This document shows, in pieces, positions 1 through 40,000 of a stretch of DNA of 40,000 bases (within the stretch, counting starts at the first letter, position 1; the number at the start of each line of letters is the position of its first letter). The notes under the pieces were generated by a model. The model did no database searches. It worked only from the letters and a program-made list of their open reading frames with translations, and was not told where the DNA came from. Source of the stretch: an uncultured Nitrososphaerota archaeon (GTDB lineage: Archaea > Thermoproteota > Nitrososphaeria > Nitrososphaerales > Gagatemarchaeaceae). The position numbers and the translations under genes were made by a program. The stretch covers positions 1-40,000 of the forward strand of contig CAWIJZ010000071.1 of the NCBI GenBank assembly GCA_963836465.1. The letters are read 5' to 3'.

Positions 1-288
1 ATATTCCCATCTTGGATCCAAGAACCAACACCCTATTTGATTGACATCTCTAACCGCGTCAAGATCGAATTTCTCCGCCAGCTCGATCTGCTCCTCCGCT
101 ATTTTCAAGTGAACCTCCTCAATCTTTCCTTTGGAGCAAGCCTCTAGGTACGTATGCGGATTGCGCTGGTAAACGGGCCTCTTGAACAGCTTCTCAAGCA
201 ACACACCGTTGATTCCAATGACGAATAGAGGAACCTGATCAGGTTCGCCACGCAACAATGCCTTAACAAAACGTTCTCTCGGGAACAT
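1..288 (-). CDS. URO-D (uroporphyrinogen decarboxylase / MtaA-like) superfamily protein, N-terminal part; the gene runs off the left window edge
   Basis: Not in the ORF track because the window truncates it. Reverse-strand translation from the ATG (complement of 286-288) gives MFPRERFVKALLRGEPDQVPLFVIGINGVLLEKLFKRPVYQRNPHTYLEACSKGKIEEVHLKIAEEQIELAEKFDLDAVRDV..., open to position 1. The ERF-x-KAL-x-GEP-x-D-x-VP N-terminus is the usual start of URO-D family enzymes. Confidence 0.45.
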   Translation of the reverse strand, partial: MFPRERFVKALLRGEPDQVPLFVIGINGVLLEKLFKRPVYQRNPHTYLEACSKGKIEEVHLKIAEEQIELAEKFDLDAVRDVNQIGCWFLDPRWEY

Positions 289-310
289 ATGAAGTGACAA
301 GAAATACTCG

Positions 311-324
311 CAGATATATGTTTG
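311..324. repeat. Left copy of the casposon target-site duplication (CAGATATATGTTTG; 15 bp if the ambiguous G325 is counted)
   Basis: Identical to 6204-6217. It directly abuts the outer end of the left terminal inverted repeat. Confidence 0.85.
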
Positions 325-426
325 GTGTGGATATGAGTGCCCCCAGAGTGGCCAGAATTGGCTAATCCTGAATACAGATTAGGGCTCTAGTATTTTGTTT
401 GGACTAGGTAAGCGAAAATGACTAGG
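325..426. repeat. Casposon left terminal inverted repeat (TIR-L, ~102 bp)
   Basis: 325-426 (GTGTGGATATGAGTGCCCCCAGAGTGGCCAGAATTGG...GCGAAAATGACTAGG) is the exact reverse complement of 6102-6203. I compared the two block by block and saw no mismatch. Confidence 0.9.
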
Positions 427-790
427 TTAAGTGCGGGATACTAGGGCTTCCACAATCTGAGAATGTTAGACTTGTCTAATGATTAAAGACCTATCTAATT
501 TAGAATTTCTCAAAAAGAAGACCAAAATGGGCTCTTTTGGTCTGCCCCCCGCACTTTTTGAAAAGGCGCTAATAAGAATCAAGCAATTGTTATTACGAAT
601 CACATAACTTTTATTAACTATACTCCTAGGTCTATACCGCATGAACGAAGCACTTTGTTATTAAATCTAGAAAAGCAAAGCTTTATAAGTAAGTAGGCTG
701 TTTTCTACAGATAGGTTTAAATCATGACAAATTTGGGCCTTGATGCGGACAGAGGGAAGAAAGGACAGATAAAGGGAGTGAGTAGGAGCC

Positions 791-985
791 TTGCTCAACA
801 GTAGGGCTTCTTCGCCTCATGGTGGTGTTACTTCTCGCACCTTCATTCCTCTTTATCTCGACACCTCAGAGTTTGAACCTCTGCAACATGAAGCCACTCG
901 GAGAGACATCTCCGTATTCGAGCTCATCCGAGAATATATCCGTGGTGGACTAGACGGTGGGCTAGAGAAAGGTGAGAATACGTGA
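791..985 (+). CDS. Small ribbon-helix-helix (CopG/Arc-like) DNA-binding protein, putative element regulator
   Basis: 64-aa ORF with a TTG start. The pattern is beta strand (TFIPLYLD), helix (TSEFEPLQHEA), then helix (SVFELIREYIRGGL), which is typical of RHH folds. It is the first gene after a ~360-bp non-coding arm. The start codon is uncertain. Confidence 0.45.
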   Translation: MLNSRASSPHGGVTSRTFIPLYLDTSEFEPLQHEATRRDISVFELIREYIRGGLDGGLEKGENT

Positions 986-1108
986 GCTCAGATACAATAT
1001 CAGAAAGAATCAAAAGAGCTCTAAGTTCGGTACTTTCAGATAAAAGGGAAACAAGCTCTAGCTACGTTACTTCCAGAAAAAGGAACTATTTCAAACCAAG
1101 GCGCTATC

Positions 1109-2107
1109 ATGGAGTCTCCAAATACTGGAATGGTCTCAAATGCTTCGCCCACGACACTTAGGGACGGGTCAAAGAACTGGGTCGTCAACTCGTGGGCCGG
1201 TTATGCGGTCTCGATAATCGAAGGGTTTGGCGCCGGACAAACGGTGCTTATCGGGTCGAATAACCAGACTACCCTTACGTTGACGTCCCCTTTTGCTACA
1301 GTTCCTAATTTTCAATCGGTCTATATCATCACTCAGCTCGCGTCTACTTCTACTGCCGTTCTTACGCCTAAAGGATTAATTTCGGTCACATCTTCACAAT
1401 CGACAGCTACAGACATAGAATCGGGCACGTGGACAACTTCGGCCAATACCAATTTCACTATGACCGTAAAAGGAAACGTCGTTGTTTTTGTTGTCGGGAG
1501 CGGCTCAATTCAAGGATATGGTGATACTCTGAAGCTGTTCCTAGATTCTACCGAAATAGAAGCCGGAGCGACCGCTGGTAATCCGGCCACGACCGGATTT
1601 ATCATTCTCTATGGGGGCTTGGCTTCAGTCAGCGCCGGAGTGCATACGCTTTACATGACTTCAAGCGGCAACCAAAGTGCACAAACTCTCACCTACTACA
1701 TCTTTCAGTCGATACTACCGATAATAGGAAAAGCGAAGGCCTATACAGCGAGTGGCAACGTCGGTGCCACTTTTACTTATGGCTCTGGTTCGCTTTCAGT
1801 CCCATATCCTACTGTCTCATCTCTGACTCCGAGCTACACGATTTATGACTACATGGAAGGGTCTGTCTCGGCTCAAGCCTACTCTTTCAACGTGACCGAC
1901 AACTCCGGCAATCCACTCGTTCAAATCACAACTCCGTCCGACACTCCTACGGTTGACGTACTCTATTCGGCCCAATACGTGACTACCGCATCTTTTCCCG
2001 ACGTTCTCACTGGCGTCTCTGTATCTAGTCCAGCTTCCAGTAGGGCATCAACGCAATTCGGGTTTATCGTGCTCGCTCTTCTAAGTCAGGTGGTGCAAAG
2101 TCCATGA
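1109..2107 (+). CDS. Ser/Thr/Gly/Val-rich, probably all-beta protein of unknown function; candidate surface or structural protein of the element
   Basis: 332-aa ORF with an ATG start. Composition is strongly biased. It carries several N-x-S/T sequons (NAS, NQT, NFT, NQS, NVT) and a short hydrophobic C-terminus (FGFIVLALLSQVV). I recognise no enzymatic motif. Its stop overlaps the next ORF's start (ATGA at 2104-2107). Confidence 0.6.
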   Translation: MESPNTGMVSNASPTTLRDGSKNWVVNSWAGYAVSIIEGFGAGQTVLIGSNNQTTLTLTSPFATVPNFQSVYIITQLASTSTAVLTPKGLISVTSSQSTATDIESGTWTTSANTNFTMTVKGNVVVFVVGSGSIQGYGDTLKLFLDSTEIEAGATAGNPATTGFIILYGGLASVSAGVHTLYMTSSGNQSAQTLTYYIFQSILPIIGKAKAYTASGNVGATFTYGSGSLSVPYPTVSSLTPSYTIYDYMEGSVSAQAYSFNVTDNSGNPLVQITTPSDTPTVDVLYSAQYVTTASFPDVLTGVSVSSPASSRASTQFGFIVLALLSQVVQSP

Positions 2108-2274
2108 CAACGAAGGTCGCTCGCGGAGTCTTTAACTTCTACAGTCCGACATTCGAGGCAACCCTTCTTAGTTGGATAACCGGACTTGGCATAACGACCG
2201 TCATTAGCATTTCGTCCGGCTTCGTCCAAAATAGCGGAGTTCTGGAGTTTTGCGCGGTGGTGATATACTCTTGA
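2104..2274 (+). CDS. Small hydrophobic (membrane) protein, 56 aa; below the ORF-track size cut-off
   Basis: The ATG at 2104 overlaps the TGA of the upstream ORF (ATGA). Translation is MTTKVARGVFNFYSPTFEATLLSWITGLGITTVISISSGFVQNSGVLEFCAVVIYS, with a TM-like core. Its TGA at 2272-2274 overlaps a TTG at 2271-2273 that could start the next gene. Confidence 0.4.
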   Translation: MTTKVARGVFNFYSPTFEATLLSWITGLGITTVISISSGFVQNSGVLEFCAVVIYS

Positions 2275-2771
2275 CCGTAAAAGGCTTAGAAAAATGGATA
2301 GCGCAAGAAGCCAAAGCCGAAAAGGCGCTTAGAGCGGCAGCTAGAAAGGGCAAACGAGAACGCAAGGAGCTTCTAGCCTTAGAAGAGGAGCTTCCCAAAG
2401 TCGAATCTCCAAAAGTCGAGCCTCCAAAGCCGGAATCGAAGCCACTCCCTCATTACGTCTTCGAGGCGCCTAGAATTCCCGAGACTCTAGACACTTCGAT
2501 AGCCTCATCGCTCTATGCAGTACCCAGCGCTTCTATTCCTATTCCGGTCGAGTCTCCGGTCATATCTCAGCCCCGACCACATAGAGTCAAAGCGCCTAAG
2601 TCCACGCCCAAGCCCGCACAACCAAGCTCACAACCAAGAGCGCCGGAGAAGAAAAACTCATGGGTGGACTGGCTTCTTATCGGCGTTATCATGTTTGGGA
2701 CTGCTTTTCTCGGTCTCTATGCGATTAAGCGACCACAACCTAAAAGAAAAGAGGTGAAGGGCTTTGCCTAG
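2250..2771 (+). CDS. Tail-anchored membrane protein with a coiled-coil and a Pro-rich spacer, unknown function
   Basis: 173-aa ORF starting at TTG 2250, or at TTG 2271. It has a Lys/Glu-rich N-terminal helix (EKWIAQEAKAEKALRAAARKGKRERKELLALEEEL), a Pro-rich repeat (KVESPKVEPPKPESKP) and a C-terminal TM helix (WVDWLLIGVIMFGTAFLGLYAI) followed by a basic tail. Confidence 0.6.
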   Translation: MRGGDILLTVKGLEKWIAQEAKAEKALRAAARKGKRERKELLALEEELPKVESPKVEPPKPESKPLPHYVFEAPRIPETLDTSIASSLYAVPSASIPIPVESPVISQPRPHRVKAPKSTPKPAQPSSQPRAPEKKNSWVDWLLIGVIMFGTAFLGLYAIKRPQPKRKEVKGFA

Positions 2772-3129
2772 AGGCGTTCCTAGGAAATTAAGCAACGACG
2801 AGCTTTCAAGCATCGCGGTGCTTTTTGATACCGGATGGGCTTATCGAGCGATATCAAAAGTGTTCTCAATCTCTGAGTACCGACTCGTCAAGACAGTCCA
2901 TGCGCTTAAGCTGAACTTCCCAGCGCACACGCGCGCACGTTACGAGCATCAGCATAAAGACTATGCACGAGCGCACAAGCGGCAAATCGACCATCCAGAC
3001 GAGACCTTCTGGAAGGCCTACAGGTATTCGAAAATCAATTCAGAGCTGGGGCTGGACATTCACTTCAACCCAATTAGGAAGAGAGCTAAGGAACTACTCA
3101 AGCGGTTAAGAAAGCGTGGTTCTCCATGA
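2764..3129 (+). CDS. Basic helix-turn-helix protein, unknown function, immediately upstream of polB
   Basis: 121-aa ORF with a TTG start that overlaps the upstream stop by 8 nt. It has an HTH-like segment (LSNDELSSIAVLFDTGWAYRAISKVFSISEYRLVKTV) and a very basic C-terminus (IRKRAKELLKRLRKRG). Its stop overlaps the polB ATG (ATGA at 3126-3129). Confidence 0.55.
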   Translation: MPRGVPRKLSNDELSSIAVLFDTGWAYRAISKVFSISEYRLVKTVHALKLNFPAHTRARYEHQHKDYARAHKRQIDHPDETFWKAYRYSKINSELGLDIHFNPIRKRAKELLKRLRKRGSP

Positions 3130-5192
3130 ACACAATCGAGCCGGAAATTCAGAATCTTCCCCTAATCCATGACTCCCTTAAAGGCGCTAGACTCGACTCC
3201 GTATTCTCGAAGGTTCTAGGTCTCCCTAGGAGAGTTCCTAAAGAGCCTCTAGGCTTCGATATCGAGTCTGACCAGAACGGAGACATTTACCTTATCGCCT
3301 CAGAAAACAAGTATCTCTTTCTCGATGGCCTTCCCCTAGAAGCGCGTTCTATACTTGCGGTGTATTTTCTCTATCAGGAAGGCTTCGGCCACGTTTGCGC
3401 CTTTTTCAATATCGACTATGACTTTCGAGGTATTGTGAAAGGCTTTATCGTGGAGAAGCCAAAAGAAGAACAAAACCAAATCAGAAAATCGAAGCGTATA
3501 GTAGACGGCGAATACACAATCGACTGGATAAAAGGAAAATCTTTCAAAATCAACAACCCTAGACGCGACTGTGTTTGGGCTTATGATACAGCTAATTTCT
3601 TCGACGGCTCTCTAGAATCAGTCAGTCAAAAGTACCTTGGAGAAGGGAAGGGCGAGCTGTCAAACGAAAAGCTTGATATGAAACATCCTGAAAAGTATCT
3701 CCCTACTCCAAAAGGGAGAAAGCTCCTTAGAGAGCGGTGCATGAAAGACGCCGGTCTCGCCGGAGAGTTGTTGCGATATCTTAGGAAACTCTGTCTCGAC
3801 AATCTTGAAATTGACCCTCCACAATATAATTCTGAAGGCGGTCTCTCCGAGTATTACCTCATTAAGAACGTCGAGCTAAAACACCTTAAGCCCTTCGCTA
3901 TCGAGGGCTTTGACGAATGGGGGCACAATATGGGTAAAGACGTCCACAGAAAGCTAACGCCAAAAATCGTCGAACAAAAGGCGCTATATGAGCAAGTCCT
4001 CGAATACGCCTATCGCTCCTATTATGCGGGTATCTTCTATACTCCATGGCGCGGCCCCGTCGATTTTGCCGTGGAGCTCGATATCACTTCAGCATATCCT
4101 TACCAAATGTCAAAACTAATTAGTCTTTCAGACGGAGAATGGAGAGAAGCTCCTAAAGGCAACTATTCGCCGGAAGCTTGTTACGGCTTCTATCACGCTT
4201 TCATGCGGCCAAACGGAGAATTTCCTTTTCGACTTAAAGGAGAAAAGACAATCTATCCAAAATTCGACTCGGAATTTCTAGAGCGATGGGTAACGAAAGA
4301 CGAGCTTGAATACCTTCTTGAAACCAAGTGTCCGGTCAACATGGTTGACGGCTTCGAGTTCTTTCTCGACGACCCCGAGCACTCTGTTTACCCTTTCAAG
4401 AACGCCGTTTCAAAACTCTTCACCTTAAAGAACGAAGCCGAAAAGTCTGGCGATAAAGGACTTAGGCTTCTCTACAAAACCATTCTAAACGGGATGTATG
4501 GCAAGACCGCACAGAACGTCGAGACTCCTTTCTCTGAATACTTCAAGTCTAGAGTTGGAAGGCTCTTCAATCCGGTATACTCTGCAGTCATTACCGCAAG
4601 AACAAGGCTCGTGCTCTGGAAGAGAGCTAAGAAATACCTCGACCCTATTTACTATCTTGCTACCGATGCAGCGTGTGGAAAGCCCCGTCCGGATGTAGGA
4701 ATAGGGCCCGTATCTGACGAGCTGGGGGACTTTCAGATAAAATATCTGGAAGAGAAAGACGGAGAGCCGAGCAGACGATTCTTCACGGGGTGCATCTTAT
4801 TACAAAATGGCGTGATAACGGACTCTAACGGAACATTCATCAAGACTAGAGGCTTCGCAAAACTAGAAGGCAAGAAACTCATTTACGATAAGGAAAAGGG
4901 GTTCGGGGTAATGACAACCCACGTGATGGGCCTTGCAGAGTCGATACGAAGAAAAAGCGCTGAGAAAATCAACTGGTTTGACGAGAAGACCTTCAGAAGC
5001 ATTAACCCAGTAAATGATTTGTTAATCTATCCGAAAGAGCTTTGGGAAAATCCCAGTCTGGTGCTGACAAAAGGATTCAAGTGCGAACCGGTAGACGAGG
5101 CCTTTATGAAGTCGTGGGAAATACCGGAAAAGAGAAAGGCGCCTCAAACGCTTGTAGCAAGTGCTCCCTCAACGCGAAGGCACACTCCGTGA
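3126..5192 (+). CDS. polB: Family-B DNA polymerase (casposon PolB)
   Basis: 688 aa. Recognisable motifs are Exo I (LGFDIESD), Exo II (FFNIDYDFRGI), Pol A (ELDITSAYPYQM, DxxSxYP), Pol B (KTILNGMYGKTAQ, KxxxNxxYG) and a Pol C-like motif (YYLATDAACG). The last is ATD rather than the canonical DTD. Confidence 0.9.
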   Translation: MNTIEPEIQNLPLIHDSLKGARLDSVFSKVLGLPRRVPKEPLGFDIESDQNGDIYLIASENKYLFLDGLPLEARSILAVYFLYQEGFGHVCAFFNIDYDFRGIVKGFIVEKPKEEQNQIRKSKRIVDGEYTIDWIKGKSFKINNPRRDCVWAYDTANFFDGSLESVSQKYLGEGKGELSNEKLDMKHPEKYLPTPKGRKLLRERCMKDAGLAGELLRYLRKLCLDNLEIDPPQYNSEGGLSEYYLIKNVELKHLKPFAIEGFDEWGHNMGKDVHRKLTPKIVEQKALYEQVLEYAYRSYYAGIFYTPWRGPVDFAVELDITSAYPYQMSKLISLSDGEWREAPKGNYSPEACYGFYHAFMRPNGEFPFRLKGEKTIYPKFDSEFLERWVTKDELEYLLETKCPVNMVDGFEFFLDDPEHSVYPFKNAVSKLFTLKNEAEKSGDKGLRLLYKTILNGMYGKTAQNVETPFSEYFKSRVGRLFNPVYSAVITARTRLVLWKRAKKYLDPIYYLATDAACGKPRPDVGIGPVSDELGDFQIKYLEEKDGEPSRRFFTGCILLQNGVITDSNGTFIKTRGFAKLEGKKLIYDKEKGFGVMTTHVMGLAESIRRKSAEKINWFDEKTFRSINPVNDLLIYPKELWENPSLVLTKGFKCEPVDEAFMKSWEIPEKRKAPQTLVASAPSTRRHTP

Positions 5193-6054
5193 ATTTGCTT
5201 TCATATCGTCTCTTGCTCCCCTTCCATGCGCTTAGTCTGCCGGAGACCTCTTGAATGACTTCTCTTCTCGCGTTCTCTCCTAGTCTCACTTGAAAATCTT
5301 GCGTTCTAATGAAGTCACTAAGTGTCACTTTCTTTTCTCTTACTAAGCCCACTGTCGCGCGTTCGACTAGCGAGCGCCCTAATTCCTGAAAATCATAGAC
5401 CAGTGGAGTTTTGTACGGAGCCATTTCATGCAGAAAGCCAATTTGAGCGTCAAGTCCGGCGAAAGCGATGGCCTTTCTACAAGTGCCCGCTAAAATGGAA
5501 TAGCCATAATTTAACATGGCATTTACCGGATTCGTTGCGTGTAAGCTCTGCGCTGAAGGATTGTTTCCTTTACGCCCCAAATAGCTTTTGAAGCTTGGAT
5601 TAGTCCTTATCGCGTTTGTAAATTCTCGGAAAATTTGTGCTGTTAAACTGCCTTCGGCCAAAAGAAGGGCCTTACTGTCTTGAACGCGTTTTATCGAAGA
5701 AAAGTCTTCAAGCCCCGACGTTTGAGCACGACCTTCGACAAACGCTTTTGCAATTGAAAGCTTTCTTCCTCTATCGCAATACGCTTTGTATTGTTGGATT
5801 CTGACTTTGCCGACTTTTGATTCTGAAGGGACTAGAGAGCAATACATCTCCCCGCGTGAGTCTAGAAAGGAAATGGAAGCACCACCATAAGTTAACCACC
5901 GAAGCGCGTCGATTGTGATATAACCTGAGGGAGACGAGAAAACCAAGTTGGCGTTTTTCAGTTTGCCCAAGTCGATTTTCTCCGAGCCGGTATCTAGTCT
6001 GAGATGATTTACCTTTAGATAGGAACTCCTAGAATCAAGTAAAAGGCTTTGCAT
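5104..6054 (-). CDS. cas1: Cas1-family integrase (casposase)
   Basis: 316 aa. The Cas1 hallmarks are ATNPVNAMLNYGYSILAGTC, LDAQIGFLHE (catalytic His region) and PLVYDFQELGRSLVE (acidic D/E-x-x-E-x-R motif), plus an N-terminal beta-domain-like MQSLLLDSRSSYLKVNHLRL. The start lies 48 bp inside TIR-R. The 3' end overlaps the polB 3' end convergently by 89 nt. Confidence 0.9.
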   Translation of the reverse strand: MQSLLLDSRSSYLKVNHLRLDTGSEKIDLGKLKNANLVFSSPSGYITIDALRWLTYGGASISFLDSRGEMYCSLVPSESKVGKVRIQQYKAYCDRGRKLSIAKAFVEGRAQTSGLEDFSSIKRVQDSKALLLAEGSLTAQIFREFTNAIRTNPSFKSYLGRKGNNPSAQSLHATNPVNAMLNYGYSILAGTCRKAIAFAGLDAQIGFLHEMAPYKTPLVYDFQELGRSLVERATVGLVREKKVTLSDFIRTQDFQVRLGENARREVIQEVSGRLSAWKGSKRRYESKFTECAFALREHLLQAFEAPFSFPVFPTTS

Positions 6055-6058
6055 GGCT

Positions 6059-6070
6059 AAACGCGCGTTT
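6059..6070. promoter_or_regulatory. Perfect 12-bp palindrome AAACGCGCGTTT between a TATA-like box and the cas1 start; candidate operator
   Basis: Read on the minus strand, the region is ...AAAGAGTTAATGGCCTAGACAAACGCGCGTTTAGCC-ATG. An AT-rich TTAAT element lies about 25 nt upstream of the cas1 ATG, and the palindrome sits between the two. Confidence 0.3.
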
Positions 6071-6101
6071 GTCTAGGCCATTAACTCTTTTGTCCTTTTG
6101 C

Positions 6102-6203
6102 CCTAGTCATTTTCGCTTACCTAGTCCAAACAAAATACTAGAGCCCTAATCTGTATTCAGGATTAGCCAATTCTGGCCACTCTGGGGGCACTCATATCCA
6201 CAC
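6102..6203. repeat. Casposon right terminal inverted repeat (TIR-R, ~102 bp)
   Basis: Exact reverse complement of 325-426. Confidence 0.9.
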
Positions 6204-6217
6204 CAGATATATGTTTG
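6204..6217. repeat. Right copy of the casposon target-site duplication (CAGATATATGTTTG; G6218 makes it 15 bp)
   Basis: Identical to 311-324 and directly abuts TIR-R. Confidence 0.85.
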
Positions 6218-6343
6218 GGGACCGCGCGAAGTCGCTGCCTCCACGCTCGGCAGTGTGAGCGGTGCCCTTATGGTTCTCACTGCCAACGTATCCTTGTGCT
6301 CTGATTCAGTGAATGAAACCTTGGTAATTTCTTCAGCTTTTTC

Positions 6344-7147
6344 TTATGCTGCGAGGCCTGTTATAGCAATCGGCCTCACGGGCGAACCTGTTGCTCCGAC
6401 AAGCTTCAGTGGTAAGCAGACGAACAGAAATTCATGCTTTCTTTCTGACGCGAGTCCATCGAGATTCAGGTTTCCCAGAATGCAAATCCCATTTTGCACA
6501 ATTAAGTAAACGTGGCATGGCAGGGTGACACCCATCTCTGGGTCGGGTGCACCCGTGTCGAGTTCCCAAGCCATGTTGTCAGCACCTACGACTGAAACGC
6601 CTTTTGACACGAGCCATCTTGTTGCGGCGAGGGAGACCCCAGCCGCGCTCGCGTACCTCCCGGGATGGTTCCAGTACTTGGCGTATCCTGTCCTCACAAG
6701 CAAGACATCCCCTCTCTTGATCTTGATGCCTTCGGCTTCACAACATCTCCTGAGGTCCTCTTCCGCAATACCATAGTGTGGAGGAAGAACCCTCACCTTC
6801 ATGATGCGAGGCACATCAAGGAGTAGTCCTCGGCCCACAATAGGCCTGAGATTCTCCACCCCATTCTTCGTGAAGCCATAGGGAGTCTCGACCTGAGGCG
6901 TTACTTTGATACCCCCGTTCAGCTTGTGGTCAAGAGCCATGTGGCTGAGAGCATCAATATGCGTGCCTGTGTGCTCACCCATGACTAGTAGACCTGAAGC
7001 GCCGCTTCTTGTCCTCCCAGAAATGGCAGTGTCCTTGTGCTGCCTGTGTAGTAGGTACCTGTACCCAGTTGGCACATGAGCCGGGTGGATCGGCATGCCC
7101 TGGAATCTTGGTTGTTCCAAGTCATATACTCTGAACTCTTTCTTCAA
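6344..7147 (-). CDS. Cyclase-family metal-dependent hydrolase (kynurenine formamidase-like)
   Basis: 267 aa. It carries the HxGTHxDxxxH motif (EHTGTHIDALSHM) that characterises the putative-cyclase family. Confidence 0.75.
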   Translation of the reverse strand: MKKEFRVYDLEQPRFQGMPIHPAHVPTGYRYLLHRQHKDTAISGRTRSGASGLLVMGEHTGTHIDALSHMALDHKLNGGIKVTPQVETPYGFTKNGVENLRPIVGRGLLLDVPRIMKVRVLPPHYGIAEEDLRRCCEAEGIKIKRGDVLLVRTGYAKYWNHPGRYASAAGVSLAATRWLVSKGVSVVGADNMAWELDTGAPDPEMGVTLPCHVYLIVQNGICILGNLNLDGLASERKHEFLFVCLPLKLVGATGSPVRPIAITGLAA

Positions 7148-7324
7148 GGCCTCTCAATTCTCTTGCCTCGCCTAGGCTTCTTTTAGTTTTGTCGGCATTT
7201 CGAGGTGGCGTTTTAGGAGAATGTCACGTGGTCAGGTTTCCTTCCAGTGAGTCAGTGTTTTGTTCTCTTCGATTCGACCCGAGCATAGGCCAATCGCGCG
7301 GGGTGTCAGGTGCGCGAACTCCAA

Positions 7325-8425
7325 CTACACTCTATATTGCTGGGGGTTGGTCCGAACCTCTCGCACGAAATCGGATACGAGTCGGTCCAAGTTACCAAAT
7401 CGTGGCTTCCAGCCCAATTCTGTCAAACGAGTCATGTCCATATTCCTGCTGCTCGAGGCGATCATTCGATTCATCTCCTCATCGGGCTCGAAGGTGATAC
7501 GTGCGTTCGGTATTGTTCTCTTCACGGATGCCACAAGTTCTCTGGCCGTGGGGTTTCTTAGCCCAACGACATTGAAGATTCTCTCGCTAAGTGAGGATAT
7601 CTTCTTCCTCACAGTGAGCGTGGCGTCAACGGCGTCCTTCACGTAGACGATGGGGATTCTTGCGTGTTCCGGGAGGCGGACGACGTATGGCTCTCCCTGT
7701 GCTGCCTTTTGAAAGATGAGGGTCGCGTAGGCGGTTGCTCCGCCCTCGCCCCGGCCGGGACCTATTATGGATGCATAGCGCAACGCAGCAAAATCAATCC
7801 CATACTTGCGCTGGTACCAGCTTCCAAGCATTTCACCGTAGATTTTCGAGATTCCGTACAGAGTTACTGGAGGGTAGTACATGAACTCTTTCATGGTGCG
7901 CGCATTGTCATCACCGTAGGCGAGGGTGCTGCTCGCGAAAAGCACCTCCCTGACGTCGGCCTTCCTCGCGGCATCGAAGAGGGACCAGAGGGACGAGATG
8001 TCCACCGAGTAGCCCATGGTTGGGTCAGCCTCCGCCGCCGCAGAGAGAAGGGCGGCGTAGTGAACGAGGACGCTCGGCTTGTAGAGCTTGAACGCTCGTC
8101 CCAATTCTTCGATCTGCTCGATACCACCTTTGTGGAAGACAACCTCTCTTTCGCTGTGCCCGACGATTGACGTGTTCTTCCTCACATCGTAGAGCACTAC
8201 TTCATCTCCGGAGTCAATTATGCTCTTGGCGAGCCACTGCCCTAGGAAGCCGCACCCCCCAGTGATGAGGAATGTCGCCAATGGTCTCTGCCAGGGCTTC
8301 GCGAGCGCCGTACTTGAGTCCTTCGCATACTTGTCAATGAACCACGCTATTGAACCGGCTTCAATCCCATCGGCCTCGGCACGTTCACATGGAGCGTTCT
8401 TGCGATGCTGGTGATCTCGTCCCAC
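7325..8425 (-). CDS. NAD-dependent epimerase/dehydratase family protein (extended SDR)
   Basis: It has a Rossmann motif (ITGGCGFLGQWLA) and a catalytic YxxxK (YGISKIYGE). The ORF-track start overlaps the upstream gene by 79 nt. A TTG at 8282 (MATFLITGGCGFLG) looks like a more plausible start. Confidence 0.75.
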   Translation of the reverse strand: MGRDHQHRKNAPCERAEADGIEAGSIAWFIDKYAKDSSTALAKPWQRPLATFLITGGCGFLGQWLAKSIIDSGDEVVLYDVRKNTSIVGHSEREVVFHKGGIEQIEELGRAFKLYKPSVLVHYAALLSAAAEADPTMGYSVDISSLWSLFDAARKADVREVLFASSTLAYGDDNARTMKEFMYYPPVTLYGISKIYGEMLGSWYQRKYGIDFAALRYASIIGPGRGEGGATAYATLIFQKAAQGEPYVVRLPEHARIPIVYVKDAVDATLTVRKKISSLSERIFNVVGLRNPTARELVASVKRTIPNARITFEPDEEMNRMIASSSRNMDMTRLTELGWKPRFGNLDRLVSDFVREVRTNPQQYRV

Positions 8426-9432
8426 GTAGCATCTTCTATGAATATGCCGTTCTTCAGCCTCTTCTGTTCCTCGATGAGCTCTGGTTCTCCGGGTATCAGA
8501 ATCTCCTTCACTCCTGGCGCCTTTTTGCTCATCCTGACCCTACTGATCGTTTCATCGAGTCTTCGCTTGAACGCAGCGACCGGCCCGAACCTTGAGATGT
8601 CAATCGTCAGCATGAAAACCCCGTTGCCACCAGAAAACCCCTTTGCTTTCAGCATTGAAACCCCTTTGCTCGAGGCGCTCCCGTTTCCGCTCAACGCGCC
8701 ACTCAGAATATCGACTAGGAAGGCCAGTCCATAACCCTTGTACCCGACATTTCCACCAATTGGGAGGATGGAACCACCGTTGAAGAAATCATCAGGCTCG
8801 ACGCTAGGAGCACCGTTCTTGTCAACTATCCACCCTTCGGGAAGCTTTTCGCCTCTTGCCTTCTTCACAGCTATCTTGCCCACCGCGCAAACGCTCATGC
8901 ATATGTCCAGCGAGAATGGATGCTGCTTGTCGCCAGTAGGGACGGCCGCGCCGAGGGGACTCGGGTTGAACATCCTTTCTATGCCCCCGAAAGGCGCCAC
9001 CGATGGATATGAGTTGACCATTGTGATTCCGATCATATCTTCTTTCATAGCCATTAGAGAATAGTCAGCCATTCTTCCAATGTGTCCGCAGTTGTAGATG
9101 CAAAACGCGGACACGCCGAATTTCTTTCCCTTTTCAATTGCCATCCTCATAGCCTGAGTCGCAACCACCTGTCCGAATCCCGCGTTACCGTTGATCAGAC
9201 CCATGGCGCCATCGTCGACTTCAAGGACACCTTTCGCCTTTGGATTCAGTTTTCCCTCGTCTATCTCCTTGACGTAGGGCATTATCCGAATGACACCATG
9301 AGAGTCGTGTCCAGCCAGATTAGCCTTCACGAGAAGGTCCGAAACCGTTTCAGCGTTCTCGTCCGAGGCGCCTTTCCTTGAGAAGATTGCTCTAGTCAGC
9401 GACTTGAGCTGGTCAGCGCGAATGTTTGGCAT
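8347..9432 (-). CDS. Ldh_2-family oxidoreductase (type-2 malate / L-lactate / sulfolactate dehydrogenase family)
   Basis: 361 aa. Family-typical segments are LAGHDSHGVIR, GFGQVVATQAM and NPSPLGAAVP...FSLDICMSVCAVGKI. Confidence 0.75.
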   Translation of the reverse strand: MPNIRADQLKSLTRAIFSRKGASDENAETVSDLLVKANLAGHDSHGVIRIMPYVKEIDEGKLNPKAKGVLEVDDGAMGLINGNAGFGQVVATQAMRMAIEKGKKFGVSAFCIYNCGHIGRMADYSLMAMKEDMIGITMVNSYPSVAPFGGIERMFNPSPLGAAVPTGDKQHPFSLDICMSVCAVGKIAVKKARGEKLPEGWIVDKNGAPSVEPDDFFNGGSILPIGGNVGYKGYGLAFLVDILSGALSGNGSASSKGVSMLKAKGFSGGNGVFMLTIDISRFGPVAAFKRRLDETISRVRMSKKAPGVKEILIPGEPELIEEQKRLKNGIFIEDATWDEITSIARTLHVNVPRPMGLKPVQ

Positions 9433-9502
9433 GACGGCGTTCGTGAGCCATTTAGCTCGCTATAAGAGTTCCCAACTATTAGGTTAGATTCGACGTGTCT
9501 GA

Positions 9503-10020
9503 TTCGATTGTCAAACCACAGTCTCGATCCTCCTGGTCCTCGCGTGGGCCGGTTATGAAGTTGGATTCCATGGACGGCGAACATCCATGGGATTGAGAAC
9601 GCCACTTTTGCTCATCTCGTGCGGGCTCTGCAAGGAGATTTGCCCGGTGGACATCGACATTCCCATGATGATCGCGAAGGTCAAGAGTCAGGAGATTGCG
9701 CTGGACGGCCAGCTCAATCTCAGAGAATCCGACCGCAGACTTATCGCCACAGAGAGCAGCGTGTGCGCCATGCAGTCGAACGATGGACTCCACGCGAGGG
9801 TGATGCATCCACTCTACTTCGTCAAGCCCGAGTTGGTGAGTTAATATGTCATCGGCATTTCCCCGCCGAAAGCTTCTGGGACCTCTGCAACGGATGCTCT
9901 GGTTCCGTGGTTGCGCCAAGCAGACGAAGTGAACTCCTGTTGGAGTCCGAGTCGGGGGATGCACTGTCGCCCTTCTGCCCCAACAATGGCAGTGTCGCAG
10001 GCCTGCGAACAGGTTAGGGG
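9503..10020 (+). pseudogene. Possible remnant of an Fe-S (ferredoxin-type / CCG-domain, GlcF/HdrD-like) oxidoreductase gene
   Basis: One frame reads LLLISCGLCKEICPVDIDIPMMIAKVK, a CxxCxxxCP 4Fe-4S motif. Downstream, a different frame holds Cys-rich pieces (CNGCSG..., ...DALSPFCPNNG...). No single long frame is convincing, and the ~600-bp gap is too short for a full-length homolog. Confidence 0.3.
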
Positions 10021-10041
10021 TTTAATTACCAGTGCACGCAG

Positions 10042-10554
10042 GTGCCTGTTTGTGCTGGCATGAGGTACACAGAGAACGCGATGAAGCTCCTGGCGTGCAC
10101 CGACTTCGGAGAGATATTCGAGCTAGTCAAGACGGCCGCGGAGCAGTCGCTAGGCATGCACCGGGCGGGACTTACGCTCGTCCTCGGGGACCTCCCGAAC
10201 TCCGTAGGCGCGTACCACGAGCTCGGTTCGAACTCGATAGTGATGAACCGCAACCTCGTGAAGGTAGTTTGGGAGATAAGCGACTCCCAAAACATGAGGA
10301 ACTCCTATGTGTTCATGATACTCCTCCATGAGTACCTCCACAGCCTCGGGTTCGCGGACGACGCCCAGGTGAGAGAGCTGAGCGAGAGGATATCAACGGA
10401 CTACTTGGGGGATGGACACGTTGCAGCCGAAATGGCCGTGAACTCGCTCGAAAAGTTCTTCCCGGATGTGGGACGCTACACGATGTTCCGCGACCGTGGC
10501 GCGTACGAGACTGTCAGGAAGTTCGACTCTTCGAGCACTTCCTATATCGCATAG
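10042..10554 (+). CDS. Hypothetical protein with an HExxH zinc-metallopeptidase-like motif
   Basis: 170-aa ORF containing ILLHEYLHSLGF (HExxH). The real start may be an internal Met (MRYTENAMKLL...). Confidence 0.55.
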   Translation: MPVCAGMRYTENAMKLLACTDFGEIFELVKTAAEQSLGMHRAGLTLVLGDLPNSVGAYHELGSNSIVMNRNLVKVVWEISDSQNMRNSYVFMILLHEYLHSLGFADDAQVRELSERISTDYLGDGHVAAEMAVNSLEKFFPDVGRYTMFRDRGAYETVRKFDSSSTSYIA

Positions 10555-10636
10555 CGACCATAGGGGTTTCAGTCGTCCCAAGCACCCTACAGCGTAAATG
10601 TAGGTTCTTTCGGGCCTCGAGTGGAGCGCCTTAGGC

Positions 10637-12245
10637 ATGATTGATGTGCCTACGATAGTTCTTGGCATCGCCTTCTCCTGGATCAGGATGATACTGGCGC
10701 TCAGTCTGAGCATCGTGTTCGCGCTCGTGGTCGGAATTACAGCAGCGAGGAACAAGCGGGCGGAGGCGGTGATACTGCCGCTGCTAGACGTTTTCCAGTC
10801 AATTCCGATTCTAGGGTTCTTCCCCATCATCATCTATGGTATCTACTCCGTTCTGCCCAACGATATTGGTGCCAACCTTGCGGTGATTGTCCTAATCTTC
10901 ACCAGCATGTCCTGGAACATTGCCTTCGGTGTCTACGAGGGCGTCAAGGCAATACCACAAGACTATGTAGACCTGCTGGACATGTCCAAGGCGAGCGCGT
11001 GGCAGAGGACGAAGTCGTTGTACATTCCCGCCTCCCTTAGCCGCATCGCCTACAATACGCAAGTTTCTTGGGCCGTCGGCCTATTCTTTCTCGTTTCGAG
11101 TGAGATTATCACCCTGGGAACTCGCATAGTTCCAATCAAGTATGGTATAGGAATCGCGGCAATGAACTTCGCCAGCAGTAATCCACCTGACTATGTTAAC
11201 TACACACTCTCGATAGTAGCTCTCATCGTGACCGTCGTTGTGTGGAGGTTCGTCTTTCTTAGGGAATTCGCGCTCTGGTCAGAGCGGTACAAGATGATGG
11301 AAGAGCCAAGAGAAGCTCACAGAGATCCCATCATGAGATTTTACTCCTGGGTGAATCAAAGAAGTGTCTCCAAACTGTTTCTGCTGACGCAAGGAAGAGG
11401 TGTGAACAGGTTCACATCGGCAATCTACAGGTTCAGGAGGGGAATCAAGTACGCCGTCGCGATCTTGCTCGTTGTGTTCGTGCTGTTTGAGCTAGGTGCA
11501 ACAATGAGCGTTGGAGGTGCGGGTCTGCGCCCACTTCCTCAGGCTTCGGTTCTGCTTTCAGACGAGGGGCAGGTACTCTTCGCGCTTGCCAGCTCTTTTC
11601 TGAGGGTTTGGTACGTCTATGCTATTTGCGCTGCGATCGGGCTCCCACTTGGCATAGTCATATCTCTGAACTTCAAGCTCTACGACACGGTCTCTCCGAT
11701 TCTGGAAGTGATATCCTCGATCCCTGGTCCGATACTACTTCCGGTGTATAATCCTGATTCCCGTGATTGGCACATCTGGAGAGGCGGTAGCCGCAATAAT
11801 CATTATGTTAGCGATTATCTGGTACGTGATTTTCAACGTGATGGCTGGGGTCAGGACGCTACCGGCTGACCTCAAGGACCTTCCCAAAGAGTTCCACGTT
11901 TCGAGATTCTCGGCGTGGAGGAATGTCTACATTCCAGGCTCCATAACGGCTTTCGTAACAGGCTCGATAACCGCGATTGGGGGCGCGTGGAATGCACTGA
12001 TTGTAGCCGAGTACTTTACGTCCCAACGTTCTGTGTGTGTGAATGGAAAGGTCGTCAGCGCCAATGTCCTCACGCAAGTAGGCGCAGGAATAGGCAAGTC
12101 CATAACACTCGCTACTGCCTGTAACGACATCACTATGCTCACACTCGCTGTTCTTTCGATGACTGCTCTTATCGTGGCGTTCAACCTGATAGTCTGGAGG
12201 AGGGTGTACCATCACGCAACGAAACGCTATGCATACAACAGATAA
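10637..12245 (+). pseudogene. ABC transporter permease with two tandem permease domains (NitT/TauT-like); interrupted by one +1 frameshift as sequenced
   Basis: ORF 10637-11869 and ORF 11763-12245 are the two halves of one gene. Domain 1 reads LDVFQSIPILGFFPIIIYG. Domain 2 reads LEVISSIPGPILLPV and breaks near 11748-11751, then continues in the +1 frame as IILIPVIGTSGEAVAAIIIMLAIIWYVIFNVMAGVRTLP. Removing one A from the AA at 11750-11751 would give LLPVYILIPVIG. Confidence 0.75.
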
Positions 12246-12331
12246 GCGAAGGGCGCAACATAGTGATTGGCACGTTTAAATTCCCGGAACTACTGCGTTT
12301 TGTGTAAGAAAGAGTTGGTGCATCTGCGCAA

Positions 12332-13150
12332 ATGAAAGAGAATTCTAATACAGGACTCACACCACTGACAGAACTCATTTCGCTCAGGAACAAGAAGAGC
12401 ATTGATTACTGGCTCTGGAACGGGCATTGGCGAAGCTATTGCCAAGAGATTCGCTGAAGCCGGTGCTAACTTGGATTTTGTCGATATCGATGAAGAAGGA
12501 CTGAACAAGGTGAAGGGAAGGCTCGAGGGGTCTGATTCGAAAAAGATAGACATCCGCAGAGTCGACCTGTCCGGGAAAAGGGAAATAGACGCTCTCTGGA
12601 CGAAACTGGAAGGGAATGAGCCAGACATATTGGTAAACAATGCTGGAATCTATCCTACCAGAGTCGTTCCTAGACGTAGATGAAGCCTTCTTGAGGAAGG
12701 TGATGGATGTCAATCTGAACTCCGTTTTCTGGATGTGCCAGCACATGATAAAGAGCAGACTGAAAAAAGGTGGCGTAATCATCAATACGGCTCAATCGAA
12801 GCGGTAATGCCGCTGAAGGAGAGACCTGTCCCATTACGACATCAGTAAGGCGGGGATTATGGTTCTCTCGAGAGCATCTGGCAAGTGAATATGGCAAGCG
12901 CGGTTCAGGATAAATGTTCTAGTGTTCGGGCGGAATATGGACTGCGGGAACCAAGAACTTGGCAAAAGAAGCGACAAAGTTCAAGTTTAATGTCGTCAAG
13001 TACGGGCATCGAATACGGCATGAGGACTCCTATGAAGAGAATGGGAAAGCCAGACGAGATCGCACGTATGGCTTTGGTTCTCGCGAGTGACTTGTCGAGT
13101 TATGTAAACGGACGCTGATGGTCGTCGACGGAGGCTTTCTTTCAGCGTAG
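12332..13150 (+). pseudogene. Short-chain dehydrogenase/reductase (classical SDR), heavily frameshifted
   Basis: SDR pieces are scattered over all three frames, in order: MKENSNTGLTPLTELISLRNKK; ALITGSGTGIGEAIAKRFAEAG...ILVNNAGIYPT; SFLDVDEAFLRKVMDVNLNSVFWMCQHMIKSRLKKGGVIINT; DLSHYDISKAGIMVLSRA (YxxxK); LASEYGKRG; GIEYGMRTPMKRMGKPDEIARMALVLASDLSSYVNG; LMVVDGGFLSA-stop. That requires at least five frame changes in about 820 bp. Confidence 0.8.
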
Positions 13151-13368
13151 AGTCTCCCTATTGCTAACAGAAATGCACGGCAAGGGAGAACCCGGGCTGC
13201 TCGAATAATCGAGAAGATGCCCCTTTCCGCGCTATTGTGAGTCCCTGAAATCGTCGTACTTCCGGATGCTCCCGTGATACCTCTTCTTGGCGAGCTTCCT
13301 GCTCCTCCTGTACAGCACGAGGATCTCCCTCCAGAAACCGTAAATAACCACGTCCGAGCGGATAGCTC

Positions 13369-14619
13369 ATGAGCGAAAGACTGAATCCTTTTGAAAATGC
13401 ACTCGAGCAGCTCGACATCGCTGCTAAACAACTGAAGCTGGACCCGGGAATTCACGCAATCCTAAGGTCACCGAAGAAAATCCTTACGGTATCTATCCCG
13501 ATACGTATGGACAACGGAAAGACCAAGGTATTCACGGGGTACAGGGTTCAGTACAACGATGCCAGAGGGCCTTACAAGGGCGGAATCAGGTACCACCCGC
13601 AGGTCACCCTAGACGAGGTGAAGGCTCTCTCTGCTTGGATGACATGGAAGTGCAGCGTGGCGGACATACCCTTCGGAGGAGCGAAGGGAGGCGTCATCTG
13701 CGACCCCAAGGCCATGTCACAGGGAGAGCTCGAGAGGATGACGAGAAGGTACACAAGCGGTATTGCTGGAATAATAGGACCATTCCAGGACATTCCAGCT
13801 CCCGATGTCTACACGAACTCGCAGACCATGGCTTGGATCGAGGACACGTACAGCCAAATGAAAGGCTACATGGTGCCGGGAGTGGTCACCGGAAAGCCGT
13901 TGTCGGTTGGTGGGTCACTGGGAAGAGACAAGGCGACTGGTAGGGGTGCGGCCTTCTGCACCCGAGAAGCGGCGAAGGTGCTGAGGCTCAACCTGAAGAA
14001 CACCACCATGGCGGTGCAGGGATATGGGAACGCCGGTTCGAACTTCGCCATAATCATGCAGGACATGGGAGCCAAGCTGATTGCTGCGACAGACTCCAAG
14101 GGAGGCATCATAAACAGAAAGGGACTCGACGCGAGAAAAGTGCTCGAGCACAAGGAAAAGACAAGCTCTGTCGTGGGCTTTCCTGGAGCTGAAGCAATCT
14201 CCAACGAGGAGGTGCTCCAGACGGAGTGCGACATACTCTCACCATCTGCCCTCGAAAACGCGATCACCAAGGACATAGCCAAGGGCGTGAAGGCGAAGAT
14301 AATCGCAGAGTGTGCTAACGGTCCAACTACCCCAGAAGCTGACAAGATAATCGATGCAAACAAGATACTCCTCATTCCGGACATCCTGGCGAACTCGGGT
14401 GGGGTGATAGTGAGTTATCTGGAGTGGGTTCAGAACCTCGAGAGGCTCTTCTGGTCAGAGGAGGAAGTCAACGACAAGCTAGAGAGGAAGATCACAGGAG
14501 CGTTTGCAGGCGTGCACAAGCAGTCCACCAAGAGCAACGTCTCCATGAGGACAGCCGCAATGATGGTCGGTGTGGGAAGAGTAGCAGAAGCCATCAAGAG
14601 CCTCGGTCTCTGGCCATAG
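13369..14619 (+). CDS. gdhA: Glutamate dehydrogenase (intact copy)
   Basis: 416 aa. Motifs are KGGIRYHP and IPFGGAKGG, with an NAD(P)-binding segment VAVQGYGNAGS and a C-terminal ANSGGVIVSYLEWVQN. Confidence 0.92.
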   Translation: MSERLNPFENALEQLDIAAKQLKLDPGIHAILRSPKKILTVSIPIRMDNGKTKVFTGYRVQYNDARGPYKGGIRYHPQVTLDEVKALSAWMTWKCSVADIPFGGAKGGVICDPKAMSQGELERMTRRYTSGIAGIIGPFQDIPAPDVYTNSQTMAWIEDTYSQMKGYMVPGVVTGKPLSVGGSLGRDKATGRGAAFCTREAAKVLRLNLKNTTMAVQGYGNAGSNFAIIMQDMGAKLIAATDSKGGIINRKGLDARKVLEHKEKTSSVVGFPGAEAISNEEVLQTECDILSPSALENAITKDIAKGVKAKIIAECANGPTTPEADKIIDANKILLIPDILANSGGVIVSYLEWVQNLERLFWSEEEVNDKLERKITGAFAGVHKQSTKSNVSMRTAAMMVGVGRVAEAIKSLGLWP

Positions 14620-15200
14620 GAGTCGGCTAGCCGGAGCGAATCAGCTTCACAAGCTCCTCGACCAGGCTCGTATTTCCAAGGCCATCGGAGCCAGCTCGTA
14701 CAGGATCCGCAGCTTCCCCTTGGGTTTTGCCCTGAGTGCGGGATAGCCGAAGGAAAGAAAGCGGTACAGTGAGCTATGGACACCTATCAGCGGATAACAA
14801 CAGTGATATCACCATGGCACATGCCTATCTCACCTTCTTCTTGGTCCGTGGGACAAATCGGGATAAGCAGAGATGGCGAAATCATCTTTGGGAAGGGTTG
14901 ACAGCTAGGGGACAGTGAGATTCGGGTTGGCCTGCTCCGTGGACGGGAGCTTTGGGAGAGGACCTTGGCATCACTAACTCCACACTGAGGCCCACGTTCG
15001 GATGATAGACCTTGCTTTGTTGTAACAGAATTGCACAACGAAAGGTTCACTGGGTTTCGGACCGAGCTAATTAGCCGTATCCGACAGAAAATGTAGACTA
15101 TCGTACCGGATCAAGACAAGGCTTGCGAGATGGTACGCAGGATCATGCGAGACGTTTCATGTGATGTTTTCCACAACCAAACTGACCAGGATGTGTATGA

Positions 15201-15413
15201 CTATTTTCGCATGGCTTCCAAACCTTTCTCGGTGAGTGATCCCTCCGCGCTGACGTAACCATCTATTTGGAGCCTGGCCACTTCCTTACCCACAACTGCG
15301 GGTTCAACTTTGGTTACCTCCGATATCTCCTGAAGACTTCTCTTGTCGCTTAAGTGATGCAAAATTGCTAGGTCCAACTCGGATAGCCTTGTTGCCTCCG
15401 CTTTCTCTTCCAT
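15201..15413 (-). CDS. Small winged-helix (MarR/ArsR-like) DNA-binding protein
   Basis: 70 aa. LSELDLAILHHLSDKRSLQEISEVTKVEPAVVGKEVARLQIDGYV fits an HTH plus wing pattern. Confidence 0.55.
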   Translation of the reverse strand: MEEKAEATRLSELDLAILHHLSDKRSLQEISEVTKVEPAVVGKEVARLQIDGYVSAEGSLTEKGLEAMRK

Positions 15414-15759
15414 TTCCTTCTGCGCCCCTCTTCCATTTCGTCTCCATTAAGTCTTCTCCAATGTTAGGAAGGTCGGCGCGCGCAAGTTGAATGGCAAGCC
15501 ACGGCCAAGGCGTTCGTTTGATGGGCTTGGAATTCACTTACAGAGCCCATCCAGGTTCTGGCCCGACTGGGCCCGCTTTTTCCTAAACCGTCGCCGGGAC
15601 TGGTGGAGTCTGACTCAGCATTACTTACCCTCGTTAGTCGCAGGGAAAGCAATGTTTGTTGCAACAATAGCTCAGAATCAAGATTCAGTTTCTTAGGGTC
15701 GTCAGTAAGGGACCATCTAGCGTCGACAAGGTTCATTAGGGTAAGACAACACCTAGTAG

Positions 15760-16260
15760 TTGGCTTCAACAGTTTCGGCGGCAGTTGTTGCGGTGAGCGT
15801 CGTTGTGGGCCTTGTCTTTGCTCTCATGGAACTACGTCACTTGACCAGAACCAGGAGAACGGATGTCATCATGAGAATCTATGATAGATTCGGCGGCAAA
15901 GAGATGGTGGAAGCGATATACAGCGTAGGCCAACTGAGATCGGAGACATCTCCTAATTTCCCGCCAAGGGATGCATTGACGGGCGTCACACAGATTGCCA
16001 TACTGTTCGAGGGACTAGGCGTCCTGCTGGAGCAAGACGTGATAGACATTAAATTGGTTGACAGACTTTTCGGTCCTTCCCTGGATTCCCTCTGGGAATC
16101 AATCCGCCCGTTCATTTATGGTACAAGAGAATCTCTCAAGCAGCCCTTTATGTTCTCACACTTTGAATACCTCCACAACAGATTGAATGACTACAGGACA
16201 GTAGCTCCGAATAAGCGTGGATTGAGTTCCTGCTCAAGGATGTTTGTTTCATGTGGATAG
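15760..16260 (+). CDS. Hypothetical N-terminally membrane-anchored protein; 3' end replaced by an IS insertion
   Basis: It has an N-terminal TM helix (VSAAVVAVSVVVGLVFALMEL). The IS left end at 16197 falls inside the ORF. The last 21 codons (TVAPNKRGLSSCSRMFVSCG-stop) are read from IS sequence. Confidence 0.5.
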   Translation: MASTVSAAVVAVSVVVGLVFALMELRHLTRTRRTDVIMRIYDRFGGKEMVEAIYSVGQLRSETSPNFPPRDALTGVTQIAILFEGLGVLLEQDVIDIKLVDRLFGPSLDSLWESIRPFIYGTRESLKQPFMFSHFEYLHNRLNDYRTVAPNKRGLSSCSRMFVSCG

Positions 16261-17376
16261 GATGAGCTTACCCCGAAAGCATCGTTTGTGACAACTGAGC
16301 TAGCCCACGGCTTCGACCTCATCTTGATGAGGTATCTGCCAGAGCTGTTCTGCTTCGAGGTAAAGCCCAATTCTATCTACGGGAAGATGGATTACATATC
16401 GCTGGTTGTCAAGGCTTCCATACTCAATGGTTATGCTGAGGGAACGAGCAACGTATCGAGGAGGCTCGTGAAGCGCTCCCACCGGAGATACCGTCCTCTC
16501 ATACCTCAAGGGCATCGACAGATACGAACTCCAGAGCGTGTCGTCAATCGTCTTCGAGTGGCAGGTCGACGAGCTGAAGAGGAAGGGGTTGCTCAGGAGG
16601 CCCGTCCCGATCGCCTTCGACTGGCACGACCAGATGTTCTACGGCGATAGTGACTCGGAGATGGTCAACGGAACGAGGCCGAAGGACGGCTCCTCCGCGC
16701 CTACCAGTATCTGACTGCGAGCATCCTCGTCGACGGAAAGAGGCTGACCATAGTGCTCACCCCCATCAAGAGCAGGAAGCACATGCTCGAATACGTAGAG
16801 GACGCGTTGAACAGGATCAGGAGCATGGGGATAAAGGTGAAGCATCTTCTCTTCGACGGAGGATTCTCCTCCCTTGCATTACCGCGATATCTCGAGGAGC
16901 ACGGGTATTACTACGCGATACACTTCACACCCAACAGCGTGACGAATGGGATTGGCCTGAAAGACGGAGAGGAGGCCCTCTATCCTTGCGACGATAGGCC
17001 GTTCAGGATCGTCAGGGCAGACGACCGAAAGACTGGGAAGACATACCTCTTTGCCACCAACATGACTTGCAGGCCGAAGAGGGTTCTCAAGCGTTACAAG
17101 CTGAGGTGGGGAATCGAAACGTCCTACAGGGAGCACAACGTCTTCCTGGCGAAGACGACATCGAAGGACTACACGGTGAGGCTCCTCTACTATGCTGTGG
17201 CCGTCTGCATCTACAACGCTTGGTGTATCTTCAACAACACCCAGTAGGAGAGGCGAGTGATTGCTCTCGAGGTGAAGATCTCCCTGCTCATGGAATATCT
17301 GGTACCGTTCAGCTCAAAGAATGATCCGAAGGCGAAAGAAGATGATTATGGATGACGCTTATTCGGAGCTACTGTC
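16197..17376. mobile_element. IS element of the IS4 superfamily, ISH3-like, ~1.18 kb, with a degraded transposase
   Basis: It has 22-bp perfect terminal inverted repeats: GACAGTAGCTCCGAATAAGCGT at 16197-16218, and its reverse complement at 17355-17376. The interior encodes a DDE transposase. I could not identify a flanking direct repeat. Confidence 0.8.
16288..17247 (+). pseudogene. DDE transposase (IS4/ISH3-like), at least two frameshifts
   Basis: The fragments lie in three frames: ...MDYISLVVKASILNGYAEGTSN; TGDTVLSYLKGIDRYELQSV...PIAFDWHDQMFYGD (first D); YQYLTASILVDGKRLTIVLTPIKSRKHML...HLLFDGGF (second D) ...KLRWGIETSYREHNVFLAKT (the YREK-type E). Confidence 0.8.
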
Positions 17377-17436
17377 TATTCCAGGGCAACTCATAATGCA
17401 TATAACAGATGAGTTGAGGGCGCAGCAGAGCTGAAG

Positions 17437-18273
17437 GTGGGAACAATGGAGAGCAACGTCGCATATCCATCCCCGAATGCATCAGTAAGAACTACGGGAG
17501 AAAACAAGTCTGGACTGGGTGAACCAACCATCAGCGTTGAGCATGTCGGTCTGGATTACGTGAAAGAGAAAGAATCGCTGCCCGTTCTCGTAGACGTCAC
17601 CTTCCAAACGTTCAAGGACGAATTCGTGATGATTACTGGCCCGTCGGGGTGTGGCAAGTCGACACTGCTCAGAATAATCAGCGGCCTCATCAAGCCGACG
17701 TCCGGCCTCGTCAGGTTCAGGGACAAGGAGATACTCAATCCGAGGAACGAGATAGGGATGGTCTTCCAAAACTTCGTGCTTCTGCCATGGAGGACCTCGT
17801 ACGAGAACGTTATGTTCGGACTCGCGTCAAGGGCGGACCTCTCCGAGGAGGAGAAGAAGCAACGTTCTTTGAAAGCGCTTGAAGACGCCGGTCTGAAGGG
17901 ATTTGAGGACGTGTACCCAGGCGAATTGTCTGGTGGAATGAAGCAGAGGGTTGGTGTTGCTCGCGCCGTCGCATTGGAACCTCAGGTTCTACTAATGGAC
18001 GAACCCTTCAGCTCACTGGACGACCTGTCGGCCGACCATCTGAGGAAGGAGGTGTACGCTTTGCTCATGAATCCCTCGTCGCCCATCCAGACGGTTATCA
18101 TGGTCAGCCACAATGTCGAGGAGATAGTCGAACTGGCGGACAAGGTCGTGATTCTCTCGAAGCGCCCAGCGAGGGTGGTCGGCGAGCTAACGATAGACCT
18201 CCAAAGACCCCGCAACAAGAAGTCCGATGAGTTCTTCAGCTGGGTGGACAAGATATACTCGTTCCTGGCCTAG
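17437..18273 (+). CDS. ABC transporter ATP-binding protein (NitT/TauT nitrate/sulfonate/bicarbonate type)
   Basis: It has Walker A (GPSGCGKST), the Q-loop region, the ABC signature (LSGGMKQRV), Walker B (LLMDEPFSSLD) and the H-loop (VSHN). The start is GTG 17437 or ATG 17446. Confidence 0.9.
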   Translation: MGTMESNVAYPSPNASVRTTGENKSGLGEPTISVEHVGLDYVKEKESLPVLVDVTFQTFKDEFVMITGPSGCGKSTLLRIISGLIKPTSGLVRFRDKEILNPRNEIGMVFQNFVLLPWRTSYENVMFGLASRADLSEEEKKQRSLKALEDAGLKGFEDVYPGELSGGMKQRVGVARAVALEPQVLLMDEPFSSLDDLSADHLRKEVYALLMNPSSPIQTVIMVSHNVEEIVELADKVVILSKRPARVVGELTIDLQRPRNKKSDEFFSWVDKIYSFLA

Positions 18274-18316
18274 GCAAGCAGATATATTGTGCCAGTAATC
18301 TGTAGCCACTAGAGAA

Positions 18317-18841
18317 TTGAACAGAGACGTAACGCGCAGGAACGTAGACACTCTTCAGAGCGGGCCGGTCATGCCCGCCAATGTCAGGGCGGGTCAGGTG
18401 ATAGGTCTGGTCGAGGTGACTGGCGGGCTCGACTCGGCCATCGATGCATCACGCCTCGCAGACGAGTTCGGTTCAGATATAGCCACTTTTCTCCCCATTC
18501 TGGACGCCGCGGAGATGCTAGGATTGGTGAAGAACGAAAACGGAGATATCTCGCTGACCGAGTTCGGGCGCAAGTTCCAGAAGACAGCAAAGCACAAAGT
18601 AATGCTGCTGAAGCAGACCCTGACCAAGATTGAGCCGTTCAAAACTAGTCTGGACCTCGCGGCGGCAAGACGCAGTTTCTCTGCCCATGACGTGGCAGAG
18701 GCACTGCGCGCGAAGGGGATAACCTGGCACCACAACCACGAGGTCAACGAGACGCTCGTTCAGTCGATGCTACTCCACTGGGTAATATACGGAGGCCTCC
18801 TAATGTACTCTGGCAAGACTGGGCAGTACCAGAAATGTTAG
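18317..18841 (+). CDS. Stand-alone protein resembling the C-terminal AAA-associated domain found on NitT/TauT-type ABC ATPases
   Basis: It lies directly downstream of the ATPase. GQVIGLVEVTGG...DASRLADEFGSDIATFLPILDAAEMLGLVKNENGDISLTEFGRKF matches my recollection of that domain. The true start is more likely the internal ATG (MPANVRAG...). Confidence 0.55.
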   Translation: MNRDVTRRNVDTLQSGPVMPANVRAGQVIGLVEVTGGLDSAIDASRLADEFGSDIATFLPILDAAEMLGLVKNENGDISLTEFGRKFQKTAKHKVMLLKQTLTKIEPFKTSLDLAAARRSFSAHDVAEALRAKGITWHHNHEVNETLVQSMLLHWVIYGGLLMYSGKTGQYQKC

Positions 18842-18860
18842 GGCGAGGTTGCTCGATCGC

Positions 18861-20432
18861 TTAGCTCGTGAGTCCCTCATAGGAGTACGCTATCCGTCCG
18901 GCCACTATGGTAATCGCGATCCCCACCCTTCGTATCATGGCGGGGTGGGTGTCACTGAGATTCGAGTCAAGGACTGTCAGGTCGGCCATCATTCCCTCCT
19001 TTATGAGGCCAGTTTTCTCTCCGTCCAGCCCGTTGAGGGCGGAGTTGGTCGTGTACATTCGGATCGCATCCTCTATAGTCGGTTGCTGCTCTCCGCCGGT
19101 CCCGCGCCCAGTCGTTGCTGCCCAGAATCCCATCAGGGGGCTGATAGGTTCCGTTGGCGCATCCGAGCCCCCTGATACTACAAGGCCGTTGGTCAGCATC
19201 GACCTAAAAGGGTACAGGTCGGCCATTCTTTCTCTTCCCAGTCTCTCCTCTGCCCAGGTGTCCGATGCCACAAAGTGGGGCTGAACCGCCACTCCCACGC
19301 CCAGTTCACGCATTCGCTTCAGAAGGTCAGGAGGGGCAAGGCTCGCGTGTTCTACCCTGGGTCGCCTGTCGCTCATCTTGAGTCCAGCGTCAGACACGAC
19401 GTCGAGCGTCTGTGCTATTGCTCTGTCTCCAATGGCGTGGGTCGCGACCTGAAGGCCGAGTGCGTCGATTTCGCTCATCAACCTCCGCATCGTTTCGTTA
19501 GAGTACCTCAGAATACCCCGGTTTGTGGGGTCGTCCGAGTACGGTCGGATGAGCGAAGCTGTTCTGGCGCCGAGGGTGCCGTCGGCAAAGAGCTTGACGC
19601 CGTTGATTCTGATGATCTCATCGCTTAATCTCTCCAAGATGCGGCTCTTCCCGAGGTATTTGAGGGCCGCCGCCGGGGCGTAAAGCCTGTGCCGTAGCGA
19701 AAGCCTCCCAGCCCGGCGTAGCGCTTCGAATGCCTCGAGCTCACCAACGAAGTGCTGCGAGAGGAAGCAGTGCACAGTCGTTATCCCGTTCCTCGCGGCC
19801 TCGTACTCGCCCATCAGTATGTCGTCTTCTATCGTGCCGAGGCTCTTCTGGGGTAGCCTCGACACAACCTCGTCAAGTGCGGCCTCCTTGACCAGCCCGT
19901 CCAGTGCTCCTTCCGCGTTCCTCGAGTAAGCGCCTCCAGGAGGATCAGCTACGCTCTCTTCGATTCCAAGGTCAGTGAGTCCCCGGGTGTTGAGAAGACC
20001 GACGTGCCCGCAGCTCCTCAGGAGAACCGTGGGGTTGTCCCTTGTCAGGTCGTCGATGTCCCACCGCGTCGGGAACCTTCTCTCCGACAGTGCCTCTTGG
20101 CTCCACCCTCTGCCTATGATCCACTCACCGCGCGCGGCCTTCTGGGTCCGTGCGAACAGCCTCAACCTGATGCTGGTTATGTTGCTGATACCCCTCAGAT
20201 CCAGTACGCGTGAAAGTGAACCGAGCTCAAGCAAATGGCAGTGGCTGTCTATGAGCCCCGGCAGAACGGTTGCGCCACCAGCATCGATCTTCAGCGCTCC
20301 TGCCGGGGCGCTCTGACTACGATCCTCGGAGAGTGCAGCTATCGTCGAGCCTCGGATGAGAACTGAACGCACGCCAGAGAATCCTTGAGCCGTAAAGAGG
20401 TTGCAGTTCTCAATCAGTATGTCTTGAGACAT
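18861..20432 (-). CDS. Amidohydrolase-family metal-dependent hydrolase (Amidohydro_3-like)
   Basis: 523 aa. It has an N-terminal HxH metal motif (GLIDSHCHLLE), further conserved segments (ATHAIGD, HASL) and a C-terminal SGGSDAP. Confidence 0.8.
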   Translation of the reverse strand: MSQDILIENCNLFTAQGFSGVRSVLIRGSTIAALSEDRSQSAPAGALKIDAGGATVLPGLIDSHCHLLELGSLSRVLDLRGISNITSIRLRLFARTQKAARGEWIIGRGWSQEALSERRFPTRWDIDDLTRDNPTVLLRSCGHVGLLNTRGLTDLGIEESVADPPGGAYSRNAEGALDGLVKEAALDEVVSRLPQKSLGTIEDDILMGEYEAARNGITTVHCFLSQHFVGELEAFEALRRAGRLSLRHRLYAPAAALKYLGKSRILERLSDEIIRINGVKLFADGTLGARTASLIRPYSDDPTNRGILRYSNETMRRLMSEIDALGLQVATHAIGDRAIAQTLDVVSDAGLKMSDRRPRVEHASLAPPDLLKRMRELGVGVAVQPHFVASDTWAEERLGRERMADLYPFRSMLTNGLVVSGGSDAPTEPISPLMGFWAATTGRGTGGEQQPTIEDAIRMYTTNSALNGLDGEKTGLIKEGMMADLTVLDSNLSDTHPAMIRRVGIAITIVAGRIAYSYEGLTS

Positions 20433-21093
20433 CCTGAGGCACCATTTTCAGCTTCGAGCTCGACCTTCGCTTCCTGGCCAGATAGGTAAGAGTACTGCAC
20501 CTACTACCGAGCCTGAAAGCTTGGTGCACATCTGTTACCTTGTCTATGTCGAAGCCGACCGTGTCTGAGTAGTACACTGCTAGGGAATCGGAGTTGGCGA
20601 TCGCGTCTCTTGTGTGGTTCTCGAAGCTATTGTCATCATAGTGCAAGCCCATCTTGGCTCCCTTCCTCAGCAAGAGTAGGTTCGTTCCGTCAAAATCGCG
20701 CGATGGAGAGATGACCACACTCGCCCCAAGCCTTGCAAGAGTGATCGCATTCCTGACGTCGCGCGGGCGTATGAATGGAACGTCAGCGGGAATCACCATC
20801 CAGGATCCATAGGCGCGAGTCTTCTCTATGGCCGTCTCTACTGCGGCGTTTACTCCACCGTCCTTCTCCTCTTGGATTGACTTTGCCCCATAGCGTTCGG
20901 CGAGTCTCAGTATTTCCCTGTCAGAAGAGATGACGTGAGTGTCATCGATCACCCTGGCTTTGGCAAGAGCCTGAAGAACGTCCTCCAGCATCGCCACCAC
21001 TAGCTGCTTTCTCTCTTCTTCGCTGAAGAGGCTGGCGAGCCTCCTCTTTCTGTGATCTGCTTTGACGGGAACGATGATTGCAGTTTGACCCAT
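20410..21093 (-). CDS. cofC: 2-phospho-L-lactate guanylyltransferase (F420 biosynthesis)
   Basis: 227 aa. It has a CofC-like N-terminus (TAIIVPVKADHRKRRL...) and sits immediately downstream of cofD and cofE on the same strand. Confidence 0.75.
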   Translation of the reverse strand: MGQTAIIVPVKADHRKRRLASLFSEEERKQLVVAMLEDVLQALAKARVIDDTHVISSDREILRLAERYGAKSIQEEKDGGVNAAVETAIEKTRAYGSWMVIPADVPFIRPRDVRNAITLARLGASVVISPSRDFDGTNLLLLRKGAKMGLHYDDNSFENHTRDAIANSDSLAVYYSDTVGFDIDKVTDVHQAFRLGSRCSTLTYLARKRRSSSKLKMVPQDVSRHTD

Positions 21094-21099
21094 TTTGAG

Positions 21100-22015
21100 C
21101 TATACCTCCACTAGGAGTCTCGCTATCCTTCTCTCCGCAGCAAGATACCGTCATCACTGTTGGCGCGACTGTACACTGCACTCCGAGTTTCTCGATGGCC
21201 TTCTTCATCCGCTCATCTCTCGAGTCAATGACGATCTTGTCAACCACGTCCAAGTACAATCGCGCAAGAGACAACGATGTTGCTTGCATCCCGATCGACC
21301 GCATGAACTTCGCTGCGGGCCCGCTGAACGGCCCATCTCCCAGAAAGGGGGACAGCGCGACCTTGACAGCCTCAGTCTTCCCGAGCGCTCTCCTGATTCC
21401 GGGCGTGTTCAGGATGGGCATGATGCTTGTCACAGGATTTGCGGGGCAGAATATTATCCTATCTGCGTGCGATATTGTCCGGACAGCCTCATTAGTCGCT
21501 CTAGCTTTGTCAATACCTTTGTACCCGACCTCTCTCACCTCCTCTCTTCCACCGTCCCTCACCCAGAACTCTTGGAGGTGGAACTCGCCTGCGGGAGTAA
21601 CAACATGGGTTTCGACGTGGTCGTCGGTGGGAGGAAGAAGTCGCGGTCGAATCCCCAACCTCTCCGTGAGCATTTCGGTCACTTGAGTAAGCCTGAACCC
21701 TTTTCTCAGGAGCTCGCTCCTCAAGATATGTGTTGCCAGGTCGCGATCTCCGAGTTTGAACCAGTTCTGCCCGCCCAGCCTCCTCAACTGATTAAACGTC
21801 GAGAAGGTATCGTGGCTCACGCCCCAGTTCTTCGTCAAATCGAGAATCCCGGCCATGGTGTACATCGCTATGTCGAGGTCAGGACAAACGTAGAGGCCGT
21901 ACATCCATACGTTGTCTCCCGTATTTGCTATGACCGTGAAGTCTTGGACAAGGGATGAAACCCCCCGAATGAGCTTTGAAGAACCCGTTCCTCCTGCGAG
22001 CAGTACGATTTTCAA
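21100..22015 (-). CDS. cofD: 2-phospho-L-lactate transferase (F420 biosynthesis); 3' end probably frameshifted as sequenced
   Basis: It has a CofD N-terminus (MKIVLLAGGTGSSKLIRG). The ORF-track frame runs on to 20942 through an implausible tail (VSCCGEKDSETPSGGIAQNGSNCNH...) that overlaps cofC by 150 nt. The adjacent frame reads RYLAAERRIARLLVEV-stop, ending at 21100, 6 nt before the cofC ATG. Confidence 0.8.
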
Positions 22016-22021
22016 TTCAAG

Positions 22022-22777
22022 CTACCTGAATAGGTCCAGCTCCCTTTTTCGTAACATCGGACCGATGCCGTCCTCGCCCTCTTCATAGCTCAGACCTCGA
22101 ACGATCGCGACGGGGGCCATGTCGAGTTTCCCCATCACGAGTTGCGATGCCGCGGCGACTTCGTCGACGATGGCCGGCTCTGTAACCCTTAACGCATAGC
22201 CGAAGGGATCGACAACGCCCTCATAATCTCTCGTGGGCTTGATTCCGGAACAACCGATGGCGACGTCCACCTGTCCCTCCCGCCAGGGTCGCCCAAAGGT
22301 GTCTGTGATCACGACGGCAACGCGTTTATGCGTCTTCTCTCCGATGGCATCTCTTATCCTCTTGGCGCTCCTGTCTGAGTTCTCCGGAAGAAGTGTCACG
22401 AACCCCGTCTCGATGTTGGACTGGTCAACTCCCGAATTTGCGCAGACAAACCCGTGCTTTGTCTCTGTGATTATGACTCCGTGTCCCATCCTCACGATTC
22501 TCTTTGCTTCGGACAGCACGACCTGCATCACTCTGGAGTCTTTCCGCAACCTCCTGGCGAGCGTCGCTGCCCTTTTCCCGACAGTGACATCAGCTAAACG
22601 GCGGGTCTGGCCTTCCGCCTTGGACAAGACCTTCTGTGTGATTACAAGCACATCAGAATCCCGAAGAGTGAGCTTCGCAGCTCTCGCGGCGTTCACTATG
22701 AGCGAAGCAAGGTCATCACCCTTCTTCACGACGGGCATCCCTGGGATAGGTATGATCGAAACTGGACGCGCGCGCAA
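22022..22777 (-). CDS. cofE: Coenzyme F420-0:L-glutamate ligase
   Basis: 251 aa. CofE-like features are IIPIPGMPVVKKGDDLASLI, VLVITQKVLSKAEG and GFVCANSGVDQSN. Confidence 0.8.
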   Translation of the reverse strand: MRARPVSIIPIPGMPVVKKGDDLASLIVNAARAAKLTLRDSDVLVITQKVLSKAEGQTRRLADVTVGKRAATLARRLRKDSRVMQVVLSEAKRIVRMGHGVIITETKHGFVCANSGVDQSNIETGFVTLLPENSDRSAKRIRDAIGEKTHKRVAVVITDTFGRPWREGQVDVAIGCSGIKPTRDYEGVVDPFGYALRVTEPAIVDEVAAASQLVMGKLDMAPVAIVRGLSYEEGEDGIGPMLRKRELDLFR

Positions 22778-22884
22778 TCTTCTTCGGCGCGCGTTACGAC
22801 GGAGGAACTTATGAAAGCTTGCTTTACTGAGGCGCGAGGAAGCATGTCAATCTTATAATAGGGGCCCCATCATTCTGACCACGT

Positions 22885-24054
22885 TTGCTTTCGAAGGATG
22901 AGGTCATCAATGCTTTGAGGCGGGTGGAGGATCCGGAGCTGCACAGGGATATCGTCTCGCTCAACATGGTTGAGAACGTGGTGGTCGAGGATGACAAGGT
23001 CTGGCTCACCCTGAACCTGACGACACCCGCATGTCCGCTGCGTGCCAGGCTTGAACAAGGAGCGAGGGAGGCTGTGCTTTCACTGGAAGGTGTGAAGCAG
23101 GTCGACATGAAGGTCGGCGCCAACATCACCGCGACCCGGGAGTACTCTGGAACGGACGTCCTCAGAGGTGTCAAGAATGTCATCGCCGTAGCGAGCGGGA
23201 AAGGCGGGGTAGGCAAGTCAACTGTCGCTGTGAACCTGGCCGTTGCACTGGCCTCATCCGGAACGACGGTCGGCATCCTAGATGCAGACATTTACGGGCC
23301 GAACATTCCCCTAATGATGGGGGTAAACAAGCGGCCCGAGGTCAGGGGCGAAACTCTGATTCCCGTGATGGCGCACGGAATCAGAGTGATGTCGCTCGGC
23401 TTCTTCTACAAGGACGATACTCCTCTTATCTGGAGGGGACCGATGGTCGCCGGGGCTGTGAGACAGTTCCTAACCCAGGTCGAGTGGGGCGAACTTGACT
23501 ATCTTGTGGTTGACCTTCCGCCGGGGACGGGTGACGCGGGGCTGACGCTCGCACAAGCGGTCCCACTCGGGGGTGTTGTTATAGTCACAACCCCGCAGGA
23601 GGCAGCACTTAACATTGCGACGAAGGCGCTCGCTATGTTCAGGAAGCTGAACGTTCCCATCCTCGGAATCGTTGAGAACATGAGCTACTTCGTCTGCCCG
23701 CGCTGCGGAGAGAAAACCTACATCTTCTCGAACGCGGGAGGCCGAAAGGCAGCGGCTCTCCTTGACGCGGAGTTTCTTGGAGAGATCCCTCTTTATCCTT
23801 CGATTAGAGAGCAGTCCGACCTGGGCACGCCGATCACGGTATCAGCTCCAGAGTCTCAGGAGTCATCGATCTTCAGAGAGATAGCGTTCAGGGTGGCCGG
23901 AATGCTGAGCATTGTCGCCTACGGCCAGGGGGCAGGCGTTGGAAGAAGAGAAGGTCCTCGAAGCCGAGGAGAGGAAGAAGGGGATGAAGAGAAGGGAGGG
24001 CCCAAGCGGGTTCCAACAGGCTCAAGCCCCGCAGACGCCCTAGAACCGCCCTAG
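22885..24054 (+). CDS. Mrp/NBP35/ApbC-family Fe-S cluster carrier ATPase with an N-terminal DUF59 (MIP18-like) domain
   Basis: The DUF59 part is VEDPELHRDIVSLNMV...LTTPACPL. It has a deviant Walker A (ASGKGGVGKST) and a CxxC motif (CPRCGE). The Gly/Glu/Arg-rich C-terminal tail is unusual. It has a TTG start. Confidence 0.88.
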   Translation: MLSKDEVINALRRVEDPELHRDIVSLNMVENVVVEDDKVWLTLNLTTPACPLRARLEQGAREAVLSLEGVKQVDMKVGANITATREYSGTDVLRGVKNVIAVASGKGGVGKSTVAVNLAVALASSGTTVGILDADIYGPNIPLMMGVNKRPEVRGETLIPVMAHGIRVMSLGFFYKDDTPLIWRGPMVAGAVRQFLTQVEWGELDYLVVDLPPGTGDAGLTLAQAVPLGGVVIVTTPQEAALNIATKALAMFRKLNVPILGIVENMSYFVCPRCGEKTYIFSNAGGRKAAALLDAEFLGEIPLYPSIREQSDLGTPITVSAPESQESSIFREIAFRVAGMLSIVAYGQGAGVGRREGPRSRGEEEGDEEKGGPKRVPTGSSPADALEPP

Positions 24055-24166
24055 TGGATTCTGTTGCGTCTCTTGTCAGGGACCGAGGTTTGCCGCACTC
24101 TGTTTCGTGAGTGGTACTAGTCTCGGTAGTCCTGTTCCTGGAGATTCGAAGAGGGCGGACGAGGAT

Positions 24167-25357
24167 TCACTCGACTACGCCACAGAAGTCGGTTATGGTC
24201 TGAAAGAATAGCTTGGCTCCTGTGACGACCTCTGGCACGGGTATATACTCGTCGGCCGAGTGAGCCAACCCGATGTCTCCCGGCCCGAAGACACACGTCG
24301 GAATCCCGGCTCGGTTCTTCAGAATGCACGCGTCAGTGCCGTAGGGTACTCCAATTATCTTGACGCTCATGCCCTTGGCACTAATCGCCCGACTCAACGC
24401 TTCCACGATGGTGGCATTCCTTGACTCTTCGAAAGCGCCCAAGAGATTGATGATCTTCAGCGAAGCCACGAATTCCTCGTCTTGACTTGAGAGCTCGTCT
24501 AGAACCGACTGCATCTCTTTCACGACCGACTCTGTCGTTTCACCTGGGAGTGTCCTCCTCTCCACTCTGAGCACACACCTTTCGGGCACAATCGTCCACT
24601 GGGTGCCTCCCGCGATTGTTGAGGTGTGAATGCGCGGGGTACCGACCAACGGGTGTCTGATCTTCCGGTGCCTCTTCTTGAGCTTCTCGATGGCGAGAAC
24701 AAGTTGACTCGTCTTCACAATCGCATCAATGCCCTTCTCGGGGACGGAGCCGTGAGCTGCCCTCCCTTTCGTTGTGATTTCGAACCAGACGGAGCCCTTG
24801 TGCGCGATGGCAATCTGGAGACTGGTGGGTTCGCCTACGATGGCCCCGTCCGCCCTGAATCGCTCGATCACCTTCATGGTTCCCCTCCCCTCGTCTTCCT
24901 CGTCTGCAACCCCGGTGAAGATTAGGTCACCCCGCAGCCTGACATCCTCTTTCACGATCGCCTCAACAGCAGCCATCATCGATGCGATGGAACCCTTCAT
25001 GTCGCAGGCGCCCCGCCCGTGCAGGTTTCCTTTGCTGTCCACGCGCCCCTCATACGGATCGATGATCATCCCCTCAACCGCCACGGTGTCGGTGTGCCCG
25101 TTAAGCATGAGAGCGCGACCCCCTCCTGTGCCCCTCAGTACTCCCACGACGTTCTTCCGCCCATTGACAACGCCCTGCATCGTAACTTCCAGCCCATGCT
25201 CTTTTAGCCAGCTTCCGATGTGCTGTGCTATCTCATTCTCGCCGTTTCCCCCTGGAGCCGAGGGATTGATGCTCTTTATCGCCACGAGGTCGCGAAGTAT
25301 CTTCGTGACTCCTGAGGATTCAATCTTCGGTACCCTTCTTGCTGCCAACCTCACCAT
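24167..25357 (-). CDS. M20-family metallopeptidase (ArgE/DapE-like deacylase)
   Basis: 396 aa. Metal and catalytic motifs are LMLNGHTDTV, RGACDMKGS and GVADEEDEG. Confidence 0.8.
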   Translation of the reverse strand: MVRLAARRVPKIESSGVTKILRDLVAIKSINPSAPGGNGENEIAQHIGSWLKEHGLEVTMQGVVNGRKNVVGVLRGTGGGRALMLNGHTDTVAVEGMIIDPYEGRVDSKGNLHGRGACDMKGSIASMMAAVEAIVKEDVRLRGDLIFTGVADEEDEGRGTMKVIERFRADGAIVGEPTSLQIAIAHKGSVWFEITTKGRAAHGSVPEKGIDAIVKTSQLVLAIEKLKKRHRKIRHPLVGTPRIHTSTIAGGTQWTIVPERCVLRVERRTLPGETTESVVKEMQSVLDELSSQDEEFVASLKIINLLGAFEESRNATIVEALSRAISAKGMSVKIIGVPYGTDACILKNRAGIPTCVFGPGDIGLAHSADEYIPVPEVVTGAKLFFQTITDFCGVVE

Positions 25358-25905
25358 CTCCTGTGGGTTAACTCGGTGCGTCCGCCTCTTGCGATGTGGA
25401 CGGCGTGCGGGAGGTCCGATATCGTGGCTCTGAGCGCAGTCTCGACCGCGTCGGGCGAACCTGGCAGGCAGAGCACAAGTTTCCTGTGCACGATTCCGGC
25501 GGTCGCTCTCGTAAGCATCGCGGCCGCCCCGATTCTCTCATAGCTGAGCGTCCTTAGGAGTTCGCCGACACCAGGCAGCTCCTTTTCGAAGAGCGGCCTG
25601 ACAGTTTCGATTGTGATGTCGGTGGGTGAAATTCCCGTCCCTCCCGTCAGAAGGACCACGTCGACCCGAGGAGACCGCGTCCTCCTCTGTACCACTGAAC
25701 GAATCATGACAGCATCATCGGAGATTAGCTCCCTTCCAACGACTTGGTGATCCGCCCCGCCTATGATCTCCTCGGCCACGTCTCCAGATTCATCGGTGTA
25801 CGCGCGCCTCGCTTTCATGCTACGGTAGCGAGAGGTACTGACAGTCGCGACGAAGAACCCAAGCTTCCTGCTTGCCGCGGCCCTGTGTTCTTCAGGGGGT
25901 TTCAA
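25351..25905 (-). CDS. moaB: Molybdenum cofactor biosynthesis protein B (MoaB/MogA domain)
   Basis: 184 aa. It has VVLLTGGTGISPTDIT and CLPGSPDAV, typical of the MoaB/MogA fold. Confidence 0.8.
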   Translation of the reverse strand: MKPPEEHRAAASRKLGFFVATVSTSRYRSMKARRAYTDESGDVAEEIIGGADHQVVGRELISDDAVMIRSVVQRRTRSPRVDVVLLTGGTGISPTDITIETVRPLFEKELPGVGELLRTLSYERIGAAAMLTRATAGIVHRKLVLCLPGSPDAVETALRATISDLPHAVHIARGGRTELTHRRW

Positions 25906-26409
25906 CTGGCTTCTTGACCTTCCTTTCGACTCTGATAAACTCGATTCGGGTATCGGGGTACTGCCCGTTGGAGTCCTTCTCGTATGGCTTTACAACGTCC
26001 CAAATGTTGAGAAGGGCGACAGCCACTGCTGTCAAAGCTTCCATCTCGACTCCCGTCTTCTCGTGAGCGGCCACGGTGACGGACACTTCGACGCCATCCT
26101 TCGCGAGCTCCGCCTTGGTCTCTGTCGTTTCGATTCTCAGGGGGTGGCAGAGCGCTATCAGGCTGGGGGTCTGCTTGGCCCCCGTGACGGCTGTTAGCCT
26201 CGCCAGAGAGATCGGGTCCCCTTCTCGACTCTGCCCTTTCTTATCCGGGCTATCGTCTTTTCGCTGAGCCTGATCTTCCCCACAGCTGTTGCCAGGCGGA
26301 AGACTTCTGGCTTCCTCGATATGTCTGCTTGTGTAAACGCCACAGGGCCAATGCGGTCGAAAGATGTTATAGGCTTTCCCCACGATTGCCCTGTCGAAGC
26401 CGCAATCAT
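25892..26409 (-). pseudogene. moaC: Cyclic pyranopterin monophosphate synthase MoaC; one frameshift as sequenced
   Basis: The N-terminal part is in ORF 26194-26409 (...FTQADISRKPEVFRLATAVGKIRLSEKTIARIRKGRVEKG). The remainder is in ORF 25892-26383 (DPISLARLTAVTGAKQTPSLIALCHPL...HEKTGVEMEALTAV). The break is at the C4/G4 run at 26219-26222; one more G restores RKGRVEKGDPISLARL. Confidence 0.8.
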
Positions 26410-26469
26410 ATGCGACTTGCGAATGGGATCGGAGCTGAACGTAGTCGGGTCTTGCGCGCAGATCGAGGA

Positions 26470-27329
26470 CTACGCCTCGGCCTTGGCGACATTTCTGAGG
26501 GTGCCGATCTTGTCGATCGTTCCTTCGAGCACGTCTCCGTCTTTGAGGAATGGTCCCCCCGTTGCGGCAGCCACGCCGCTGGGTGTTCCAGTCGATATTA
26601 TGTCCCCTGGCCTGAGGGTTATCCCAGTCGAGGCGTACTCCACCAGTCTGTCGACCGTGTAGATCATGTCGGCTGTATTGGCGCTCTGCTTGACGACGCC
26701 ATTGACCGCCAGAGATATCTTCAGTTTCTGAGGATCTGGTATTTCATCGGTTGTCACCAGCCAGGGTCCGAGCGGGAAGGCCCCGTCCATTGACTTGCCA
26801 AGCACCCAGTTCATCCCGAAGGGGTTTGGCTTACCCTCAGGTATCTTGCTGCCTGAAAATCTCTGAAGCTTACGTCGTTCGAGACAGCATAACCCGCTAC
26901 GTGTTGCAGCGCGTTCTCCCTTTTGATGTACTTCCCTTCTTTCCCTATTATGACAGCGAGCTCCACCTCCCAATCGACCTCCTTCGAGACCTTCGGTAGG
27001 AGTATCGGGTCTCCTGGGCCCCTCAGAGCGTTCTTGAACTTCGTAAACAGGTATGGTTCTGGATACGGCTCGGCGTCCTTGGCACCTCCTTCCTTGATGT
27101 GAGCCCAATAGTTAGCCGCGATGCAGAATATCTTCTCGGGTGAGAGGACGGGGCTGAGTAGTCTCACAGACGAGACAGGCACTCCGTGTCCCACTTTCGA
27201 GACTCTGGCACCAGACGCCAATATCCTGTCCACTGTAATATCTCTCTCAGCGCTAACAGGATATATCTTATCGTTCTCGACAATCCCCGCCCTGATGACA
27301 CTTCCTTCAAGATAGTTTGCTAGTCTCAT
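26470..27329 (-). pseudogene. Fumarylacetoacetate hydrolase (FAH) family protein; one frameshift as sequenced
   Basis: The N-terminal part is in ORF 26811-27329 (...KIFCIAANYWAHIKE...VDWEVELAVIIGKEGKYI...AGYAVSNDVSFRDF). The C-terminal part is in ORF 26470-27108 (SGSKIPEGKPNPFGMNWVLGKSMDGAFPLGPWLVT...GDIISTGTPSGV). The break is at the A4/T4 run at 26855-26858. Confidence 0.8.
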
Positions 27330-27649
27330 AGCACCATACCCATTTCAACCACTTGTTAAAACTTTCATGCTCCATCTGCGAGTATCTCTTCAAGAAATCA
27401 TGGAACCGTAGAAACTCCTGGTGTGTCTGGAGTGCTGAGTGACACTTCGGGTTGCTCTTCGCATGGGAGGAATTCAAAGGACAATGACTCGCTCGATTAT
27501 CGGGAAATCAGCGTGCCCATCTGTTGGAATTGTCTCTGTGTGAGATAGCCAGTTGGCTGATGTCAGGATCGACGCATTCAGAATGAACGGGTTGCAGCGG
27601 CTGTTCGGCCAGCCACATCTTGCGCTTTCTTCTCTTCTTTCCACGACCT

Positions 27650-29569
27650 TCAGCTGCCCAGAACAATCGGAAGAATGATGTGTGATGGTGTTTCGGCTTC
27701 GTGATGTACCGTCTGCTGCGCTCTCCTCGCAGCTTCCCATGAACTCTCCCAATGCCCCGTGTTTGTGTTTCTGTCGAACCTTGGGAAATTGCTGCTGGAG
27801 ATTTCGACTCTAATCTTGTGACCTTGCCTGAAGAGGTTGCTTGTCGCCACAAGGTCTATATCGAATTCGTAGGTCCGGCCGGGTTCTAGGAGACTGGGTG
27901 TTTCGAGAGACTCCCTGAAACGAGCTCGAGCTATTCCGTCGCAAAGATTTCTCGCATAGCCATCGGGATGAACGTCAACCAGCTTTCCCGTGAAGTCGGT
28001 GTCTACGGCTGAACTGCTAGCCCATAAGCGGATATGCACCGGTCCCGTAACTTCAATGGCCCTGTCAAGGGCATCTGTGGTGTAGACGAGCACATCCTCC
28101 CTCTTCTCGAGTGCGCGTTGGTCGAAGACCCCGGGCGAAAGGCCCGGATGCCCTGACGGAACTATCGCACCCCCAAGCGTTGGAACTGGATTCTCCGGAC
28201 TGTAGACGTAAGCATCCGGCGGCTCGTGTAGCGGGGGCTCGATACTTAGCGTGCCATCTCCGCTCAGAGTGTTCGCGTTTCCTCTGCTATGAAAGTGGAA
28301 TCGCGTGTACTTGGTTCTCGGCAAAGGCCAGTCGTTCTCTGTTCGCCACTTGTTCGCCCCCATCACGTAGAGGAGCACCGGGGGCTCTTCCATGATTCCG
28401 TTTTCATCCCCTTTCAACCAATGGTCAAACCACCTGAATTCCGTCGATTCGAGCCCGACAGCAGCACCCTGAGAAAGGAATCCAGCATTCCAATTGCCTA
28501 TGACGTTGCTCAAGTAGAGTTCGTGAAACCATGGGCCTATCACAAGTTTCTGATTTCGGCTTCGTTTCCCACGACTGAGACCAAGATAGTTCCGAAGTGT
28601 TCCCTTAAGGAAGATATCATACCACCCGCCCACATGTAGAGCTGCTACATCGAGCTCTTCATAATGCCGTTCATGGTCGATCTCCTTCCAGAACTCGTCG
28701 TATGCGGGATGTTCAGTCCAATCGTAGAAATATCTAGCTACTTGGTGCTTGCTGAACGTTTCAATTGCCGCGGGCGCGGGAGGCGAACACGTTCGTTCCA
28801 GATCGTCGTACGACGCGGCCAGGTCATCTGAAACAGCTGTCCTCTCTTCCTGACTAAGATTCAGTCTGGCCAACTCGTCAGACGCGAGACCTATTGTCCA
28901 AAGAATGTTGAACGCCAGAGTGAAGGCCGCTCCTTGGTAAGTCCAGCCGTCAAAAAGGTTTGACCCTGTCAGTTCAGGAGATATCGCCAGAAGCTGCCTT
29001 GGCTTTGATATGGCAGCCGCTAGTTGCGTGACGCCTGTGTATGAGCTCCCCCACATGCCCACCTTCCCGTTCGAGTAGGGGAGACTTGCTGCCCATTGGA
29101 CAGAATCGTAGCCATCCTGGGCTTCATTGAAAAAAACATTGAACTTGCCCTCCGACGAAAACCTACCTCTGACGTCTTGAACAATAACAGCGTATCCTCG
29201 CCTTGCTGCGCGCAGGGGGCTCAGGTGCACTCCTATGGGAGGAGCGACACCTTCCTTGTCGTATGGCGTTCGGTGGAGAAGGACGGGGAACCTTCCCTCC
29301 TCATCGGGACGATATACGTCCGAGTAGAGAGTTATCCCATCTCGCATGCGACACGGCACATTCTTCTCGACTAATATTCTTCGATAGGTCTTCATCTCCA
29401 TTGGTTTTGTTCTCGTTTGATTATATGTTATCTCTTCAGGCGGAGCGCAAATGAATAGGGATACTCCTCGAACAGATTGCATCAGCTGCTCGCATTCCTC
29501 TACGGGCCAGGTCGAGTAACCCCACTCGGTCCTACTCAGCAACTCAAGAGAGGAGACTGAAATGCGCAA
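27650..29569 (-). CDS. CocE/NonD-family hydrolase (S15 X-Pro dipeptidyl-peptidase-like alpha/beta hydrolase)
   Basis: It has a family-typical N-terminus (VPCRMRDGITLYSDVYRPD), a nucleophile elbow (GMWGSSYTG) and a C-terminal beta-sandwich part. The true start is probably the internal MEMKTYRR at about 29401. Confidence 0.8.
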   Translation of the reverse strand: MRISVSSLELLSRTEWGYSTWPVEECEQLMQSVRGVSLFICAPPEEITYNQTRTKPMEMKTYRRILVEKNVPCRMRDGITLYSDVYRPDEEGRFPVLLHRTPYDKEGVAPPIGVHLSPLRAARRGYAVIVQDVRGRFSSEGKFNVFFNEAQDGYDSVQWAASLPYSNGKVGMWGSSYTGVTQLAAAISKPRQLLAISPELTGSNLFDGWTYQGAAFTLAFNILWTIGLASDELARLNLSQEERTAVSDDLAASYDDLERTCSPPAPAAIETFSKHQVARYFYDWTEHPAYDEFWKEIDHERHYEELDVAALHVGGWYDIFLKGTLRNYLGLSRGKRSRNQKLVIGPWFHELYLSNVIGNWNAGFLSQGAAVGLESTEFRWFDHWLKGDENGIMEEPPVLLYVMGANKWRTENDWPLPRTKYTRFHFHSRGNANTLSGDGTLSIEPPLHEPPDAYVYSPENPVPTLGGAIVPSGHPGLSPGVFDQRALEKREDVLVYTTDALDRAIEVTGPVHIRLWASSSAVDTDFTGKLVDVHPDGYARNLCDGIARARFRESLETPSLLEPGRTYEFDIDLVATSNLFRQGHKIRVEISSSNFPRFDRNTNTGHWESSWEAARRAQQTVHHEAETPSHIILPIVLGS

Positions 29570-29718
29570 AGGTCAACTCCGTCGCGGTTGGATAGTCGCA
29601 GCTGCTCCTGGAACGAATTCGTTCCGCTTGCGACCAGTAGTGGATGACCAGTCGCGCCCTTCATCAACTCCCCGAATCAAGAACTCGAGTTTGCCTTTTC
29701 CTTCTTTGCTTGAGACGC

Positions 29719-31137
29719 TCACTTCTTCCTCTCGCCGAGTCTCTCCCTCAGGAGCGTGGCGACGACCCTCGGATCGGCCTTCTTGTCCTGCTGTATGACC
29801 TGACCTATCAAGAAGTTAAAGGCCTTGGGGTCTTCGCGGGCCTTCTGGATCAGATTCTGTCGAAGAGCCAGCACTTTCTCTACAATTTCACCGAGTAACG
29901 TTTCGTCGGTAACGGCTCTGTGGCCCGTCCGAGTAACAACAGCCTCGGCTGATTCGCCTGTTGTAATCATCTCCCTGAGCACGTCCCTCGCCTGAACCCT
30001 CGTGAGCGCGTTCGCCTCGACCATCGACAGGAGCTCTGCGAAAGCCTGTGGCTTGAGGGGGATCTTGCCTTCTCGGGACCTATTCTTGCGCACCTCCCCT
30101 ACGAGCCAGTTGGCAACCTCGACGGCGTTGTAATGGCGCTTCACCGTCTCGTCAAAGAGCTTCGAAAGCACTCTATCGCGGGCGATCTCTAGCGCAACCT
30201 GCTCATGGATGCCATTCTCCTTGACATATCTTTCTGCGCGTGCCTCTGGGAGCTCCAGCGTGGCGCTCCGGATTCTTTCCACATCGCTCGCCGTGAAGTG
30301 AACTGGTACTAGGTCGGGCTCCGGGAAGTATCGGTAGTCCTGCTCCTCCTCCTTTGTCCGAAGGGCTATTGTTATGCTCCTCCTTTCATCCCAATGCCTT
30401 GTCTCGCTCTTCTTTTTCGGTCCCTCAGCCTCGAAGGTCCTCTGCCTCAGGATCTCGTAGCTCAGAGCTTTCTCAACCTCCTTGAAAGAGGAGATGTTCT
30501 TGATCTCGACCCTTGATCCGCTTCCCAGGGAGACATTCGCGTCGCATCGCATGGCGCCCTCAAGTTCGCCGTTGGACACGCCGAGGAATTCGATTATTCT
30601 CCTCAGCCTGGCGAGGAAGATTTTCGCGTCACGCGCGCTGGAGATATCAGGTTCCGTAACAATCTCAACCAGAGGTATCCCAGACCTGTTGTAGTCCACG
30701 AAGCTGTGGCTCGAATGCTCAATCGTTCCCTCGTAGGTCAGCTTTCCAGGGTCCTCCTCGAGCTGAACCCTTCGTATTCTCACCTCTCTGTCTTCAAGAC
30801 GCACACTACCGTTGGTAGCTATCGGTATTCCCCCAGCCTTGTCGTACTGACTGATTTGGAAGCTCTTCGGGAGGTCTGGGTAGAAATAGTTCTTACGATA
30901 GAAAAGAGTCCTCTCAGCGATCGAACAGTTCAGCGCTAGTGCTATCGTGACGGCGCACTCAACGGCCTTCTTGCTGACAACGGGGAGCGAACCCGGAATG
31001 CCAAAGCAGACGGGGCAAATCACTGTGTTCGGGTCCTTCTCCCTGTAATCAGACGAGCAACTACAGAAGAGCTTCGTAGGAACGCAAGTCAACTGGCAGT
31101 GCACTTCAAGACCGATCCTTATTGACGAGTCAACCAT
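29719..31137 (-). CDS. gatB: Asp-tRNA(Asn)/Glu-tRNA(Gln) amidotransferase subunit B
   Basis: 472 aa. It has IGLEVHCQL, NRSGIPLVEIVTEPD and CDANVS, plus a YqeY-like tail. Confidence 0.92.
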   Translation of the reverse strand: MVDSSIRIGLEVHCQLTCVPTKLFCSCSSDYREKDPNTVICPVCFGIPGSLPVVSKKAVECAVTIALALNCSIAERTLFYRKNYFYPDLPKSFQISQYDKAGGIPIATNGSVRLEDREVRIRRVQLEEDPGKLTYEGTIEHSSHSFVDYNRSGIPLVEIVTEPDISSARDAKIFLARLRRIIEFLGVSNGELEGAMRCDANVSLGSGSRVEIKNISSFKEVEKALSYEILRQRTFEAEGPKKKSETRHWDERRSITIALRTKEEEQDYRYFPEPDLVPVHFTASDVERIRSATLELPEARAERYVKENGIHEQVALEIARDRVLSKLFDETVKRHYNAVEVANWLVGEVRKNRSREGKIPLKPQAFAELLSMVEANALTRVQARDVLREMITTGESAEAVVTRTGHRAVTDETLLGEIVEKVLALRQNLIQKAREDPKAFNFLIGQVIQQDKKADPRVVATLLRERLGERKK

Positions 31138-32586
31138 GACTCATCACACTCTCATAGGCGTGGGCCGATTCAAGGAGCAGGTCCTCCCTGAAATGAGGGG
31201 CCATGAGCTGAAGGCCTATGGGATGGCTCCGTCTACTTCCGCATGGCACACTCACAGCTGGTAAACCAACGAGGTTTGCGGGAACGGTGTTCACGTCCAT
31301 CGCGTACTCCTCGAGCGGGCTCATCTCGTCCCTAAGCCTGGGAGGGAGGACTGGCATTGTTGGCGTCGCGAGAAGGTCGAATCTCTTGAAGACTGACGCG
31401 AGCTCGTTTCTGAGCATCGTTCTGATCTTCTGAGCCCGGAGGTAGTAGGCTTCGGAGTAGCCGGCAGAGAGCGCAAAGGTTCCGAGGAGAATGCGCCTCT
31501 TCACTTCGGCCCCGAAGAGCTCGCTCCTCGTTCGCGAGTAAGCAGCGTTCCAGTCCTCGCGGTCCCTCTCAGCGGCCCCACTCTGTCTTCCCACCGTACC
31601 GTACTCCATCGTACCTCGCGAGGTTCGAGCTCGCTTCGGCCATGGCAATGATGTAGTATGCAGCCAGGGCGTACTCTAGGGAGGCAACAGACACCTCCTC
31701 GACGACTGCACCGAACTCTTCGAACTTCGAAATCGCCTCTCTGACTGTGCGCTGCACGACGTGCTGCGTTCCCTCTGCCTCCATCGACTCGCGCAGCAAT
31801 GCCAGCCTGAGCTTACAACGTGGGGCCTTGAGGTACCTGAGATAGTCGTGATGCTCCGTCATCACAGATGTTCCGTCTCGGGGGTCATGGCCTGCTATGG
31901 CACTGAGAAGTATCGACACGCCGGCTACATCGCTTGCCATTGGGCCGATCTGCTCGAGGCTGTTCGCGTACGCTATGAGCCCGTACCTGCTAACGAGCCC
32001 GTAGGTGGGCTTCAGACCAACGATTGAGCAGAAGCTCGCGGGACAGCGTATGGACCCCCCAGTGTCTGAGCCCAAGGCGAGGGCCGCGATCCCCGCAGCC
32101 ACAGCAGCGCCGCTTCCACCCGAGGAGCCTCCAGGGGTACACTCCTCGTTCAACGGATTCACGACAGGTCCAAACGCGCTGCTCTCTGTCGTGGTCCCCA
32201 TGGCGAACTCATCCATGTTCGTCTTGCCGATGATGACCCCGCCCTGAGAAACAATTCGCTCAATCACGGTCGCGTCGTAAGGCGGCATGAAGCGCTCCAG
32301 CATTCTTGACGCACAGGTCGTTCTCAATCCCTTGGTGCAGATGTTGTCCTTCACTGCGACAGTCACTCCTGCTACGGACCCCGAGTCTTTCTCCGCGCTT
32401 AGCCTTCATATCAATCAGCCTCGCTCTGGCGAGAGCCTCTTCCGGACAGAGCGTGATGAACGCATTCAGTCTCGGATTCAGACGACTCGCCTTCTCCAGT
32501 GATTGGGAAACGTATTCCTCGCAGCTGGCCTCCTGAGTAATCACTCTTTTGGATATCTCAACCGCTGAGAGGCCTGTCAGGTCCAT
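31130..32586 (-). pseudogene. gatA: Glu-tRNA(Gln)/Asp-tRNA(Asn) amidotransferase subunit A; two frameshifts as sequenced
   Basis: Three overlapping ORF fragments (32260-32586, 31569-32366, 31130-31648) together give a colinear GatA. It includes the amidase signature (GGSSGGSGAAVAAG). The breaks are at the T3/A3 run at 32388-32390 and the C3/G3 run at 31590-31592. Confidence 0.88.
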
Positions 32587-32596
32587 GGCCAGATCC

Positions 32597-32917
32597 TCAG
32601 AAAACGCGTGGGGCTCTCACTAGCCTTCCCTTCCTCTTGGGGACGCCGTCTAGAATTGGAGCTGGGTCGGTTGGAACTACCTCCTCCCCTCGGAAGACAT
32701 TAGTCAACTCTGTTGTGTGGTACATGGGGGCAATGTTGCTAAGCTCCGCCCTGCCGATTATCCTGAAGTACTCTACAATGGCGGAGAGCTCTCTGCTGTA
32801 TCTCTCCTCCTCCCGCGGACCAAGGGAGAGGTGTGCGAGCTCCGCTATGCGCGCAACCTCGGCCTTAGAAATGACGACACCTTCTCCCTTTTTCTTCTCA
32901 AGCGACCCAGGGGGCAA
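32597..32917 (-). CDS. gatC: Asp/Glu-tRNA amidotransferase subunit C
   Basis: The C-terminal ~90 aa are GatC-like (ISKAEVARIAELAHLSLGPREEERYSRELSAIVEYF...). It lies directly upstream of gatA. The exact start is uncertain. Confidence 0.8.
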   Translation of the reverse strand: MPPGSLEKKKGEGVVISKAEVARIAELAHLSLGPREEERYSRELSAIVEYFRIIGRAELSNIAPMYHTTELTNVFRGEEVVPTDPAPILDGVPKRKGRLVRAPRVF

Positions 32918-33218
32918 TTCAGAGTTTTACCTTCATTTTTGCTTCGATTTATGCTTACCAACCCTCTTCCCCCACCCTGTTCTGACTCATTTACCGTGTG
33001 TTCATTCTCAGCAGGAACAGTCCTAGATCCTCATTCCACACGTCGGCCACTACCGGGTATCCGGCAATGTACCCTTTCTTAAACAGCCTAAAGCAAGTAA
33101 TCAGAGAGTCGACCTTCTCCTATACAACAGGCGGATTGACTAGGTTAGTTCCACCGCTTCCCGTGAGAGTACCTCCTGACGAAGCCGTTTTCGGGCGAAG
33201 ACGACGTCACGACCCAGG

Positions 33219-33845
33219 TCAAGAACCAGATGCTGCTGACCGTTGTCTCTCGTCCTCTCCCTTTGACGAAGGCTGCGAAGAGCTCGGAGGACCTTTCCAA
33301 ATTCTCAACCTTCCCCTTATTATCTCGCCCGACCGCTGACCCATTGCTGGTGTCGCAGTCTGAAACTTGTAGGCAACATGGACAAATCGATGCCATGGGT
33401 GGAGCCTCTCCGCCAGGTAGCTCTCCAGGCTCCGGTGCAGCTCGTCCCTGCTCGCAGACCTCACCCTCTGCTCTTGAGCTTCGACCTCGGCAACACTTCT
33501 TCGCCTTTGTTCCTGGATTACTTCCTCTCGCTTTATGAATGCAGTCTTGCTGCCGGTGACATACTTATCGAACAACGCAGCAGCAAAACCACCCAATTGT
33601 TCGCCTAGAGCTTCATACGGTCCACCACCCTCGGCCTCTATCTTTTTTTCTCTGCCCAGCAATTCGAGACAGGTCTCTCTTAAGCTGGCTTCGTAGATTC
33701 TATCGACGATATGGGCGCCCGCAAGAATGGAGTCCAGCTCCATTCCCAGGTCCGAGATCACCCTGTCGAGATCACGGTCCGACGATTGCACGATGAATAA
33801 CCTCCCCCAAGGAGGATGCACAGGACTGCAACTGTGAGATCTCAT
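33219..33845 (-). CDS. Hypothetical protein; may be the continuation of the upstream ORF
   Basis: 208-aa ORF that overlaps the upstream ORF by 74 nt. It has a helical, charged middle (KREEVIQEQRRRSVAEVEAQEQRVRSASRDELHRSLESYLAERL). I recognise no family. Confidence 0.4.
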   Translation of the reverse strand: MRSHSCSPVHPPWGRLFIVQSSDRDLDRVISDLGMELDSILAGAHIVDRIYEASLRETCLELLGREKKIEAEGGGPYEALGEQLGGFAAALFDKYVTGSKTAFIKREEVIQEQRRRSVAEVEAQEQRVRSASRDELHRSLESYLAERLHPWHRFVHVAYKFQTATPAMGQRSGEIIRGRLRIWKGPPSSSQPSSKGEDERQRSAASGS

Positions 33846-34170
33846 TGGCAGCGGCCCAGCGCTCCAGGTTTGTCACACACTTAGAGGAAAGCGCGAGAAC
33901 CTGCTCGAGGCTGACTGACTTCGTCTTCGAGAAGCCGCCGACCTCCTTGAGGTCCTCAACGAGCTGGCTCACGCCGAAATCCCTCGCAACGGCTTCCAGA
34001 CCAATTCTGTCGACTTCATTTTCAAATTCTCTCTCTATGTTCGTGACCGAACCACTCCCTATCTTCTTGTAGGATCGGCCGACTGTTCGAAGAATCTCTT
34101 TCCTAGTCATGCTGTAGAGATATCCCTCGATGACCGCCTTCCTCAGGGCAGTAGGGAGACGTTCAGGCAC
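33772..34170 (-). CDS. Hypothetical protein with a possible N-terminal HTH
   Basis: 132-aa ORF. ALRKAVIEGYLYSMTRKEILRTVGRSYKKIGSGSVTNIEREF resembles a DNA-binding helix pair. I recognise no family. Confidence 0.45.
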   Translation of the reverse strand: MPERLPTALRKAVIEGYLYSMTRKEILRTVGRSYKKIGSGSVTNIEREFENEVDRIGLEAVARDFGVSQLVEDLKEVGGFSKTKSVSLEQVLALSSKCVTNLERWAAANEISQLQSCASSLGEVIHRAIVGP

Positions 34171-34444
34171 GAAGGTGCCAACTGTTTTGGTGATATTTAC
34201 GTCATGCGCCGAACTGCTAAACCGAAGTCGTCTTCAGGAGCGCTGTCGGTCATTAGGTCATTTGAGACGACGACTTGGTCAACAGTGTCACTATCAAGGC
34301 ACCTGCAATCCACAAACCGAGAGTTCGGTCAAAACAGACCAGAGGAGAAAGACCTGGTCTCGCGGTTTTCCCTAGGTCTACTCTAGGCTCCTAGCTCGCT
34401 ACAGCATGACAGTACCGTAAAAGTACGGAAATGCCAAAAACCAT

Positions 34445-34542
34445 TTGACCGATTTGACGTATTCGACCGATCTGACCGATACTAGAGCTCCTTTGACCGT
34501 CATTTGACCGTTCATTTGACGCGTTTGACCGATCTGACCGGC
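34445..34542. repeat. Array of nine degenerate TTGACCGAT-like direct repeats (iteron-like), arranged as 4 + 5 copies
   Basis: The YTGACS / TCGACC core starts at 34445, 34454, 34463, 34472 (strict 9-bp register), then at 34493, 34504, 34516, 34525, 34534. The sequence reads ttgaccgat ttgacgtat tcgaccgat ctgaccgat - actagagctcct - ttgaccgtcat ttgaccgttcat ttgacgcgt ttgaccgat ctgaccggc. Confidence 0.85.
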
Positions 34543-34705
34543 TGCTGGATATCAAGCTTGATCTGTCGCACGTGGATAATGCCAAGCATCTATTGAGCCG
34601 TGGCGAGGTTGGCGAAGCAAAAGAACGCACTAGAGGGGCGAGGCAAGGGAAGGCTTGGCGGCGAGTTTCACTCGACAATAGTGAGTGAAACGCTCAGCAT
34701 AACGA

Positions 34706-35709
34706 TTAGTAGAACAAGCCATAGCGCTGGTGACGTTCCCTTGAGGTACGTACGCCCTGTTGGGAAGGAGGGCCACGGAAGTAATCTAGCTTCACCTGAG
34801 CGCTTGTCTTCTCGATTTCGGCTAGCTCGCGACTTGAGAGCTTGAGCTCCCCACCCCGAACGTTCTCCTCGGCTTGCGAAGCGTTCTTCACTCCTAGAAT
34901 CGGCACGACATCTTTTTGGAAGTGATCCAGCTGATGGCAACCTGGCTCACTGTCGCTGAGTGCTTCCCCGCGATGGTGAACAATACGGCGAGCAATTTCT
35001 CAATCTGGACCATGTTCCGCCGGGTGAAGAGCTGACTGAAGAGCCTGTTCGACTCACGTACATCGCCCTTCGGGACGTTCGTGGCATTGTATTTGCCCGT
35101 CAGCGCACCCTGGGCCAGCGGGCCCCATCCCAGAACCGTGATCCCCATCTTCTCGCAGTATGGAAGGATCTCTTCCTCAATATCCCTCTGGAGTAGGTTG
35201 TATCGCACCTGATTCGAAACGATATCGACCTTCGAAAGACAGGATTGAGCTTCCTCGAGATCCCGGACAGCGAAGTTGCTGGCGCCGACCGCCCTGATCT
35301 TCCCTTCGTTGTACAGCCTCTCTAGAGCTTTCATAGTGTGCTTCAGCGGAATCTGCTCCCACGGGTTCAGCCAATGAACTTGGTATAGGTCGATCTCCGA
35401 CACACCCAGCCGAGCCATACTCGCTTTGCATGCCCTTAGGACGTCGTCGTATCTCAGATGCGCTCCGTTGACTTTTGTGGCAACAACGAAGTTCTCTCGG
35501 CCCAGCTTTCGGAGTGCCTGGCCCAAGACCTCTTCGCTGTGGCCATTGCCGTAGGCCTCTGCAGTGTCAACGAGGTTCACCCCAAGTTCGTGTGCCCTCT
35601 CGATTGCCCCGATAATCTCCAGGTCGTCTACCTTCCAGTCCCCGCTCGCCTGCCAGGCACCGATTCCGGCCCTTGAAATCTTGATTCCGCTGTCGCCAAG
35701 CTCCATCAT
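34706..35709 (-). pseudogene. Aldo/keto reductase; one frameshift as sequenced
   Basis: It has AKR motifs (VDTAEAYGNGHSEEVLG, DLYQVHW, AVGASNF). ORF 34894-35709 ends ...ISWITSKKMSCRF-stop. The adjacent frame continues VVPILGVKNASQAEENVRGGELKLSSRELAEIE. The break is at the T5/A5 run at 34913-34917. Confidence 0.85.
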
Positions 35710-35724
35710 GTCGTCCTGAACCTG

Positions 35725-35890
35725 GGAGCTGCCTATCTATTTCTTTCTTTGTCAGGAGCTGCCTATCTATTTCTTTCTTTGTCAGGAGCTGCCTATCTAT
35801 TTCTTTCTTTGTCAGGAGCTGCCTATCTATTTCTTTCTTTGTCAGGAGCTGCCTATCTATTTCTTTCTTTGTCAGGAGCTGCCTATCTAT
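35725..35890. repeat. Perfect tandem repeat: 30-bp unit GGAGCTGCCTATCTATTTCTTTCTTTGTCA, 5 full copies plus a 16-bp partial copy
   Basis: Copies start at 35725, 35755, 35785, 35815, 35845 and 35875 (partial), with no mismatches seen. The array begins 15 nt upstream of the aldo/keto reductase ATG (35709, minus strand) and ends 33 nt from the stop of the disrupted gdh copy. Confidence 0.95.
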
Positions 35891-35923
35891 GTATTATGAC
35901 AGTGGACTTACTGAGAAGCAAAA

Positions 35924-37191
35924 CTAGTGCCAGCCACTGAGTCTCATAGCAGCTACAACCCTATTCACAGAGATGGTGAGCGCGGCTCTCCTCAGGTCGA
36001 CATTCTCCTTTAGCGAGTACTCTAGGACCTGGTTGAAGGCCTTCATCATCTTGAGCTCCAGTCTCTCGTTTACCGCCTCCTCTGTCCAATGGTCCCTGTT
36101 GAGGTTCTGAACCCACTCGAAATAGGAAACCAGAACGCCCCCCGAATTCGCCAGAATGTCAGGGACAACCTTCGGTTCCGCTCTTCTCGAGGAGATGATC
36201 CGCCTGAGGTGTGGTGGGGCCGTTGGCTCCCTCAACGATAAGCTTCGCTCTTATTCTCCTCGCATTTGCCCTGGTTATCTGATTCTCAAGAGCTGCTGGA
36301 ACAAGGACATCCACCTCAGACTCCAAGAGTTCCTCGTTCGATATCTGCTCAGCGCCTTGTATCCTGCTGACAGATCCAAGTTGCTTCGAGGCATCTAGCA
36401 ACTCGTCAAATGACTGCGCAACCGATTCACCGGTTGCCCTTGCCCCTCCGACAACGTCACCTACGGCCACCACTTTGGCGCCCATATTCATTAAGCATGC
36501 GACCGTGTTCGACCCAACATTCCCGAATCCTTGCACAGCCACAGTGACATCCTTGATGCTCTTCTTCAAGAACCTCTCAACCGCCTCCCTGACGCAGATT
36601 GAGACTCCCCTTCCAGTGGCCGCGTTCCTGCCTTCAGACCCCCCTAGCTCGATGGGCTTTCCAGTCACCACGGCTGGTTCGTTGTGTCCCTTTAGCCTCG
36701 AGTATTCGTTCATTATCCACGCCATGGTTTGAGCGTTCGTGTTGACGTCTGGTGCTGGGATGTCAATATCGGGAGCCATGTCACGTTCCATGGCATCAAC
36801 GTATTTCCTCGTGAGGAACTTCGAGATCATCCTGGTTGAGCTTGGATGGGTCGACAGTTATTCCTCCCTTCGCTCCTCCGAACGGGACATCGATGACTGC
36901 CGTCTTCCAGGTCATCAACATGGCGAGGGCTTTGACCTCGCTAAGGCGGACAATTGGGTGGTACCTCAAACCGCCCTTGTATGGACCTCTGGCATTGTTG
37001 TGCTGGACTCTATACCCGATGAAGGTAGTCGAGCTTCCATCTGTCAGTTTCATGGGAAGGGAAACGGTTACTTCTCTCCTGGGGTTCTTCAGTGTTTCAT
37101 AGTAATCCGGCTCGATGGCGAGGACATCGGCAACCGACGCGAGTTGTGCGAGCGCGTTGCTGAAGGGGTCTTCCTCGGAAAATTCACTCAT
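35924..37191 (-). pseudogene. Glutamate dehydrogenase, second paralog; two frameshifts as sequenced
   Basis: There are three colinear fragments. 36796-37191 carries ...YKGGLRYHP...DVPFGGAKGG. 36159-36830 carries ...DIPAPDVNTNAQTMAWI...VAVQGFGNVGS...EGANGPTTP. 35924-36235 carries ...PDILANSGGVLVSYFEWVQN.... Confidence 0.85.
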
Positions 37192-37436
37192 TTTGTCGGT
37201 TGAGTATGTTACCCGTATATTACTCTAGCGATGGGATATGGTGCGGGAGTCCAGGAATCGAGTGGAGAAATGAGTCGTGTTGCGCCAAGGTCTTTGATGT
37301 CGTGCTGCAGCAGTTCCGACTTCCTGAGGCGGGGAGTTGGTAACTCCATACCAACCTCAAGACGCAGCATCCCACACGTAGCGCTTCGTCAAGAACTTAT
37401 TAATGCTAGGAGCTGATTTCACAAGTCGAAATTCTC

Positions 37437-38264
37437 ATGAACCTCATTAATTCAATTGAGAATGGTGCTAACAAGAGCGGTTTAGCGAGCCTTTGGTTTT
37501 TGGGAGGTTCGTCTTTCGCATTGAAATTTCAGAATAGGCCGGTAATTTTCTTCGATTTGGATGCGAGTAGATTTAACGTTGATGTCCCTCCGTCTGGTAG
37601 AGCACCAGGCTTCAAACAGATACGGACATCTTTTCTTCCTTTTGACATTCATGACATCTCGAAACCAGCTGTTTACCTTTCTACACATGAACACCTCGAT
37701 CATTGCGATAAGCTAGCCGCTTTGTCAGTAATTGCGAAAGGAGGAGTTTTTGTTGGGCCAAGATCCTCGTGTGAACAGGCGCTCCTGTGGGGCGTGTCAC
37801 CTGAGAACATAGTTTCTCTCGATGGAGAGAAGTTCGAAAGGACAAGATTCGGTGAGGTAAGCATAACCGCAGCCCCGGGCCGTGACCCAAATGCAAAGAA
37901 TTCGAATACCTATGTGGTATCTTACGATGGCGTCACAGTTCTTCATAACGGGGATTCGCTCTACGACGGTCCAACGAATCTCGAGATATCCTCAAGGTTC
38001 AAGATTGACGTTGCAGTGATAAACCTGGGAAAGAACCCAAAGGGCGAACACTGGTATCACACACCCTATGATGTAGCGAGGGCTGCTAATGACTTGAATC
38101 CTAGAGTCGTTATTCCGCACCACTACGATAAGTGGGACAAGATTCGTGAAGACCCTGCGAAGATCATGGTGGCGTTACGGTCATCGTATAGCGACGTTCT
38201 CGGACGAACTAGGCTCAAGATTATCAAGCCTGGATTTCGCATCTTGATATCATCGGATTGTTAG
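37437..38264 (+). CDS. MBL-fold metallo-hydrolase
   Basis: 275 aa. It has the HxHxDH motif (STHEHLDHCD) and a downstream His/Asp (LHNGDS, PHHYD). Confidence 0.75.
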   Translation: MNLINSIENGANKSGLASLWFLGGSSFALKFQNRPVIFFDLDASRFNVDVPPSGRAPGFKQIRTSFLPFDIHDISKPAVYLSTHEHLDHCDKLAALSVIAKGGVFVGPRSSCEQALLWGVSPENIVSLDGEKFERTRFGEVSITAAPGRDPNAKNSNTYVVSYDGVTVLHNGDSLYDGPTNLEISSRFKIDVAVINLGKNPKGEHWYHTPYDVARAANDLNPRVVIPHHYDKWDKIREDPAKIMVALRSSYSDVLGRTRLKIIKPGFRILISSDC

Positions 38265-38420
38265 AGAACTGGACTGACACGAGTGATCATCATACTTCAA
38301 CCGTTCGGGGGCTTGTCGAAGTGCTTCATGCCATCGTTGACTGATATCGCGTGACTAGAGAATATTGCAATCGTACATAATACCATCGTCAAACAACACG
38401 CGATAGCAGGGCACAAATGG

Positions 38421-39461
38421 TTATGCAACTGACATCATACTCTTTGGTCCAGCCAGAGTCGCGAACGGGAGGGTAAGATCCTTCGCGCTAAGAAGGCCAG
38501 GGGGAGAATCAATCACCCTAGGTATCATGTTGATGAGCAAAGCGATCGTACCCTGATCTCCATTCACACATGGACTTGACGAGAATCTGATGTTTGGAGT
38601 GCCTGTGATCTCAATTCTATCGTACTCCTCAGGCGAACCGATGTATGCGATGAAGTTGTATTCCAGTAGTTCTCTGCCATTTACGATTCCTACCGCCCTC
38701 TGCTCCAGGCCCGCTACCATTCCTGGCGGAATTCTTATCCAAGCACTTTGAACCCAGTCTTCAAGAACCATGGGTTTGGGTTCCTCCACGACTATTCTGT
38801 CGAGATCCCACCCAAGGGCATTGGCAACAATTGAGATAGATTGCTCCAACCCGACGTGGCCCGATATCTTCTTAGTCGAAACGGCACTCGCAAACTCATC
38901 CCGGCTTAGGCCAGCACCTATCTTTTTTTGAAATGGGATTCTCCTGCTTGCCGCGTTCATTCTTCTTGCGACACTTATCTTTTCGATTTCAACGCAAGGC
39001 GTGGTGAGAACCAAAGGTAAAACGTCCATCAAGAAGCCCGGGTTAATTCCAGTTCCCAGAATACTCACATCATGCCGCTTTGCCAGCAGGTCTAACTGCT
39101 CCGCCAGCTTCGGTTCTTTATGGTATGGGAAGGAGAGCTCTTCACAAGAAGAGATGATATTGACATCGTTCAGAACTATTCTCTCCAGCTCTGGATAGAC
39201 CTTCGAAAGATAGCTCGAAGTGGTATGGATAACTACATCTGGTCTTGTATCGTTGAGTACCTTGTCCAGATTGCTCGATATGCTTACGTTGAGTTTCTTG
39301 CCGAGGTCTATTACTTCGCCCAAGTCTTTCCCTACTTTATTCGAGTCGATATCTATCGCTCCTACGATGTCGATCCAACCCTTCTTCTCACAGATAGTCC
39401 TGGCGACGGCGCTTCCGATGACGCCCACGCCAAAGCAGACTGCCTTTATCCGCCGAGTCAA
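38421..39461 (-). CDS. DapB-N-like NAD(P)-dependent oxidoreductase (2,4-diaminopentanoate dehydrogenase / amine dehydrogenase family)
   Basis: 346 aa. It has an N-terminal Rossmann motif (KAVCFGVGVIGSAV) and the family-like segments LGTGINPGFLMD and ...GHVGLEQSI.... Confidence 0.6.
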   Translation of the reverse strand: MTRRIKAVCFGVGVIGSAVARTICEKKGWIDIVGAIDIDSNKVGKDLGEVIDLGKKLNVSISSNLDKVLNDTRPDVVIHTTSSYLSKVYPELERIVLNDVNIISSCEELSFPYHKEPKLAEQLDLLAKRHDVSILGTGINPGFLMDVLPLVLTTPCVEIEKISVARRMNAASRRIPFQKKIGAGLSRDEFASAVSTKKISGHVGLEQSISIVANALGWDLDRIVVEEPKPMVLEDWVQSAWIRIPPGMVAGLEQRAVGIVNGRELLEYNFIAYIGSPEEYDRIEITGTPNIRFSSSPCVNGDQGTIALLINMIPRVIDSPPGLLSAKDLTLPFATLAGPKSMMSVA

Positions 39462-39774
39462 CCCGAACGAGGGCAGACAAACTCCTGATTTAATCTTGTC
39501 GAAGTGAATAGCACAAATAGGCTCACCAGATTCTCTTTCTCAGCCCCTACTGGCATCCGACTGACTTGTAGCACGTTTCTGCTGTCGGCTCCTTCGCTGC
39601 CGCGACTCCAACGAAGATCTCTCGAAGACGACTGCATTAATTGACGAACTCTGGTGCGATGCGCATGCCGCCAGCAGCTCCCCGTCTGTAGTCTCACCAC
39701 GATTGTGGAGGAATGCTGCGTCAGACAAGAGATAAAAAGAAAACAAATATCGAGCATAAGGCACAGATTGGGTA

Positions 39775-40000
39775 TGTACAAAGAATTGGGAGTAAGACGA
39801 GTAATAAACGGTCAGTTCCCTGTATCACGCCTGGGCGGGTCGGTATTACCGAAAGAAGTTCTTGATGCAATGATCGAACCTACAGGAAATTGGTGCTCGA
39901 TATGGGAACTTGAAGAGAGAGCAGGCGATGCGATAGCAAGAATCTGTGGAGCCCAAGCGGCCCACGTGACGTCTGGAGCGTATGCAGGGCTCGTCCTGAG
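39775..40000 (+). CDS. SelA/DgaE-like PLP-dependent enzyme, N-terminal part; the gene runs off the right window edge
   Basis: Not in the ORF track because the window truncates it. From the ATG at 39775 it reads MYKELGVRRVINGQFPVSRLGGSVLPKEVLDAMIEPTGNWCSIWELEERAGDAIARICGAQAAHVTSGAYAGLVL. The pattern G-V-x-x-V-I-N-x(5,7)-LGGS-x-(L/M)-P-x-EV-x-x-AM ... A-x-VTSGA-x-x-GL is typical of the SelA-related family. Confidence 0.5.

Follow-up and report, generated by a model that had tools for sequence, protein, structure and literature searches.

Published family 1 casposons range from 6,419 to 19,376 bp in length, and those of family 2 measure 6-16 kb. Casposon inverted repeats span 25-602 nt, and target duplications 1-27 bp (PMC4046053). 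The family 1 elements of Thaumarchaeota (NitAR1-C1, NitDev-C2, NitEve-C1 and others; Krupovic 2014, 2019) encode a family-B DNA polymerase (PolB) that is protein-primed, a compact Cas1 without a domain of the helix-turn-helix (HTH) type, as well as small genes upstream of polB, including a candidate terminal protein (PMC4046053, PMC6563490, PMC8464041). The small genes in this position include three or four conserved ones, e.g. arCOG14992. The family 1 casposase of N. koreensis, with 347 aa and no HTH, is active in vitro (PMC8464041). In family 2 (Aciduliprofundum boonei AciBoo-C1; Methanosarcina mazei), PolB is RNA-primed and Cas1 carries a fused C-terminal HTH. A proposed family 5 from hot springs has a Cas1 clade beside the subtype I-A Cas1, and mostly lacks a polymerase gene (PMC9755687).

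Here, we analysed a 40,000-nt stretch of DNA (the window), and found a casposon at 325-6203, measuring 5,879 bp between its terminal inverted repeats (Table 1). We are confident that this element is an autonomous casposon, still intact, that has integrated between genes of a Nitrososphaerota-like archaeal chromosome. The first-pass annotation had also read the locus as a casposon, and this reading is supported by a Cas1 that keeps its catalytic triad, a protein-primed PolB with its sequence motifs, inverted repeats, a 14/15-bp duplication, the absence of CRISPR-Cas, and a homologous element in a metagenome contig (L120, described below).

Table 1. Coordinates of the casposon and its features in the window.
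Feature	Position	Strand	Remarks
Target-site duplication, left copy	311..324		CAGATATATGTTTG; 15 bp with G325
Left terminal inverted repeat	325..426	+	102 nt; tip 5'-GTGTGGATATGAGTGCCCCCAGAGTGG
A+T-rich stretch, no convincing genes	427..790		9-bp-stem hairpin at 519-543, then GCCCCCCGCAC
ORF 64 aa, putative transcription regulator	791..985	+	RHH_1 match E 0.026
ORF 59 aa, basic (22% K+R)	982..1161	+	no homolog found; overlaps preceding stop (GTGA)
ORF 332 aa (ORF332)	1109..2107	+	28% Ser+Thr, 2% Lys+Arg
ORF 56 aa, moderately hydrophobic	2104..2274	+	overlaps preceding stop (ATGA)
ORF 173 aa	2250..2771	+	charged N-terminus, proline-rich middle, one clear transmembrane helix (residues 138-160)
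ORF 121 aa, basic (21% K+R)	2764..3129	+	directly upstream of polymerase gene, overlapping its start (ATGA)
Family-B DNA polymerase, 688 aa, protein-primed type	3126..5192	+	DNA_pol_B_2 PF03175 E 4.4e-14
Cas1-family integrase (casposase), 316 aa	5104..6054	-	PF01867, TIGR00287 and 6OPM matches
Right terminal inverted repeat	6102..6203	-	exact reverse complement of 325-426
Target-site duplication, right copy	6204..6217		15 bp with G6218

The boundaries proposed in the first-pass annotation were reproduced. The direct repeat CAGATATATGTTTGG has exactly two copies in the window, at 311-325 and 6204-6218, and two matches were found in 0 of 100 shuffles, even with 2 mismatches tolerated. The two inverted repeats have no mismatch over 102 nt, and their identity ends sharply at the inner edge. 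Their 27-nt tip occurs at only two places in the window, both at the element ends. The left repeat also contains an internal 6-bp hairpin (CTAATC...GATTAG) and two copies of GACTAGG as short direct repeats. G325 could be counted with the direct repeat or with the inverted one, which makes the duplication 14 or 15 bp long. Because L120 likewise begins with 5'-GTGTG, we favour 325-426 as the inverted repeat, with a duplication of 14 bp. Repeat and duplication lengths are both inside the published ranges. Furthermore, an independent assembly, the Logan contig of run ERR10755942, recovers the right arm and the interior (window 6205..3237) base for base, and ends 2 nt past the inverted repeat, the exact point at which the flanks diverge.

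The 316-aa ORF, previously noted as a Cas1 homolog, scored as Cas1 in profile searches (Cas_Cas1 PF01867, E 5.7e-43; TIGR00287, E 7e-40). The closest solved structure is the Methanosarcina mazei casposase 6OPM (E 3e-39). The catalytic residues E134, H209 and E224 are kept and align with the active-site positions of 6OPM, in the pairs EGS/EGT, GFLHE/GFLHE and DFQE/DLQE. This alignment stops at 6OPM residue 328 of 431, before the HTH, and the window protein ends 27 aa later, leaving it without a C-terminal HTH. The Cas1 domain extends to about residue 289, and the last 27 aa overlap the polymerase gene; the two genes are convergent, with 3' ends that overlap by 89 nt.

The best matches of the window Cas1 are Nitrosopumilus-type Cas1 proteins, at 30-36% identity. 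We placed it in a neighbour-joining tree of 114 sequences, whose reference groups were identified from organism names and from the context of the loci instead of curated sets, and which holds no named reference casposases of families 1-5. The protein falls inside the casposase half of this tree, apart from CRISPR Cas1 (bootstrap 0.87), and lies with families 1-3. It forms a lone branch beside L120 and the Nitrosopumilus-type clade with a bootstrap of only 0.39, and is not nested in them. The phylogeny suggested in the first-pass annotation thus places the window Cas1 among casposases, but in no particular family. The Cas1-Cas2 integrase of CRISPR systems is homologous, has the same catalytic residues, and likewise produces a repeat-sized duplication by staggered integration. 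However, the 40-kb window holds neither Cas2 nor any other Cas protein, since PADLOC hit no Cas model in the 44 flanking ORFs scanned (at least 75 aa each), and no spaced-repeat (CRISPR) array. This agrees with the earlier remark that cas2, cas4 and CRISPR repeats are absent.

The facing gene encodes a family-B polymerase, as had been claimed, matching PF03175 as well as PHROG DNA polymerase families. Its exonuclease motifs (Exo I D45/E47, Exo II N95/D99, Exo III D208) and polymerase motifs (A, D319 in DITSAYP; B, K451-G459, KTILNGMYG; C, T513-D514) are present, and the catalytic motifs are invariant in an alignment with the seven closest relatives. Motif C reads ATDAA, without the first Asp of the classical DTD, and the same is true of the closest relatives. 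The polymerases of the viruses His1 and His2 are detectable relatives (~1e-13). Together with the match to the organellar/viral family PF03175, this marks an enzyme of the protein-primed type. The nearest relatives belong to small replicons without Cas1 and to L120. In the public collections searched, identity reached no more than 36-38% for either Cas1 or the polymerase.

None of the eight ORFs of the element is interrupted, and neighbouring ORFs overlap at five junctions. The A+T-rich stretch behind the left repeat, which has no Rfam match and a folding z-score of -1.2, is probably the promoter and regulatory region of the plus-strand operon. The accessory ORFs gave no family match and no match in any fetched casposon (Pfam, PHROGs, NCBIfam, BLAST); the RHH_1 (ribbon-helix-helix) similarity of the 64-aa ORF is weak, below Pfam's threshold. 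The genes at 982-3129 had no BLAST match to three loci (L089-L091) fetched via Nitrosopumilus-type Cas1 hits. The exact sequence of ORF332 stands alone in its cluster in the protein collection, and the protein shows neither a signal peptide nor a strong transmembrane helix. In a low-confidence model (pLDDT 50), the 121-aa product has three short, HTH-like N-terminal helices. It resembles the 116-aa ORF of L120 (pairwise E 1e-4 over 34 aa), and its position and composition make it a candidate DNA-end-binding or terminal (priming) protein.

The element L120 (Ga0209061_1000008, locus coordinates 8586-15464) is 6.9 kb long and lies in a 791-kb metagenome contig, at the 3' end of a tRNA-Leu-like gene. 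It encodes a polymerase of 691 aa (E 1e-70) and, facing this, a Cas1 of 335 aa (E 3e-28); its 116-aa HTH-like ORF is located upstream of the polymerase gene, with a small ORF between. Both elements thus have a polymerase of ~690 aa facing a compact Cas1, an HTH-like ORF on the upstream side of the polymerase gene, duplications of 14-16 bp (16 bp in L120), and the tip pattern 5'-GTGTG followed by GCCCCCA. In contrast, either enzyme is only ~31% identical to its window counterpart, the inverted repeats of L120 are longer and imperfect (~150 nt, 97% identity), its site is a tRNA gene, and its cargo, which the polymerase and Cas1 genes enclose, has no relation to that of the window element.

By gene content, the window element fits best with family 1 casposons, and we call it family-1-like because of its protein-primed polymerase, HTH-less Cas1, C-run in the inverted repeats and Nitrososphaerota-like host. 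Specifically, its Cas1 is compact, without HTH, zinc-binding or other extra domain, and sits at one end facing the other genes; a run of small uncharacterised genes (982-3129) lies directly upstream of polB; and the inverted repeats have a subterminal C5-6 run, as published ones do. The target is intergenic, as in NitEve-C1. The differences are also clear: the window Cas1 lies outside the Nitrosopumilus-type clade at the identities given above, the polymerase has 688 aa versus ~594 aa, the accessory genes have no detectable match, and the target is not the EF-2 gene. In N. koreensis, the repeat end has a TTCTA motif (PMC8464041), whereas the window repeats are long (102 nt) and start with GTGTG, and the measured duplication is 13 bp versus 14/15 bp.

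Family 2 shares with the window element the catalytic triad, the best structure match (6OPM) and a duplication of ~14 bp (PMC8464041), and the M. mazei casposons, like L120, target the 3' end of a tRNA-Leu(-like) gene. However, family 2 differs in its HTH-fused Cas1 and its mode of priming. The HNH nuclease and two conserved HTH proteins of family 2 were not detected in any ORF of the element (Pfam, PHROGs, NCBIfam), and the window copy is away from tRNA genes, with no tRNA gene and no Rfam family found in the 40 kb. Unlike most of the proposed family 5, the element carries a polymerase gene, and in our tree its Cas1 lies with families 1-3. With respect to size, the first-pass annotation had called the element smaller than described casposons of 8 kb and more. 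It is indeed ~540 bp shorter than NitDev-C2 (6,419 bp), the smallest published thaumarchaeal casposon that we found, but published sizes start at about 6 kb, and the element is not a separate size class.

The host is a Nitrososphaerota-like archaeon, and the insertion is chromosomal and intergenic. A flanking cyclase gene has its best named match in a Nitrososphaerota MAG (60% identity), and the flank carries archaeal-type F420 biosynthesis genes. The composition of the element is foreign to the host, with a GC content of 46.6% versus 53.9% and a lower GC3. The insertion is located 22 bp upstream of the start codon of a host ORF on the minus strand (ATG at 288). The left duplication copy contains ATATAT at -26 to -31 from this ATG, a probable TATA box. 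Since the duplicated segment carries this box, the host gene probably retains its core promoter.

The first-pass annotation had proposed a recent insertion of a still-mobile element. The absence of mismatches in 2 x 102 nt and a GC content that has not drifted toward that of the host make recent arrival plausible, although they are a weak clock and leave the insertion undated. Present mobility is plausible too, though as an inference. The empty site and the right-junction pattern were not found in the metagenome contigs searched, nor the inverted-repeat tip in the viral contigs searched, and neither an excision junction nor a second copy was found.

These search results would also suit an immobilised casposon, intact-looking or on the way to domestication, whose repeats stayed perfect through homogenisation or low mutation; 204 nt of identical repeat date little, and the window Cas1 is without the HTH domain, which is required in family 2 casposases (PMC8464041). 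We consider this unlikely. Open reading frames with overlapping junctions, intact catalytic residues in both enzymes and undrifted GC argue against it, as does the in vitro activity of an HTH-less family 1 casposase (PMC8464041). The repeats of L120 are already at 97% identity instead of 100%, showing that repeats do diverge in this lineage.

Another explanation is that a small linear replicon, akin to a virus or plasmid, has integrated. This replicon, with its protein-primed polymerase, would use Cas1 as integrase and have an extrachromosomal (perhaps vesicle- or particle-associated) phase, and the 332-, 56- and 173-aa proteins would be structural or transfer components. The relatedness to the His1 and His2 polymerases agrees with this. 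Among 94 loci fetched from the polymerase searches onward (four of them via Cas1 relatives), L120 was the only polymerase relative with Cas1, and most others were 8-11 kb contigs whose genes all share one strand, as is usual in small linear viruses or plasmids. One protein of the cargo is clearly a membrane protein, and ORF332 resembles picornavirus VP1 jelly-roll capsids very weakly (E 0.24). However, this similarity is no better than chance, the structure predicted for ORF332 cannot be used (pLDDT 31), and its lack of a signal peptide or strong transmembrane helix also counts against this role. Searches of Pfam, PHROGs, NCBIfam and PDB detected no virion hallmark such as a capsid or packaging ATPase. 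The small replicons share the homologous polymerase but not Cas1, and three of them (L086-L088) have all genes on one strand and no detected terminal inverted repeats. The window cargo is not a conserved module, because that of L120 is entirely different. We therefore regard this explanation as quite improbable. An assembly artefact, with the inverted repeat arising from mis-joining, is scarcely credible: although the contig is metagenome-assembled and 100-nt inverted repeats are hard for short-read assemblers, a chimera would not leave host sequence directly repeated over 14/15 bp precisely at the outer edge of each arm, the Logan assembly reproduces one arm and breaks where the flanks diverge, and L120 has the same architecture in an unrelated contig.

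For the autonomous casposon, we propose that the 316-aa Cas1 would bind the repeat ends and join their 3'-OH ends (...CCACAC-3') to the two target strands ~14 bp apart, with gap repair by the host producing the target duplication. The excised or looped-out element may be replicated by its own polymerase, starting at the ends and using a protein primer, most likely the basic 121-aa product. Sliding-back or jumping-back is typical of protein-primed replication (phi29, PRD1, adenovirus), and the reiterated 5'-GTGTG terminus would permit such a step. With the 5' ends bearing a protein, the 3'-OH ends would stay available to Cas1. The operon of seven plus-strand genes is probably controlled by the small RHH-like protein.

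Taken together, the element belongs to a known kind, the casposons, and this copy is of unusually small size, with a sequence far from those described. It represents a separate, very divergent casposon lineage, of which L120 is the only other member found here.

We found that the terminal inverted repeats (TIRs) of the casposon are exact reverse complements over 102 nt with 0 mismatches, and that the identity stops sharply at their inner edge. The flanking sequence CAGATATATGTTTGG occurs in the window at two sites only, 311-325 and 6204-6218, and no shuffle gave two matches. The 27-nt TIR tip has no further occurrence in the window beyond the two ends. Since G325 can be assigned to either the direct or the inverted repeat, the duplication measures either 14 or 15 bp. 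We favour, on sequence comparison, the boundaries listed in the table, with a 14-bp duplication and a 5,879-bp element, because L120, a related 6.9-kb metagenomic element, also starts with 5'-GTGTG. The TIR strand of the window element ends in ...ATATCCACAC-3', and the empty target site is reconstructed as ...GAAATACTCG-CAGATATATGTTTG-GGGACCGCGCG.... The perfect repeats and 14/15-bp target duplication described in the first-pass annotation are thus correct base for base.

Table. Features of the casposon, with the preferred boundaries
Feature	Coordinates	Strand	Length	Description
Left duplication copy	311-324		14 bp	
Left TIR	325-426		102 nt	
First plus-strand ORF	791-985	+	64 aa	Sub-threshold ribbon-helix-helix match
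Accessory ORF	982-1161	+	59 aa	
ORF332	1109-2107	+	332 aa	
Accessory ORF	2104-2274	+	56 aa	
Accessory ORF	2250-2771	+	173 aa	
ORF121	2764-3129	+	121 aa	Last ORF before the polymerase; 21% Lys+Arg, helical, HTH-like N-terminus
Polymerase	3126-5192	+	688 aa	Protein-primed PolB PF03175, E 4.4e-14; phage DNA polymerase PHROGs
Cas1	5104-6054	-	316 aa	Pfam E 5.7e-43; TIGR00287 E 7e-40
Right TIR	6102-6203		102 nt	
Right duplication copy	6204-6217		14 bp	

Assembly support was found in a Logan contig from run ERR10755942, which is identical to window 6205..3237 and ends two bases past the inverted repeat. Its end point is exactly where the junctions begin to differ in outward sequence (CAG... against CAA...), as expected if the reads contain both junctions. 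A second Logan contig spans part of the element interior.

The minus-strand ORF had been called a Cas1 homolog, and both the profile searches and the aligned catalytic triad (E134 in LAEGS, H209 in GFLHE, E224 in DFQE) confirm this. Its closest solved structure is the family 2 casposase of Methanosarcina mazei (6OPM, E 3e-39), with CRISPR Cas1 proteins at 1e-19 or weaker. The alignment to 6OPM stops at residue 328 of 431 aa and the window protein continues for just 27 residues, indicating that it lacks the helix-turn-helix (HTH) found at the C-terminus of family 2 casposases. The nearest Cas1 relatives are 30-36% identical and are mostly ~410-aa proteins of Nitrosopumilus-type genomes and metagenomes. 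One such locus, L090, carries two inverted 410-aa Cas1 genes about 6 kb apart (10001-11233 and 17397-18629), with a CDC48_N-domain gene within a few kb outside each and no recognisable polymerase on the locus.

A neighbour-joining tree was built from 114 Cas1 sequences and 336 columns with 200 bootstraps, in which reference groups were assigned from organism name and locus context. The window Cas1 fell in the casposase half (bootstrap 0.87) as a lone long branch beside a clade of L120 and the Nitrosopumilus-type proteins, whose support was 0.895 without the window protein and 0.39 with it. The next group out consists of Methanolobus casposases.

The claim of a family-B polymerase was likewise borne out by the profile check. 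The polymerase has no match among solved structures by sequence. Its detectable relatives include the polymerases of two archaeal viruses, His1 and His2, which we take to be the IMG/VR entries of 14,462 and 16,067 bp. Residues of the exonuclease motifs (Exo I D45/E47, Exo II N95/D99, Exo III D208) and of the polymerase motifs (A D319, B K451...Y458 G459, C T513 D514) are invariant with the seven closest relatives. Just ~40 residues precede Exo I, indicating that a terminal protein is not fused to the polymerase. An exhaustive HMMER search gave a best match of 38% identity (E 7e-72) and 44 matches below 1e-30, and each of the four element proteins looked up in a 15-billion-protein collection belongs to a one-member cluster. 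The polymerase and Cas1 genes overlap convergently by 89 nt at their 3' ends (5104-5192), which fits strong compaction; the overlap covers only a non-conserved tail of Cas1 and includes part of a C-terminal polymerase motif that is conserved.

The plus strand carries seven ORFs between 791 and 5192; five of their neighbour junctions overlap, three as 4-nt GTGA/ATGA start-stop arrangements, which suggests that they form one operon. Among the 59-, 332-, 56- and 173-aa products, a clear transmembrane helix was predicted in the 173-aa product alone. None of the accessory ORFs matched an entry in Pfam, PHROGs, NCBIfam or PDB sequences, or any of the ~180 fetched loci, and the structure models were poor (pLDDT 31 for ORF332, 50 for ORF121). 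The gene for a terminal protein usually lies directly upstream of that for the polymerase, so ORF121 would be the best candidate for a priming or end-binding protein. The same position is also stated for family 1 casposons (PMC4046053). The idea that the accessory genes represent virus-like cargo is improbable, its sole support being a VP1 match at chance level.

The left non-coding region contains, at 519-556, a hairpin with a 9-bp stem (AGACCAAAA...TTTTGGTCT) followed by GCCCCCCGCAC. Ten nucleotides of the latter stretch are identical to the 3' end of L120's target, the tRNA-Leu-like gene, a match with a chance of ~1%. An internal tRNA-like remnant was rejected, there being no Rfam or tRNA signal and a folding z-score of -1.2, and the match is probably coincidental.

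L120 (Ga0209061_1000008, 8586-15464) was found on a 791-kb contig by a polymerase-alignment scan of metagenome contigs. It encodes a 691-aa polymerase (31% identity to that of the window, E 1e-70) and a convergent 335-aa Cas1 (31% identity, E 3e-28; Pfam E 2e-35), between TIRs of ~150 nt that are 97% identical (8586-8735 and 15316-15464) and a 16-bp direct repeat, GTGCGGGGGGTGGGAT. L120 targets a tRNA-Leu(CAG)-like gene, whose 3' half forms the right flank (15465-15625, minus strand). This gene, read by eye and missed by ARAGORN and Rfam, has a ~65-nt intron at the canonical position. The terminal motifs common to both elements (GTGTGGATATGAGTGCCCCCAG in the window, GTGTGCAATTACCGCCCCCAC in L120) yield GTGTGNNNNNNNNNGCCCCCA as a search pattern for more such elements. 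An HTH-like ORF lies upstream of the polymerase gene in each element, and the two ORFs align over 34 N-terminal residues (pairwise E 1e-4); similarity between the ribbon-helix-helix-like ORFs of the window element and L120 was not significant. The remaining genes are unrelated and in L120 are located between the polymerase and Cas1 genes. A 107-aa cargo ORF just downstream of the L120 polymerase gene contains three perfect 90-nt tandem copies (11939-12224).

The 94 loci fetched during or following the polymerase searches include a single polymerase relative with Cas1, L120; four further Cas1 loci in this set came in through Cas1 relatives. Most of the others are contigs of 8-11 kb that encode all their genes on a single strand and probably represent small linear viruses or plasmids. 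One group of loci (L121-L147, e.g. L122 1-10786) comprises contigs of ~7-11 kb, most 9.5-10.8 kb and several from related samples, with the polymerase gene near one end and no Cas1. They are probably whole genomes of small linear viruses or plasmids whose polymerase is related to that of the casposon. The window element, taken with L120, shows that this polymerase clade passes between transposons with Cas1 and small replicons without it.

The defining trait of family 1 casposons is a protein-primed polymerase; further characters are a compact Cas1 free of extra domains, thaumarchaeal hosts, and a set of three or four small genes immediately upstream of the polymerase gene (PMC4046053; PMC6563490). 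The family 1 casposase of N. koreensis (347 aa, without HTH) is active in vitro with a 13-bp duplication, and family 2 enzymes produce ~14 bp (PMC8464041). According to Table S2 of the 2019 paper, family 1 elements range from 6,419 to 19,376 bp, and every family 1 TIR listed has five or six consecutive C ~14 nt from its tip; we found such a run also in the window element and L120. The protein-primed polymerase and HTH-less Cas1 agree with the gene content of family 1, and small ORFs occupy the stretch upstream of the polymerase gene (982-3129). Taken together, the first-pass reading as a casposon is upheld, and the data support a complete casposon that is family-1-like in gene content, very divergent, and has one detectable relative.

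The smallest published thaumarchaeal casposon that we found is ~540 bp larger than the window element. The canonical family 1 locus fetched for comparison, L181, is truncated by the end of its contig. A bolder reading, which we advance tentatively and consider somewhat doubtful, is that the window element and L120 form an undescribed casposon lineage. It would be marked by an HTH-less, deep-branching Cas1 (316-335 aa), by protein-primed polymerases of ~690 aa in a clade of their own, common to small Cas1-less linear replicons, and by long TIRs beginning 5'-GTGTG...GCCCCCA. The lineage would stand between family 1, which it resembles in polymerase type and lack of HTH, and family 2, which it resembles in the ~14-16 bp duplication and, for L120, the tRNA-Leu target. 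On the same tentative footing, no autonomous self-synthesizing transposon on record would be smaller than the window copy, which would accordingly be near the minimal gene set for Cas1 integration and protein-primed replication. Family 5 casposons have been proposed from hot springs (PMC9755687). The window element may be the first member of a new lineage within the known kind to be described, and its mechanism is expected to be the known casposon one.

The flanks carry ordinary archaeal housekeeping genes, among them those for F420 biosynthesis, GatB, MoaC and dehydrogenases. The insertion is intergenic, 126 bp past the stop of a cyclase gene and 22 bp upstream of ATG 288 of a minus-strand ORF that leaves the window, whose 96-aa fragment has no Pfam match. 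On the minus strand the duplicated segment (311-325) reads CCAAACATATATCTG and places ATATAT 26-31 nt before this ATG (region 266-288). An archaeal TATA box is expected there for leaderless or short-leader mRNA. The casposon may therefore have landed in a host core promoter, with the duplication keeping a copy beside the gene. No tRNA genes were found in the window by ARAGORN or Rfam.

Elsewhere in the flank, a perfect intergenic tandem repeat of GGAGCTGCCTATCTATTTCTTTCTTTGTCA (35725-35890; 30 nt x 5.5 copies, 100% identical) lies just upstream of the start (35709) of the minus-strand ORF 34894-35709; it has no spacers, which rules out a CRISPR array. Short degenerate repeats, ATTTGACCG / TTTGACCGTCA, cluster at 34443-34540 in apparently non-coding sequence. 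PADLOC matched mad3 (E 1.4e-29), mad8 (1e-10) and AriA/PtuA-type ATPases, one ORF each, within 6219-40000, and these may reflect generic ATPase or housekeeping similarity rather than defence genes.

The first-pass annotation had also proposed a recent and possibly still mobile insertion. A recent arrival and a functional element would fit the 0 mismatches in 2 x 102 nt, the exact duplication, open ORFs, intact catalytic residues and a GC composition undrifted toward that of the host (46.6% in the element, 53.9% in the flank, with lower third-position GC in all five element genes tested), but ~230 nt make a weak clock. Repeats in this lineage do drift, since those of L120 are 97% identical. Continued mobility is plausible, but neither an empty site nor a further copy or excised form was found in the window, JGI contigs, IMG/VR or the contigs of cyclase homologs. 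Specifically, an exact search of JGI metagenome contigs with the duplicated segment plus right flank, a pattern that fits filled and empty sites, returned no match, nor did the TIR tip in IMG/VR. The best named relative of the cyclase is in a Nitrososphaerota MAG (60% identity), with none closer than 65%, and the contigs with its closest homologs (60% identity) have unrelated neighbours, indicating no orthologous empty site among the contigs reached.

It has been proposed that the CRISPR adaptation machinery descends from casposons. To our knowledge, complete, intact casposons are few, especially with protein-primed polymerases. With exact ends, an exact target and an integrase of 316 aa that lacks accessory domains, the window element offers a convenient test of how an HTH-less Cas1 recognises ends and target, and is convenient for the study of protein-primed replication and Cas1 integration on one set of DNA ends. 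Its small size marks the lower limit for autonomous elements of this type, which may interest those engineering casposases for site-specific insertion.

Follow-up and report, generated by a model that had tools for sequence, protein, structure and literature searches.

The open reading frames at positions 791-3129 of the window (the whole 40,000-nt stretch of DNA that was analysed) are part of an intact 5.9-kb casposon, located at positions 326-6203, which encodes Cas1 and a protein-primed PolB (Table 1). The termini of the element are perfect inverted repeats of ~101 nt at each end, identified by repeat search and alignment. Positions 323-426 and the reverse complement of 6102-6205 show 100% identity over 104 nt, and in the repeat search the inverted repeat covers 311-426 and 6102-6217. 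The element is bordered by a 15-bp target-site duplication (TSD), CAGATATATGTTTGG, with exact copies at 311-325 and 6204-6218. It carries 6-7 genes with a coding density of ~90%, and the GC content of the sequence is ~49%. The non-coding leader, a putative promoter region, contains the boxes TTTATAA (682-688) and TTTAAAT (716-722).

Table 1. Features of the casposon and of its borders, in window coordinates.
Feature	Position	Strand	Evidence
Left target-site duplication, CAGATATATGTTTGG	311-325		15-nt direct repeat, exact, with 6204-6218
Left terminal inverted repeat, ~101 nt	326-426		Perfect match to right end
Non-coding leader, A/T-rich TATA-like boxes	427-790	+	Read by eye; short doubtful ORFs only
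64-aa putative ribbon-helix-helix (RHH) regulator	791-985	+	Sub-cutoff Pfam RHH_1
59-aa basic Ser-rich ORF, doubtful gene	982-1161	+	ORF list
332-aa acidic Ser/Thr/Gly-rich protein, predicted beta-rich (low confidence)	1109-2107	+	Composition
N-terminal ~75-aa beta-barrel domain (aa 5-80 of the 332-aa protein)	1121-1348	+	Homologs and AF2 model
56-aa moderately hydrophobic protein	2104-2274	+	GRAVY 0.85
173-aa basic protein (166 aa if start is TTG 2271)	2250-2771	+	Composition; SD-like GGTGGTGA ahead of 2271
121-aa basic protein, pI 10.4, terminal-protein candidate by position	2764-3129	+	Directly upstream of polB; ATGA coupling
polB, protein-primed type, 688 aa	3126-5192	+	PF03175 4e-14; phrog_11768 1.6e-27
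Cas1 casposase, 316 aa, no extra domain	5104-6054	-	PF01867 6e-43; TIGR00287 7e-40
Right terminal inverted repeat	6103-6203		Inverted-repeat search
Right target-site duplication	6204-6218		Direct-repeat search

The features that define the casposon superfamily are all present: a Cas1-family integrase without a CRISPR array (a repeat search of positions 1-8000 found no CRISPR-like repeat family), a family-B polymerase, and terminal inverted repeats (TIRs) with a TSD. With its TIRs, TSD, PolB motifs and full-length Cas1, the casposon looks young and intact, and it has probably been active recently. No rRNA or tRNA gene is located within the window.

The Exo I, Exo II, A, B and C motifs of PolB are intact, and motif C has the 'TD' form seen in His1 and His2. 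The enzyme matches the His1 and His2 polymerases with E values of ~1e-17, as well as those of tectiviruses and pleolipoviruses, and by sequence it groups with the His1/His2 and tectivirus polymerases, although its identity to anything retrieved is at most 30%. The characterised members of this clade (His1, His2 and tectiviruses) are all membrane-containing viruses, an observation that runs against a transposon reading of the element. The same can be said of the nearest PolBs, which are found on small, linear-looking contigs of 8-10 kb that lack Cas1 and may be viruses.

The Cas1 gene is convergent with polB, and the two overlap by 89 nt at their 3' ends. The protein is compact, having only the Cas_Cas1 domain and no fused HTH or Zn domain, which together with the His1/His2-related protein-primed PolB is characteristic of family-1 casposons. 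Its nearest relatives are from Nitrosopumilaceae, with 31-36% identity (36% being the maximum), and the closest ones all belong to Nitrosopumilus, Nitrosotalea, Nitrosarchaeum or Nitrososphaera. The host of the casposon is probably an ammonia-oxidising thaumarchaeon.

Gene chain upstream of polB

All the ORFs of the preliminary description were found again at their positions, and direct reading of the junctions bears out the chain of overlapping stop and start signals that it had proposed. The 332-aa and 56-aa genes are joined by ATGA at 2104-2107 and the 121-aa gene and polB by ATGA at 3126-3129, while the 64-aa and 59-aa ORFs meet at GTGA (982-985). At TTGA (2271-2274), the codon TTG 2271 is preceded by GGTGGTGA and shares its reading frame with TTG 2250. 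Between the 173-aa and 121-aa genes there is an 8-nt overlap (2764-2771), with GAGGTGA located 7 nt upstream of TTG 2764; SD-like GGTGA motifs are found ahead of both of these genes. The tight overlaps make co-translation, in a single operon that runs into polB, probable. The cargo is also unlike the nuclease or methylase type, as had been suggested.

None of the cargo ORFs has a match in PHROG, Pfam, NCBIfam or PADLOC, apart from a Pfam RHH_1 hit to the 64-aa protein. With E=0.026 and a score of 14.9 bits (cutoff 20.5), this hit is below threshold, and the RHH label remains putative. The 59-aa ORF is a doubtful gene: its codon-position GC pattern is unlike that of its neighbors (GC1 of 0.33), 53 nt of it lie within the following gene, and no homologs of it were found. 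For the 56-aa protein, likewise, searches of sets including Pfam, PHROG and the His1/His2 ORFs found no homologs. It had been described as hydrophobic, which is correct to a moderate degree (GRAVY 0.85), but no 19-residue window reaches the Kyte-Doolittle (KD) value of 1.6 expected for a transmembrane (TM) segment.

The 173-aa protein, with 13% Pro overall, has a charged helical N-terminus and a Pro-rich linker, followed by one TM helix near the C-terminus (aa 138-160, nt 2661-2729) and then by a basic tail. This agrees with its earlier description as a tail-anchored, Pro-rich membrane protein, and at least one cargo protein is membrane-anchored. Its homologs were not found in Pfam, PHROG, NCBIfam or the other sequence sets. 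The 121-aa protein is basic, as had been noted, but the HTH assigned to it has no profile support, and no family match was obtained in the sets searched, Pfam, PHROG and NCBIfam among them. Its position makes it a terminal-protein candidate. The idea is not new, as Krupovic et al. 2014 (PMC4046053) already proposed the gene next upstream of polB in family-1 casposons as the terminal protein.

The 332-aa protein and the search for virion components

The 332-aa protein is rich in Ser and Thr (28% together) and Gly (9%), with a pI of 4.4. Of the surface-protein features attributed to it earlier, this composition stands. In comparison, the N-X-S/T sequons are at chance level (5, against ~4.3 calculated from the N, S and T content), and the hydrophobic stretch at the C-terminus is short, being the 13-mer FGFIVLALLSQVV, with no 19-residue window at a KD of 1.6. 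An N-terminal signal peptide is absent.

Within the cargo, only residues 5-80 of this protein have homologs. An AF2 model calculated with a 60-sequence alignment predicts a beta-barrel (pLDDT 91.8), and 762 homologous proteins were found at E≤1e-3. By sequence, the domain is a member of an uncurated family of ~70-aa repeats that has no Pfam entry and is shared by hundreds of ordinary secreted proteins of cells and by tail-module and spike-like proteins of tailed phages. Lipoprotein signal sequences accompany the cellular copies, which are located in non-mobile contexts, one of them in a plain metabolic neighborhood. Among the viral structures in BFVD there are 18 matches at E≤1e-3, 11 of which carry no protein name; among the named proteins are one of the pectate-lyase superfamily, one with DUF4815, a tail protein and two from giant viruses (Mimivirus). 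The five best matches (26-33% identity, rmsd of 0.4-1.5 Å) belong to uncultured tailed phages, within proteins of large size, and in phage Pam2 the domain is located within an 875-aa protein of the tail gene cluster. The barrel in the casposon is complete, covering positions 3-80 of the 82 in the profile, and begins cleanly at the N-terminus. Judged from these relatives, domains of its type are typically found in proteins of surfaces or virion fibres. One would not expect a phage-tail-type domain as transposon cargo.

No homologs were found for residues 85-332, and searches of 5.8 billion clusters and of 1.84 billion representatives with the full-length protein found none beyond the first 80 residues. 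A single-sequence AF2 model of the protein has a pLDDT of only 31, and a match to Gp5_C (E=0.4) is not significant. Phage tail fibre and tailspike proteins combine such a barrel with a trimeric fibre or a beta-helix as receptor-binding body; the barrel domain is shared with the 332-aa protein, and for the body of the latter (aa 85-332) no homolog was found. These 250 residues are uncharacterised, a further observation that can be set against the transposon reading.

The preliminary description had read the cargo as a virion or envelope module resembling that of pleolipoviruses, and had set homology to ordinary cellular proteins against that idea. Such homology exists for the barrel, in the secreted cellular repeats, but the domain is found in phage tail proteins too. 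The module itself found little support. No capsid protein was found among the cargo, no signal peptide in any cargo ORF, and no Walker A or P-loop ATPase in the six frames of 326-6203, where an equivalent of the pleolipovirus NTPase (VP8-like; the AAA ATPase of His2 ORF33) is thus lacking. None of the cargo proteins resembles any His1 or His2 ORF; the match to these viruses is through PolB. A search for relatives of the cargo in IMG/VR gave none, nor did JGI metagenome contigs or GTDB genomes. The 332-aa protein does not resemble a VP4-like spike, which has a signal peptide and a C-terminal anchor: the former is absent, the hydrophobic C-terminus is 13 residues long, and there is no similarity to His2 ORF28, ORF29 or ORF30. 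As candidates for a VP3-like internal membrane protein (multi-pass or with a signal peptide), the 56-aa protein is weakly hydrophobic and the 173-aa protein is single-pass, and neither resembles any His2 ORF. The major capsid proteins of spindle-shaped viruses (Halspiviridae, Thaspiviridae and Fuselloviridae) have two hydrophobic helices; the 56-aa protein has no window at KD≥1.6, is unlike His1 ORF21 or any PHROG, and was rejected as such a protein. The only hints in the cargo of a virus particle are one phage-tail/adhesin-type domain and one membrane anchor.

Comparison with other casposons and with archaeal viruses

The named family-1 casposons of Thaumarchaeota are NitAR1-C1, NitAR2-C1, NitEve-C1, NitNF5-C1/C2 and NitDev (Krupovic et al. 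2014, 2019; PMC4046053). According to these accounts, they have in common with the element described here a Cas1 without extra domains, a His1/His2-related protein-primed PolB, TIRs, a ~15-bp TSD, and a run of small uncharacterised genes directly upstream of polB, the nearest of which is the proposed terminal protein. The intergenic insertion is as in NitEve-C1, and the nearest Cas1 relatives are from Nitrosopumilus, Nitrosotalea and Nitrososphaera. On the other hand, the PolB is 688 aa in length, compared to 584-594 aa in family 1 as reported there, and Cas1 and polB are convergent genes with overlapping 3' ends. The upstream set given for family 1, with canonical sequences such as AFS80670-72 and WP_014964997-99, consists of arCOG14992, arCOG14321 and the terminal-protein candidate, for which the present element has a positional counterpart. 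Genes like those for the 332-aa protein, with its tail/adhesin domain, and the tail-anchored 173-aa protein do not appear in the available text of the 2014 and 2019 accounts.

A second group for comparison is that of the Nitrosopumilaceae casposons (loci L009-L047), with PolBs of ~900-965 aa and a Cas1-HTH of ~410 aa. Their Cas1 proteins are 28-34% identical to the one described here, their polymerases have pPolB-like motifs, and small genes precede polB. These genes are HNH-like, ~170-aa conserved, AbrB-like or Zn-ribbon (labels that are based on sequence motifs, not profiles), and HMM and hhalign comparisons with the small genes by polB in 21 of these casposons found no homology to the present cargo. 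Moreover, these elements have DTDS in motif C of PolB, their Cas1 carries a C-terminal HTH-like extension that is missing here, and their Cas1 gene and polB operon are divergently oriented, in contrast to the convergent arrangement here.

The small linear dsDNA archaeal viruses His1 (Halspiviridae) and His2 (Gammapleolipovirus) share the PolB clade and motifs and the TIRs, and in His1 small overlapping ORFs, including membrane proteins, also lie upstream of polB. Unlike the casposon, these viruses are 14-16 kb in size with ~35 ORFs, lack Cas1, and have structural proteins with signal peptides and anchors; His2 in addition has an AAA ATPase.

Possible functions of the cargo

We consider it about an even chance that positions 791-3129 are a lineage-specific operon upstream of polB, comprising a replication set and a captured binding protein, in an element that lives as a self-synthesizing transposon and not as a particle-forming virus. 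The RHH protein would then autoregulate the operon, and the 121-aa protein, coupled to polB, would serve as the terminal protein in priming or as some other replication factor that binds DNA ends. The 332-aa protein would be the captured binding protein, with its C-terminal 250 residues and the 56-aa protein most likely serving an accessory, envelope-associated function. The 173-aa protein may tether the protein-primed replication complex to the membrane, in the way of p16.7 and p1 in phage phi29. The roles suggested for the 121-aa, 173-aa and 56-aa proteins are read from position, charge and hydrophobicity alone. In phi29, p16.7 and p1 are membrane-associated replication proteins of a protein-primed replicon. 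Like the 173-aa protein they are small and membrane-anchored with a coiled-coil or charged helical region, a likeness that would be one of functional analogy only. The anchor of p16.7 is N-terminal, compared to the C-terminal one here. By the positive-inside rule, moreover, the basic C-terminal tail of the 173-aa protein would be cytoplasmic and its 137-aa N-terminus outside, which fits a replication tether poorly.

As an alternative, the 332-aa, 56-aa and 173-aa proteins might form a membrane-associated complex that alters the host envelope, for superinfection exclusion of viruses or other casposons or for adhesion, with no part in replication. The three genes are adjacent and overlapping, a TM anchor is present in one product and hydrophobic segments in two, the barrel family is otherwise extracellular or on virion surfaces, and defence-type cargo is common in casposons according to PMC6563490. 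We nevertheless regard such a surface module as unlikely, as it is not evident how the 332-aa protein would reach the surface when none of the three has a signal peptide, PADLOC gave no match, and conservation of the trio is not demonstrable with no homologs found.

It is less probable still that the element is a provirus that integrates by Cas1, or an intermediate between casposons and viruses. The 332-aa protein would then act as a spike or in receptor binding, and the small hydrophobic and tail-anchored proteins would be parts of an envelope or capsid, as in pleolipoviruses and spindle-shaped viruses, both of which likewise possess TIRs and protein-primed PolBs. A size of 5.9 kb with 6-7 genes is small for this, and several expected features are wanting: the NTPase conserved in pleolipoviruses (His2 ORF33), a signal peptide on the putative spike, as annotated for the structural glycoproteins of His1 and His2, sequons above chance level, similarity to His1/His2 structural ORFs or PHROGs, and relatives in IMG/VR. 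The phage-tail-type domain and the adjoining small membrane or hydrophobic proteins are consistent with a virus, but the barrel is equally common in cellular proteins. The His1/His2/tectivirus type of PolB with its 'TD' motif C, the Cas1-less contigs carrying the closest PolBs, and the small ORFs, one of them for a TM protein, that likewise form a chain ahead of polB in His1 argue for the viral reading; the published view (PMC4046053) is that casposons lack capsid genes. In its most minimal form, to which we also give little credence, the agent would use the 332-aa protein for attachment, and the 56-aa and 173-aa proteins would recruit host membrane around a terminal-protein-capped 5.9-kb linear genome, in the manner of a pleolipovirus vesicle.

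We are similarly skeptical that the cargo is partly non-functional, with the 59-aa, 56-aa and possibly 332-aa ORFs being decaying remnants or mis-calls (for example a fragment of a repeat-protein gene) and only the RHH protein, the 121-aa protein, PolB and Cas1 of importance. The single barrel copy does resemble a unit cut from a multi-repeat protein, no full-length homolog of the 332-aa protein was found beyond its first 80 residues, and the GC pattern of the 59-aa ORF is atypical. However, an open frame of 999 nt, coupled exactly by ATGA to the next gene, is unlikely to survive by chance at ~49% GC, the barrel is complete with a clean N-terminal start, and the rest of the casposon is intact.

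The CRISPR adaptation module is proposed to descend from casposons, and family-1 casposons have their polymerase in common with small archaeal viruses. The element described here is best read as a new casposon variant, very divergent and intact. Structural cargo would make it the first case of virion genes in a casposon, but the evidence at present falls short of that. The cargo widens the known gene repertoire of casposons by a domain otherwise found on cell surfaces and phage tails, and the element provides a compact candidate system of 6-7 genes in which replication by protein priming, tethering to the membrane and possible transfer between cells could be tested.

The casposon and its relatives

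A complete casposon occupies the first 6.2 kb of the window, and about 90% of it is coding. The element has a lower GC content (0.46-0.51) than the host genes that flank it (0.53-0.55, with GC3 values of 0.57-0.67). The two ends of the element are 100% identical over 104 nt, as shown through an independent public contig. Because the target-site duplication is partly palindromic, the repeat finder extended the inverted repeat into it. The 3′ ends of polB and cas1, on opposite strands, overlap by 89 nt (5104-5192), an unusually tight convergence that could lead to coupled or interfering expression.

Features of the casposon, with positions in the window
Feature	Position	Strand	Remarks
Inverted repeat, 116 nt	311-426 and 6102-6217		97% complementarity
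Target-site duplication	311-325 and 6204-6218		Perfect 15-bp direct repeat, CAGATATATGTTTGG
Terminal inverted repeats (TIRs), ~101 nt	326-426 and 6103-6203
Putative RHH protein, 64 aa	791-985
ORF, 59 aa	982-1161
ORF, 332 aa	1109-2107
ORF, 56 aa	2104-2274
ORF, 173 aa	2250-2771
ORF, 121 aa	2764-3129
Protein-primed family-B polymerase (PolB)	3126-5192		PF03175, 4e-14; phrog_11768, 1.6e-27
Cas1, 316 aa	5104-6054	minus	PF01867, 6e-43; TIGR00287, 7e-40; convergent with polB

A Logan contig (ERR10755942_1731937; 2,969 nt) is 100% identical to positions 6205-3237, the right part of the element, and its end coincides exactly with the outer TIR tip, reaching 2 nt into the target-site duplication. The assembly could have broken at the inverted repeat, or the end could hint at a free linear copy. 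In the host region, two overlapping ORFs on the same strand and in different frames (410 and 160 aa; 10637-12245) both resemble parts of a multi-pass membrane permease, and may reflect a frameshifted gene or an error in sequencing.

The nearest relatives of Cas1 are Nitrosopumilaceae proteins of ~410 residues with a C-terminal HTH-like extension (31-36% identity). Forty loci of Cas1 relatives were taken from GTDB genomes, and the 21 with a PolB of 880-965 residues were used for the comparison of small genes. The PolBs of these 21 Nitrosopumilaceae casposons have DTDS in motif C. The genes immediately before polB are HNH-like, a conserved gene of ~170 aa, and AbrB-like or Zn-ribbon, with labels derived from sequence motifs rather than profiles. 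With HMMs and hhalign, none of the small-gene families of the 21 casposons could be linked to the ORFs in the window. The Nitrosopumilaceae group (loci L009-L047, for example L010, 4047-9831) is large, with several copies per genome. Cas1 loci are found three times each in OX638319.1 and OZ252092.1 and on six contigs of MAG JAJCXK01, and an intact PolB is not present at every locus. In a Nitrososphaera sp. MAG (NZ_1224; locus L039, 8606-9657), the Cas1-HTH gene is split into ORFs of 102 and 202 aa, has no PolB nearby, and adjoins a 548-aa ORF that by eye resembles a thermosome (chaperonin) subunit. This locus is probably a decayed casposon remnant.

As defined by Krupovic et al. (2014; PMC4046053), family-1 casposons are elements of Thaumarchaeota with a compact Cas1 and a protein-primed PolB that forms a sister group to the His1 and His2 polymerases. 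The canonical members NitAR1-C1, NitAR2-C1 and NitEve-C1 have PolBs of 584-594 aa and genes of arCOG14992 and arCOG14321 upstream. Small unknown genes before polB, as well as the idea of a terminal protein among them, are therefore known features of the family, and the terminal-protein role raised in the preliminary description restates a published hypothesis. The Nitrosopumilaceae group is unlike the canonical family-1 elements of PMC6563490 in both size and architecture.

The PolB of the element shares at most 30% identity with anything retrieved. Its best viral matches are from tectiviruses of actinobacteria and from two pleolipoviruses, His2 and Hardyhisp2. The catalytic motifs are all intact, and motif C has the 'TD' form that is also found in His1 and His2. 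An inactive enzyme, suggested by the missing first Asp of DTD, was rejected because the entire His1/His2 clade has 'TD'. No sister element was found in GTDB genomes with PolB as the query, and JGI metagenome contigs gave distant PolBs only (22-29% identity). The 7-10-kb contigs with the nearest PolBs (L001-L008) contain neither Cas1 nor a homolog of the cargo. These contigs are metagenomic, their genes run nearly all in one direction, and they may represent small linear viruses or plasmids that are as yet uncharacterised. L001 and L002 encode a protein of ~210-225 aa that matches tape-measure-like PHROGs. An AAA_24 gene is found in L004-L006, and L004 has an HNH gene as well. The element is very isolated.

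The operon upstream of polB

All the cargo ORFs listed in the preliminary description are present at the coordinates given there. Its view that they form one operon, tightly coupled and continuing into polB, is a fair reading, the junctions being read directly from the sequence. Stop and start codons overlap in GTGA at 982 and in ATGA at 2104 and 3126. A TTGA is located at 2271, preceded by GGTGGTGA. At 2764-2771 the genes overlap by 8 nt, and GAGGTGA lies 7 nt before the TTG start codon. The 59-aa ORF has a composition unlike its neighbors (GC1 0.33, GC2 0.48, GC3 0.42) and a 53-nt overlap with the 332-aa gene; it may be a non-coding spacer and not a gene.

The RHH match of the first cargo protein is present but below threshold (E = 0.026), and the HTH label given to the 121-aa protein is without profile support. 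The 56-aa protein, described as hydrophobic, is moderately so and no more. In the 173-aa protein there is indeed a single clear transmembrane segment, at residues 138-160, with a basic tail after it. The RHH, 59-, 56-, 173- and 121-aa proteins, and likewise the 332-aa protein, have no significant match in Pfam, PHROGs, NCBIfam or PADLOC. PDB sequences gave nothing meaningful for the RHH and 121-aa proteins, and GenBank phages (tblastn) and IMG/VR gave no relative of the 121- and 173-aa proteins. Related elements were not found in IMG/VR when PolB, the 332-, 121- and 173-aa proteins or an alignment of PolBs served as queries.

The 332-aa protein and its N-terminal domain

The 332-aa protein has five N-X-S/T sequons, against ~4.3 expected for its composition (4.8% Asn, 28% Ser+Thr), so the glycosylation sequons noted earlier are not in excess. 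Its hydrophobic C-terminus is real as a 13-mer but is below transmembrane grade. No signal peptide was found, and the C-terminus has no match in NCBIfam; on these grounds, and for lack of a basic tail, a PEF/PGF-CTERM sorting signal was rejected.

Searched by word index against 5.8 billion clusters, the protein retrieved itself alone. A full HMMER scan (1.84 billion representatives) found 762 proteins with E ≤ 1e-3, 121 of them at E ≤ 1e-10. All 762 matches are confined to residues ~5-80, usually in several copies per target. The target proteins are large and consist of tandem units of ~70 aa, for which the consensus is TSTTLqD.sK.Wt.nqWaG..v.I.sGtGaGQ.r.I.sNTa.tLtv...W.t.Pd.tS.Y.I. For residues 85-332 there is no homolog, including among these targets. 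The domain family is missing from Pfam, where it has borderline similarity to Phage_BR0599 only, and its profile has no match among PDB sequences. Hits to picornavirus VP1, the only ones in a PDB sequence search with the 332-aa protein, were non-significant (E 0.24-0.4) and were discarded as evidence.

Several of the domain-containing proteins open with lipoprotein-type signal sequences, and in one the unit is interspersed with LamG domains. A cellular example (P0011) is flanked by ordinary redox-enzyme genes. On a 1.01-Mb contig (CAXNJO010000001.1, 6001-11258), three domain-carrying proteins (480, 291 and 443 aa) lie within ~5 kb among unannotated genes, including a 1399-aa ORF just upstream.

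AlphaFold2, with an alignment of 60 domain sequences, gave a confident model of a small β-barrel (pLDDT 91.8). The single-sequence model of the whole protein is unusable (pLDDT 31), and the orphan remainder is predicted, with low confidence, to be β-rich. Foldseek finds 18 matches to the domain model among predicted viral structures (E ≤ 1e-3), the best five with 26-33% identity and rmsd of 0.4-1.5 Å. The 18 matched proteins are large and come mostly from uncultured tailed phages. For 11 of them no protein name is given; among the names of the others are 'pectate lyase superfamily protein', 'DUF4815 domain-containing protein' and 'tail protein'. Two matches come from giant viruses (Mimivirus), and one of these bears the name 'chaperone of endosialidase'. 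Cyanophage Pam2 has the domain in a protein of 875 aa encoded within its tail gene cluster. No PDB structure matches at E ≤ 0.001 (best 7e-3). The best matches, chains of phage tails, GTAs and tailspikes mixed with the unrelated FCCH barrel of Uba1, were taken as generic barrel similarity and not as homologs. We conclude that the domain is a promiscuous module of surfaces or virion fibres, with a single copy at the N-terminus of an otherwise orphan protein.

Possible roles of the cargo

The element contains all the parts that a casposon requires, and none that define a virion. The virion or envelope character proposed for the cargo is supported in part only: it agrees with the phage-tail/adhesin-type domain, but no virion hallmark was found. 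In comparisons with the His1 and His2 genomes, PolB alone matches (E ~1e-17), and none of their structural and membrane ORFs is similar to the cargo. A Walker A motif is absent from every frame of the element, and there is therefore no packaging or pleolipovirus-type NTPase. A virus-like element that forms particles is very unlikely; the domain is the sole positive item for it, and cuts both ways, as it is also found in cellular proteins.

We give about an even chance to a composite operon, in which an RHH regulator is combined with accessory proteins for replication and a single captured binding protein. In such an operon, the RHH protein would regulate expression. The basic 121-aa protein, translationally coupled to polB, is the natural terminal-protein candidate from its position and published precedent. 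In phi29, p16.7 and p1 tether protein-primed replication to the membrane. By analogy, the tail-anchored 173-aa protein, coupled to the 121-aa gene, could serve as such a tether, with the positive-inside rule counting somewhat against this topology. For the 332- and 56-aa proteins, an envelope-associated accessory role, for example in exclusion or attachment, would be the most economical guess. A pure surface or exclusion module is unlikely, and a partly non-functional cargo is very unlikely.

The element is a highly divergent family-1-like casposon, with an upstream operon unlike the small-gene set of the 21 related Nitrosopumilaceae casposons compared here. This operon includes a phage-tail/adhesin-type domain.

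Follow-up and report, generated by a model that had tools for sequence, protein, structure and literature searches.

The window analyzed here, a 40,000-nucleotide stretch of the archaeal contig CAWIJZ010000071.1, contains what is likely to be the core of a casposon that is complete and probably active and that belongs to a rare and apparently undescribed lineage, in which a family-2-type casposase devoid of its helix-turn-helix (HTH) domain is combined with a protein-primed DNA polymerase (pPolB) module. The features of the casposon superfamily are all present, namely a Cas1 integrase with intact catalytic residues, a family B DNA polymerase (PolB) of its own, terminal inverted repeats (TIRs), and a target site duplication (TSD). 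Of the two readings offered by the initial annotation, a family-1-like casposon in a new host or an undescribed casposon lineage, the evidence favors the latter, and we found no earlier description of this gene set in the open-access literature.

Structure of the Element and Its Host

The casposon occupies positions 325–6203 (5,879 bp; ∼5.9 kb) and is apparently intact (table 1): the two TIRs are 100% identical, the TSD copies match perfectly, and no ORF of the element is interrupted. The insertion is intergenic, the left TSD lying 22 nt upstream of the ATG of the left-flank gene (288–286, minus strand), and the right TIR starts 47 nt upstream of the Cas1 start codon. Searches for tRNA genes identified none adjoining the window element or L095, one of its relatives described below. 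The GC content of the element is 46.7% versus 53.9% for the host. The boundaries of the element do not appear in the initial annotation.

Table 1. Features of the casposon, with positions in the window
Feature	Position	Strand	Remarks
Left TSD	311..324	.	CAGATATATGTTTG, 14 bp; 15th base (G) ambiguous; identical copy at 6204–6217
Left TIR	325..426	.	102 bp; begins 5'-GTGTGG; 102/102 complementary to 6102–6203
58-aa ORF, doubtful	466..642	-	From ORF listing; no family match
64-aa ORF, possibly a ribbon-helix-helix (RHH) DNA-binding protein	791..985	+	Weak Pfam RHH_1 (CopG) match, E 0.026, under curated cut-off
59-aa ORF	982..1161	+	From ORF listing; no matches
332-aa ORF, Ser/Thr-rich, Cys-free, beta-rich	1109..2107	+	Orphan, specific to the window element
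56-aa ORF	2104..2274	+	From ORF listing; no matches
173-aa ORF, Pro/Lys-rich, hydrophobic C-terminal segment	2250..2771	+	From translation; no significant family match
121-aa conserved small protein, candidate terminal protein or DNA-binding partner of pPolB	2764..3129	+	Adjoins PolB start
Protein-primed-type family B DNA polymerase	3126..5192	+	688 aa; Pfam DNA_pol_B_2 PF03175, E 4.4e-14
Casposase (Cas1 homolog), family-2-like core without C-terminal HTH	5104..6054	-	316 aa; Pfam Cas_Cas1 PF01867, E 5.7e-43
Right TIR	6102..6203	.	102 bp; ends CCACAC-3'
Right TSD	6204..6217	.	CAGATATATGTTTG; 14/14 match to left copy

The taxonomic assignment from housekeeping genes that the initial annotation had proposed was made with gatB. 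The host GatB is 57–63% identical to proteins of Thaumarchaeota, Nitrososphaerales, and Nitrososphaerota metagenome-assembled genomes and ∼50% identical to those of Bathyarchaeia, and judged from this single marker sequence the host is a divergent member of the Nitrososphaerota (a thaumarchaeon), the phylum of family 1. A new host phylum is therefore unsupported. Elsewhere in the assembly, gatA and an ABC permease gene are split.

A Casposase without HTH

The catalytic motifs of the window Cas1 (E134, H209, and D221/E224) are conserved and align with those of the Methanosarcina mazei casposase (6opm), its best characterized match, which scores far above CRISPR Cas1. The alignment covers only residues 37–289 (65–328 of the 6opm chain; 34% identity, 139 bits, E 3e-39) and leaves 27 residues beyond the catalytic domain, with no additional domains. 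An HTH takes up 60–70 residues (PMC6977970), so there is no room for one, and a search for a remnant downstream of the Cas1 stop codon returned only noise in every frame, in agreement with the short, HTH-less protein described in the initial annotation. The shortness of the window Cas1 is best read as loss of the family-2 HTH, which is still present in one sibling element (L093), whose Cas1 aligns end-to-end with 6opm, HTH included.

Similarity scores place the window Cas1 nearer to family 2 than to family 1, with 139–152 bits to family-2-type casposases versus 69 bits to family 1, whose Cas1 proteins are 19–23% identical to it. Trees were built by neighbor joining from Kimura distances, with family 2 represented by one characterized sequence and Nitrosopumilus homologs; A. 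boonei and families 3, 4, and 5 were left out. The family-1 Cas1 sequences, including that of N. devanaterra, form a clade of 20 with 100% bootstrap support that leaves out the window Cas1, which is placed beside the M. mazei casposase with weak support (34%), the deep nodes being weak throughout (26–74%).

The window Cas1 is a singleton among 5.8 billion clusters, and its best database matches are ∼410-aa Cas1-HTH proteins of Nitrosopumilus (P0002–P0120; 31–36% identity, ∼150 bits). With a score of 241 bits to 6opm, HTH included, these proteins are family-2-like; an insertion of ∼30 aa and the HTH itself set them apart from the window Cas1. A single genomic context (L097/L098) was examined, and neither PolB nor TIRs were found there within 10 kb of the Cas1, which indicates that at least in this case the gene stands alone and is not part of a casposon of the present type. 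On these grounds we rejected these proteins as candidate family-1 casposases.

Protein-Primed-Type Polymerase and Its Small Candidate Partner

The polymerase gene is convergent with the Cas1 gene, the two overlapping by 89 bp. Pfam family PF03175 comprises PolBs of the organellar and viral protein-primed type, and the match to it bears out the compact, protein-primed-type polymerase of the initial annotation. The protein also matches a PHROG DNA polymerase family (E 1.6e-27), and its Exo I–III and motif A, B, and C residues are all conserved. A search of the PDB with the single sequence gave no match; a profile search did, and the profile aligns to phi29 DNA polymerase in one continuous stretch that takes in motifs A, B, and C as well as the TPR1 region. 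The TPR1/TPR2 insertions had been put forward in the initial annotation as diagnostic of protein-primed PolBs.

In the PolB tree, the window sequence falls into a 19-member clade (81% bootstrap) apart from the family-1 pPolBs, to which it is 26% identical, compared with 30–36% for its siblings. The family-1 enzymes make up the casposon pPolB group of Nitrosopumilaceae (arCOG15271), and the window PolB lies elsewhere. A word-indexed search retrieved eight distant matches, all on contigs without Cas1, and an exhaustive search yielded a close group (P0132–P0138).

PolB is the last gene of a tightly packed plus-strand operon that begins with the 64-aa ORF, whose stop overlaps the start of the following ORF. 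Directly before PolB comes the conserved small protein, the stop of its ORF overlapping the PolB start (CC-ATG-A). It consists of an HTH-like N-terminal segment, a basic middle, and a C-terminal Ser-Pro; a low-confidence AF2 model from the single sequence (pLDDT 50) is all-alpha, and homology to known terminal proteins was not detectable. Among the accessory ORFs, the 332-aa ORF has no Pfam or PHROG match, and forms a singleton cluster, and neither the siblings nor the family-1 loci contain a homolog; its single-sequence AF2 model has a pLDDT of 31.

Sibling Elements

Close members of the PolB clade with usable genomic context share a core of three genes, which encode a small ∼115-aa protein ending in Ser-Pro, a pPolB, and, in the opposite orientation, a Cas1. 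Leaving aside P0135 and P0137, whose contexts are too short, the small-ORF homolog is present in all six contexts of usable length and the opposite-strand Cas1 in five of them. Homologs of the 121-aa protein occupy the same position in L089, L092, L093, L095/96, L099, and L090/91, and all end in Ser-Pro. The Cas1 proteins of the window element and its siblings have their top bit scores to family-2-type casposases, and besides L093, which retains the HTH, at least four siblings (L099, L089, L092, and L095) lack it with their Cas1 motifs intact. The accessory genes differ in every sibling. Searches with flanking genes gave no informative matches to the taxonomy of the sibling hosts.

Complete siblings are ∼6.9 kb long, with TIRs that begin with GTGTG and TSDs of 14–16 bp. 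L095 has a 14-bp TSD, and L099, with TIRs of ∼150 bp and a 16-bp TSD, occupies the 3' end of a tRNA-Leu gene that has an intron. This tRNA was recognized only on reading the flank with introns allowed; ARAGORN in default mode and Rfam left it blank. The GTGTG terminus is common to the window element, L099, and L095.

Comparison with Described Casposon Families

The combination of a compact Cas1 with a pPolB has been published as the family-1 pattern (PMC4046053, PMC8464041), as stated in the initial annotation, with protein-primed PolB "the defining feature" of that family (PMC4046053). Furthermore, pPolB has been described in family 1 only, and family-2 Cas1 always with an HTH (PMC4046053, PMC6563490, PMC4779613); none of the described families has the pairing seen here. 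The likeness of the window element to family 1 (NitAR1-C1, NitDev-C1/C2, and relatives) stands as far as the protein-primed PolB, the compact Cas1, the thaumarchaeal host, and the presence of TIRs and a TSD are concerned, and extends to a small conserved ORF that adjoins the PolB start and ends in Ser-Pro. It does not extend to the phylogeny, Cas1 and PolB each falling outside the family-1 clades, nor to the three or four conserved small genes carried by family 1 upstream of pPolB, none of which was detected in the window element. The accessory ORFs had no phmmer match in 16 family-1 loci, and when the small proteins next to PolB were compared between the new lineage and family 1 by hhalign, the probability was 0.2, indicating no similarity; what these share is position, size, and the C-terminal Ser-Pro only. 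The target also differs, not being ef-2, as does the TSD, which is 14 bp compared with the 13 bp measured for family-1 N. koreensis (PMC8464041).

The element might still be a divergent member of family 1 in a broad sense, its distance from the Nitrosopumilaceae elements reflecting host divergence only, as would fit its Nitrososphaerota host, a Cas1 without extra domains, the small Ser-Pro-ended ORF resembling the candidate terminal protein of family 1, and the intergenic target known for the family-1 element NitEve-C1 (PMC6563490). We consider this unlikely given a Cas1 that lies outside a fully supported family-1 clade at such low identity and scores twice as high to family-2-type casposases, a PolB in another clade, family-1 small genes that neither phmmer nor hhalign could detect, one sibling with the family-2 HTH, and another that targets tRNA-Leu, as family 2 does.

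Family 2 (MetMaz-C1 of M. mazei and AciBoo-C1 of A. boonei) offers the closest characterized casposase core, a TSD of ∼14 bp, similar integration sites (intergenic for the window element, the 3' end of tRNA-Leu for L099), and the C-terminal HTH kept in L093. As the initial annotation recognized, however, the window core is at odds with this family: its Cas1 has no HTH, its PolB is protein-primed and not RNA-primed, and it has no HNH gene, in addition to which its host belongs to the Nitrososphaerota. No ORF of the element has a Pfam HNH match at E≤5, a six-frame scan revealed no paired CxxC motif, and the accessory ORFs contain zero or one Cys each. Of the two conserved HTH proteins of family 2, one has HEAT repeats; the window element has no HEAT-repeat protein, and its complement is limited to a single HTH-like small protein and a weak RHH match.

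Family 4, the IR2 elements of M. mazei, has a Cas1 that is sister to that of family 2, an RNA-primed PolB, HNH, and 225-bp TIRs (PMC4779613), and differs from the window element, with its pPolB and no HNH, on a comparison of gene content. The casposases of a proposed family 5 from hot springs form a Cas1 clade beside subtype I-A Cas1, mostly without PolB (PMC9755687), and by this description are probably unrelated to the window Cas1, which is linked to a PolB and scores far better to the M. mazei casposase than to CRISPR Cas1. A 2023 review still lists four casposon families (PMC9939771). Checked against these comparisons, the window Cas1 and PolB do not both nest within one described family with the same gene content.

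Mobility and Proposed Mechanism

An M. mazei casposase without its HTH has no integration activity (PMC6977970), and the window element could on this basis be an immobilized relic that has ceased to transpose with the loss of a domain essential in its closest characterized relative, a view to which the singleton status of its Cas1 and the split genes elsewhere in the assembly might be added. This seems rather improbable in light of the identical TIRs, perfect TSD, and intact ORFs, the HTH-less siblings with intact Cas1 motifs, the clean TSD of L099, and the activity in vitro of the HTH-less family-1 casposase (PMC8464041).

Putative small linear pPolB replicons, found as 8–10-kb metagenomic contigs and as IMG/VR L067 (14,462 bp) and L068 (16,067 bp), presumably the haloarchaeal viruses His1 and His2, resemble the window element in size, terminal inverted repeats, and placement on the same broad pPolB branch, and are unlike it in having no Cas1, no chromosomal TSD flanks, and no other shared genes. 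That the element is an integrated plasmid or virus of this sort with a captured Cas1 integrase and an extrachromosomal, possibly encapsidated stage, and not a strict transposon, is very unlikely: its next-nearest PolB relatives do lie on one-strand, Cas1-less contigs of this kind, L067 and L068 are in the PolB tree, genomes that are linear and protein-primed typically have long identical TIRs, and the element has an orphan beta-rich ORF and a membrane-anchored Pro-rich ORF, but its ORFs revealed no gene for a capsid, for packaging, or for any other virion function (Pfam, PHROG), accessory genes vary in every sibling where virion genes should be conserved, and all complete copies seen are chromosomal with TSDs.

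For a casposon that is still mobile, we predict that the casposase, once bound to the GTGTG-ended TIRs, joins their 3' ends to target positions staggered by 14 bp, the TSD then arising from gap repair. The pPolB would copy the element from the TIRs with a protein primer, for which the conserved ∼115-aa protein directly upstream of PolB, translationally coupled to it, is the best candidate; the priming serine could reside in the invariant Ser-Pro at its C-terminus, or this end could dock onto the polymerase. The M. mazei casposase needs its HTH for activity, and we therefore envisage two ways for the window casposase to recognize DNA, either as the HTH-less family-1 enzyme recognizes its target, or through a small element-encoded HTH or RHH protein that binds DNA in trans.

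Implications for Casposon Evolution

The CRISPR adaptation module is proposed to descend from casposons, of which only four families have been described and one more proposed; very few of their enzymes have been studied. A family-2-type casposase working alongside a protein-primed polymerase suggests that casposon integrase and replication modules are exchangeable. We tentatively go further and propose, with something short of even confidence, that the window element and its siblings are a new family that arose by module exchange, in which the HTH was lost naturally, possibly more than once, and the Ser-Pro small protein is a casposon terminal protein. If so, they would provide a living series from an HTH-dependent casposase to a minimal Cas1-like integrase.

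A protein primer for pPolB casposons has been postulated since 2014, and the Ser-Pro-ended small protein is a concrete, mutable candidate for it. The paper on the M. mazei structure raises the question of how Cas1 came to function without an HTH, and the occurrence of closely related casposases with and without HTH in one lineage bears on it. As a self-synthesizing transposon of 5.9 kb, with three genes in its core, the window element is very small and offers a handy minimal system for biochemistry.

Classification of the Element

The element at 325-6203 is a casposon, with all the features that define the superfamily, and is best placed in a rare lineage for which we found no description in the open-access literature. 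This lineage is best described as combining a family-2-type casposase (Cas1), usually without the C-terminal helix-turn-helix (HTH) tail, with a distinct protein-primed PolB (pPolB) module. The window element departs from family 1 in both phylogeny and gene content, and from families 2 and 4 in gene content.

Four casposon families were still counted in a 2023 review (PMC9939771). Family 1 is thaumarchaeal, with pPolB as its “defining feature,” a compact Cas1 that forms a clade of its own and lacks further domains, three to four small conserved genes upstream of polB, the one directly upstream being proposed to encode a terminal protein, and a target that is usually ef-2, with exceptions (PMC4046053, PMC6563490). 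Family 2 encodes a Cas1 in which the HTH is always present, an RNA-primed PolB, an HNH nuclease and two HTH proteins, and inserts into tRNA genes or intergenic sites with target-site duplications (TSDs) of ~14 bp (PMC4046053, PMC4779613). Family 3 is bacterial, family 4 is the sister of family 2 and occurs in Methanosarcina mazei (PMC4779613), and a proposed family 5 from hot springs, most of it without PolB, adjoins subtype I-A Cas1 (PMC9755687). The HTH-less family-1 casposase of N. koreensis is active (PMC8464041); the M. mazei casposase deprived of its HTH is inactive (PMC6977970).

Boundaries, Gene Layout, and Host

Features of the casposon in the window
Feature	Position	Strand	Description
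Left TSD	311-324		CAGATATATGTTTG, 14 bp; direct repeat of 6204-6217
Left TIR	325-426		102 bp; 102/102 positions complementary to 6102-6203
Overlapping ORF chain ending in PolB	791-985, 982-1161, 1109-2107, 2104-2274, 2250-2771, 2764-3129, 3126-5192	+	
PolB	3126-5192	+	688 aa; Pfam DNA_pol_B_2 (PF03175) E 4.4e-14; PHROG DNA polymerase family 1.6e-27
Cas1	5104-6054	-	316 aa; Pfam Cas_Cas1 E 5.7e-43
Right TIR	6102-6203		102 bp; 102/102 positions complementary to 325-426
Right TSD	6204-6217		CAGATATATGTTTG, 14 bp; direct repeat of 311-324

The element spans 5,879 bp and has a GC content of 46.7%, compared with 53.9% for the rest of the window. The repeat finder reported inverted repeats at 311-426 and 6102-6217, fusing the TSD with the terminal inverted repeat (TIR) because the former is partly palindromic. 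That the two TIRs are identical may be the mark of a recent transposition or of protein-primed replication, which by its nature homogenises the ends. Cas1 and PolB are convergent and overlap by 89 bp at their 3' ends. A contig from another sequencing run (Logan ERR10755942, L001, 2,969 bp) independently assembled a 100% identical Cas1 with the adjoining PolB, which argues against an assembly chimera at this junction.

The initial annotation was limited to the core of the element; its Cas1 and PolB lengths agree with the ORFs in the table, and its statement that the element has no HNH gene also holds: Pfam gave no HNH match in the ORFs of the element even at E<=5, no paired CxxC motif occurs in any of its frames, and there are 0-1 Cys in each accessory ORF.

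The element sits in an intergenic region: on the left is a minus-strand gene that starts at 288-286 (ATG), on the right a cyclase gene whose stop lies at 6344. No tRNA was found at the site, and the empty site predicted from the flanks would read ...AAATACTCG-CAGATATATGTTTG-GGGACCGCG.... Within the TSD (311-324), ATATAT is found 26-31 nt ahead of the left-flank gene's start codon (288, minus strand), at the distance expected of an archaeal TATA box if the mRNA is leaderless. By duplicating the TSD, the insertion may have restored this gene's core promoter.

The initial annotation could not name the host lineage from the flanking genes; the contig does not occur among the GTDB species representatives, and placement relied on gatB. 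The closest named relatives of GatB (29719-31137, minus strand) come from MAGs labeled “Thaumarchaeota archaeon,” “Nitrososphaerales archaeon” and “Nitrososphaerota archaeon” at 57-63% identity, compared with ~50% for Bathyarchaeia and others, so by this single marker the host is a divergent member of the Nitrososphaerota, the phylum of family-1 casposons. Several host genes in the window appear split or truncated, including gatA (Amidase), present as two overlapping ORFs (31130-32366), an ABC permease spread over two ORFs (10637-12245) and a second Glu/Leu dehydrogenase present only as a 223-aa fragment (36159-36830). These are either assembly frameshifts or pseudogenes, and ORF lengths in the contig therefore need some caution.

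A Distinct Protein-Primed Polymerase

A word-indexed search returned almost no relatives of the window PolB; an exhaustive search returned 982, of which P0132-P0138 stand out as close (E 1e-54 to 1e-72). All catalytic motifs are kept in the alignment. In a tree of 64 sequences, the window PolB belongs to a 19-member clade (81% bootstrap) that is separate from the family-1 pPolBs, from the Cas1-linked pPolBs of Thermoplasmata and Alphaproteobacteria, and from the IMG/VR contigs L067 and L068, which we take to be His1 and His2. The Pfam family matched, PF03175, is the organellar/viral protein-primed type. Against phi29 DNA polymerase the PolB profile aligned as a single unbroken block over chain 222-490, a span that by the phi29 domain boundaries takes in motif A, the TPR1 region, motif B and motif C, whereas it matched the RNA-primed Escherichia coli Pol II in separate blocks only. 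The segment matching TPR2 is much shorter than that of phi29.

Ancestry of the Casposase

The window Cas1 is a singleton in a database of 5.8 billion clusters, where its top matches are ~410-aa Nitrosopumilus proteins with 31-36% identity. These have a ~30-aa insertion and a C-terminal tail, both absent from the window Cas1, and align end to end with the family-2 casposase of M. mazei (6opm), HTH included (241 bits); the window Cas1 matches the same structure with 139 bits (E 3e-39). Identity to family-1 Cas1 references, defined as loci pairing Cas1 with a Nitrosopumilaceae-type pPolB and including the Ca. Nitrosotalea devanaterra chromosome, is only 19-23%, and the window Cas1 falls outside the family-1 clade (20 sequences, 100% bootstrap). 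The deep order of the window, M. mazei, 410-aa and sibling sequences has only 26-74% support in this tree, which like the PolB tree is neighbour-joining and includes few family 2-5 references.

Every sibling Cas1, that is, from an element with a closely related PolB, scores higher against the family-2/410-aa type (85-191 bits) than against family 1 (60-99 bits). Residues 1-364 of the 370-aa Cas1 of sibling L093 align to chain 18-406 of 6opm, including the HTH; the Cas1 proteins of the window and of L099, L089, L092 and L095 end where the HTH would start, and no HTH remnant was found downstream of the window Cas1. Most simply read, these alignments mean that the lineage started out with a family-2-type casposase and most members later lost the HTH, so that the window Cas1 and family-1 Cas1 owe their short length to different histories.

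More than 100 of the ~410-aa Nitrosopumilus “Cas1” proteins (P0002-P0120) are family-2-like casposases with a C-terminal HTH. In the one chromosomal context inspected (L098 10001-11239, Nitrosopumilus sp. CP046181), neither PolB nor TIRs were found within 10 kb. The 410-aa protein looks like a widespread solo or domesticated casposase of marine ammonia oxidisers.

Sibling Elements

Six close PolB relatives have usable genomic context. Cas1 lies on the strand opposite PolB in five of them (L089, L092, L093, L095/96 and L099), and the small ORF that precedes PolB has a homologue in all six. These three core genes are common, and the accessory genes are peculiar to each element. The TIRs of the window element, L099 and L095 all begin 5'-GTGTG.

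Termini and targets of the window element and two siblings
Element	TIR	TSD	Size	Target
Window	102 bp, 100% identical	CAGATATATGTTTG (14 bp)	5.9 kb	intergenic
L099	~150 bp, 96% identical	GTGCGGGGGGTGGGAT (16 bp)	6.9 kb, in 791-kb contig	3' end of intron-containing tRNA-Leu
L095	starts GTGTG, inverted-repeat match 48 bp	CACAATTTATTGTG (14 bp)	~6.8 kb	not a tRNA gene

The L099 casposon is complete (8584-15464), and its TSD is the 3' end of the tRNA-Leu (site 15465-15617). This tRNA, missed by both default ARAGORN and Rfam, has an intron at or near position 37/38 of ~95 nt by direct reading versus 67 nt by ARAGORN. Directly outside the left TIR of L095 (5876-5893) is GTGCGGGGGGGTGGGA, nearly identical to the tRNA-Leu TSD of L099; no tRNA was found on either side of the L095 element, and the sequence may be the scar of an earlier or tandem insertion.

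Common to the 121-aa ORF upstream of PolB (2764-3129) and all six of its homologues are an HTH-like segment at the N terminus (…GWS…I…), a middle part of basic character, an LGL…(D/N)P motif, and Ser-Pro-stop as the invariant C-terminal ending. All 16 family-1 loci have at this position a different, unalignable protein of ~110-140 aa (hhalign probability 0.2) ending in NPSP, sometimes NPSG. Among 142 pPolB loci, the Ser-Pro ending is hardly seen outside this lineage, family 1 and a few neighbours. Both AGY and TCN codons are used for the Ser, followed by an overlapping TGA or a non-overlapping TAA stop, indicating that the constraint acts on the protein. A terminal protein encoded directly upstream of polB was proposed in 2014, and the small Ser-Pro protein, which agrees with that proposal, is a candidate for the role. 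The AF2 model of the 121-aa protein is all-alpha with low confidence. The gene is directly coupled to PolB in the other elements, but in L099 a short ORF (9597-9803) lies between them, rich in Cys/His pairs (…CPRCYRMF…HAFECQFCHRIF…) and zinc-finger-like.

Proposed Mechanism

Motifs of both integrase and polymerase are intact in the window element, its TIRs and TSD are perfect, and its operon is compact. We predict that Cas1 integrates the element with a 14-bp stagger and that the pPolB replicates it from the TIRs by protein priming, with the Ser-Pro-ended small protein as putative primer or partner. The HTH-less casposase may recognise its target by itself, as the N. koreensis enzyme does, or with help in trans from the small HTH-like protein or a weakly predicted RHH protein (791-985).

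In the open-access literature consulted, pPolB casposons are described only from Thaumarchaeota. Cas1 also adjoins a protein-primed-type PolB in MAGs of Thermoplasmata/Lutacidiplasmatales (L027, L032, L033, L042) and Alphaproteobacteria (L051-L053, L058, L061, L062), and the Cas1 sequences of the two groups each form their own clade with 99-100% bootstrap.
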